This document shows, piece by piece, positions 1-64,000 of a stretch of DNA of 64,000 nucleotides. Numbering within the stretch: position 1 is the stretch's first letter; the number at the start of each line of letters is the position of its first letter. The DNA comes from Heptranchias perlo (taxonomy: Eukaryota). The notes under the pieces are model-generated. The model was not told where the DNA came from. It worked only from the letters and a program-made list of their open reading frames with translations, and ran no database searches. Location: positions 29,264,001 through 29,328,000 of the forward strand of contig NC_090336.1 in the NCBI RefSeq assembly GCF_035084215.1, read 5' to 3'. The translations under genes were made by a program, and so were the position numbers.

Positions 1-242
1 TCATTATTGTTTTGTTCCATTGTGGAGGTTTTCTGTGATTCCACATGAATAGAATCAAACATTATAAACAGTATAAACCCCATAGTGTAGAGGAACAGAA
101 ACAGCAGTGATAATGCTATTGGCCAATATTTAAAGAATAAACAGGTATTCAGTTGAGCACGATGCAACTTTAACAAAGGAGAAGTGTCATTATTTCTAAG
201 ATGGCATCGCATTAAAGACCCTTAGAATAATGCAGAATTGTT
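1..242. repeat. Partial unit of the 1.48-kb tandem exon-array, continuing beyond the window start
   Basis: Colinear with 7945-8189 and equivalent parts of other units, ending ...taatgcagaattgtt just before the provirus. Confidence 0.93.
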
Positions 243-253
243 CCCCCTACAAA

Positions 254-272
254 TGGCGACCCAGATGGGACT
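254..272 (+). promoter_or_regulatory. Primer-binding site complementary to the 3' end of tRNA-Arg(CCG)
   Basis: TGGCGACCCAGATGGGACT, 2 nt after the LTR end, is the reverse complement of the vertebrate tRNA-Arg-CCG end ...AGTCCCATCTGGGTCG-CCA (tRNA sequence recalled from memory). Confidence 0.85.
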
Positions 273-324
273 TTGGCAAAAGGGATGTGACACATTGGAC
301 ACTGATTTGGAAGAGAGAACTGTA

Positions 325-2076
325 ATGGAAGAGAGGATTTCAGATTATGTGTTCAGTAAGGTGAATATGGAAAAAAAATGGGTCACTAATCTGTTAAAGG
401 CTGGGCGCCCGGTAGATGCTGCAGCGAAATGGACAGGAGGGAAGGATCATAAAAAATCCATAGAAAAGGCAGTCTGGCTGATGTGCTTCAAGAAACAGAT
501 CCAGCTTTTGGACAGGCTCGTTGAAGCAAAGGCAGCTGATATTCGGCAGTCAACTCTTGAAGTCCAAATAAAGGCCCTATCAGGGGAGAAGTTACTGTTA
601 GCATTGCAGACTCTGAACCAGGAAAGGGTGCAGTTAGTGGGGGAGCATAAGACCCAGCAGGAATATTTACAGTGTCAGGTCACTGAGGCCAAGAACAACG
701 AGCTGAGGTTGCGGGAAAAGAATGCCCGCCTAGCAAGTCAAGTAAGAGAGCAGGAGGAGAAAGTAAAAGGCTTACAGGCAGCCTTTAAGATAGTGAGCGC
801 ACAGAGGTTTGAAGATACAGACCATGGCCCCTGCCAGAAGCAGATAGAGAGTCTGAACCTTGCTCTAAGGACGGCAAAAGGCATGGTATGCCTCATAAGC
901 CCTAGTGCAGCCCAGGTCGACTTCACAGGGAACCTGGGGAGAACGGTTCAGACACCACAGGTAGTGCCAAGGGACGACCTGGTTGAGGAGCAGGAGGGCC
1001 CACGACCACCACCCGTAGCGCCAAGCTTTAGCGAAATCTGGCAGGAGAGGGGGGTGGAATTAGGGGCAGAAGCAGAGGAGGAAAACCCCCAGCAAGAGAG
1101 GCTGGGACCGGGGCCGATGTGCCCGGCCCGGCAGCAAAGGTTCGGCCCGCCAGCTGGTAACGGGGATGAGGGACCCCTCCAAAACCAGTTCGTAGTTCCC
1201 CACGGCACCCAACAGCTTTGGGCCATGGTAAGCCATTTAACTAAACTTGCTGCAAATGGGGACCCCTCAGTCCACTTCAGGGAAGTGGAACAAGCAGCAA
1301 GCATCAACGAGTGCAATGATGCTGAACAGGCCAAAATGCTGCTATTCTCCCTGGAGAGTCAGCTCTTTCAGTCCCTCTCTGACCAATGAAAGATGGGACA
1401 GTGTGATTATGGGGAGCTCAAGGAGGAAGTTCTTGAGGCCATGGGGATGAATGAGGGAAGTCCTTTCTCCCGGGTGGAAAAAACAGTGCAGCTCGTAGGA
1501 GAAACCCCGCAGGCTTTTGCAGACAGGTTGTGGCCGGTGTATAGGAGCGCATGCAGTGGGATGCCTAACCGGGCTAACCTGGACCAGGATCAGCGGGCCC
1601 ACTGGCTCCGTTGCCTGGTGGCAAACAGCTTGCCACAGTTCAGGGCCACGGCAGGAATGTGGTTTGACCCAAAGAGTCCCCTGACTACCGAACTCACAGT
1701 GGTCAGACAATTGACCATAGCTTACCGTAATGGTAAAGGAACCGATGCACACCCACCTAAAGGGAAAGTGCATGAAATGAAACCCGGCCAGGGTAGGAAG
1801 GAGTGGCATCAGGAAGGGAATAACCCTTCCAGCACAAAACTCAACTGTTATGGGTGTGGGAAGGATGGACACTGGAGGAAGGAGTGTAAGAATCCTTGGA
1901 AAGATAACAAGGGAAAGAATTCCTCAACCCCAGCCCAGAAGGCAGAGACAGGAATCCCTCCCGCCACGGTCGAGTCATTTTTGGATGCCATGAGAACCCT
2001 ATTGACTGGCCCAGGGAAGGTAGCAGCCACCACCGGCGCTCTGACCCCATCAGCCCTATCTAACCCACAACCCTGA
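325..2076 (+). pseudogene. gag: gag (coiled-coil N-terminus, capsid-like region, CCHC zinc knuckle) with an internal stop at 1387-1389
   Basis: ORFs 238-1389 and 1393-2076 are in the same frame; CYGCGKDGHWRKEC = CX2CX4HX4C. The start is uncertain (ATG 253 overlaps the PBS; ATG 325 has good Kozak context). Confidence 0.85.
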
Positions 2077-5000
2077 CTGGAGACAGCGCAGCCTGTTTAC
2101 CTGTGTTCCCTTACCTACGACTTATGGAAGAGACCCCTCGTTGAGATGGAGGTAGAAGAGGTAAAGGGGACCTATCTGTTGGACACGGGAGCATCATGTA
2201 CCGTGATCCATTCAGCTAACCCCACCACCTCACCTCTATCTAACGGGGTCCCATACAGTCTGTCGGGATTCACAGGTAAAGAACAGGCTGGCTCATTTTA
2301 CATCCCGCTGAACATTCGTTTAGGAACACTCCGCTCTAAGTGGGCCTGTGTCCTAATGAAGTGGGAAGTGGAGGGTGGAAAAGGGATCCTGGGAGCCGAC
2401 TTTATTGTAGGCCACGGGATCCTAGTGGATTTGAGGAATCACTGCCTGTGGGGAGCAAATACAGGAAAGGAAGGCGGAGTAGTAGTCATCCCAGGGAAAC
2501 AGGGGAAGGGGACCCTGTGCACCATGAAGCCTCAAGAGGGTTATAACCTCGAACTCATGGTCAGCAATACCCCAAGGGAGTTCCAGGCATTTGTGCGAGC
2601 CCACCTAGCCACATTTGCCACACACAAACACGACTGTGGGAGGGTCAACGGGTTCGAGGTCAGTGTAGACGGGGACCCTATGGCCCGACCACAAAAGCAA
2701 TATAACTTCCCCAGGGAAGCGGAGCCAGACATGGAAGCAGCCATGTCCTCTTTAGTGCAACAGGGCGTCCTGAGACCGATAGCCACCCACGTGAACTCTC
2801 CACTGTGGCCGGTTAGAAAACCGGACAACTCCTGGAGGGCCACAGTGGACTATCGGGTGCTCATCAGTAACATCACAGCCTGTGCACCCACGGTAGCAGC
2901 AGTTGCCGACCTGATAGGAAGTATCCCAGCATCCGCGACCACTTTCACGGTGCTGGATATCTCCAACGGGTTTTGGTCCATCCCTTTAAGGAGAGAGGAT
3001 CAGTACAAGTTTGCCTTTACCTTTAAAGGGCAACAGTACACCTGGAACTGTCTGCCTCAGGGCTTCCACAATAGCCCCAGCATTTTCCACCAATGCATGG
3101 CAAACAGTTTAAAGGGCTTCAGCCAGCCCAGGCAGCTGGTACAATACGTGGATGACCTGCTCCTATTCACCGATTCGAGAGAGGAGCATGGCCCACTTCT
3201 GGCCGAACTGCTGGAACTGCTCGGGCAGGAAGGTTTTAAAGTGAACCGAAAGAAAGCACAGATTGACCAGCAGGAGGTGAAATTCCTGGGCCTGACAATA
3301 CGCGCTGGGGAAAGGGCCATAGATAAAGCTAGAAGGGAATCAGTACAGGAGTTACCAGTCCCCAACACAGTCATGGGAGTGAGATCGTTTCTAGGGCTAA
3401 CTGGGTACTGTAGAGACTTCGTTGAGGACTATGTGGCCACAGCAGCCCCTCTGCTCCGACTCCTGCATAAGGGAGTGGAGTGGGTTTGGGATGAGGGTTG
3501 CCAGGCAGCATTTGTCAGGCTCAAGAAAGATCTGCAGACCGCACCAGCTCTAGGGGCCATAGATGGAGGGAAAGAGTTCTTACTGGAGGTAGCAGCCAGC
3601 GGGGACAGCCTGAGTGCTGTGCTGCTCCAAGAGCGGCATGGCAAGCTGAGACCGGTGGTCTACTCCTCCAGGATACTCACAGATGTGGAGAAGAGCTACT
3701 CCAATTGTGAAAGGCACCTCTTGGCCACATATTGGGCTGTGAAAAGATCGCTGATCTTCACAGGCACCTCTCCCATCACCCTCCTCACCCATCACATGCC
3801 CACCCAGATGCTCCTGGACGGGAGAATCAAGGATGGGACAGTGAGCAGTGCCCGCATTGCTCGCTGGACCCTGCTTCTCTCACAGATGGACCTGAAAGTA
3901 AAAGGGCTCTGCGAGTCAAAGCTCGCAGCTAACCTGATATATCCTGGAACAGCCCACCGGTGTTCCATAGAAGGGGTTTGGGAAGTAAACATAGGTTTAC
4001 GGGCCGGGATACACCCCACAGGCCGTGAAATCTATGTGGATGGCTCCAGCACAGTATCTGCTGGTGAGCGACTCACAGGGTGTGGAGTTTATGACCCAGC
4101 GGCAAACCTTGCCCTGGCAATTAAGCTCCCCAGCACCATGAGCGCCCAGCAGGCTGGACTGTCCGCGGTAGTGTACGTGGTTACACACCCCGAGATCTTC
4201 CCCACCCCATACACGATTTGCTCGGACAGCATGTTCACATGCAATTCGTGTACAGAGTACCTGGCCATCTGGTCCCGCCGCGGATACACCTCCGCTGACG
4301 GGAGACCCCTCACAGTGAAACCCTTGCTGGAGAAAATCTTAGCAGCAGTGGGGGAGGAAGGGGAGGTTTTCATCCATAAGGTGAAAGCCCATTCCTCCGC
4401 AGAACCCCGGAGTGAGAGCAACCGGCAGGCCGACGTGCTAGCTAAGGAGGGTGCCCGCACAGGCACTTTCTGGGACCCATTTGGGTCCCGTCCTATAGCA
4501 GCAGTCACGGGTAGGAATGGGACACAGGGGAGTGCAGGGGTAGCTTTAACCCCGGACCTTAAGACGGTCCAAACCCAAGACCCCGTCCTCAAGGCAGTCC
4601 TCAGTGCAGTGGCAGAAGGGAAAAGGGTAGAGGGCCCTTACAGCACAGCAGTCCTCTCTGTAAAGGAGGGCATGCTGTTTAAGGGAGAGCAATGGGTTGT
4701 ACCGCAGCAGCACAGGAGGGAATTCCTTCAACTGGCCCATGAGGGTCCCGGAGCGGGGCATCCCGGGCCTGAGACCACCTGGCAGCGGGTGGAACAGGCA
4801 GGATGGTGGCCAGGACTCAGGGAAGATGTCCGCGAGTTCTGTGCCAGCTGTCTGGTGTGTGCTGCTAACAACCCTGACCCCCACAAAAGGAAAGTACCTA
4901 TGGGACACATCAGGAGGGTAGAGGGACCATGGCAGTCGATCCAGGTCCACTACATCGGGCCCCTACCCACCGCCCAGGGAGGCTATAAGTACTGCCTAGT

Positions 5001-5967
5001 CCTGGTGGATGTGTTCACAAAGTGGGTAGAAGCCTTCCCTTGTCAAACAGCCACGGCTATGAGTACAGCCAGGATCCTGGTCAGGGAGGTGTTCTCACGA
5101 TGGGGGCTACCACAGTACGTGGAGTCCGACCAAGGGAGCCACTTTACCGGGCAGGTCATGCAGAATACCCTTATGGTACTTGGCATAAAGGGGAAATGGC
5201 ACGTTGCACACAACCCACAGTCCTCAGGGATTGTAGAGAGGATGAACAGAACCTTGAAAGAAAGGCTGAGGAAAGAGACGGTAGACTCACCTAGAAAGTG
5301 GGTAGAAGTCTTACCGTTGGTCCTAATGGGGATCCGAGCCAGCCAGTCAAAAAGCACGGGGTATTCCCCACACGAGCTCATGACTGGTAGGGTTATGCGG
5401 ACCCCCACCCATGTGCTAGCCCCGGTGCTCACGGAGGGTCAGCTCAGAGAGGTGAACCGGGACAGCTTCGTCTGGAATCTGTTTGAACATCTTAAACAGG
5501 TTCACTGGCAGGCTGCTAGCAACATGGGAAAACAGCATCGGAGTAACCGACTGCTGTTAGAACCCCGTACGCACCACGAGTGGGAGATAGGGTATCAGGT
5601 TATGGTTAGGAATTTTGCTCGGGTAGGCAGTCTAGAACCATTATACATGGGGCCCTACAGCATTGTAGATAAGGCAAGCCCCATGGTATACGCCATAAAG
5701 CTGCCTAGGCGCACCAAATGGTTCCACATTAACCAATGTAAGTTGTTTAAATCGGAGAGAAGGGAACAGCCAGTTGGGGCAAGGCAAGGTCTGAGGATAA
5801 AAATCCTCAGCCCGCAGCAGGAGCAAACTCACAGACTGCACAAGCGGGTGCAATTACTTGTTTTAAGGGAAGGGCCATCCCACCCACCGTTTGGGACACT
5901 CCCCCGCTCATCTGGGACTCAGACGAGGTGGGACCTGAGGGCAGAGAGTTACCTGCCCCTGACATAG
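2077..5967 (+). CDS. pol: pol polyprotein: protease, RT, degenerate RNase H (tether), second RNase H, integrase
   Basis: LLDTGA (PR); LPQGF...YVDD (RT); LEVAAS...YSNCERHLLA (first RH lacking the catalytic Asp); IYVDGSS...CSDS...HKVKAHS...RQAD (second RH); H-H-C-C zinc finger, ESDQG and SSGIVERMN (IN). The frame is open from 2077 and matches gag. Confidence 0.93.
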   Translation: METAQPVYLCSLTYDLWKRPLVEMEVEEVKGTYLLDTGASCTVIHSANPTTSPLSNGVPYSLSGFTGKEQAGSFYIPLNIRLGTLRSKWACVLMKWEVEGGKGILGADFIVGHGILVDLRNHCLWGANTGKEGGVVVIPGKQGKGTLCTMKPQEGYNLELMVSNTPREFQAFVRAHLATFATHKHDCGRVNGFEVSVDGDPMARPQKQYNFPREAEPDMEAAMSSLVQQGVLRPIATHVNSPLWPVRKPDNSWRATVDYRVLISNITACAPTVAAVADLIGSIPASATTFTVLDISNGFWSIPLRREDQYKFAFTFKGQQYTWNCLPQGFHNSPSIFHQCMANSLKGFSQPRQLVQYVDDLLLFTDSREEHGPLLAELLELLGQEGFKVNRKKAQIDQQEVKFLGLTIRAGERAIDKARRESVQELPVPNTVMGVRSFLGLTGYCRDFVEDYVATAAPLLRLLHKGVEWVWDEGCQAAFVRLKKDLQTAPALGAIDGGKEFLLEVAASGDSLSAVLLQERHGKLRPVVYSSRILTDVEKSYSNCERHLLATYWAVKRSLIFTGTSPITLLTHHMPTQMLLDGRIKDGTVSSARIARWTLLLSQMDLKVKGLCESKLAANLIYPGTAHRCSIEGVWEVNIGLRAGIHPTGREIYVDGSSTVSAGERLTGCGVYDPAANLALAIKLPSTMSAQQAGLSAVVYVVTHPEIFPTPYTICSDSMFTCNSCTEYLAIWSRRGYTSADGRPLTVKPLLEKILAAVGEEGEVFIHKVKAHSSAEPRSESNRQADVLAKEGARTGTFWDPFGSRPIAAVTGRNGTQGSAGVALTPDLKTVQTQDPVLKAVLSAVAEGKRVEGPYSTAVLSVKEGMLFKGEQWVVPQQHRREFLQLAHEGPGAGHPGPETTWQRVEQAGWWPGLREDVREFCASCLVCAANNPDPHKRKVPMGHIRRVEGPWQSIQVHYIGPLPTAQGGYKYCLVLVDVFTKWVEAFPCQTATAMSTARILVREVFSRWGLPQYVESDQGSHFTGQVMQNTLMVLGIKGKWHVAHNPQSSGIVERMNRTLKERLRKETVDSPRKWVEVLPLVLMGIRASQSKSTGYSPHELMTGRVMRTPTHVLAPVLTEGQLREVNRDSFVWNLFEHLKQVHWQAASNMGKQHRSNRLLLEPRTHHEWEIGYQVMVRNFARVGSLEPLYMGPYSIVDKASPMVYAIKLPRRTKWFHINQCKLFKSERREQPVGARQGLRIKILSPQQEQTHRLHKRVQLLVLREGPSHPPFGTLPRSSGTQTRWDLRAESYLPLT

Positions 5968-6667
5968 GTTTAGAAGAGGTACAGCCTGAGGACAGAAATC
6001 CCCAGCCAGCGGCAGTGGAGATTCCACAGACCGCACAAGAGGGGACAGTGACTCGAGTTAAAGACTCACCAGCCAGAAAACCCCGACCAGCCAGAATCCC
6101 TAGAAGGCCCCCACGAACACCACGGCCAAAGAAACCGTGGTCACCGGCTCCCCAGTTTAAAAGGGCAGCCCCTCAAGTCAGGGATCGATCTGAGCACAGG
6201 GGTCCCCAGCCAGCAGCCGCAGGTTGCGAGGGACCAAAGGTACAGGACAGGGCAGCCACACCGAAGGGAGTAGTGTGTTGTAACCCGAACAGGGATTAGC
6301 CTGGCCGCCCGGGGACGGGCGGCGGATGTACAGAGCTTCTGTTATTTAATTTTGAGATTGTTAAGTTTGGGTGTTTTAGTTAAATTTTATACAAGGTGGT
6401 TGGTAGTTTAAGTATTATTGTTTACCGTGTATTACTTTTTCTATGTATGTACCGTATTTTCCAAGTGGTGCAGGGGTGTTGGACCCCCTCCGTGCTTGGA
6501 TATGAATGTAACTGAATTCTTACCTGTGTCTGCATCTGAACAGAATGTATGTTTTGGGTCTTAGATAGGTAAACTACAGGGGAAGGTTGGCTCTCGAGGA
6601 TCGAGAATTTTGCTCACCTTTGACCAGTATGAGACTTGAAGCAAGGTTAAAGTATCACAGGGGGGAG

Positions 6668-7851
6668 TGTAAGATTCTCAAAATTCACAGATCCCCCAGA
6701 GAAAAACCCTAAAGAAATTCACCTTTACCCTGAGTATGGGAAAACTTTGGCCATTGACTATCATCCTTAAATGGAAGGATAGTTGAGAGGTCACCAGACG
6801 AAATCAACAACACACACACCGTGGAACTTCGGAGAATTAATGCTTCAGACATGACTCTGTTTTAATGTAAAATCGACAGCAGGTGGTCGACACTCAGCAC
6901 GAATTCAAAAGGCCGTCTCCCATTGAAAGAGATAACTGTTCCAGACATGGTGGGGCCATTCCTTTGTTTAAAGCAAAACCATCAACACCTAGGACGTTGG
7001 ATACAAAAGGAAGCCTTATGTGACAAGCTCCAAATCAGAATTAAAACAATGACACATTGGGAGAAGCAATTTGCAATATGATTGGGACCATCAAAAGGCC
7101 ATCAAAGAACTTTGTATGAACTGTTTAAACAGACCATTGTAAGAGAGACAGCCACAAGGCAAAAGCTCTCTCTCTCTCTCTGGCTTGCTGGCTCTGATGG
7201 GCTGCTTGTGTTGGTTCTGCCTGTGTCTGGAAAGAAGAGCAGTTTGCAGTTTCCAGCAGACAACAAGGAAAGCAGTTCGACAGGGAAGGGCAGCAGCTCT
7301 AGAAGCTGGCCGAAAAACAAGAAGAGACCAGAGCAACAGCCCCAGTGACCGTCAGACACCTCGCGGCAACAAGGGCCTTACGAAACAACCAACCGAATAT
7401 TACCACCAACAAACCGGGTGATATTGAGCCACTGCGACCAAAGAAAACCAACTCGGGAGAAAACCGAAGATCCGCAAAGTTGCCACTCTACAATCTATTT
7501 CTGACTTACCTCTGGGTGAATTACTGTCAAGGTTTCGTTTGGTGAGAATTATCCCTGGTCTTTTAGAGTCCAACCCAGCTAGTACAGTGGGATTGGGAGG
7601 GGTGAGGTGTCCTTCTACTGTAATTTCCCTCGCGTGTACTGTAGTGTTCCCCATTTTATTAGAGTGTAAAGATTGTTGTGTTGTATTTCCTCTCTTGAAT
7701 AAAGGTCAAAGTTTCTTGCACCAAAATCAGTTGTCTGCTGCACTTTGTCACAACCCCCAAATAAGTCCAAGGTCTAGAACCCAGGGAGTGGGAGCGATTC
7801 GGACCGCTCAGAAGTCAGAGGTGAAGCTGACACACACCACCACCCCCTACA
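6668..7851 (+). repeat. 3' LTR (1184 bp)
   Basis: Starts TGTAAG directly after the purine tract, ends CCCCCTACA, has AATAAA at 7698-7703, and matches the inverted solo copy at 56231-57399. Confidence 0.93.
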
Positions 7852-7903
7852 TTCTTTATTAATCCCACCTTCTCTTTTTGAAATTTGATCCTTTGAGACT
7901 CAC

Positions 7904-7984
7904 CTCCTTCTTTGCGTTGATCATCTGCACCTTGCTCTATATTCCCAGTATTGTTTTGTTCTATTGGGGAGGTTTTCTGTGATT
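7904..7984 (-). CDS. Candidate tail exon type B (81 bp, phase 1/1; ESQKTSPIEQNNTGNIEQGADDQRKEG); representative copy
   Basis: Pyrimidine-rich tract plus AG, and donor G|GTGAGT. Other copies: 9381-9461, 10861-10941, 12338-12418, 13818-13898, 15295-15375, 16771-16848 (78 bp), 18237-18317. Confidence 0.55.
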
Positions 7985-8697
7985 CTCCATGAATAGAATA
8001 AAACACGATAAACAGTATAAACCCCATAGTGTAGAGGAACAGAAACAGAAGTGATAATGCTATTGGCCAATATTTAAAGAATAAACAGGTATTGCATTGT
8101 TGAGCACGATGCAACTTTAACGAAGGAGAAGTGTCATTATTTCTAAGATGGCATCGCATTAAAGACCCTTAGAATAATGCAGAATTGTTTCTCAGTGAGA
8201 ACACTTACTGCTCGTAGGCTTCTCTCGCTTCCCTGAATTTACCTCAGTCAACCGGCTTCAAATAATATTGGTGTAATTGCACAACTTGGTTATTCAAGTG
8301 CTCCAGTCAAGTTCCAGCACAATATTTGATTCTGATCCAATCATTGTGCACATACTGTACTTTTATGTAAGGATACATCAGTGGAGTTACCAGAAGAAAA
8401 TTACATCAATTCTGAATTTGAGAAAAGAGGAGATTCCTCTTGTCTGAATACGATGGCTCCTGTAACAATGCATCTTTCCATCAATAATGTACCGGGGTGT
8501 CAGTCAAGATCTATGCACACGTACGGAACAGGTCTTCAACACACTACCTTCTGACTGAGGGGCAAGAGTGCTGAATGAATCAACTAATATTTCCAGGAAT
8601 TTGGGAAGTCACACTGTGCAGACTTCATTTCCTGGACTACAAACAATTATTTTCTTCACTTTCAACATTAGATAAGATGTATCACCAAGTTTATTAC

Positions 8698-8811
8698 CTC
8701 CACCATCCTTTACACTTGTCTTTTGTTGTTCCTCAGTGCTTTGTGGATCAGGGTCAGTTTGTGCTGCCTTTTCTCCATCATCTGTTCCTCTTGTGTCCTT
8801 TGGCGTTGACA
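8698..8811 (-). CDS. Candidate tail exon type A (114 bp, phase 1/1; VSTPKDTRGTDDGEKAAQTDPDPQSTEEQQKTSVKDGG); representative copy
   Basis: Acceptor ttcctttgtttgagcgcag| and donor G|GTAATA. Other copies: 10175-10288, 11655-11768, 13132-13245, 14612-14725, 16088-16201, 17551-17664, all open and 114 bp. Confidence 0.6.
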
Positions 8812-11800
8812 CTGCGCTCAAACAAAGGAACGAACTTTCAGTTTTAATATTTCAATGGCTTTGAGCCAAGAAACCTCAACCCATTCAGACAATCTGAATT
8901 TTAGCTTCTGAAGTCCTGTAGTATTGCTGCACCAGTGGGAAAGCAGGGGAGAGGACACTTTATTCGCCTGAACAGACAATTTCAGACCCTGCCCCAGATG
9001 CCAGGGACAGGGGTTATCTGCATGGATGGGGAAGGCCACTGGAGGCTGCAAGGGTGCATGAGCAACACCCGCCCCGACATTGGCTCTGAACCGTGGAGTG
9101 GCGCCATTTCACTCCAGGGATAATAGAGGGAGCAAAAGTAGGACCCAATGAACAGGGTCATTTTTTTCATCATGGCTCTCAGTGTATTAAGGGATACAAT
9201 TTTAAAAGGGAATCATTCGCCTTTGGGATCAATTAGCTTTCTCTAACTGTAACACTTTCCTACATGTCTCACTTAAATAAGTGATGACATTGTTTTCTTT
9301 GGTCTATTACTTTTCCCAACATATTGTCTTCTTTATTAATCCCACCTTCTCTTTTTGAAATTTGATCCTTTGAGACTCACCTCCTTCTTTGCATTGATCA
9401 TCCGCACCTTGCTCTGTATTCCCAGTATTGTTTTGTTCTATTGGGGAGGTTTTCTGTGATTCTACATGAATAGAATAAAACACGATAAACAGTATAAACC
9501 CCATAGTGTAGAGGAACAGAAACAGAAGTGATAATGCTATTGGCCAATATTTAAAGAATAAACAGGTATTGCATTGTTGAGCACGATGCAACTTTAACGA
9601 AGGAGAAGTGTCATTATTTCTAAGATGGCATCGCATTAAAGACCCTTAGAATAATGCAGAATTGTTTCTCAGTCAGAACACTAACTGCTCGTAGGCTTCT
9701 CTCGCTTCCCTGAATTTACCTCAGCCAACCAGCTTCAAATAACATTGGCGTAATTGCACAACTTGGTTATTCAAGTGCTCCAGTCATGTTCCAGCACAAT
9801 ATTTGATTCTGATCCAATCATTGTGCACATACTGTACTTTTATGTAAGGATACATCAGTGGAGTTACCAGAAGAAAATTACATCAATTCTGAATTTGAGA
9901 AAAGAGGAGATTCCTCTTGTCTGAACACGATGGCTCCTGTAACAATGCATCTCTCCATCAATAATGTACTGGGGTGTCAGTCCAGATCTATGCACAAGTA
10001 CGGAACAGGACTTCAATACACTACCATCTGACTGAGGGGCAAGAGTGCTGAATGAATCAACTAATATTTCCAGGAATTTGGGAAGTCACACTGTGCAGAC
10101 TTCATTTCTTGGACTACAAACAATTATTTTCTTCACTTTCAACATTAGATAATGTGTTTCACCAAGTTTATTACCTCCACCATCCATAACACGTGTCTTT
10201 TGTTGTTTCTCAGTGATGTTTGGATCAGGGTCAGTTTGTGCTGCCTTATCTCCATCATCTGTTCCTCTTGTGCCCTCGCAAATTGACACTGCGCTCAAAC
10301 AAACGAAACAACTTTCAGCTTTAATATTTCAAAGGCTTTGAGACAAGAAACCTCAACCCATTCAGACAATCTGAATTTTAACTCCTGAAGTCCTGTTGCA
10401 TTGCTGCACCAGTTGGAAAGCAGGGGAGAGGACACTTTATTCGCCTGAACAGACAATTTCAGACCCTGCCCCAGATGCCAGGGACAGGGGTTATCTGCAT
10501 GGATGGGGAAGGCCACTGGAGGCTGCAAGGGTGCATGAGCAACACCCGCCCCGACATTGGCTCTGAACCGTTGGGTGGCACCATTTCACTCCACGGATAA
10601 TAGAGGGAGCAAAAGTAGGACCCAATGAACAGGGTCATTTTTTTTCATCTTTGGCTCTCAGTGTATTAAGGGATACAATTTTAAAAGGGAATCATTCGCC
10701 TTTGGGATCAATTAGCTTTCTCTAACTGTAACACTTTCCTACATGTCTCACTTAAATAAGTGATGACATTGTTTCCTGTGGTCTAATACTTTTCCCAACA
10801 TATTATCCTCTTTATTAATCCCACCTTCAGTTCTTTGCTTATTGTTCTTTTGAGACTCACCTCCTGCTTTGCATTGATCATCTGCACCTTGCTCTGTATT
10901 CCCAGTATTGTTTTGTTCTATTGGGGAGATTTTCTGTGATTCTCCATGAATAGAATAAAACACTATAAACAGTATAAACCCCATAGTGTAGAGGAACAGA
11001 AACAGAAGTGATAATGCTATTGGCCAATATTTAAAGAATAAACAGGTATTGCATTGTTGAGCACGATGCAACTTTAACGAAGGAGAAGTGTCATTATTTC
11101 TAAGATGGCATCGCATTAAAGACCCTTAAAATAATTCAGACTTGTTTCTCAGTGAGGTTACTATCTGCTCGTAGGCTTTTCTCGGTTCCCTGAATTTACC
11201 TCAGTCAACCAGCTTCAAATAATATTGGCGTAATTGCACAACTTGGTTATTCAAGTGCTCCAGTCAAGTTCCAGCACAATATTTGATTCTGATCCAATCA
11301 TTGTGCACATACTGTACTTTTATGTAAGGATACATCAGTGGAGTTACCAGAAGAAAATTACATCAATTCTGAATTTGAGAAAAGAGGAGATTCCTCTTGT
11401 CTGAATACGATGGCTCCTGTAACAATGCATCTTTCCATCAATAATGTACCGGGGTGTCAGTCAAGATCTATGCACACGTACGGAACAGGTCTTCAACACA
11501 CTACCTTCTGACTGAGGGGCAAGAGTGCTGAATGAATCAACTAATATTTCCAGGAATTTGGGAAGTCACACTGTGCAGACTTCATTTCCTGGACTACAAA
11601 CAATTATTTTCTTCACTTTCAACATTAGATAAGATGTATCACCAAGTTTATTACCTCCACCATCCTTTACACTTGTCTTTTGTTGTTCCTCAGTGCTTTG
11701 TGGATCAGGGTCAGTTTGTGCTGCCTTTTCTCCATCATCTGTTCCTCTTGTGTCCTTTGGCGTTGACACTGCGCTCAAACAAAGGAACGAACTTTCAGTT

Positions 11801-14800
11801 TTAATATTTCAATGGCTTTGAGCCAAGAAACCTCAACCCATTCAGACAATCTGAATTTTAGCTTCTGAAGTCCTGTAGTATTGCTGCACCAGTGGGAAAG
11901 CAGGGGAGAGGACACTTTATTCGCCTGAACAGACAATTTCAGACCCTGCCCCAGATGCCAGGGACAGGGGTTATCTGCATGGATGGGGAAGGCCACTGGA
12001 GGCTGCAAGGGTGCATGAGCAACACCCGCCCCGACATTGGCTCTGAACCGTGGAGTGGCGCCATTTCACTCCAGGGATAATAGAGGGAGCAAAAGTAGGA
12101 CCCAATGAACAGGGTCATTTTTTTCATCATGGCTCTCAGTGTATTAAGGGATACAATTTTAAAAGGGAATCATTCGCCTTTGGGATCAATTAGCTTTCTC
12201 TAACTGTAACACTTTCCTACATGTCTCACTTAAATAAGTGATGACATTGTTTTCTTTGGTCTATTACTTTTCCCAACATATTGTCTTCTTTATTAATCCC
12301 ACCTTCTCTTTTTGAAATTTGATCCTTTGAGACTCACCTCCTTCTTTGCATTGATCATCCGCACCTTGCTCTGTATTCCCAGTATTGTTTTGTTCTATTG
12401 GGGAGGTTTTCTGTGATTCTACATGAATAGAATAAAACACGATAAACAGTATAAACCCCATAGTGTAGAGGAACAGAAACAGAAGTGATAATGCTATTGG
12501 CCAATATTTAAAGAATAAACAGGTATTGCATTGTTGAGCACGATGCAACTTTAACGAAGGAGAAGTGTCATTATTTCTAAGATGGCATCGCATTAAAGAC
12601 CCTTAGAATAATGCAGAATTGTTTCTCAGTCAGAACACTAACTGCTCGTAGGCTTCTCTCGCTTCCCTGAATTTACCTCAGCCAACCAGCTTCAAATAAC
12701 ATTGGCGTAATTGCACAACTTGGTTATTCAAGTGCTCCAGTCATGTTCCAGCACAATATTTGATTCTGATCCAATCATTGTGCACATACTGTACTTTTAT
12801 GTAAGGATACATCAGTGGAGTTACCAGAAGAAAATTACATCAATTCTGAATTTGAGAAAAGAGGAGATTCCTCTTGTCTGAACACGATGGCTCCTGTAAC
12901 AATGCATCTCTCCATCAATAATGTACTGGGGTGTCAGTCCAGATCTATGCACAAGTACGGAACAGGACTTCAATACACTACCATCTGACTGAGGGGCAAG
13001 AGTGCTGAATGAATCAACTAATATTTCCAGGAATTTGGGAAGTCACACTGTGCAGACTTCATTTCTTGGACTACAAACAATTATTTTCTTCACTTTCAAC
13101 ATTAGATAATGTGTTTCACCAAGTTTATTACCTCCACCATCCATAACACGTGTCTTTTGTTGTTTCTCAGTGATGTTTGGATCAGGGTCAGTTTGTGCTG
13201 CCTTATCTCCATCATCTGTTCCTCTTGTGCCCTCGCAAATTGACACTGCGCTCAAACAAACGAAACAACTTTCAGCTTTAATATTTCAAAGGCTTTGAGA
13301 CAAGAAACCTCAACCCATTCAGACAATCTGAATTTTAACTCCTGAAGTCCTGTTGCATTGCTGCACCAGTTGGAAAGCAGGGGAGAGGACACTTTATTCG
13401 CCTGAACAGACAATTTCAGACCCTGCCCCAGATGCCAGGGACAGGGGTTATCTGCATGGATGGGGAAGGCCACTGGAGGCTGCAAGGGTGCATGAGCAAC
13501 ACCCGCCCCGACATTGGCTCTGAACCGTTGGGTGGCACCATTTCACTCCAGGGATAATAGAGGGAGCAAAAGTAGGACCCAATGAACAGGGTCATTTTTT
13601 TTCATCTTTGGCTCTCAGTGTATTAAGGGATACAATTTTAAAAGGGAATCATTCGCCTTTGGGATCAATTAGCTTTCTCTAACTGTAACACTTTCCTACA
13701 TGTCTCACTTAAATAAGTGATGACATTGTTTCCTTTGGTCTAATACTTTTCCCAACATATTATCCTCTTTATTAATCCCACCTTCAGTTCTTTGCTTATT
13801 GTTCTTTTGAGACTCACCTCCTGCTTTGCATTGATCATCTGCACCTTGCTCTGTATTCCCAGTATTGTTTTGTTCTATTGGGGAGATTTTCTGTGATTCT
13901 CCATGAATAGAATAAAACACTATAAACAGTATAAACCCCATAGTGTAGAGGAACAGAAACAGAAGTGATAATGCTATTGGCCAATATTTAAAGAATAAAC
14001 AGGTATTGCATTGTTGAGCACGATGCAACTTTAACGAAGGAGAAGTGTCATTATTTCTAAGATGGCATCGCATTAAAGACCCTTAAAATAATTCAGACTT
14101 GTTTCTCAGTGAGGTTACTATCTGCTCGTAGGCTTTTCTCGGTTCCCTGAATTTACCTCAGTCAACCAGCTTCAAATAATATTGGCGTAATTGCACAACT
14201 TGGTTATTCAAGTGCTCCAGTCAAGTTCCAGCACAATATTTGATTCTGATCCAATCATTGTGCACATACTGTACTTTTATGTAAGGATACATCAGTGGAG
14301 TTACCAGAAGAAAATTACATCAATTCTGAATTTGAGAAAAGAGGAGATTCCTCTTGTCTGAATACGATGGCTCCTGTAACAATGCATCTTTCCATCAATA
14401 ATGTACCGGGGTGTCAGTCAAGATCTATGCACACGTACGGAACAGGTCTTCAACACACTACCTTCTGACTGAGGGGCAAGAGTGCTGAATGAATCAACTA
14501 ATATTTCCAGGAATTTGGGAAGTCACACTGTGCAGACTTCATTTCCTGGACTACAAACAATTATTTTCTTCACTTTCAACATTAGATAAGATGTATCACC
14601 AAGTTTATTACCTCCACCATCCTTTACACTTGTCTTTTGTTGTTCCTCAGTGCTTTGTGGATCAGGGTCAGTTTGTGCTGCCTTTTCTCCATCATCTGTT
14701 CCTCTTGTGTCCTTTGGCGTTGACACTGCGCTCAAACAAAGGAACGAACTTTCAGTTTTAATATTTCAATGGCTTTGAGCCAAGAAACCTCAACCCATTC

Positions 14801-17800
14801 AGACAATCTGAATTTTAGCTTCTGAAGTCCTGTAGTATTGCTGCACCAGTGGGAAAGCAGGGGAGAGGACACTTTATTCGCCTGAACAGACAATTTCAGA
14901 CCCTGCCCCAGATGCCAGGGACAGGGGTTATCTGCATGGATGGGGAAGGCCACTGGAGGCTGCAAGGGTGCATGAGCAACACCCGCCCCGACATTGGCTC
15001 TGAACCGTGGAGTGGCGCCATTTCACTCCAGGGATAATAGAGGGAGCAAAAGTAGGACCCAATGAACAGGGTCATTTTTTTCATCATGGCTCTCAGTGTA
15101 TTAAGGGATACAATTTTAAAAGGGAATCATTCGCCTTTGGGATCAATTAGCTTTCTCTAACTGTAACACTTTCCTACATGTCTCACTTAAATAAGTGATG
15201 ACATTGTTTTCTTTGGTCTATTACTTTTCCCAACATATTGTCTTCTTTATTAATCCCACCTTCTCTTTTTGAAATTTGATCCTTTGAGACTCACCTCCTT
15301 CTTTGCATTGATCATCCGCACCTTGCTCTGTATTCCCAGTATTGTTTTGTTCTATTGGGGAGGTTTTCTGTGATTCTACATGAATAGAATAAAACACGAT
15401 AAACAGTATAAACCCCATAGTGTAGAGGAACAGAAACAGAAGTGATAATGCTATTGGCCAATATTTAAAGAATAAACAGGTATTGCATTGTTGAGCACGA
15501 TGCAACTTTAACGAAGGAGAAGTGTCATTATTTCTAAGATGGCATCGCATTAAAGACCCTTAGAATAATGCAGAATTGTTTCTCAGTCAGAACACTAACT
15601 GCTCGTAGGCTTCTCTCGCTTCCCTGAATTTACCTCAGCCAACCAGCTTCAAATAACATTGGCGTAATTGCACAACTTGGTTATTCAAGTGCTCCAGTCA
15701 TGTTCCAGCACAATATTTGATTCTGATCCAATCATTGTGCACATACTGTACTTTTATGTAAGGATACATCAGTGGAGTTACCAGAAGAAAATTACATCAA
15801 TTCTGAATTTGAGAAAAGAGGAGATTCCTCTTGTCTGAACACGATGGCTCCTGTAACAATGCATCTCTCCATCAATAATGTACTGGGGTGTCAGTCCAGA
15901 TCTATGCACAAGTACGGAACAGACTTCAATACACTACCATCTGACTGAGGGGCAAGAGTGCTGAATGAATCAACTAATATTTCCAGGAATTTGGGAAGTC
16001 ACACTGTGCAGACTTCATTTCTTGGACTACAAACAATTATTTTCTTCACTTTCAACATTAGATAATGTGTTTCACCAAGTTTATTACCTCCACCATCCAT
16101 AACACGTGTCTTTTGTTGTTTCTCAGTGATGTTTGGATCAGGGTCAGTTTGTGCTGCCTTATCTCCATCATCTGTTCCTCTTGTGCCCTCGCAAATTGAC
16201 ACTGCGCTCAAACAAACGAAACAACTTTCAGCTTTAATATTTCAAAGGCTTTGAGACAAGAAACCTCAACCCATTCAGACAATCTGAATTTTAACTCCTG
16301 AAGTCCTGTTGCATTGCTGCACCCGTGGGAATGCAGAGGAGCGGACACTATATTCGCCTGAACAGACAATTCCAGACCCTGTCCCAGATGTCAGGGTCAG
16401 GGATCTTCGACATGGATGGGGAAGGCCACTGGAGGCTGCAGGGTGCATGAGCGACACCCGCCTCGACATTGGCTCTGAACATTGGAGTGGCACCATGTCA
16501 CTCCGAGGATACTAAAGGGAGCACAGGAAGGACCCCTAGAATGGGGCCATTTTTTTCATTTTTGGCTCTCAGTGTATTAAGGGATACAATTTTGAAAGGG
16601 AATCATTCACCTTTAGGATCAATTAGCTTTATCTAACTGTAACATTTTCCTAAATGTCTCACTTAATTAAAAGAGGCCTTTTTTCCTTCGGTCTAATACT
16701 TTTCCCAACATATTATCTTCTTTATTAATCCCACCTTCAGTTCTTTGCTTATTGATCCTTTGAAACACACCTTCATTGCATTGATCATCTGCACCTTGCT
16801 CTGTTTTCTCATTATTGTTTTGTTCTACTGTGGAAACTTTCTGTGATTCTACATGAATAGAATAAAACACTATAAACAGTATAAACCCCATAGTGTAATG
16901 GAGCAGAAACAGGAGTGATAATATCTTTGGCCAATATTTAAAGAATAAACAGGTGTTCAGTTGAGCACGATGCAACTTTATCACAGGAGAAGTGTCATTA
17001 TTTCTAAGATGGCATCGCATTAAAGACCCTTGAAATAATGCAGACTTGTTTCTCAGTGAGGTTACTATCTGCTCGGAGGCTTTTCTCGGTTCCCCAAATT
17101 TACCTCAATCAACCAGCTTCAAATAATATTGGCGTAATGGCGCAGCTTGGTTATTCAAGTGCTCCAGTCATGTTCCAGCACGATATTTGATTCTGATCCA
17201 ATCATTGTGCACATACTGTACTTTTATGTAAGGATACATCGGTGGAATTACAGAAGAAAATTACATCAATTCTGAATTTGTGAAAAAAGAGATTCCTCTG
17301 GTCTGAATACGATGGTGCCTGTAACAATGCATCTTTCCATCAATAATGTACTGGGGTGTCAGTCGAGATATATACACAAGTACGGAATAGATCTTCATCA
17401 CACGGCCTTCAGGGAATACAGTATTGAATGAAGCAACTAATATTTCCAGGAATTTGGGAAGTCACACTGTGCAGACTTCATTTCCTAGACTACAAACAAT
17501 TATTTTCTTCACTTTCAACATTAGATAAGGTGTTTCACCAAGTTTATTACCTCCACCATCCTTTACACTTGTCTTTTGTTGTTCCTCAGTGCTTTGTGGA
17601 TCAGGGTCAGTTTGTCCTGCCTTTTCTCCATCATCTGTTCCTCTTGTGTCCTTTGGCTTTGACACTGCGCTCAAACAAAGGAACGAACTTTCAGTTTTAA
17701 TATTTCAAAGGCTTTGAGCCAAGAAACCTCAACCCATTCAGACAATCTGAATTTTAGCTTCTGAAGTCCTGTAGTATTGCTGCACCAGTTGGAAAGCAGG

Positions 17801-18992
17801 GGAGAGGACACTTTATTCGCCTGAACAGACAATTTCAGACCCTGCCCCAGATGCCAGGGACAGGGGTCATCTGCATGGATGGGGAAGGCCACTGGAGGCT
17901 GCAAGGGTGCATGAGCAACACCCGCCCCGACATTGGCTCTGAACCGTTGGGTGGCACCATTTCACTCCAGGGATAATAGAGGGAGCAAAAGTAGGACCCA
18001 ATGAACAGGGTCATTTTTTTTCATCTTTGGCTCTCAGTGTATTAAGGGATACAATTTTAAAAGGGAATCATTCGCCTTTGGGATCAATTAGCTTTCTCTA
18101 ACTGTAACACTTTCCTACATGTCTCACTTAAATAAGTGATGACATTGTTTCCTTTGGTCTAATACTTTCCCCAACATATTATCCTCTTTATTAATCCCAC
18201 CTTCAGTTCTTTGCTTATTGTTCTTTTGAGACTCACCTCCTGCTTTGCATTGATCATCTGCACCTTGCTCTGTATTCCCAGTATTGTTTTGTTCTATTGG
18301 GGAGATTTTCTGTGATTCTGCATGAGTCGAATAAAACACTATAAACAGTATAAACCCGCTAGTGTTGAGGAGCAGAAACAGTAGTGATAATGCCATTGGC
18401 CAATATTTAAAGAATAAACAGGTATTCAGTTGAGCACGATGCAACTTTAACGAAGGAGAAGTGTCATTATTTCTAAGATGGCATCGCATTAAAGACCCTT
18501 AGCATAATGCAGACTTGTTTCTCAGTGAGAACACTAACTGCTCGTAGGCTTCTCTCGCTTCCCTGAATTTACCTCAGTCAACCAGCTTCAAATAATATTA
18601 GTGTAATTGCACAACTTGGTTATTCAAGTGCTCCAGTCATGTTCCAGCACGATACTTTATTCTGATCCAATCATTCTGCACATACTGTACTTTTATGTAA
18701 GGATACATCAGTGGAGTTACCAGAAGAAAATTACATCAATTCTGAATTTGAAAAAAGAGGAGATTCCCCTCGTCTGAATACGATGGCTCCTGTAACAATG
18801 TATCTTTCCATCAATAATGTACAGGGGTGTCAGTCGAGATATATGCACAAGTACGGAATAGGACTTCAATACACTATCATCTGACTGAGGGGCAAGAGTT
18901 ACCGAATGAAGCAACTAATATTTCACGGAATTTGGGAAGTCACAATGTTGTATATGCATTCAAGTCTGCACAATTATTGTTTTCACTTTCAT

Positions 18993-20525
18993 CGAATCAT
19001 AGAAAGTTTACAGCACGGAAGGAGGCCGTTCGGCCCATCGAGTCCGTGCCGAGTCTATGCAAGAGCAATCCAGCTAGTCCCACTCCTCTGCTCTATTCTC
19101 GTAGCCTGCAAGTTTTTTCCTTTCAAGTACTTATCCAGTTCCCTTTTGAAAGCCACGATTGAATCTGCCTCCATCACCCTATATAAGAACATAAGAACAT
19201 AAGAAATAGGAGCAGGTGTAGGCCAATCGGCCCCTCGAGCCTGCTCCGCCATTCAATAAGATCATTGCTGATCTGATCCTAACCTCAAATCTAAATTCAT
19301 GTCCAATTTCCTGCCTGCTCCCCATAACCCCTAATTCCCTTTACTTCTAGGAAACTGTCTATTTCTGTTTTAAATTTATTTAATGATGTAGCTTCCACAG
19401 CTTCCTGGGGCAGCAAATTCCACAGACCTACTACCCTCTGAGTGAAGAAGTTTCTCCTCATCTCAGTTTTGAAAGAGCAGCCCCTTATTCTAAGATTATG
19501 CCCCCGAGTTCTAGTTTCACCCATCCTTGGGAACATCCTTACCGCATCCACCCGATCAAGCCCCTTCACAATCTTATGTGTTTCAATAAGATCGCCTCTC
19601 ATTCTTCTGAACTCCAATGAGTAGAGTCCCAATCTACTCAACCTCTCCTCATATGTCCACCCCCTCATCTCCGGGATTAACCGAGTGAACCTTCTTTGTA
19701 CTGCCTCTAGAGCAAGTATGTCTTGTCTTAAGTATGGAGACCAAAACTGTATGCAGTATTCCAGGTGCGGTCTCACCAATACCTTATATAACTGCAGCAA
19801 TACCTCCCTGTTTTTATATTCTATCCCCCTAGCAATAAAAGCCAACATTCTGTTGGCCTTCTTGATCACCTGCTGCACCTGCATACTAACTTTTCGATTT
19901 TCTTGCACTAGGACCCCCAGATCCCTTTGTACTGCAGTACTTTCCAGTTTTTCGCCATTAAGATAATAACTTGCTCTCTGATTTTTCCTGCCAAAGTGCA
20001 TAACCTCACATTTTCCAATATTGTATTGCATCTGCCAAATCTCCGCCCACTCACCCAGCCTGTCTATATCCCCTTGTAGGTTTTTTATGTCCTCCTCACT
20101 CTCTACTTTCCCTCCCATCTTTGTATCATCTGCAAACTTTGATATGTTACACTCGGTCCCCTCCTCCAAATCGTTAATATAGATTGTAAAGAGTTGGGGA
20201 CCCAGCACCGACCCCTGCGGAACACCACTGGCTACAGGTTGCCTGTCCGAGAATGAACCATTTATCCCAACTCTCTTCTTCCTGTTAGATAACCAATCCT
20301 CCACCCATGCCAGAATATTACCCCCAATCCAGTGATTCTTTATCTTGAGCAATAATCCTTTATGTGGCACCTTGTCGAATGCCTTCTGGAAGTCTCAATA
20401 CATTACATCCACTGGTTCCCCTTTATCCACCCTGCCAGCAGTGCATTCCTGATCCTAACCACTCTCTGTGTAAAAAGGTTTTTCCTCATGTCACCTATAG
20501 TTAATTTGCCAATCACTTTAATTCT
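18993..20525 (-). mobile_element. Nested CR1 LINEs: a younger RT fragment (~19181-20430) inside an older CR1 3' end
   Basis: ORF 19297-20370 has GVPQGSVLGP, KFADD and the CR1 C-terminus; tail (aagaacat)n; CACCCT on both sides of the inner copy. Confidence 0.88.
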
Positions 20526-23250
20526 ATTCAATTCCTGGACTACAAACAATAGTAGATAAGGTCTTTCACCAAATTTATTACCTCCACTGTCCTTTGCATT
20601 TATGTTTTCTTGTTTCTCAGTATTGTGAGCATCAGGGTCACAATACTGCCTTATATATATCACCTGTTTCTCTTGTGTCCTCTGCCTTTGACACTGCAAC
20701 AGACAGAGCACAGGAAGGACCCAATGCACAGGGTCATTTTTTACATCTTTTGCACCCAATGTATTAAGAGATACAATTTTAAATGGGAATTGTTGACCTT
20801 TGGAATCAATTAGTTTTATCTGACACTCTCCTGAATGTCTCACCTTAAATATATGATGATATTTTTTCATTAGGTCAGATATTTACCCAACATATTGTCT
20901 TCTTTATTAATCTCACCTTGAGTTCCTTGCTTATTGATCCTTTCAAACTTGCCTTCTTCATTGCAGCGATCATAGGAACATTGGAACATCGTAACAGGAG
21001 TAGGCCATTCAGTCCCTCGTGCCTGCTCCGCCATTTGATAAGATAATGGCTGATCTGTGCTCTAACTCCATATACCTGCCTTTGGCCCATATCCCTTAAT
21101 ACCTTTGGCTGCCAAAAAGCTATCTATCTCAGTTTTAAATTTAGCAATTGAGCTAGTATCAATTGCCGTTTGCGGAAGAGAGTTCCAAACTTCTACCACC
21201 CTTTGTGTGTAGAAATGTTTTCTAATCTCGCTCCTGAAAGGTCTGGCTCTAATTTTTAGACTCTGCCCCCTACTCCTAAAATCCCCAACCAGCGGAAATA
21301 GTTTCTCTCTATCCACCCTATCTGTTCCCCTTAATATCTTATAAACTTCGATCAGATCACCCCTCAACCTTCGAAACTCTAGAGAATACAACCCCAATTT
21401 GTGTAATTTCTCCTCGTAACTTAACCCTTGAAGTCCGGGTATCATTCTAGTAAACCTACACTGCACTCCCTCCAAGGCCAATATGTTTTCCGAAGGCACA
21501 GTGCCCAGAATTGCTCACAGTACTCCAGGTGCGGTCTAACCAGGGTTTTGTATAGCTGCAGCATAACTTCTGCCCCCTTGTACTCTAGTCCTCTCCATAT
21601 AAAGGCCAGCATTCCATTAGCCTTATTGATTATTTTCTGCACCTGTTCATGACACTTCAATGATCTATGTACCTGAACCCCTAAGTCCCTTTGGACATCC
21701 ACTGTTTTTAACTTTTTACCATTTAGAAAGTACCCTGTTCTATCCTTTTTTGATCCAAAGTGGATGACCTCACATTTGTCTGCATTGAATTCCATTTGCC
21801 ACTGTTTTGCCCATTCACCTAATCTATCAATATCCCTTTGTAATTTTATGTTTTCATCTACACTGCTTATAATCAATACCTTGCTCTGTTTTCTGAATAT
21901 TGCTTTGTTCTATTGCGGGGGGTTCCTGTGATTCTACATGAATAGATAAAAACAATATGAACAGTATAAACCCCATAGTGCAGAGGAGCAGAAACAGCAG
22001 TGATAACGCTATTGACCAATACTGAAAGAGTAGGCATGTATTCTGTTGAGCACGATGCAACTTTATCAAAGTAGAAATGTCGTTATTTCTCAGATTGGCG
22101 CCACATTAAAGACCCTGACAATAATCCAGAATTGTTGCTCACTGAGAATATTATCTGCTGGTCGGATTCACTCTCTGCAATTAATTTTCCTCAGTCAACT
22201 AGCTTCAAATAGTATTGGCAGAATTCCACAACTTGGTTCTTCATTTGCCCCATTTAGGTTCTAGCTTGATATTTTATTCTGATCTAACCATTGTGCAAGG
22301 ATGATGTAAGGATACATCAGCGGAGTTCTCAGTAGAAAATTTCATCAATTCTGAATTTGAGAAAAGAGGAGATTCCTCTAGTCTGAATACGATGGCTGCT
22401 GTGACAATGCAATTTTCCATCAATAATGGACTGGGGTGTCAGTCGAGATATTTGCTCAAGTCCTGGAATAGGACTTCAACACACTACCTTCTGTCTCAGA
22501 GGCAAGAGTATTTCCAGGAATTTGGGAAGTCACACTGTGCAGACTTCAATTCCTGGACTACAAACAATTCTTTTTTTCACTTTCAATAGTACATAAGGTG
22601 TTTCACCAAATTTACTACCTCCACCATCCTTTACATTTGTTGTCTTTTCTTGTTTCTCAATACTGTATACATCAGGGTTATTTTGTGCTGCCTTAACTCC
22701 ATCGCCTGTTTCTTTTGTGTCCTCTGCCTAGACACTGCACTCAAATAAAGGAAAAGACTTCCAGGTTTAATGTTTCAACGGTTTTGAGACAAGAAACCTC
22801 AACCCATTCAGACAATCTGAACTTTAGCTCCTGAAGTCCTGTTGCATTGCTGCACCAGTGGGAAAGCAGAGGAGCGGACACTATATTCGCCTGAACAGAC
22901 AATTTCAGATCCTGTCCCAGATACCAGGGACAGGGATCTTCGGCATGGATGTGGATGTCCCCTGTAGGCTGCAAGGGTGCATGAGCAACGCCCGTCCCGA
23001 CATCGGCCCTGAACCTTGGATTGGCACCATGTCACTCCGAGGACGGTAGAGGGAGCGCATCTTTGGTTTCCAGTATATTAAAATGAAAGAAGGGCTTGCA
23101 TCTATATAGCGCCTTTTACAACCTCAGGACGTCCCGAAACGCTTCACAGCTAATGAAGTACTTTTGAAATTTAGTCACTGAAGTAATGTAGGAATTAAGG
23201 GATACATTTTAAAAGGGCAATCCTACACCTTTGGGATCAGCTAGCTTTAG
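20526..23250. repeat. Diverged, TE-disrupted distal units of the exon array
   Basis: Same unit blocks but more divergent. Exon-A copies are 112 bp (20582-20693) and 116 bp (22619-22734); the exon-B copy is split by a CR1. Confidence 0.88.
20972..21870 (-). mobile_element. 5'-truncated CR1 LINE inserted within an exon-B copy
   Basis: ORFs 21062-21499 and 21442-21876 encode the CR1 RT C-terminus; the flanks rejoin as ...EQGID|RCNEE. Confidence 0.88.
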
Positions 23251-24258
23251 CTGGTGAGGTTTGGGGATTTGAAAAGGCTTCAATAGCACTTATCTGAGCT
23301 CTTAGTTAACAAGAAGTTTGTTGAGGCAAGATTTGTGGCTGCAGTAGGCGGAGTTTCCAGGGTCACCTGGGAATTTCCCTAGACATTCCCCTGAATGTGG
23401 GAAATGGACGGAGAATATCTAGCCGCATTACGCTCACCCTCCCCCGACCCCGGCACAGAAAATAGTTATCCTGAAGATATGCAATGGACTCCCGGCAGAA
23501 CAAGTTTCAGCCCTAAACAGTGGCTCTTCGCTCATTCTCCTTTTCCACCTTCCCCATTGCAAGGAACTTCAGGGTCTTAATGTTACGGACATTACTAGCA
23601 TAAAATGAGTTCTGATGAAAGATCATCAACCTGATAGAGTTATCTTTAATGCAATATACATTGTGCTCGAGCTTATTGTATTTTGCTCTTTTTAAACTAC
23701 AGATTATAGAAACAATAAAAAAATTCACAATTGTTAGATTGATTTTAGAAAATAAAATAATTTAGAATATAGAACAGTGAAACCTGTGACAGTCACAACT
23801 TATTAATTCTGTTTTTCTGTTTAAATACACGATCATTAATGTATCCCCCAAACCCTTTGCTTCGCTCTTGCATTTATGCAGTTGAAAACAGTATTTCTTA
23901 TGAGAAAAATCTGGGCCACAGTATTACGGACAGGTGACTGTACACATGTCACGCACAAAGTGTTTGAGTCAGTGCCCACGTTTGAGGATGAAAAGCAGCC
24001 TGGATCTGGGCTGCGCCCCTCACAGTTGCCACCTGACGCTGCTGCTGTACTAGGGGATGGAACGCTGCTGCCCACTGTGAGCATGAATTCTCACGTTAGT
24101 TTTGTTTTCATCCACAGCTTGCAGCAGAATTACATTCCCCAGAGTGGCAGCAGCTTTAAGTAGGAGCAAGGAGCTCTTTAAAGAAGAATCCTGACATGAA
24201 CCAGGAGGAGGCAGAGTACTGATGTGATCTGAGTGGGGAAAAGAGAGAAGAAACTGCA

Positions 24259-26854
24259 GGTAGACAGTGCTGGCATGACCTGGGGTAGAGAGTGCTGGCA
24301 TGACCTGGGGTAGAGAGTGCTGGCATGAACTGGGGTAGACAGTGCTGGCATGAACTGGGGTAGACAGTGCTGGCATGAACTGGGGTAGACAGTGCTGGCA
24401 TAAACTGGGGTAGACAGTGCTGGCATAAACTGGGGTAGACAGTGCTGGCATGAACTGGGGTAAACAGTGCTGGCATGAACTGGGGTAGACAGTGCTGGCA
24501 TGAACTGGGGTAGACAGTGCTGGCATGAACTGGAGTAGACAGTGCTGGCATGAACTGGAGTAGACAGTGCTGGCACGAATTGGAGTGGACAGTGCTGGCA
24601 AGAATTGGAGTAGACAGTGCTGGCATGAACTGGGGTAGAGAGTGCTGGCAGGAACTGGGGTAGACAGTGCTGGCATGAACTGGAGTAGACAGTGCTGGCA
24701 CGAATTGGAGTAGACAGTGCTGGCAAGAATTGGAGTAGACAGTGCTGGCAGGAACTGGGGTAGACAGTGCTGGCATGAACTGGGGTAGACAGTGCTGGCA
24801 GGAACTGGGGTAGAGAGTGCTGGCATGAACTGGGGTAGACAGTGCTGGCAGGAACTGGGGTAGAGAGTGCTGGCATGAACTGGGGTAGACAGTGCTGGCA
24901 TGAACTGGGGTAGACAGTACTGGCATGAACTGGGGTAGACAGTACTGGTATGAACTGGGGTAGACAGTGCTGGCATGAACTGGGGTAGACAGTGCTGGCA
25001 TGAACTGGGGTAGACAGTACTAGCATGAACTGGGGTAGACAGTGCTGGCATGAACTGAGGTAGACAGTGCTGACATGAACTGGGGTAGACAGTGCTGGCA
25101 TGAACTGGGATAGACAGTACTAGCATGAACTGAGGTAGACAGTGCTGGCATGAACTGGGGTAGAGAGTGCTGGCATGAACTGGAGTAGACAGTGCTGGCA
25201 CGAATTGGGGTAGACAGTGCTGGCATGAACTGGAGTAGACAGTGCTGGCATGAACTGGAGTAGACAGTGCTGGCATGAACTGGGGTAGAGAGTGCTGGCA
25301 TGAACTGGAGTAGACAGTGCTGGCATGAACTGGAGTAGACAGTGCTGGCATGAACTGGAGTAGACAGTGCTGGCATGAACTGGGGTAGACAGTACTGGCA
25401 TGAACTGGGGTAGACAGTACTGGTATGAACTGGGGTAGACAGTGCTGGCATGAACTGAGGTAGACAGTGCTGACATGAACTGGGGTAGACAGTGCTGGCA
25501 TGAACTGGGATAGACAGTGCTGGCATGAACTGGAGTAGACAGTGCTGACATGAACTGGAGTAGACAGTGCTGGCATGAACTGGGATAGACAGTACTAGCA
25601 TGAACTGGGGTAGACAGTGCTGACATGAACTGGAGTAGACAGTGCTGGCATGAACTGGGATAGACAGTACTAGCATGAACTGAGGTAGACAGTGCTGGCA
25701 TGAACTGGGGTAGAGAGTGCTGGCATGAACTGGAGTAGACAGTGCTGGCATGAACTAGGGTAGACAGTACTAGCATGAACTGAGGTAGACAGTGCTGGCA
25801 TGAACTGGAGTAGACAGTGCTGGCATGAACTGGGGTAGACAGTACTAGCATGAACTGAGGTAGACAGTGCTGGCATGAACTGGGGTAGAGAGTGCTGGCA
25901 TGAACTGGAGTAGACAGTGCTGGCATGAACTGGGGTAGACAGTGCTGGCATGAACTGGAGTAGACAGTGCTGGCATGAACTGGAGTAGACAGTGCTGGCA
26001 TGAACTGGGGTAGAGAGTGCTGGCATGAACTGGAGTAGACAGTGCTGGCATGAACTGGAGTAGACAGTGCTGGCATGAACTGGGGTAGACAGTGCTGGCA
26101 TGAACTGGGGTAGACAGTGCTGGCATGAACTGGGGTAGAGAGTGCTGGCATGAACTGGAGTAGACAGTGCTGGCATGAACTGGGGTAGACAGTGCTGGCA
26201 TGAACTGGGGTAGACAGTGCTGGCATGAACTGGGGTAGACAGTGCTGGCATGAACTGGAGTAGACAGTGCTGGCATGAACTGGAGTAGACAGTGCTGGCA
26301 TGAACCGGGGTTGACAGTGCTGGCATGAACTGGAGTAGACAGTGCTGGCATGAACTGGGGTAGACAGTGCTGGCATGAACTGGAGTAGACAGTGCTGGCA
26401 TGAACTGGAGTAGACAGTGCTGGCATGAACTGGGGTAGAGAGTGCTGGCATGAACTGGAGTAGACAGTGCTGGCATGAACTGGAGTAGACAGTGCTGGCA
26501 TGAACTGGGGTAGACAGTGCTGGCATGAACTGGGGTAGACAGTGCTGGCATGAACTGGGGTAGAGAGTGCTGGCATGAACTGGAGTAGACAGTGCTGGCA
26601 TGAACTGGAGTAGACAGTGCTGGCATGAACTGGGGTAGACAGTGCTGGCATGAACTGGGGTAGACAGTGCTGGCATGAACTGGAGTAGACAGTGCTGGCA
26701 TGAACTGGAGTAGACAGTGCTGGCATGAACCGGGGTTGACAGTGCTGGCATGAACTGGAGTAGACAGTGCTGGCATGAACCGGGGTTGACAGTGCTGGCA
26801 TGAACTGGAGTAGACAGTGCTGGCATGAACCGGGGTTGACAGTGTTGCATGAAC
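24259..26854. repeat. 25-bp minisatellite (AGTGCTGGCATGAACTGGRGTAGAC)n, ~104 copies, intronic
   Basis: Direct inspection; it produces the 25-aa periodic minus-strand ORFs. Confidence 0.97.
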
Positions 26855-27563
26855 AGAAGGGCGGGGGAGAAGAACTTAGAGGAGATGAAGAAAAATGACA
26901 GCACAAACCAAGGGGAAGGGAAAAAGGTTTCTCTGACCTGGGAATGGGGAGGAGGCAGCCACTACGTCACTTCGTGACAGACATACAAATAATTTTAAAA
27001 CACTTTAATAATCAGATTCAGCAAGAGGCAGTGCCAATACGTGTCACATCAACTTGTAATTTCAAAGCAAGAAGTGAAGGAAGATCCCCAAAATTTTTGG
27101 CACAATCCTCTTTTATTTTTTGAAGCTCTTTATCAGATTTTGATCGTTTTCTCGATTAGCATGTATGGCACAGATACACAAAATGAATAGATCAAAATCC
27201 AGATATTATTACAAAAACAAAGATTAAGGTTATAATTCACACACAAATAGTGTATAGGGATACACAAAATAAGAACCATTACATCCAGTTCCATTCTTAT
27301 AATAGCCAGTGGTGAGATTCAACCTCACTGAGATGGAAACTTCCAGGTTGCCTCTTTTCATCTCACATTGACTATGTTTGGAAGCACCAAAATTTGAGTC
27401 AATTTAGACCATATTAAATTTGGATACACTTGTCTCTTTGGATTTGGAGAATGGAAACTTTCCCCTTGAAATCTAAAGCCTAAGTTTACCTGAATGACGT
27501 ACTACTTGGGATCAAGATGGAAAAATGAAAAATATTGTGTGATACAAATGGCGAATGGCTTAC

Positions 27564-27668
27564 CTGATTCAGTTTCGGTTAATTTTTGCACAGCACTTGT
27601 CTCTGCCTTAGGGTCCGGTGATTTACTCTTCATTAATGATTGCGATTCTTCATCACCTGGATTGAGGC
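27564..27668 (-). CDS. B7-H6-like gene, cytoplasmic exon (GLNPGDEESQSLMKSKSPDPKAETSAVQKLTETES), 105 bp, phase 1/1
   Basis: Acceptor tttgtattctatctag| and donor G|GTAAGC; in frame with the TM exon; hydrophilic. Confidence 0.7.
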
Positions 27669-28752
27669 CTAGATAGAATACAAATGTCAAGAGTACAAGA
27701 AATTAAACATTTCAAAATGTAATGAAGAATTAAGTGTTAAATGTAATACCTGACATCATCTGTACATTATTAATATTGGTCTGTCCTGGCATATTTCTAT
27801 TCAAAAGATATATGTCAACAGTGCTTATGAGGTTCACAATGATAATTGTGTCCACATCTGTAGGTGTAGTAATGTTTTTAATAAAATTTTCCCATTGTTA
27901 TGACAGCCTGTGACGCTAGAAAGCTAAAACATGCTTTCAGTCTACGGATAGTAGCAGGCTTTGGCCACTGGTTGGGGTCAATTTTGAATGCCTTGTCCTG
28001 GCATTAACTGGGACGGCAATGGCATAAAAATATGATCGGTAGCCTTGCCGCCCTGTTAACACTTATGGTGTGGCCAAAGTGCTCGCCTCATTCAGGTGGT
28101 AGGTCCCTTTTAATATGAAAATTTGGGTCCACTGGTGTGAAATTGCCATTTTGGGTAGGAGACGATCAGATCCAAGGGCAATGGAAGAGATGAGGCTTAA
28201 AGGTTAGTGTTCAACTATTTTTGTTCTCCTCCGTGGCCCACAAAAATAATCTGGGCCGCTGTCGCCACGGGATCCCTACCCTCCACGATTACGAACCCCA
28301 CCCACCACCCCCCACAACTTACCTTGCTGGTGGCCGCTCCGGCCCGATTTTCAGGCTTCAATCTGGCGAGCTACATCAGGATGCCTCTTGGGCGACCTGC
28401 AGCTAGTCCGACAAATTTAAATGAAGCCGGAGCTTCAAAATCACAGGGGCTTCTTCATCACCGGAATGGGCAATCGACCAGCGCACTCTGCTGGTCGGCT
28501 GCCAAACTTCAAAAATCTACCCCGGTGACACGTGACATTTTACTTTCATCTACTCAGCTCTAAATCAGTGCCATTTTGGACCTGTGCGAGGTAAGAAACC
28601 AGTTCATTAATGTTTATTTTTTAAACTATACTTATACATATAAACTTTTTATTTTTCACTTCAGATATTAAATAATGCTTAAAATGTGCCTTCAGTAGTT
28701 CTTTTGCCTCAGGTGTCTCCCGTCCTTTCTTCCCCGACTCTGGCCTGTTTTC

Positions 28753-31700
28753 TTTTATTTGTTCATGGGATGTGGGCGTCGCTGGCAAGGCCAGCATTTA
28801 TGGCCCATCCCTAATTGCCGTTGAGAAGGTGGTGGTGAGCCGCCTTCTTGAACTGCTGCAGTCCATGTGGTGAAGGTTCTCCCACAGTGCTGTTGGGAAG
28901 GGAGTTCCAGGATTTTGACCCAGTGACAATGAAGGAACGATGATATATTTCCAAGTCGGGATGGTGTGTGACTTGGAGGGGAACGTGCAGGTGGTGTTGT
29001 TCCCATGTGCCTGCAGCTCTTGTCCTTCTAAGTGGTAGGGGTCGCAGGTTTGGGAGGTGCTGTCGAAGAAGCCTTGGCGAGTTGCTGCAGTGCATCCTGT
29101 GGATGGTACACACTGCAGCCACAGTGTGCCGGTGGTGAAGGGAGTGAATGTTTAGGGTGGTGGATGGGGTGCCAATCAAGCGGGCTGCTTTGTCCTGGAT
29201 GGTGTCGAGCTTCTTGAGTGTTGTTGGAGCTTCACTCATCCAGGCAAGTGGAGAGTATTCCATCACACTCCCGACTTGTGCCTTGTAGATGGTGGAAAGG
29301 CTTTGGGGAGTCAGGAGGTGAGTCACTCGCCACAGAATACCCAGCCTCTGACCTGCTCTCATAGCCACAGTATTTATATGGCTGGTCCAGTTAAGTTTGT
29401 GGTCAATGGTGACCCCCAGGATGTTGATGGTGGGGGATTCGGCGATGGTAATGCCGTTGAATGTCAAGAGGAGGTGGTTAGACTCTCTCTTGTTGGAGAT
29501 GGTCATTGCCTGGCACTTGTCTGGCTCGAATGTTACTTGCCACTTATGAGCACAAGCCTGGATTTTATCCAGGTCTTGCTGCATGCAGGCTCGGACTGCT
29601 TCATTATTTGAGGGGTTGCGAATGGAACCGAACACTGTGCAATCATCAGCGAACATCCCCATTTCTGACCTTATGATGGAGGGAAGGTCATTGATGAAGC
29701 AGCTGAAGATAGTTGGGCCTAGGACACTGCCCTGAGGAACTCCTGCAGCAATGTCCTGGGGCTGAGATGATTGGCCTCCAACAACCACTACTATCTTCCT
29801 TTGTGCTAGGTATGACTCCAGCCACTGGAGAGTTTTCCCCCTGATTCCCATTGACTTCAATTTTACGAGGGCTCCTTGGTGCCACACTAGGTCAAATGCT
29901 GCCTTGACATCAAGGGCAATCACTCTCACCTCACCTCTGGAATTCAGCTCTTTTGTCCACGTTTGGACCAAGGCTATAATGAGGTCTGGAGCCGAGTGGT
30001 CCTGGCGGAACCCAAACTGAGCATCGGTGAGCAGGTTATTGGTGAGTAAGTGCCGCTTGATAGCACTGTCGACGACACCTTCCATCACTTTGCTGATGAT
30101 TGAGAGTAGACTGATGGGGCGGTAATTGGCCGGATTGGATTTGTCCTGCTTTTTGTGGACAGGACATACTTGGGCAATTTTCCCCATTGTCAGGTAGATG
30201 CCAGTGTTGTAGCTGTACTGGGACAGCTTGTCTAGAGGTGCAGCTAGTTCTGGAGCACAAGTCTTCAGCACTACAGCCGGGATGTTGTCGGGGCCCATAG
30301 CCTTTGCTGTATCCATGTGGAGTGAATCGAATTGGCTGAAGACTGGCTTCTTTGATGGTGGGGATATCGGGAGGAGGCCAAGATGGATCATCCACTCGGC
30401 ACTTCTGGCTGAAGATGGTTGCAAACGCTTCAGCCTTGTCTTTTGCACTCACGTGCTGGACTCCACCATCTTTGAGGATGGGGATGTTTACAGAGCCTCC
30501 TCCTCTCATTAGTTGTTTAATTGTCCACCACCATTCACGACTAGACGTGGCAGGACTGCAGAGCTTTGATCCGATCCGTTGGTTGTTGAATTGCTTAGCT
30601 CTGTCTATAGTATGTTGCTTCCGCTGTTGACCATGCATGTAGTCCTGAGTTGTAGCTTCACCAGGTTGGCACCTCATTTTTAGGTACGCCTGTTGCTGCC
30701 CCTGGCATGCTCTTCTGCACTCCTCATTGAACCAAGGTTGATCCCCTGGCTTGTTGGTAATGGTAGAGTGAGGAATATGCCGGGCCATGAGGTTACAGAT
30801 TGTGCTGGAATACAATTCTGCTGCTGCTGATGGCCCACAGCACCTCATGGATACCCAGTTTTGAGCTGCTCGATCTGTTCTGAATCTATCCCATTTAGCA
30901 CGGTGGTAGTGCCACACAACACATTGGATGGTGTCCTCAGTGCGAAAACGGGACTTCGTCTCCACGAGGACTGTGCGGTGGTCACTCCTACCAATACTGT
31001 CATGGACAGATGCATTCGCGACAGGTAGATTGGTGAGGACGAGGTCAAGTAAGTTTTTCCCTCGTGTTGGTTCACTCACCACCTGCCGCAGGCATGTCCT
31101 TCAGGACTCGGCCAGTAGTGGTGCTACCGAGCCACTCTTAGGTGATGGATGTTGAAGTCCCCCACCCAGAGTACATTCTGTGCCCTTGCTACCCTCAGTG
31201 CTTCCTCCAAGTGGTGCTCAATATGGAGGAGGACTGATTCATCAGCTGAGGGAGGGCAGTAGGTGGTAATCAGCAGGAGGTTTCCTTGCCCATGCTTGAC
31301 CTGATGCCATGAGATTTCATGGGGTCCAGAGTCAATGTTGACGACTCCCACGGCCACTCCCTCCTGACTGTATATCACTGTACCGCCACCTCTGGTCAGT
31401 CTGTCCTGCCGGTGGGACAGGACATACCCAGGGATGGTGATGGAAGAGTCTGGGATGTTGGCTGAAAGGTATGTTTCTGTGAGTATGGTTATGTCTAGTC
31501 TGTGGGACAGCTCTCCCAATTTTGGCACAAGTCCCCAGATGTTAGTGAGGAGGACTTTGCAGGGCCGTCTGGGCTTGGTTTGCCGTTGTCGTGTCCGATG
31601 CCAGGTGGTCCGCCCGGTTTTATTCTTATTATGACCTTTTTTTAAGCGAGTTTTTACAACTGAGTGGCTTGCTCGACCATTTCAGAGGGCAATTAAGAAT

Positions 31701-31970
31701 CGGCCACATTGTTGTGGGTTTGGAGTCACATATAGGCCAGACCGGGTAAGGACGGCAGTTTTCCTTCCCTCAAGGGCATTAGTGAACCAGATGGGTTTTT
31801 ACGACAATCCGGTAGTTTCATGGCCACCCTTACTGATACTTTAATTCCAGAATTTATTTAATTAATTGAATTTAAATTCCCCAGCTGCCATGGCAGGATT
31901 TGAACTCATGACTTTGGATTATTAGTTCAGGCCTCTGGATTACTAATCCAGTAACATAACCACTATGCAA
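28753..31970 (-). mobile_element. Non-LTR retrotransposon (CR1/L2-group EN-RT, frameshifted) with a tRNA-like 5' head
   Basis: APE motifs (ILTET, WVGDFN, LDLVLTN, SDH) and RT motifs (YRPISLL, GVPQGSVLGP, FADD); 3' tail ...gcaattagggatggg...cccacatccc; A/B-box-like sequence at ~31880-31970. Confidence 0.88.
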
Positions 31971-33267
31971 TGTGTCCCGTCTTTCTCCTCATCAAACTTA
32001 TCAATTTCCATCCCTCACCACCTGTCTTCTCTTGAGATCAAATCACTAGACCCATCGCCGTCCCATAGCTGCCATCCCCGTATCCACCCATCAGCCTCTC
32101 TGTGCCCCGTTTTCCCACCCAGGTGACTGTTCCTGCTGAAGCCCAGGCTCCTGATATCTGGCTCACTCGCCACTCTAACTTTGCTCCTGAGTCGAAGTAA
32201 TGCTTTCCTTTCGCTTCATTCGCAGCTCTGACCCAGGTCTTCGGCCTCCTGGTTTGGTCTATGATGATGTTGTGCGCTTCCTGCTCAGTGCTTGACCCTA
32301 AGCCCCCCCCCCCCCCTCTCTCTCTGCTCAGTGCTTGACCCTAAGCCCCCCCCCCGTCTCTCTGCTCAGTCCTCAGACTTGGGCACTCCCACTTCAGGTT
32401 TCTTGCTTTTATTTTAGACAACACCCAATAGTCCAGTGCAGCAGTTTCGAACACCATCCTTCAGTACAGTTGTCGTTCCAGAATTGGCAAATACTATAAT
32501 TGCCAGTCCAACTGGTAATTTTCAAATGGAATACTTTGTATATGGGTTTTCGGAGCATGTTTTAGAGATTTATCACTTCTATCTTCATTATATTTAAGTA
32601 CTTTGAATCCAAATTTTACTAATTCTAAAAACTTATTAAAAATGTTTTCTTTTTTCCAACATCCACCTTCAGCATTCTCCTCGGTTCCGTGACCTCTCCT
32701 TATTCCCTCCTCCTCCTACCCTCCCTCCACTATTCTCTCCCCCAAATCCCCACTCCTCCTCCTCCTGCTGCTTATCCTGTTCTAAGCCTGCTTCAGCTGA
32801 AGACTAAGGCTTGTTTTAAATTCCTGTGTGCAATGCCACGGGAGATTGATTGGTGCTACAGGAGATTGATTGGTAATGACCCAATTAGTCACAGATAGCA
32901 TGTGAAGTGATTTTCCATTATTCCAATATTGCTCTGTCTCAATTTGTATCTGAGGACTACCGTGTACCATGAATCAATTGGATGACTGTGTATTCAATAA
33001 TAGTGAAACAATTCTTTTAAATATATTAAATACTTCTACTTTCTAACTATACAGTTGGGGCTTTAATTTTATTTCACAGTAAACTGATTTTTATGATCTC
33101 TTCAGAAGAATAAAATATGTTATTTTTGGTACACACAAAGAACAAAACTGCTTGACATTTTTCACTATATTGTTGCAACAATTCAGTAATATACAGAGTT
33201 CTGCTATAGTCAACTTACCTCTGAATAGTATTTTTTGTTAATTATTCATTTTTGTTGTATTAAATAG

Positions 33268-33682
33268 AAAGATTTGCATTTATATAGCGCTGTTCATGAC
33301 CTCAGCACGTCCCAAGGTGCTTTAAACCAATTAAGTACTTTTGAAGTGTAGTCACTGTTGTAATGTAGGAAATGTGGCAGCCAATTTGTGCACAGCAAGT
33401 TCCCCACAAGCAGCAAGGTGATAATGACCAGATAATCTATTTTTTTTAGTGATGCTGGTTGAGGAATAAAGATTGGTCAGTACACCAGGGAGAATCCCCC
33501 TGCTTGTCCTTTATGTCCACCTGAAACGTCTCATCCAAAAGACGGCACTTCCAACAGTGCAGCACTCCCTCAGTACTGCACTGGAGTGCCAGCCTAGATT
33601 TTGTGCTCAAGTCTCTGGACTGGGACTATGAACCTACAACCTTCTGACTCAGAAGAGGGTGCTACTGATTGAACCACAGCTG
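33268..33682 (-). mobile_element. tRNA-derived DeuSINE-like (SacSINE1-like) element; partial copy at ~23085-23195
   Basis: B-box-like GGTTCATAGTCCC head, conserved core, and a tail ending GCGCTATATAAATGCAA. Family assignment is from memory. Confidence 0.65.
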
Positions 33683-33995
33683 GTTTATATGCATTTCATT
33701 CATACAATGTTGAAGGATTTGAAATGTCATTGTTGAAACAAAACAAGCTGTGATGAAAAGAAAAATGTCCGTAAGTATGGCTCCTTCAAATATGACTGGA
33801 GGATTGAGTTAGTGAAAGGATTAATGCAACTGCAGAGACTGCTCTCAAATCAGTTTGGCCAATAACCACCATGATTGGGCAACAATGATCAGAATCATTG
33901 AATAGGGAAGCCAGTTAGACAAAAGGAGCTGCAGCAGTGCCAAGATGATTCTTTCAATACTATATACCACTTTATCACAGTTATATATTAATCAA

Positions 33996-34612
33996 TTCAT
34001 GGACAGCAGGTCAGAGGCTGGGTATTCTGCAGTGAATGGCTCACCTCCTGAATCCCCAAAGCCTTTCCACCACTTACAAGGCACAAGTCAGTAGTGTGAT
34101 GGAATACTCTCCACTTGTCTGATGGTGCGGCCATAACAACACTCAAGAAGCTCAACACCATCCAGGATAAAGCAGATGCGAGATCAGCAGCCTATCCACC
34201 AGCTTAAACATTTATTCCCCCCACCACCAGCGCACCATGGCTGCAGAATGTTCTATCTACAGGATACACCACAGCAACTTACCAAGGCTTCTTTGACAGC
34301 ACCTCCCAAACCTACGACCTCCACCATTTAGAAGGACAAGGGCAGCAGGTGTATGGGAACACCATCACCTCCCTGTTCCCTTCCTAAGTCACAAACCATC
34401 CTGACTTGGAGATATATCGCCGTTCCTTTATCGCCACTAGGTAAAAATTCTGGAACTCCCTACCCAACAGCAAAGTGGAAGTAGCTTCACCACATGGATT
34501 GCAGCAGTTCAAGAAGAAGGCCCACCACCACCTTGCTCAAAGGCAATTAGGGATGGGCAATAAATGCTGGTCATGCTAGTGACGCCCATATCCCAAGAAT
34601 GAATTTCTAAAA
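33996..34612 (+). mobile_element. 3' fragment of the same LINE family as 28753-31970
   Basis: Colinear with the reverse complement of ~28755-29370, including the tail. Confidence 0.85.
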
Positions 34613-34672
34613 AGAAAGGAGAAATTAATAACAGATAAGTTTATTTTTTTATAAGATTATGAAGTACCTTAC

Positions 34673-34783
34673 CTTTTGAACTTTTTCTCCAAATGTAAAT
34701 TCCAAAGCCAAGTGCTGCGCATATTAACACAGCACCGACTATAGCTGCAACAACATTTGAACGGCCCCTGGATCCTGTAAATT
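34673..34783 (-). CDS. NCR3LG1: B7-H6-like gene, transmembrane exon (EFTGSRGRSNVVAAIVGAVLICAALGFGIYIWRKSSK)
   Basis: Acceptor ttttctactcttag| and donor G|GTAAG; 111 bp, phase 1/1; ~22-aa hydrophobic helix followed by the RK stop-transfer. Confidence 0.85.
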
Positions 34784-34929
34784 CTAAGAGTAGAAAAACA
34801 AATAGCTATTTGAAAATCCATAACAATGAATTGGCTCAAAGTGTAAGGAGAACTGGTAATGATCCATGATATTTAACAGTGCTCATACAGATTTAATGTT
34901 AACACTCAGTTCCTCAGAACAAGAGCTTA

Positions 34930-36120
34930 GAAAACAAGCGATTGGGCTCAAAACTGAGGATGAGAACAAAAAATTAAATGCTGTAAATGATTACTTCATC
35001 CAAGTATTCACAAAGGAAGACATGAGCAATGTGCCCTCACCAAACAAAGATATTCCAAGTAAAATTAATTACTTTGGCATAAATAAGATGGAAGTCTTAG
35101 AAATGTTAAAAGTGCTTAAAATGAATAAGTCAAAAGGGAAAGATGATATTTATCCCAGAGGGCTGAGTGAGACGAGGGAGGAGATTTGTGAGGCACTAAC
35201 AATCACTATGAGGGAGTCCATGGACACTGGGGAGCTAATAAAAGTCTGAAATAGGCTAATGAGGTGCCCATAACCAAAAAGGGTGACAAAATAGACTCAG
35301 GCAACTACGGGCCCCATTAGTCTTACTTCAAATAATAAAGTGTAAAATAATGGAATTGTTATCAGGAGTAAACTTGAGGATTATCTGTGCAATAATAACC
35401 TATGAAGCAGTCGTTAACATGCTACATACAGGAAGAAAAAATTGACAACACGCATACTCCATGAGTGATGTTGAAATAATTAAGAACGAAGCTGAAAGAG
35501 ATCTAGGCGTCTTGGCCGACTCAATGCTAAACATGTCCAGCCAAGGTAGAGCAGCCATCAACAAAGCCAACAGAATATTGAACTACGCAGCCAAAACAGT
35601 AGAATATAAATCAGAGGAAGTAGTGATCAAACTTCATTGTGCTCTGGTCAGTCCTTACCTGAACTTTCCTGGTCACCAGAAAACAAGAGAGACATTCATG
35701 TGCTGGAGCCAGTACAGAGAAGAGCCATTAGGTTGATCACTAGTACCAACAGTCTGAGTTGTGAGGAAAGGTTGGAAGGACAGACTTTTCAGAATACAAA
35801 GGAGGCATTTAAATAACGCTCTTCCAGAAGGACATAAACTTGTTGCGAGAATGGAAAAAGTAAACCGAGAATATTATTTGAAATTAAATTGTGGAAATAG
35901 AACAAGAGACACAGGTTCAAACTAGTAAAATGTAATTTTAGAAATGATATCAGGAAGTTCTTTACACAAAGAGTGAACAAGATGTGCAGTAGATTTGCAG
36001 ATAGACTAGTGGAGATAAAATCCCTGAGATCATTTAAGAAACTATTGGATCTATAGTGGGGTGACATTAGGATCTCTCTGGGTAGATGAATTAAGATAGA
36101 TTGAATGGTCTGCCCATTGT
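34930..36120 (+). mobile_element. Old degenerate CR1 LINE fragment
   Basis: ORFs 34866-35249 and 35461-35736 resemble CR1 ORF2 (ERDLGVL, AINKANRIL). Confidence 0.75.
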
Positions 36121-37375
36121 GACCTGAAAAATGCATTGGGGTCTTCCAACTTCCGCGGTTTAAATATTTGAGTAGGCTCCGCCTGTTTTGGGTTTGGAAC
36201 GCGAGCTGCTCATTTCCGCCAGAAAAGGCCCACCAAAAAATTGCGTCGGGTGATGCCTCAAAAGGCCAATTTTCAATTGCCGGCCAGCCTATTTTCCAGT
36301 GTAAACAGGGTAAGTGGCATTTGGCAATCATCCCCACAGCTTTCAAGATTATGCCGAGCCCTTGTAGTTTTTTTTTACAATTTGTTTGCTGAGTCTAACA
36401 GTAATGATACGATCATCAATGTAACCTACGGGAACAGGAAGGCTGGATATTAAATTGCCGAATTAGCATTAGATCCCATAAGTCAAAACCTAGACCCCAG
36501 TGAGAATGCAGCGATACTTTCGCACAGATGGAAATTCTTGCCGTGACCCAACTTGAAGTGGCCTTGGCCAAGCCTCTCCACGTTCACCAAGGACAAAGCC
36601 GGGACTGGGGAAAATAGCAAAGTAACTGAACATAAACTTGAGAATGGAGAGAACAGTACATGTACTGCTCTTCTCCCATCCCTCCCTCCACCATCCTCCA
36701 CCCACAGATCAGAAAGTCATGACATGACAGTATGAAAAAATAAGCAGGAAGCTATGCCCAGGATTAATCTTAGACTTGTCCCACCCGGCCAAGCAGAAAG
36801 ACGGGACAAGGGGGAGGCTCACCACCACCTTCTCAAGGGCAATTAGGGATGGGCAATAAATGCTGGCCTCGCCAGCAACGCCCACATCCCATGAACGAGT
36901 AAAAAAATAAATAAAACGCCCAACAAAGTTAAACTTAGCATGAATTGGGCAATGTATGATTGTTTTTAACATGCTATGAAGAGGGATACAAACCTTCACT
37001 CAAGTTAGGAACTTTAGCTACCTTCAAGGCGATGTACCGTGAGCAGTCTGGATAGACAATCACTCACGATTCTTGGGAAGTTCTTTACGCGCAAGTACTG
37101 CTTTGTATGCTGTCTTAAGATGAATGTTTTGAAACAATAATAAATGAAGTTAATTGCCAGACATATTACTGTCTATAGCTTTTCAAATCTGTTATTAAAA
37201 GAATAAGGATTATTCCAACACCACCTACTTTCTCTTTCCCATTCTCCACTCTTCCATTCCCTGTCACGCATCCATCTTCCCATTCTCCTCCCCTTCCCTC
37301 AACTCACTCACCCCTCCTCCCCTCCTCTCTTCCATCCTCCCCTCACATTTATGTTCCTCTCATGATAGAACTTAC

Positions 37376-37696
37376 CTCGTACAGTGAGTAAAGATTCCAT
37401 TGTGAAATCATCAGGAAATGTTGGGTGCCTCACTACACATCTGTACTTGTCACCATCATCATTCATTGTTGGTTGAATCCTCAGTTGACTGTAAACACTA
37501 AATGTTTTATCACTATTTATGACAAAAGCATTTGTATATTTATCTAACGAAACATTTTCTGTTCTCCATCCTGATATCTTGACCCAGTGGATGTCTAGCT
37601 GCCGAGGATAAAATCCAGTAACATCACATCCCACAGAGTCCTCAGACCCACTCTGGATTGTAATGGATTGTGCGGATAAGCTGATCTTTGGTTGAG
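37376..37696 (-). CDS. NCR3LG1: B7-H6-like gene, IgC1 exon
   Basis: CDVTGFYP, W, NSDKTFSVYSQL and YRCVVRH C1-set motifs; 321 bp, ttttctacacag| ... G|GTAAG, phase 1/1. Confidence 0.88.
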
Positions 37697-38837
37697 CTGT
37701 GTAGAAAACAGATGTAAATTTAAGTAAAGGAATGTATAGGTTAATAATACACCAGCAATATGCTGGCAAGACCTCACTGATAGTTACCACAAAACCAGAA
37801 AATTACATTAGATTTGATCAAAATACCTTCTTTTCCCTTTCTACATTCTCACATGGAACCTTTTCAAATCTGAATACAATTAGTCTTTGTGATGACACCA
37901 AGCCATAGGATTTTCCAGCAAACAAAAATACTTTTGGTTTGAAATGGAACTTTACGAATTTGCATCCTAAGTGTTTTTCTTAGTCTCCCCTTGGGCATGT
38001 GCTTTGAAAGCCAGGGTCACAGGGTCGTGACCTGATCCAGGAATTCCCTGTAACCTATGGGCTTTGACGCAGATGGAGTGGGGCCAGAGATCTCTCTACA
38101 TTGGCCTTTTTTGTTTCCCTGGCCTAGCAGCAGGACAGGGCATATTCAGCAGCCAGCACAAGTAGGCAAACCGGTGTGCCGAATGCTGGTTGTGGGTCCT
38201 ATATGTGGGTCGAGCCTGATGGCCCTCAAAAATGTAGTTGAGTTTTTTTTAAATAGCTCCTTATAAAGGAAGCAGATGAAGCAATTCATTCTTCTTTCCG
38301 GAGAGCAGAGACAGTAACCCCCTGCACCCAGATCCATCTGACTATGCAACAGTATGCGACCTCAGGGGGAAGATGGACACCGAGATACATCTGGCATGAT
38401 CCTGTAATGCTGAAGTGTGGCAGAAATACTGTTTACGTGCATAGACGAGATTTCTGCCTCACGTCCGGTGAAGTTATGGCAGCGGAGCAGGAGCAACTCT
38501 GAGGAAATAATCGTTGGGGCAGAAATCACTCCTGAAATAACGGAGAGCTCAACAGCGCTCTCCGTTGTTAGTGGTGAAATGCAGGAGCAAGTTCCCGTGT
38601 TTGCACATGTGCATTGAATCCGGAACTTGCTCCTGGGGGTTCGCTGGCAATATGACAGCTTCGAATTAAAGGGACATCGCACGCTGCAATCAGAGAAATC
38701 ATTGAAAAAATGCCAACTGGAAAAGCCCAGCTGGAAAGTAACTAATTAAACCACCGAACAGGTACGCTTAAAAATACAGGTCTAAAGTAAGTTTTAACTG
38801 TGCGGTAAGTCTTAATGACTGCCAAACATTCATTATT

Positions 38838-41307
38838 AAGGAAGTGGTAACAGGGCACTTAGAAAATCATAATGTGATTAGGCAGAGTCAACATAGTTTT
38901 ATGAAAGGGAAATCGTATTTGACAAATTTATTAGAGTTTTTTGAGGATGTAACTAGCAGGGTAAATAAAGGGGATGTAGTATATTTGGATTTTCAAAAGG
39001 CATTCGATAAGAACATAAGAACATAAGAAATAGGAGCAGGAGTAGGCCAATCGGCCCTTCGAGCCTGCTCCGCCATTTAATAAGATCATGGCTGATCTGA
39101 TCCTAACCTCAAATAAGGTGCCACATAAAAGGTTGTTACGCAAAATAAGGGCTATGGGGTTGGGGTAATATATTAGCATGGATAGAGGATTGGTTAATGG
39201 ACAGAAAACAGAGTAGGGATAAACGGGTCATTTTCAGGTTGGCAGGCTGTAACAAGTGGGGTGCTGCAAGGATCGGTGTTTGGGCTTCAGCTATTTACAA
39301 TCTATATTAATGACTTAGATGAAGGGACTGAGTGTAGTGTATCCAAGTTTGCTGACAACACAAAGCTAGGTGGGAAAGTAAGCTGTGAGGAGGACACAAA
39401 GAGTCTGCAAAGGGATATAGACAGGTTAAGTGAGTGGGCAAGAAGGTGACAGATGGAGTATAATGTGGGGAAATGTGAGGTTATTCACTTTGGTAGGGAG
39501 AATAGAAAAACAGAATTTTTTTTAAATGGTGAGAAACTAATAAATGTTGGTGTTCAGAGAGATTTGGGTGTCCTCATACAAGATACAAAAAAGTTAGCAT
39601 GTGAAGGGATTCGCAAAATTTCACATGTCCCCCCCCCACTGAAGATTTATTGGAGTTATTAAAGAAACCCTGGTTTTAAAAAATCCAGGGTCTTTCAAAA
39701 TGGCTGCGGTCAGACACATGGCCAAAGGCCTGCAGCATTTGAAATTGGATTCTCTCACAGCTTGGCAGGCTCCGTGTTTCAGACAGGGATCTTTGAACAA
39801 TGCAGTTGCATTCATGCCCTGAGGCAAGCCATCAACGTTGCCGGCCTACACATCAAAATTCGAGCAGGAATAATCCCAGGACTAAGGTAACCCATTAAGG
39901 AACATTCGGAACAATGGAAAGCAGTTATGGAACAGATCAGTACAGGTACCGGCCATTAATGTAAATGGGTCAAGATCGGGGCCCTTTTGTCTTACATTTT
40001 CACGCCCAAATCGGACAATGGAGCAAACTGATGAGGCGCGAAAATAACCTGTTACCGGGAGGGTATAACTGGGGCGTCTCAGAACCTCTCTCTCTTTTTC
40101 TCTTCGCCTCGGCCCGGCGTCCTGCTTGCCTGCTAGCAACCAAGAAGGAAGGCTGTCCAGTAAACATTGCAACCACCTGTCGAAGGCAGCAGCAGGACAC
40201 AGGGGCCAGGCCTTTTCATCTGTTTCACCGGTGAGCATTATTTTTTTTCTGGCCGTCACAAGACAACCTAGCTAGGTGTAAGGGTGGGAGTTAAAGGGGT
40301 ATTGCTAAAATTGTGATTTTAGAATTTTCCCTCGATGTGTCCGTTTCTTCCACCCCGTTAAGTGTAAGACTGTATTGCATCCATAGCGATTCCTTTTATC
40401 TTCTGTATAATACTGTTTACCTTGTAGTTTTAGTTTTCTTATTAATAAACATTGGTTTTCCTTTCACCAATCCACTGGTCTGTTCGTCTGTCCTTATTAC
40501 CACTCGATAAATCCTGAGTTCAGAATCAGGAAGGGGAAAGCGATTCGAAACCGCACAGCGGGCAGGGCAGCTCAGGAAAACATAACTGGCTGACCTACAA
40601 TAAGCCCTGGAAATAAAACCCCTTACATGTGCAGGTACAGCAAGCAATTAGGAAGGCAAATGGCATGTTGGCCTTTATTGCAAGGGTGTTGGAGTACAAG
40701 AGTAAGGAAGTCTTACTACAATTGTACATGGCTTTGGTGAGACCTCACCTGGAGTAGTGCGTACAGTTTTGGTCTCCTTATCTAAGGAAGGATATACTTT
40801 CCTTAGAGGCGGTGCAACGAAGGTTCACTAGATTAATTCCTGGGATGAGAGGGTTGTCCTATGAGGAGAGATTGAGTAGAATTGGCCTATACCCTCTGGA
40901 GTTTAGAAGAATGAGAGGTGATCTATCGAAACATATAAGATTCTGAGGGGGCTTGACAGGGTAGATTCTGAGCGGTTGTTTCCCCTGGCTAGAGAGTCTA
41001 GAACTAGGGGGCGTAGCCGTAGGATAAGGGGTCAGCCATTCAAGATTGAGATGAGGAGGAATTTCTTCACTCAAAGGGTTGTGCATCTTTGGAATTCTCT
41101 ACGCCAGAGGGCTGTGGATGCTGAGTCGTTGAATATATTCAAGGCTGAGATAGATAGATTTTTGGACTCTAGGGGAATCAAGGGATATCGGGATCGGACA
41201 GGAAAGTGGAGTTGAGGTCGAAGATCAGCCATGATCTTATTGAATGGTGGGGCAGGCTCAAGGGACCTTACGGCCTATTCCTGCTCCTATTTCTTATGCT
41301 TCTTATG
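38838..41307 (+). mobile_element. CR1 LINE RT fragment, interrupted by a short antisense CR1 tail (~39007-39113) and a solo LTR
   Basis: LDFQKAFD, QGSVFG, KFAD and the CR1 C-terminus; the sequence rejoins across both inserts. Confidence 0.88.
39602..40627 (+). mobile_element. Solo LTR of a third family (~1026 bp)
   Basis: TGAAGGG...CCCTTACA ends, AATAAA at ~40444, inserted inside a CR1; 4-bp flanks CATG/TGTG. Confidence 0.8.
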
Positions 41308-41433
41308 TATCTAAACAACTAAAATGTTGGTTCACCGCTCCAAGCAATTTCTACCCTGTCATCTTTATATTTATGCACTTTCTGACATCATTGAACACAA
41401 AGATATCACACATGTGTTTTTTGTGATCCTTAC

Positions 41434-41772
41434 CTAACACCTGCATTTCTGAAGTCTGTTCTGCTTTTTCAGGGGTTATGTACACAATGCAAGTGTATCT
41501 TCCTTCATCTGCTAACTGTACTTTCGGAAGATAAAGTGAAGCATCTCCTTTCAGTAGATCACTTTCAGAAATGTGTGCTTCAGGTCGCGTTTGTAAATGT
41601 TTTCCTCCCGCAAACGAATACACTTTTGTTTGTTTGTTAAGGATCCATTCGATTCCTACCTTTCTTAGGTCGATGTTGGCACCAACATAGCCCGTTACCT
41701 TGCATTTCAGTTGAACATTTTCATTTACTAATACTTTCAGTGGGCTTTGAAATATCTCCAGGCCTATGGTTT
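41434..41772 (-). CDS. NCR3LG1: B7-H6 (NCR3LG1)-like gene, IgV exon
   Basis: VQLKC...GIEW...KVYSF.G...RPEAHIS...GDASLYLPKVQLADEGRYTCIVYITPEKA parallels the B7-H6 V domain ([29 protein letters not shown], recalled). 339 bp, phase 1/1, tttttaaag| ... G|GTAAG. Confidence 0.85.
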
Positions 41773-42479
41773 CTTTAAAAAAAACATAAAAGTTATAAAA
41801 ACATCGAACAAGATATACTACCACGATAAAACTATACGGCATTGTGCACAAGACACATTTGTATATTCCTTGTAAGTTTAAAGCAGCAACTTACATATCC
41901 GTGCCGTGTTTACTTTTAATGCAATCTTTATAGAATGTCCAAAATTTTCACTACAAGACCTTCAGAGGTCAGAGTTGATCAGCAAATGCGTGTTATGAAA
42001 AGGAACGAATTACTGCAAACTGACAGTAGTTCTCGCTTCAGAAATGTTCTTCTTTAAACCAAAAAGTGAAAAGAGTACAATGAAAATATCTCTTTCTCAA
42101 GGAAGTTAATGAGACATCAGGTATATTGACATAAGCTCCATCAACTCATGAGGCCGTTTTCCCCCCTGAAATGAAGCTGAAAGCACGGGGTTGATTTTCG
42201 TCTGTGGCATACATCGGGTGGGCGGGACAACCACTACACCTGCCCAATGATGTCGATGGGAGGCCCAATCCATTTCGACACGAGGCCTTGTTCAAATTTG
42301 ATTGGCAAGCTGCCACCGCTAATCCTGCTGTATACAGGCAGCTCGCTGTTTGGGAGGGCAGGACATCTAGCAGGCCAGCTGCTTCTCAAAGCCAACCTTA
42401 GACTTTTAAAGGGGAGGTGAAATTTTTGTTGGTGGTGTGTGGGAAGCGAATTTCTGGAGCAGCAGGCAGAATTTCGACA

Positions 42480-43260
42480 GCCAGGGCACCCTGATTTTCA
42501 TTTACTGCCGTGGAGGTGCTTATTGAACAAATCAGAGTCAGGAAAGAGGTCCTCTTTCCTTCAGATGGTAGACGGGTGCCACGCCAAATAAGTCAGCAGG
42601 TGTGGAGAGACGTGGCTGAGCAGGTCAATACCAGCAATGTCATTCCCAGGAGCTGGCTGTAGATGCAGGAAAAAATTTAATGACCTTATCAAGACAGGAG
42701 GAGTACGACTCCTCTTCACATCTCTCTTACTCTGAATACAGCCCTGGAATACCACATTTTCCCCCAGCACTGCCAGTCCTTCTCTCCCCCACTGCGCAAA
42801 CCTCTCTTCCAATCACAATCACTTCACTACATCTCCTTTTTCGTACCCACAGACTAAACACCTGCTGCCACCTCCAAAACAGGAACAAACAACATTCGGC
42901 TTTTATTTTGTTTGGACTTTCAGGTAAAGTTCACATTTCTGTTTAGCTCCTTGAAACTTCACATTATAGACACTTTCTTTCAATAACTCTCCCCTCTTGC
43001 ACACACTTGCTCCTTCGTCCTCGCAGCATGCATCTGATGCCAAGCTGCCTCAGACATTTTTCACAGGCTGCACTTTAACCCACTCCCACTCTTCTCACAG
43101 GACAAGCTTGCACACAACAGAAGAGAGACTGCAGGAACCGGGGAAGGACAAGTCACGTTGCAAACTCTCACTCCAATGGAGGATGCTGCCATCGATATTA
43201 CTGGCAGGGGGAGGACACACATTGGAGATGGTGAGGTTAGAGGCCACGCAGAGCAGGGTA
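42480..43260 (+). pseudogene. Harbinger-type Myb/SANT-like protein remnant
   Basis: Translates as RAP*FSFTAVEVLIEQIRVRKEVLFP...VWRDVAEQVN...RSWL*/CRKKFNDL, then after an intron-like gap DKLAHNRRETAGTG. Confidence 0.7.
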
Positions 43261-43451
43261 TTTGGCCCGTTTCCCTTCCTTTACTCTTACCACTTAACTC
43301 TCTTGCCCACACACACACGCACCATGGCATCCTGTGGCTGAATTGCATTTCCACTCATCTGCTACTTCTTCCCCTATGCCATTACGTCATTACAGTCAGA
43401 GTTAGAGGAGTGGAGAGTTTGCGAGGGATTGTAAGGTTAGAAAAGGTTAAA

Positions 43452-44160
43452 CAACATCAACTTGCATTTATACAGTGCCTTTAATGTGGATAAACATCCC
43501 TAGACACTTTATAGAAATATAATGAGATTAAAATGGATGCTGAGCCAAAGAGGGGAAGTATTACCAAAATCTTGGTCAAAGATGTGGGGTATAACGAGGG
43601 TCTTAAAGGAGATGGGAAAGTGGGGAGGCGGAGAAGTTTAAGGAGGGAATTCCAGAGTATAGGGTCTAGACAGCTGAAGGCATGACGACCAATAGTGGAG
43701 CAAATGGAGTGAGATGCACAAGAGGCCAGAGTTGGAGGGTTGTAGGGCTGGACCATGTTACAGAAATAGTGGGGGACAATGCCATGAGGGATTTAAACAC
43801 AAAGATAACAATTGAGGCAGTGGGAGACCAGGAGCCAATGTAGGTCAGCAAGGACAGAGGTGCTGAGTGAATAGTACTTGGTGCGAGTTAAAATCTGGGC
43901 AGCAGAGTTTGAATGAGTTGAAGTTTAGGGACGGTGGTCGATGGGGTCAGGCCCAAAGAGCATTAGTCGAATTTGGAGGTGACAAAGGCACAGATATGGG
44001 TTTCAATGGCAGATTGGTTGAGTTTTGGGCGGAGGTGGGTTATGTTACAGAAGTAGAAGTAGGCAGTCTAGCTGATGAAGAGGATATGAGGTCGGGGACT
44101 CAGCTTGGGGACAAGTAAGACGCCAAGGTTGTAAACAGTCTGATTCAGCCTGAGACACTA
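43452..44160 (-). mobile_element. Old L2-type LINE 3' fragment
   Basis: Degenerate RT C-terminus (VFKSL, AFSCLDPILWNSL) and a tail ending gcactgtataaatgcaagttg. Confidence 0.65.
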
Positions 44161-45329
44161 CCTCTGTTACTGGGCTAAATTCGCTTTACACACTGACAAA
44201 TCTCTGAAACTAGTCATCGCTAACCTTAGGAAGAGAGAATTCTGCCTCAGTGACTGTTTCTACTCCAAATCTCTGCAGACTGTCTATGATCCAACGAGGC
44301 AGGGAACCTAAAACCTAACCTCTGATCTTCTCCATGTCAGGGATTAGCCAGTTGAGCTGCTAATCAAACCTCCTACTGCCCTGTCAGGTGTAGGCTCCCC
44401 TTGGAGCTAACGTCCTCCTGCCCCTGCTGGGCTCAAATAAATATAACTATTCGAGCATATTGGTGCGTGAATGTCACTGAAACATATTAACAAACCTCAT
44501 TGTCTCAAACTGTTGCACTAAGCACGAAACACCATTCTGAACACATAGTCTGTCTGAATTTAATCCACACTCCCAGAAGCTTGTGACATGTTAACCCCTC
44601 GTGTGCTGAACTTAACTTAATAGCATGTAAATGTAAAGTAAACCTACTTGCCATCCTTAGGCCAAATAATCAAAAATCCCAAAATATGACAGTGCTCCTG
44701 CTTACAAAAACCCATGGTGCTGCCTGAGTATTTTTTAAATTTTCCATGCACCCACCAGCAGATCAGATGGTTCTACCAGTTGGAGGAACCAAACGTTCGA
44801 CAGCCATGCACATCAGGTCAGGGGCTGGATTTGGCCTGCAGGCCACAGGCTGGACATGGCCAAGTTAGGTCATTGTACTGAACCAGCATTACAGTACAAA
44901 ATTAGAACAATTGTAAAATAACTCAGGTAAGACACAAACAGCACAATCCAAATCTTGTTCATTACTCTGATTATCTTGAAAGTTAACCAATTGTGAACTA
45001 ATAAAAAGTAAAAAATTTCAGATGAGGGAAATGATAATATCAAGTTGCCCTCTGTAAGAAATGTGATTTCTAGACCAAATCATAATCACGTATCCCATCG
45101 TGCAAAGCTTCAGATGCTTGGCAAAAACACAAAGCGCAGACCTTGCATCTGTGAGAATACAAAGGGAGCCAGCATTCCACAGGAAATTATACGTCTGACA
45201 TCAGGCCATCGGCAAAGCAATTGGGAATATTGCAGAGACAATGCAAGTGTGAAACAGACACATTGTGGACCAATTGTCAGAAACAGATAAGAAGTCCCAA
45301 GGCATAATCAAAGGCTCAGGACTTGCACA

Positions 45330-46252
45330 CAGACTAATGCAGATGACACAAAACTTGGAAGTATAGTGAACAGTGAAGAGGATAGTGATAGACTTCAAGA
45401 GAACATAAACAGGCTGGTGGAATGGGCAGACAAATGGCAGATGAAATTTTTAACGCAGCGAAGTGATACATTTTGGTAGGAAGAATGAGGAGAGGCAACA
45501 TAAACTAAAGGGAACAATTCTAAAAGGGATGCAGGAACAGAGAGATCTGGGGGTATATGTGCACAAATCATTGAAGGTGGCAGGCCAGGTTGAGGAAGCA
45601 GTTAAAATGCATACAGGATCCTAGGCTTTATAAATAGTGGCATAGAGTACAAAAGCAAGGAAGTTATAATGAACCTTTATAAAAAAACAGGTTCAGCCAC
45701 AACTGGAATATTGTGTCCAATTCTGGGCACTGCACTTTAGGAAGGCAGTGAAGGCCTTAGAGAGGGTGCAGAAGAGATTTAGTAGGATGGTTCCAGGGAA
45801 GAAGGACTTCAGTTATGTGGATAGACTGGAGATGCTGAGGTTGTTCTCCTTAGAGCAGAGAAGGTTGAGAGGAGATTTGATGGAGGTATTCAAAATCATG
45901 AAGGGTCTAGACAGAGTAGATAGAGAGAAACTGTTCCCGTTAGCGCAAGGGTCAAGAACCAGAGGGCACAGATCTAAGGTGATTGGCAAAAGAACCAAAG
46001 GTGACATGAGGAAAAACCTTTTTACACAGCGAGTGGTTATGATCTGGAATGCACTGCCTGAGGGGGTGGTGGAGGCAGATTCAATCATGGCTTTCAAAAG
46101 GGAATTGGATAAGAACTTGAAGTGAAAAAATTTGCAGGGCTACGGGGAAAGGGCGGGGGAGTGGGACTAGCTGGATTGGTCTTGCAGAGAGCAGGCACGG
46201 ATTCGATGGGCCGAATGTCCTCCTTCCATGCTGTAACTATTCTATGATTCTA
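45330..46252 (+). mobile_element. 5'-truncated CR1 LINE
   Basis: ORF 45748-46125 is the CR1 C-terminus; tail tattctatgattcta. Confidence 0.88.
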
Positions 46253-47584
46253 TAATCCTATTCTGTTAATTGCAGGAGCTTTGTTCGGATAATTAGGGAA
46301 CCTTCGTGATTGGCATACAGAGGATGAGACTTCTTAAATGTCTGCATCTGAACAATCCAAATGCACAGAAAGAGAAGGGCATGTCCCTCCCCCATAAGAC
46401 AGATAGAATTGACAACAGTTAACACCATAGAATGGATAGCGGAAGGAGGTCTGGAACAAGGGCACCCTGGGGGGAAGATGTCCGGGACAGGTGACATCAT
46501 GGGACTAATGTCATTAAGCTACTAGAAGCAAATATGCTTCAGAAAGATAAATAAACTGAGGCACTACAAGTCAGAAGCAGTTTCTCAGGACGAACAGAGG
46601 TCCAGACACCCTACGAACCAGGCCTGATCATCCTGTAACTTCCTAGGGAAGTTGTTGTAGAAATACTTGTTGTTTGGTCTTACTGCATTAGAACGTTGTT
46701 CTTGTGTATATATTCAAGCTTGTATGTTTGGTCACACTCAGGCCCGAATCATTGTGGAAGTTATTATTAAGAAAGATTAACAACCCTTGGTAGCATTAAT
46801 AATAATATATTTCCCACAATCTCTCAATAAAAACTCACTGTAAATAGCTTGCTGTCTTACTGCCTTCATTTCATGTTCACACAGTTTTGAAAATCAAAAT
46901 AAATAATTTCAGTAATGTTTCGAGAAATTGAACAGAAAGAAGCAATACATAGAAGTAAGAAATTTGATTTTACCTTACACTAAAAAGGAATTTGACCCCT
47001 TTTTGTTACCTATAGATTCTAAGACGTGGCCATAATTTTTAGTGAATTATTATGGTTTTACTTTCATTATTATTCCTTATGTCTTTGTAATCAAACTTTG
47101 GCAAACTGAACAGAATCTCTTTGGAGCTTCCAAGAACATGGGCAAGTGTAAAATGAAATACACATTATATTAAATTTTAGTTTCGACATGTCTTTATTTA
47201 CCCATGACAACTCTCCATGTTTCTTATCAGCATGTTTCTAGCTACCTTTGCTCTCCTTATTTCTTCTTGATTGTTCTTTTATTACAATTGCTAATCTATA
47301 ACCTGCCCCCAACCCTGCAGGTGTTTAAATTCATTTCTCCTCCGTCCCCCACTTTCCCTAACCTTCTTACTATACAAGCTACAATGTACTGTCTTATAGT
47401 TTACTATAGTTGATTTGTAACTTTTCTATGCAGCAATGAGTGGACTTTGCTATTAAACGGATCTTCCTTAAACTTGTAGTTGTCGACTGCAAAGAAGCAA
47501 AAACTCGCCAAACGTTTTTGTTATCCAGCTGCATTTTGTCATCGTACAAATACTAAAAGAGAACTTAGATCAGTAATACCTTAC

Positions 47585-47633
47585 CTGATGTTGAAATAAA
47601 TGATACAATAAAGCACAAAGTCAAAGTTTCCAT
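47585..47633 (-). CDS. NCR3LG1: B7-H6-like gene, signal-peptide exon (METLTLCFIVSFISTS)
   Basis: aggATGG Kozak context, hydrophobic core, 49 bp ending G|GTAAGG; splices in frame to the V exon (G+AA = E). Confidence 0.75.
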
Positions 47634-48526
47634 CCTTATTTTGAGAACTGTGAGCTTCTAAATTATATCCATGAACAGGTGGGTGTTCACTGCAGAGCAA
47701 ATTCAGTCTTCCACTTTCACTATTAACTTTGTTAACCTTTGTATGGTTGATTACCAAGGGCGAGCAAATAAAATAGAACTTTTCTTATCTGGGACAGAGT
47801 TCAAGCTCAGCAGTTTAATTACTGACTGATATCTAAAGGAGAAGCATTTCAATTATAAAAAGATTGTGAACAAGAACATTTTTCTAAACACATATTGCAT
47901 CGAAAAAAGATGAAATCACATCACTCGCACCTCATACCATTTTGCTGTTGTTGTTCATAAACAAACAAAATGTCACTTTTCCTTAATATAAGCGGGGCAA
48001 TTTTCAACCTTGTCACCTGGGTGGCAACCAGCCAGAGAAGATTGCCCTCCGGCTTGGAAGCCGCCCGATTTTCATTCCAAATGGGCAGGTGACCCGCCTG
48101 GTTAGGTTTTTATCTGAGTGCAAGCCATCCAGAGTGCAACAACAACGACAATCACTCCTGCCTTCCACCCTATCACACACTTTCCCATTTGTTCTTTCCT
48201 CCCTTCCACCTCCTCCCCACCTTTTGCTTGGCTCTGTACTTGTTAAATCTTTAACTTCTTCCAGTTCTGGCGAAAGGTCATCGACCTGAATCGTTGGGCG
48301 TGATTTACGGCGCGATGTCAGCAGGGGATCAATGGGTACGTGGGAAACCCGGGGAAATATTTCCGACCTTTACTCGAGCGGTCGCGACGTTATTGATGGT
48401 GATTAGTGTGGCTTCCGGGTTTGGCGTCTCCAAGCTGCGCAGCGGGCGCACTGCGCACCCGAGTGCTGTCAGCTGGATTATTTAAAGGGCCATCGCAAGA
48501 ATGGCTTTTGTGGGAGAAAGGAGGAA

Positions 48527-48750
48527 TTGAGCCAAATGGAGCAACAAAGGAGCAAACCAGCACTCAGGTTCAGTGACTCCTCACTTGAGGTGCTACTGGC
48601 TGGGGTGAGGAGGAGGAGGGAGGCGCTGTACCCAGCAGACATGAGGAAGCGCCCTGCCTCTGTCACCTGGCTCAAGATGGCAGAGGAGGTGAGCAGCAGC
48701 GGCACCAGCTCACGCAGTTGGGTTCAGTGTAAGAAGTGCTTTGATGTCCT
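48527..48750 (+). pseudogene. Harbinger-type Myb/SANT-like domain remnant
   Basis: RFSDSSLEVLLAGVRRRREALY...WLKMAEEVS...RSWVQCKKCFDVL. Confidence 0.75.
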
Positions 48751-50766
48751 AACCGAGGGTGAGCGCGTGTGCTTGAGATGTAAGGGACACATTCCCTTGG
48801 GACAGTGGTGGTGGTTGAGGAAGTTGGACCAGGCCAAGGGTGACACATCCACGGACTGGGAGCGACTGGGGGACGACACGTACCGACAGATTACGGGGAT
48901 AAAGGGGGCGCGGAAGTGTGCCGGAACAAGTGGTGGAAGGAGGAGCAGGGCATTTACGTGTGTGTGTGGGGGGGGGTCGGAACGGATCTGCCCCGTGGGT
49001 GTGTCGATTGCCTTTTTGCGGCGATGGCAGGATTCTGGGACCGGGATCGAATGGGATCGGAGTATGGCTTCCTGCGTGATCCCAGACCCTCCCAACATAA
49101 TAAATGCCACAGAACATGTAGCACTGGAGAGGAAGCCCCTGCCCACAGCCCCACGGGTACAGGGAACAGAGGCTGGGTGTCCCAGCACCACACCGGGCCC
49201 AGGGAATGGTTTAGTTTTAATCTCCACCGGGAAGGTTATATTCCAGGGGGTGCATTACGCGGTCATGTCGGTCATTTTAAATTTAACCCGGGTGCAGCTG
49301 CCCGAGTGATGTCCGAAGGAGACTGAGCAGTTTTACGAAGCCCTTATTAAAGAGATGTTCCGTCAATTTTTCAAGCTCAGCCACGGGGATGTGAGTCGGG
49401 AAGAACTGTATAATATGGATGCGTACGATGGGATTAATCCGAGTAGACAGAGGCGAGGGACGTTTAATGGCATGACCACAGCTTTTAACACGGGCAGGTC
49501 CCTCGTCAACAGCATGGATAACGCACAGCTACAGACCCAGGTTAATATTTTAAGGGACCAGCTGCGAAAGATACTGGGGAAAGGGAACGAGGTGGAAGGT
49601 TCGGAGCTAAAGGAAGACCAGGCAATGACCATTCACTTAAAAGAGATCATTGCTGAGCTGGAAACACACGTCAAAACGATTAACAGTTTAATACAGGAGG
49701 ATAGGAATGCCTCGGCGCAGGCAGCCAGAAATGACGTGCGTGTGTGTTGTATGGTGCGTGGTTGCTGAATGAGGGACGCAGTAATTTGGAGGACCTGCAA
49801 GAAGGTCGCGTCCCGTCGTGGGTCAGCAACCCGGCACCTCACAGCGCTGAGCCCGAGTGATAATTCGATGAGTCCGTGTCAGCTCCGATTAGCTTCCGAA
49901 GCCTATCCAATCCCAATTGATTGCGGCCGGTCCAACCACACGGTTATGGGGATTGTACTGCGTATGCCGGTAATGGGTGGGTCACCACGGCCAGCGCCGG
50001 TGTAGAGAACATTGGCGTTTTAAGGGATGGGGTGCATGTGCGGCATCATGGGGCCCCACTGTTTGTCGTAAAGGGGGAGCACGCCATGACCAGCACTGAC
50101 CTAAAGGGGTGGAAGAGCAGGGGCGCACACGTGGTATTGTATCCCCAGCGCCTGAACGCGTTCGATCGGCCGGAGTGCGGGTTTTAATCTGAGAGTGCGG
50201 AACCCGTTAATTGCACCATGGAGGTGATGGCCCAGAGCCACGTTCCATCTCAGGTAGCATACACGGGTAACGGGACGTACTGCGCCATGACAAGCGTGGA
50301 CCAGTACCTGGTACACAACGACACTCGGTGCCCGGTCACCGACACGACTTTCTGCTTCAAACCCCACACAGAGGTTCAGGTGGGACGGGAGTGTATCATT
50401 CCCATTCCGGAACCATCTACAGTGCACCTCATGGTAAACAACACGGTACAGAGCCTGCAGCAATATGTTACACGGGTCGGGTACGAGATAAGTCCTCTGC
50501 CCGAGCACCTCACGGAGTTACTAAAAGCCGTTGAGCTCTCGCAAAAACATTTTTACACGCTCGAACAGAGAAACCGCGAGTCGGGGAGGGAGATAAGGGA
50601 GTTGGTTTCCCCACCCTGGTGGGACATTGGATTAAGTGTCAAGGCCCCTCCGTGGATCTGTATATTTTGGCACGCTCTGCTAATTAGACAGGGTTTGGTT
50701 GTATTGTATTTGTTACGGCTGTCCTGTAAAAAGCGAAACAAAACACAAGTCGTCGGGAGGCCCTGA
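48751..50766 (+). pseudogene. env: Degenerate env with class I F-protein-like architecture
   Basis: Furin site RQRR followed by a fusion-peptide-like segment and heptad repeat, Cys-rich region (YCAMT...CPVTDTTFCF), second helix, PWWD membrane-proximal region and TM; broken by stops and frameshifts; followed by PPT and LTR. Confidence 0.75.
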
Positions 50767-50955
50767 TTAAAGGGTAACCAGGAGTTTTGTTCTTTGTAAA
50801 TATGTTGGAAGTGTGTTATTTTGTGATTGAAGAACAGAACCTGGAGTTGTTAAAAGTAATAAATGGTTTGGTTGGGGGCCACGATGCTTTCCACAGTGGA
50901 AGGTACACGGATGCTTGATATTCCAGTGTGGGCATTGAAATATCAAAGGGGGGTT

Positions 50956-64000: not shown

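Follow-up and report, generated by a model that had tools for sequence, protein, structure and literature searches.

All retroviruses, the lokiretroviruses and the Odin elements carry a dual RNase H (PMC7947760, PMC9040795), and an ancestral RNase H was assigned to lokiretroviruses and foamy viruses (PMC7947760). Lokiretroviruses were found in none of three chondrichthyan genomes in the same report. In-frame stop codons between gag and pol are described in gamma- and epsilonretroviruses and in snakehead retrovirus (SnRV; UAG), with UGA found in SSSV, ZFERV and RMEV (PMC13517186). A UGA gag/pol junction is also present in XtERV-S (PMC8278194), while the available part of a 2026 review of read-through lists only gamma- and epsilonretroviruses and four unclassified retroviruses (PMC13517186). 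SnRV-related endogenous retroviruses (ERVs) were described in elephant shark (CmiERV lineage I, PMC4422223), the SnRV-like clade Huo covers all major vertebrate groups (PMC6001957) and a foamy-like group, CmiFLERV/XtrFLERV, unites shark and frog (PMC5512871). A literature search pairing ERV4 with snakehead found no article.

The provirus analysed here lies in a 64,000-nt stretch of Heptranchias perlo DNA (NC_090336.1, positions 29,264,001 to 29,328,000), referred to as the window. With a probability of about 80%, it is a defective ERV from an early-branching grade of the canonical Retroviridae, in the neighbourhood of SnRV, that expressed Gag-Pol by read-through when active. The locus is a dead copy, ERVs near SnRV are already known from cartilaginous fish, and its value is comparative, since the deep grade from which it comes, between lokiretroviruses and SnRV/class I, is poorly annotated. 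The element may belong to CmiERV lineage I, to clade Huo or to the CmiFLERV/XtrFLERV group.

The provirus is on the plus strand and starts with the last 9 nts of a 5′ LTR (243..251), identical to the ends of the 3′ LTR and of a solo LTR. The DNA upstream of position 243 belongs to a 1477-bp repeat unit, and the 5′ and 3′ junctions fall at different positions of this unit, indicating a deletion that took the promoter LTR together with flanking tandem-array DNA. The hosting array (1-242 and 7852-18991) contains about 7.5 copies of the unit, which are 91-99% identical; the longest frame of the unit has 105 codons, and a diverged copy is found at 21878-23056. An 18-nt primer binding site (254..271, +) overlaps the ATG at 253 and equals the first 18 nts of a published tRNA reverse primer, which carries a Leu label in PMC7393169.

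At the other end, a polypurine tract (6659..6667, +) directly precedes the TGT start of the 3′ LTR, which was delimited by sequence comparison (6668..7851, +; 1184 bp, TGT...ACA, AATAAA at 7698). Once this LTR is included, the provirus runs to 7851, past the polypurine tract where the span of the earlier note stopped. The solo LTR, of the same family by alignment to the 3′ LTR, lies at 56231..57399 (-) and is flanked by a 4-bp target-site duplication, ATAG. Over 1153 aligned columns, 60 substitutions separate the two LTRs (K2P 0.054), which together with the duplication indicates that the family inserted more than once. The hallmarks of retroviruses are present: LTRs bounded by TG...CA, a primer binding site, a polypurine tract, a target duplication and the order protease, reverse transcriptase (RT), tether, RNase H, integrase. 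Despite the published Leu label, the tRNA matching the primer binding site may be an Arg tRNA. In an active element, a single genomic RNA would be transcribed from the 5′ LTR and primed by a host tRNA, integration would generate 4-bp duplications, and recombination between LTRs would leave solo LTRs. No further copy of the coding region, no Rfam match and, with ARAGORN, no tRNA gene were found in the window.

The gag gene (253..2076, +) was delimited with four homologues and a structure model, and starts at ATG 253 or at the conserved ATG 325. The first ATG lies in a segment (253-327) that overlaps the primer binding site, and a MAT start is found exactly 24 residues ahead of the conserved Met in four of five aligned Gags, which points to a very short leader and, throughout the family, to a similar primer site. 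By modelling and Pfam, Gag comprises a helical N-terminus, a long coiled coil (about 454-801), a capsid (about 1120-1734) and a single CCHC knuckle (1846-1887), whose zf-CCHC match falls below the curated Pfam cut-off. The four homologues, three of them full length, were recovered among 7997 candidates and share 36-61% identity with this Gag; one alone has a named source, the skate Rhinoraja longicauda (45%, E 4.5e-157), and this match is the chief indication from homology of a probable chondrichthyan host.

In the modelled Gag, the coiled coil is again long and the C-terminal domain of the capsid best matches the MLV capsid (Z 12.3, rmsd 2.3, 86 aligned residues). The best BFVD matches are class I Gags of fish and amphibians (E 2e-5); a Foldseek search of the PDB with the whole model gave no match with E below 0.001, the MLV capsid coming on top. 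As modelled, the capsid fold is retroviral, though this fold is common to retrotransposons too. A single-sequence model of the capsid reached a pLDDT of 39 and was unusable. A stop codon interrupts the capsid region at 1387..1389 (+), where all three full-length homologues are open, so it is a lesion of this copy.

Counted from ATG 253, the gag-pol frame reaches 5967 and is broken only by TGA 1387 and TGA 2074, the open segments being 226-1389, 1390-2076 and 2077-5967. As the earlier note had read it, gag ends with TGA (2074-2076) and CTG comes next, in a frame open into the protease; the codon after CTG is GAG, and the frame is that of pol. The C-termini of all three full-length Gag homologues fall within one alignment column of this stop, and 2074 is therefore the native end of gag. 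A type II read-through site, an in-frame UGA-CUG, is predicted at 2074..2079 (+) from the sequence and from the ends of the Gag homologues. The note had called UGA-C a context prone to read-through, and UGACUG is indeed a listed type II variant, in alphaviruses. Among the 1238 plus-strand TGA triplets of the window, 15.9% are followed by C and 1.9% by CT(A/G) (four of 88 within the provirus); the junction context is thus modestly unusual, as judged in one copy.

Gag-Pol was very probably made by type II read-through of the UGA-CUG at the 2074 stop. Most ribosomes would halt at this UGA and release Gag, whereas a minority would insert an amino acid at the leaky codon and stay in frame, yielding Gag-Pro-RT-tether-RNase H-integrase. 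The junction codon and frame were read in one copy, and a frameshift would leave identical protein ends. Alternatively, the stop could be a true terminator and Pol could have been translated separately, from a spliced RNA or from a start of its own in the manner of foamy viruses; or the insertion could have come first and the TGA later. We consider this unlikely. Read-through is deduced from sequence and no clear stimulatory structure lies beside the stop, which leaves room for a separate Pol; against it, gag and pol share one frame without a gap, no Met precedes the N-terminal strand of the protease, the Gag homologues terminate at the same place, UGA-CUG is a recognised type II variant and foamy pol sits in a different frame (PMC8278194). 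Foamy viruses also differ from the element in that their Gag has no Cys-His box and their pol has its own start (PMC8278194), whereas the element combines a CCHC box with an in-frame pol.

Other observations bear on how Gag-Pol read-through is judged. No Gag-Pol fusion was present in 7993 long candidates, which is weak evidence. The Gag knuckle was found in none of 20 related Pol proteins, six of which start at most 29 residues from the protease site. The 124 nts directly 3′ of the stop fold no better than shuffled sequences (z +0.99). A hairpin at about 2119-2256 scores z -3.88 against shuffles and ranks seventh of 157 provirus windows; since six of these windows outscore it, it is not claimed and was set aside as a read-through stimulator.

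The domains of Pol were assigned by a Pfam search on the translation of 2077-5964; some of the feature coordinates given here were calculated manually from residue positions. The aspartic protease (2125..2406, +; DTG at 2182) is matched weakly (E 0.002), and the RT (2698..3474, +), with LPQG and YVDD (3145-3156) intact in alignment, strongly (RVT_1, 7e-33). Supporting the earlier description of a degenerate Ty3-type RNase H followed by a second RNase H, Pfam and the alignments agree on two domains. RT_RNaseH_2 (PF17919) and RT_RNaseH (PF17917) match residues 471-603 of Pol (3e-21 and 2e-18), and a separate RNase_H (PF00075) matches residues 651-793 (1e-17). The first domain (3487..3885, +) has no acidic residue at the usual catalytic motifs, either here or in P0001, a relative with 86% identity; hence it is a tether. 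In a functional element, the enzyme would be the second RNase H (4027..4455, +), while the old Ty3-type domain would have the structural role of a tether.

The integrase (4699..5742, +) contains an HHCC region, a core and an SH3-like domain, with Pfam matches to Integrase_H2C2, rve and SH3 and support from alignment. A frame of 182 codons rich in Pro and Arg (5751..6299, +) overlaps the end of pol; it has no Pfam match, is not env-like and, judging from its sequence, is likely a displaced Pol tail. In the integrase, the first catalytic position (4948-4950) of QVHY (from 4942) is a His in this copy alone among nine aligned sequences, and in the second RNase H, the catalytic position (4156-4158) of QQAGL (from 4147) is non-acidic both here and in P0001. 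These residues and the stop at 1387 are all as the earlier note gave them, and its view of the copy as dead holds because the promoter LTR is gone, the capsid carries a stop and the RNase H and integrase sites are damaged.

For phylogenetic placement, 72 of 266 Pol proteins were selected, P0123 being excluded from the RT tree because its coverage was low; the 194 left out were redundant gypsy and class I, unnamed gamma-like and primate rows. The trees were built without ERV-L, class II, Odin and foamy sequences, none of the 266 screened proteins being from a foamy virus, and the rows for lokiretroviruses (seven), SnRV and WDSV were recognised by motif match to published alignment rows, not by database names. 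In the RT tree (72 rows), the element falls within a 48-row clade with SnRV, WDSV and MuLV (100/98), the seven lokiretrovirus rows form a separate clade (100/99) and 17 gypsy rows split off (100/99). A group of 20 rows (94/86) unites the element with relatives from frogs and coelacanth. The same split between canonical retroviruses and lokiretroviruses is recovered (100/99 and 100/100) in a tree of 29 rows from concatenated RT, tether, RNase H and integrase, in which SnRV plus class I branch above a grade made up of the element and its relatives.

The idea of an ordinary vertebrate Ty3/gypsy element, which the earlier note had rejected, is hardly credible. Pfam does report a Ty3-type RNase H and SH3_Tf2-1, and a Ty3 polyprotein is among the top PDB matches; these are outweighed by the second RNase H, by the best capsid fold match, MLV, and by the RT tree, where the separation of the 17 gypsy rows rules out this identity. 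Metaviridae have a single active RNase H and an RT that groups among gypsy elements, neither of which is true here. Nesting of the RT in standard gypsy clades, which the earlier note had named as fatal to its proposal of a lokiretrovirus, is not seen; that label falls by another route.

That route is the RT and whole-Pol trees (100/98 and 100/99) together with two AU tests on a 29-row subset, which rule out the lokiretrovirus label: grouping the element and P0001 with lokiretroviruses is rejected with p=0.0004, and grouping a wider set of nine rows with them is rejected with p=0.004. A tether tree, made by a quick method, likewise excludes the element from lokiretroviruses (support 98). It is therefore very improbable that the element is an env-deprived lokiretrovirus, which would be the first from a cartilaginous fish, even with several features speaking for it. 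The second RNase H groups with three lokiretrovirus rows (99/92, in an unrooted tree of 15 rows and 154 columns without foamy rows), which fits a retained ancestral RNase H. Among named groups, lokiretroviruses give the best tether and integrase scores, the best integrase scores overall including them, and the in-frame UGA-CU(A/G) junction is like their TGA-CTA. In the integrase tree, the element lies in a polytomy and the two lokiretrovirus rows are neither joined to it nor firmly excluded. Against membership, besides the RT, tether and concatenated trees and the two AU tests, the RT has LPQG and QYVDD instead of the PFG-type motif of lokiretroviruses, it begins at Pol residue 208 compared with 568 in the lokiretrovirus row P0147, reflecting a short protease-RT spacer, and no F-like env is present. 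The element further differs in its CCHC-containing Gag.

The earlier note had taken read-through together with dual RNase H as the mark of lokiretroviruses. The first half of this link is supported by the data, all seven split gag/pol junctions viewed by eye in the lokiretrovirus supplement (Bsp, Dcl, Pyo, Sau, Ofa, Lro and Cne) being TGA-CTA (PMC7947760). Three of the seven were located by motif search, so that the count is not an unbiased sample. In this supplement, the motif extends to TGA-CTA(G/A), a type II read-through motif; six of the seven junctions continue in frame into an annotated pol or protease motif, while that of Bsp is in frame for about 35 codons before the consensus shifts frame. 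About 10 of 24 consensus elements are annotated as one continuous gag-pol ORF, the headings reading 'gag-pol' 20 times and 'pol gene' 24 times (PMC7947760). Read-through is not mentioned in the available main texts on lokiretroviruses (PMC7947760) or Odin (PMC9040795), and a search joining lokiretrovirus with readthrough, in the unhyphenated spelling, found no article. The TGA-CTA junctions of lokiretroviruses are thus previously unreported in that paper's text. The link is not exclusive, however: other retroviruses have a dual RNase H, as does Odin, and other retroviruses have in-frame stops, hence neither feature is diagnostic. The resemblance to lokiretroviruses is real, in the second RNase H and at the gag/pol junction, which would work in a lokiretrovirus-like manner, yet the element is not a member.

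Sequence similarity points to the same neighbourhood as the trees. The RT is 44-61% identical to those of frog, coelacanth and other relatives, 43% to that of SnRV and 31-38% to those of lokiretroviruses. The best Pol homologues are from frog and coelacanth, and the lokiretrovirus RT signature is absent from all 120 best. The nearest relatives with named hosts are from Pyxicephalus (P0002), Aquarana (P0003), Xenopus tropicalis (P0005) and Latimeria (P0009), with 39-44% identity over RT to RNase H. These Pols of frogs and coelacanth, annotated just as NYNRIN-like or similar, form a grade and not a clade in the concatenated tree. P0151, which also belongs to this basal grade, is a full-length Pol with a degenerate RT active site in an unbroken frame and may be a co-opted NYNRIN/CGIN1-like gene. 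The C-terminus of P0002 contains a signal-peptide-like stretch and an Ig-like segment, a tail that could stem from a neighbouring gene, viral or host, fused by annotation.

SnRV is the closest named virus by RT identity, and shares RT motifs and an in-frame gag/pol stop with the element; a Gag coiled coil is presumably also shared, and the Arg-tRNA primer of SnRV may be. SnRV differs in its UAG-GGC stop, its env and its accessory genes. Its position is unstable, being with the element (61/53) in a 29-row RT tree and apart from it in the 72-row RT tree and the concatenated tree, where SnRV joins class I to the exclusion of the element (98/99). XtERV-S (ERV-L, class III) also resembles the element in its in-frame gag/pol TGA, tether and TGT...ACA LTR ends (PMC8278194). 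The two differ in the RT motif (YIDD in XtERV-S, YVDD here), the dUTPase (present in XtERV-S, without a match here), the Cys-His box (absent from XtERV-S, a CCHC box here) and the length of the target duplication (5 bp in XtERV-S, 4 bp here), and XtERV-S has env (PMC8278194).

As the earlier note had reported, env is lacking. Three-frame translation of the roughly 910 nts between the end of the integrase and the polypurine tract, inspected by eye, revealed no env-like frame in this copy. In particular, an F-like env, of the type of the Mononegavirales fusion glycoprotein, is absent from this copy, for which deletion is possible. One may ask whether the family never had env, which would make it an intracellular LTR retrotransposon like Odin, placed on the stem of the retroviruses, or whether a virus lost it. 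Env loss is common among ERVs, one damaged copy with a large deletion cannot establish absence across a family, and both the RT tree and the concatenated tree place the element on the same side as enveloped retroviruses. An origin before env is therefore improbable, though it has some footing: the short interval has no env remnant, the grade of the element is basal in the concatenated Pol tree, and Odin offers a precedent for dual RNase H in the absence of env (PMC9040795). Odin itself is cnidarian and sister to lokiretroviruses (PMC9040795), whereas the split from lokiretroviruses leaves the element with the canonical retroviruses.

A broader reading, which we regard as possible and decidedly tentative, is that the element represents a grade of true retroviruses, uncharacterised and the earliest to branch, found in sharks or skates, frogs and coelacanth, with lokiretrovirus-like ancestral parts under a canonical RT, and that type II UGA read-through is ancestral. 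On this tentative reading, the ancestral parts would be a weakly degraded tether, an RNase H and integrase of the lokiretrovirus type and a UGA-CUR junction, and the family may predate env. If true, UGA read-through would be the ancestral mode of Gag-Pol expression in the lineage of lokiretroviruses plus retroviruses, and UAG-pseudoknot read-through, frameshifting and spliced pol would be derived. Should the junction prove to be both leaky and conserved, it would become possible to test how retroviruses ancestrally expressed Gag-Pol.

Further features lie elsewhere in the window. Degraded env-like frames at 49310-52050 (+) include an RQRR furin-like site, a heptad-like stretch and a C-terminal hydrophobic segment at about 50650; LTR-like DNA follows and no gag or pol lies upstream. 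These frames gave no convincing Pfam match and none to 76 proteins tested, and belong to a different retroelement, possibly one with an F-type envelope. Directly 5′ of them, a Myb/SANT-like fragment (48407-49309, +; Pfam, below cut-off) is possibly a remnant of a Harbinger-type transposon. Pfam also identifies a host gene with immunoglobulin exons of the C1-set and V/I-set types (37308-37802 and 41351-41890, -), which we take to be B7/tapasin-like; about 14 kb upstream of it, and on its strand, is the solo LTR. A minisatellite with a 25-bp period and strong GC skew occupies 24249-26857. LINE fragments are found at 19297-21909, 28811-31681, 45673-46125, 59075-59995 and 62214-63239, part of them presumably CR1-like, and a second LINE family gives an RVT_1 match at 28814-30448.

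Follow-up and report, generated by a model that had tools for sequence, protein, structure and literature searches.

A satellite-like tandem array in the shark Heptranchias perlo as a recent pile-up of two in-frame exon copies, likely serving the tail of a B7-H6-like gene

Cytoplasmic tails assembled from small repeated exons are already known within the B7 superfamily. Chicken BG genes, in the excerpts of the two reports cited here, carry repeat-exon tails with copy-number variation, exon skipping and read-through (PMC4046983, PMC5043582). The first-pass annotation of the shark DNA described below had presented such a tail as new for B7-family genes; with BG as precedent this is wrong for the superfamily, and the gene described here represents no new class of system. 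The second system of relevance is human B7-H6, located at 11p15.1 according to the excerpted report (PMC2715080). In Heptranchias perlo, what resembles satellite DNA downstream of a B7-H6-like gene has formed by the recent piling up of copies of two small in-frame exons, here termed A and B.

The gene upstream of the array

The window, a stretch of 64,000 nucleotides of contig NC_090336.1 (29,264,001 to 29,328,000), contains the following upstream exons of the array gene.

47585..47633, minus strand: signal-peptide (SP) exon with ATG, 49 nt, phase 1 donor; similar to the N-termini of P0003 and P0004
41434..41763, minus strand: IgV exon, 330 nt (Pfam V-set; PDB matches B7-H6 and CD276)
37376..37696, minus strand: IgC1 exon, 321 nt (Pfam C1-set, E 6.5e-13)
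34673..34783, minus strand: transmembrane (TM) exon, 111 nt, 54% identical to the TM of the Mustelus orthologue
27564..27668, minus strand: first tail exon (T1) of 105 nt, encoding an acidic motif of dileucine-like type (ESQSLM); 45-46% identical to T1 of Mustelus and Scyliorhinus

These exons give the gene a type I layout with an IgV domain, a C1-set domain and a single TM segment. The V domain matches B7-H6 in the PDB with 49.5 bits in one stretch and CD276 with 54.8 over two stretches, while B7-H6 is the top non-antibody named match of the C1 domain, for which several Ig chains score higher. In a V + C1 tree, the array gene groups with proteins of Chiloscyllium, Mustelus, Scyliorhinus and Cetorhinus at 100/99, and one orthologue carries the RefSeq name NCR3LG1-like. 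A scan of the orthologues for dileucine motifs, with the pattern loosened to allow F and M, found 1-5 places per protein; the strict consensus, as it is commonly given, was found in Chiloscyllium only.

The gene belongs to a cluster of five V-C1 paralogues. KCNJ11 lies 97 kb from the last C1 exon of this cluster, in convergent orientation, and an RPS13 exon lies ~1 Mb upstream; the Plekha7-Nucb2-Kcnj11 block served as synteny reference. We take the human order at 11p15.1 to be KCNJ11 on one side of B7-H6 and RPS13 on the other, and the position of the cluster next to KCNJ11 fits a B7-H6 ancestry.

Joined by script, the SP, V, C1, TM and T1 exons and the A and B exons of the array give 798 codons with zero stops. 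Every exon from the SP exon into the array is in phase 1, so that the frame is kept upon any gain, loss or skipping of units.

Layout of the array

Behind T1, the minus strand carries older A and B copies, followed by the array and an LTR element that interrupts it.

22619..22734, minus strand: old A copy of 116 nt with a frameshift, AG/GT intact; between T1 and array
21880..21933, minus strand: old B copy interrupted by a LINE fragment, with an in-frame stretch of 54 nt up to GT
20582..20693, minus strand: old A copy, 112 nt, AG/GT intact, frameshifted with stops; between T1 and array
7852..18991, minus strand: tandem array, unit length ~1.48 kb, including a young dimer repeat of 2957 bp (repeat comparison)
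18237..18317, minus strand: B exon 1, 81 nt, CAG / GTGAGT (borders, profile match, open frame)
17551..17664, minus strand: A exon 1, 114 nt, differing at 3 positions from the A exon of the paralogue RefSeq model
16735..16848, minus strand: B exon 2; probably the long form of 114 nt, or 78 nt with use of the weak donor at 16771
16088..16201, minus strand: A exon 2
15295..15375, minus strand: B exon 3 (borders and profile match)
14612..14725, minus strand: A exon 3
13818..13898, minus strand: B exon 4; its GAG acceptor is likely weak
13132..13245, minus strand: A exon 4
12338..12418, minus strand: B exon 5
11655..11768, minus strand: A exon 5
10861..10941, minus strand: B exon 6; its GAG acceptor is likely weak
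10175..10288, minus strand: A exon 6
9381..9461, minus strand: B exon 7
8698..8811, minus strand: A exon 7
7904..7984, minus strand: B exon 8, GAG acceptor; read-through reaches a stop at 7815-7817, within the LTR
243..7851, plus strand: LTR retroelement with gag/pol ORFs, in antisense orientation to the gene, breaking the array; nearly all of its 5' LTR is missing
1..242, minus strand: array unit sequence resumes; B copy (starts at 40) with GG acceptor, AG lost

The units are 1469-1480 bp long and together hold seven A segments (114 nt) and eight B segments, and a sequence check confirmed the earlier report that all 15 are bounded by AG and GT, in phase 1/1 and stop-free. Seven of the eight B segments measure 81 nt. 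The remaining one was described as shortened by an in-frame 3-bp loss (16771-16848); this 78-nt form is present, ending at a weak GTGTGT donor, but this copy, whose start is at 16848, more probably extends to 16735, like its paralogues in the RefSeq model. The 15 copies in the array are open, whereas the two older A copies (22619-22734 and 20582-20693), which lie outside the range first described, are frameshifted. The A and B peptides contain 3-8% hydrophobic residues, and a composition count bears out that Tyr is absent from T1, A and B. A weak alignment of A with the long B form, matched by 2 of 500 shuffles, hints at a common ancestry of the two.

The array is young. Units U3 and U5 are 100% identical, U4 and U6 99.9%, and 2 positions distinguish the two dimers of 2957 bp; the 15 copies are not independent and collapse to ~4 unit types. 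GAG acceptors recur in three of the eight B segments (13898, 10941, 7984). Unit sequence goes on beyond the LTR element, at window positions 1-242 and further.

Weighing the use of the A and B exons

The proposal of the first-pass annotation that A and B serve as exon types for the tail of a B7-H6-like gene is supported by exon borders in a neighboring paralogue and by the Chiloscyllium orthologue, which has a homologous 27-aa repeat tail and skip isoforms. XP_067849687.1 (P0031, RefSeq), the sole match of both the B and the A profile, maps letter for letter to a paralogue 20-84 kb beyond the window. Its model splices L-B-A-B'-B-A-B'-Ig at the same AG/GT borders as in the array, skipping truncated A copies. 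Array exons A1 and A3 differ from the A exon of this model at 3 of 114 nt and have an identical donor; the array A donors and four of the eight B acceptors are those used in the model. Isoforms of the bamboo-shark orthologue (n = 7; Chiloscyllium plagiosum, XP_043561695-703, misleadingly named 'ribosome-binding protein 1-like') carry 10-13 tail units, mostly of 27 aa, immediately behind the TM region; whole units distinguish one isoform from another. In one unit, the first residue varies between R and G with the preceding unit, as expected of a phase-1 split codon. The RefSeq models of paralogue and Chiloscyllium isoforms are predictions, and near-identical exons can give false isoforms in gene models.

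A 27-column profile built from 13 distinct Chiloscyllium units was scored on ~528,000 six-frame windows. The top 12 windows are B copies in register 0, seven of the eight array copies among them, with scores reached by 2 and 0 of 5000 residue shuffles; the eighth ranks 35th, its score being reached by 71 of 5000. A gave no match to this profile (score 6.4). The profile ranking and the paralogue model largely refute the view that the array is a plain satellite within an intron or between genes, its AG/GT pairs and open frames being due to chance; we regard this view as very improbable. Such a view gains from the dependence of the copies, from the ~100 AG and ~90 GT dinucleotides per unit and from a non-coding pair with a stronger score: a splice matrix from a small sample (12 acceptors, 14 donors) favors a stop-containing 168-169-nt segment in all four units scored. 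It fails to account for the in-register homology of B to the Chiloscyllium repeat and for the use of A and B in the paralogue model; moreover, outside contig C12 a unit query gave just 4 short, weak matches among 25.

The A and B segments are without a signal of purifying selection. Variable-site density is 14% in A and B, and 14% and 11% outside. Frameshifting indels number 0 of 8 in the array exons (P = 0.32), 0 of 14 with more copies (P 0.12) and 2 of 18 with the old copy included (P 0.52), and with ~4 unit types the preserved frame, earlier offered as evidence for exons, is weak evidence. The suggested comparison of indels in exons and introns yielded an excess of triplet lengths in exons (2/2 versus 2/16 outside; Fisher P 0.039), but its frameshift depletion is not significant. 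Changes among the copies comprise 33 non-synonymous, 3 synonymous (7.2 expected, P 0.045) and 0 stop (2.1 expected, P 0.10); the non-synonymous excess, seen in one of six frames tested, is too marginal for a claim of positive selection.

Missing amino-acid constraint is what one would expect if the units were true exon relics, dead or dying here, with a block shared with the paralogue tail amplified neutrally as satellite and the gene ending soon after T1 or its transcript unstable. The frameshifted A copies right behind T1, the propagation of GAG acceptors by the dimer repeat and the cutting of the array by LTR insertion and deletion agree with this, as does the outcome of the searches: homologue and A/B profile searches returned no protein model of the array gene among their matches, and a homology and splice-matrix scan between the array and the paralogue SP exon found no homologue of a terminal exon. 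Old donor-less B copies were rejected as terminal exons, as the RefSeq paralogue model has a longer internal exon there. Three RNA runs of the same sample contained 0.00 of the words of 15300-18990. On 26870-28700, RNA gave a single 32-base chance piece and nothing on T1; on 27900-47800, repeats dominate, with a depth of ~1 or less in bins containing C1 and SP, and zero exon joints among 15 listed of 310; these RNA runs speak neither for nor against decay of the exons. We nevertheless consider decay rather unlikely, given the open frames of SP through T1 and of all 15 copies, the homologous repeat tail retained by the Chiloscyllium orthologue and the splice sites shared with the paralogue model. 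Low-complexity tails also frequently show little residue constraint, and a BG1 tail without a selection signal is described in the excerpted report (PMC5043582).

Alternatively, the gene might extend past the array and the paralogue 5' exons to end in the Ig-like, L, C and terminal exons located downstream, with the array as just the opening section of a longer tail that is shared. The Mustelus and Scyliorhinus orthologues have an Ig-like domain after T1, for which the best match here (63%) is found 55 and 94 kb past the start of the window; the exons are all in phase 1, and the sole terminal exon found lies downstream. However, the paralogue's own SP, V, C1 and TM exons intervene, and the RefSeq model gives the downstream exons to the paralogue, rendering this extension quite improbable.

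The array can be best explained as a recent tandem amplification of the phase-1 tail exon types A (38 codons) and B (27 or 38 codons), likely spliced onto T1 and giving an acidic tail of variable length (probability roughly 0.68). Judged from sequence, the array exons probably do enter the mRNA of the array gene. The tail would be cytoplasmic and, by composition, likely disordered, with unequal crossing-over altering copy number and weak B acceptors and skipping producing a ladder of tails of up to ~490 residues after T1. Its 3' end would most likely arise by late-exon read-through to a stop, or by termination at the antisense LTR. Short exons lying between cytoplasmic Ig-like domains in relatives may have been multiplied here without those domains. 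As a Tyr-free spacer behind a membrane-proximal sorting motif, the tail may adjust how long the ligand stays at the surface, or its spacing, rather than transmit a signal.

Comparison with known systems

If spliced, the apparent satellite would be an expandable coding module. An ancient B7-H6-like cluster is indicated, whose members bear unrelated RefSeq names and have tails that differ greatly, with repeats in some and cytoplasmic Ig-like domains in others, which allows comparison to test what B7-H6 tails do. A speculative and rather doubtful extension is that shark B7-H6-like tails are modular, with phase-1 linker exons and cytoplasmic Ig-like domains shuffled and re-amplified per lineage, and that a still-expanding array is expressed as a tail ladder (up to ~490 residues) that varies between individuals, tunes trafficking and converges on BG under diversifying pressure.

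Human B7-H6 (NCR3LG1) resembles the array gene in its V + C1-type ectodomain, phase-1 exons and KCNJ11-adjacent locus, whereas its tail is Gag-homologous with tyrosine motifs, in the excerpt of that report (PMC2715080), and that of the array gene is repeat-exon and Tyr-free. The Gag-homologous, tyrosine-motif tail being a feature of the human form, we call the gene B7-H6-like, one of five paralogues. The neighboring paralogue XP_067849687 ('aspartic and glutamic acid-rich protein-like') likewise has a repeat-exon tail, with six A/B exons and then a cytoplasmic Ig-like domain, in contrast to 15 copies in a young 1.48-kb array. The Chiloscyllium tail (10-13 units per isoform) has B-like units only, the array gene both A and B.

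Chicken BG, as excerpted, shares with the array gene a B7-type V ectodomain, a TM segment and a long cytoplasmic tail of small repeated exons (13-36 in BG); its multi-exon blocks grow and shrink, probably via unequal crossing-over, with exon skipping and intron read-through in a tandem gene cluster (PMC4046983, PMC5043582). BG exons are heptads of 21-24 nt, presumed to form a coiled coil, whereas the array exons are 81-114 nt, acidic and hydrophobe-poor, and the BG ectodomain has one V where the array gene has V-C1 at a KCNJ11-linked locus. With splicing as predicted, the array tail would work like that of BG, although the gene is not a BG family member; the BG-type tail of repeated exons would then have arisen a second time, likely independently, within the B7 superfamily.

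Array segments in the frame of the upstream gene

Self-comparison of the window resolves 7852-18991 into tandem units of 1469-1480 bp each. On the minus strand, these hold seven A segments (114 nt) and eight B segments, all bounded by AG and GT, in phase 1/1 and free of stops.

Features of the array gene and its surroundings (window coordinates)
47585-47633, minus strand: SP exon, phase 1
41434-41763, minus strand: V exon, phase 1
37376-37696, minus strand: C1 exon, phase 1
34673-34783, minus strand: TM exon, phase 1
27564-27668, minus strand: T1, first tail exon, phase 1
15634-15802 and equivalents, one per unit: 168-169 nt, bounded by an AG and a GT that look strong, with stops interrupting each of the three frames
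243-7851, antisense to the array gene: LTR retroelement; matches are gag-like, RT, RNase H-like (two) and integrase

The first-pass annotation had read the array as expandable exons for a long cytoplasmic tail, and its placement of A and B in the gene's frame holds: joined in silico, SP-V-C1-TM-T1 and all 15 array segments give 798 codons with zero stops. The array contributes 492 codons, encoding 106 D+E and 56 K+R residues. T1 is conserved in relatives, where ELQNLL, EKQSFL and ESQSFL stand in place of ESQSLM; going by the consensus for such sites, this motif might tentatively be taken as an adaptor-binding site. The intron after T1 contains a 25-bp minisatellite (104 copies, 24259-26854), and other long minisatellites lie at window coordinates 65.6-84.2 kb. 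Just upstream of the SP exon, 48407-50766 carries a weak Myb/SANT-like match in fragments and an unassigned ORF, probably mobile-element remnants.

Repeated tail units in a paralogue and an orthologue

The exon identity of A and B is supported independently by a predicted gene model and, for B only, by repeats in an orthologue. A and B recur 42-97 kb past the window's left end, behind another V-C1-TM gene, which has an SP exon of its own. The predicted RefSeq protein XP_067849687.1, which matches this paralogue exactly, was the single match of the B-frame search (2064 candidates) and again the sole match of the A-profile search (1.84 billion representatives). Its splice order is TM-L-B-A-B'-B-A-B'-Ig-L-C-B(old)-C-end (L, linker exon; B', longer B form), with A of 38 and B of 27 residues, agreeing with the prediction, and two truncated A copies skipped. 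The 3-nt loss in the array B copy starting at 16848 is also present in the B' copies, which use a later donor in the model, so that array copy is more likely 114 nt long. In the paralogue (L002, window coordinate -14525) a plausible SP exon is present and the V exon is open, yet the RefSeq model begins at a Met near the V end. No protein model of the array gene appeared among the V-exon, ectodomain, B-frame and A-profile search results, and no homologue of a terminal exon for it was found ahead of the paralogue's SP exon.

Relatives were gathered by V-exon search (7 of 56 candidates) and ectodomain search (12 of 912). In a V+C1 tree of 14 rows (three of the five paralogues of this genome, the two outer ones left out, and 11 database proteins), the array gene groups with Chiloscyllium, Mustelus, Scyliorhinus and Cetorhinus proteins (100/99). 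Seven Chiloscyllium plagiosum isoforms (numbered X12-X20) carry V-C1-TM followed by 10-13 tail units, mostly of 27 residues, and differ from each other by whole units. The first residue of one unit is R or G, set by the preceding unit, as expected from phase-1 splicing. When an ungapped profile of 13 distinct 27-residue Chiloscyllium units was compared with ~528,000 six-frame windows (264 kb), B copies, each read from its acceptor, took the 12 top ranks, and the eighth array B copy came 35th. B copies score 32-37 in register and at most 6 at one to four codons off; shuffles matched these scores in 2/5000 and 0/5000 cases, and in 71/5000 for the divergent B copy. The A segments gave no match to this profile.

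Copy history, decay and probable use of the array exons

The frame-preservation statistics of the first-pass annotation are insufficient for its claim. The array holds only ~4 independent unit types, since U3 matches U5 at every position, U4 is 99.9% identical to U6, and just 2 positions separate the two 2957-bp dimers. The proposed contrast between exonic and intervening indels stands within the array, where none of the 8 non-triplet events (11 indels in all) is exonic, and lacks significance (P 0.32 for an exonic fraction of 13%); with paralogous copies added the count is 0/14 (P 0.12), and with the old copy at 22.6 kb it becomes 2/18 (P 0.52). Triplet indels are commoner among exonic indels (Fisher P 0.039 without the old copy, 0.048 with it). 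Variable-site density is 14% in A and B versus 14% and 11% outside. Across the A (4) and B (6) haplotypes, gapped copies excluded, the changes comprise 33 non-synonymous, 3 synonymous and no stop changes, against 7.2 synonymous (P 0.045) and 2.1 stop changes (P 0.10) expected.

Decay is visible in the array and its older copies. Three of the eight B segments have a GAG acceptor. Frameshifts affect both of the older A copies that follow T1, a LINE interrupts an older B copy, and the array is broken at 7851 by the antisense LTR element, which is flanked by a deletion. This element retains only 9 nt of its 5' LTR, ahead of sequence resembling a primer site, and has a solo-LTR relative at 56231-57401.

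The exons are symmetric, phase-1 and homologous, recently amplified, and acidic and hydrophobe-poor in composition. Unequal crossing-over may have changed unit copy number, weak B acceptors could lead to exon skipping, and the tail would serve as a disordered spacer affecting ligand trafficking or spacing. We put the probability that at least some array exons enter the array gene mRNA at about 0.7. The stop-containing 168-169-nt segment outscores A and B on a small splice matrix in all four units scored, and could, judged from sequence, be a poison exon.

Gene cluster and comparison with known tails

Five related C1 exons span 29.08-29.40 Mb of the contig. KCNJ11 is convergent, 97 kb past the last of them, and an RPS13 exon lies ~1 Mb off on the opposite side. 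In human, B7-H6 has KCNJ11 on one side and RPS13 on the other. Published work places human B7-H6 at 11p15.1 (PMC2715080) and describes a conserved Plekha7-Nucb2-Kcnj11 block (PMC8983885).

C1-set repeats follow the TM in horn shark and sawshark relatives, and Mustelus and Scyliorhinus proteins carry a repeated Ig-like domain with short linkers there. Several C1-type Ig domains after a single TM are also seen in paralogues L012-L014 and L019-L020 (29.12-29.14 and 29.36-29.37 Mb) and in their relatives from skate, sawfish, sawshark and horn shark (P0001, P0025, P0026, P0029). These domains are apparently cytoplasmic, which is unusual and possibly a bigger surprise than the array. A divergent Ig-like tail domain of ~140 residues (locus L006, 4804-5229; ~29.170 Mb), repeated in Mustelus and Scyliorhinus, gave no convincing Pfam match.

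Among the papers searched, which did not include the two main ones on B7H6 evolution, we found none describing repeat tails for B7-H6-like genes of sharks; those two may cover them. The first-pass annotation knew of no repeat-exon tail in B7-family genes; chicken BG, of the B7 superfamily, has such tails, with 13-36 small exons subject to block expansion, skipping and read-through (PMC4046983, PMC5043582). Exon size, composition and ectodomain all differ between chicken BG and the shark locus, which is therefore not a BG member. The shark array would nevertheless work like the BG small-exon tail.
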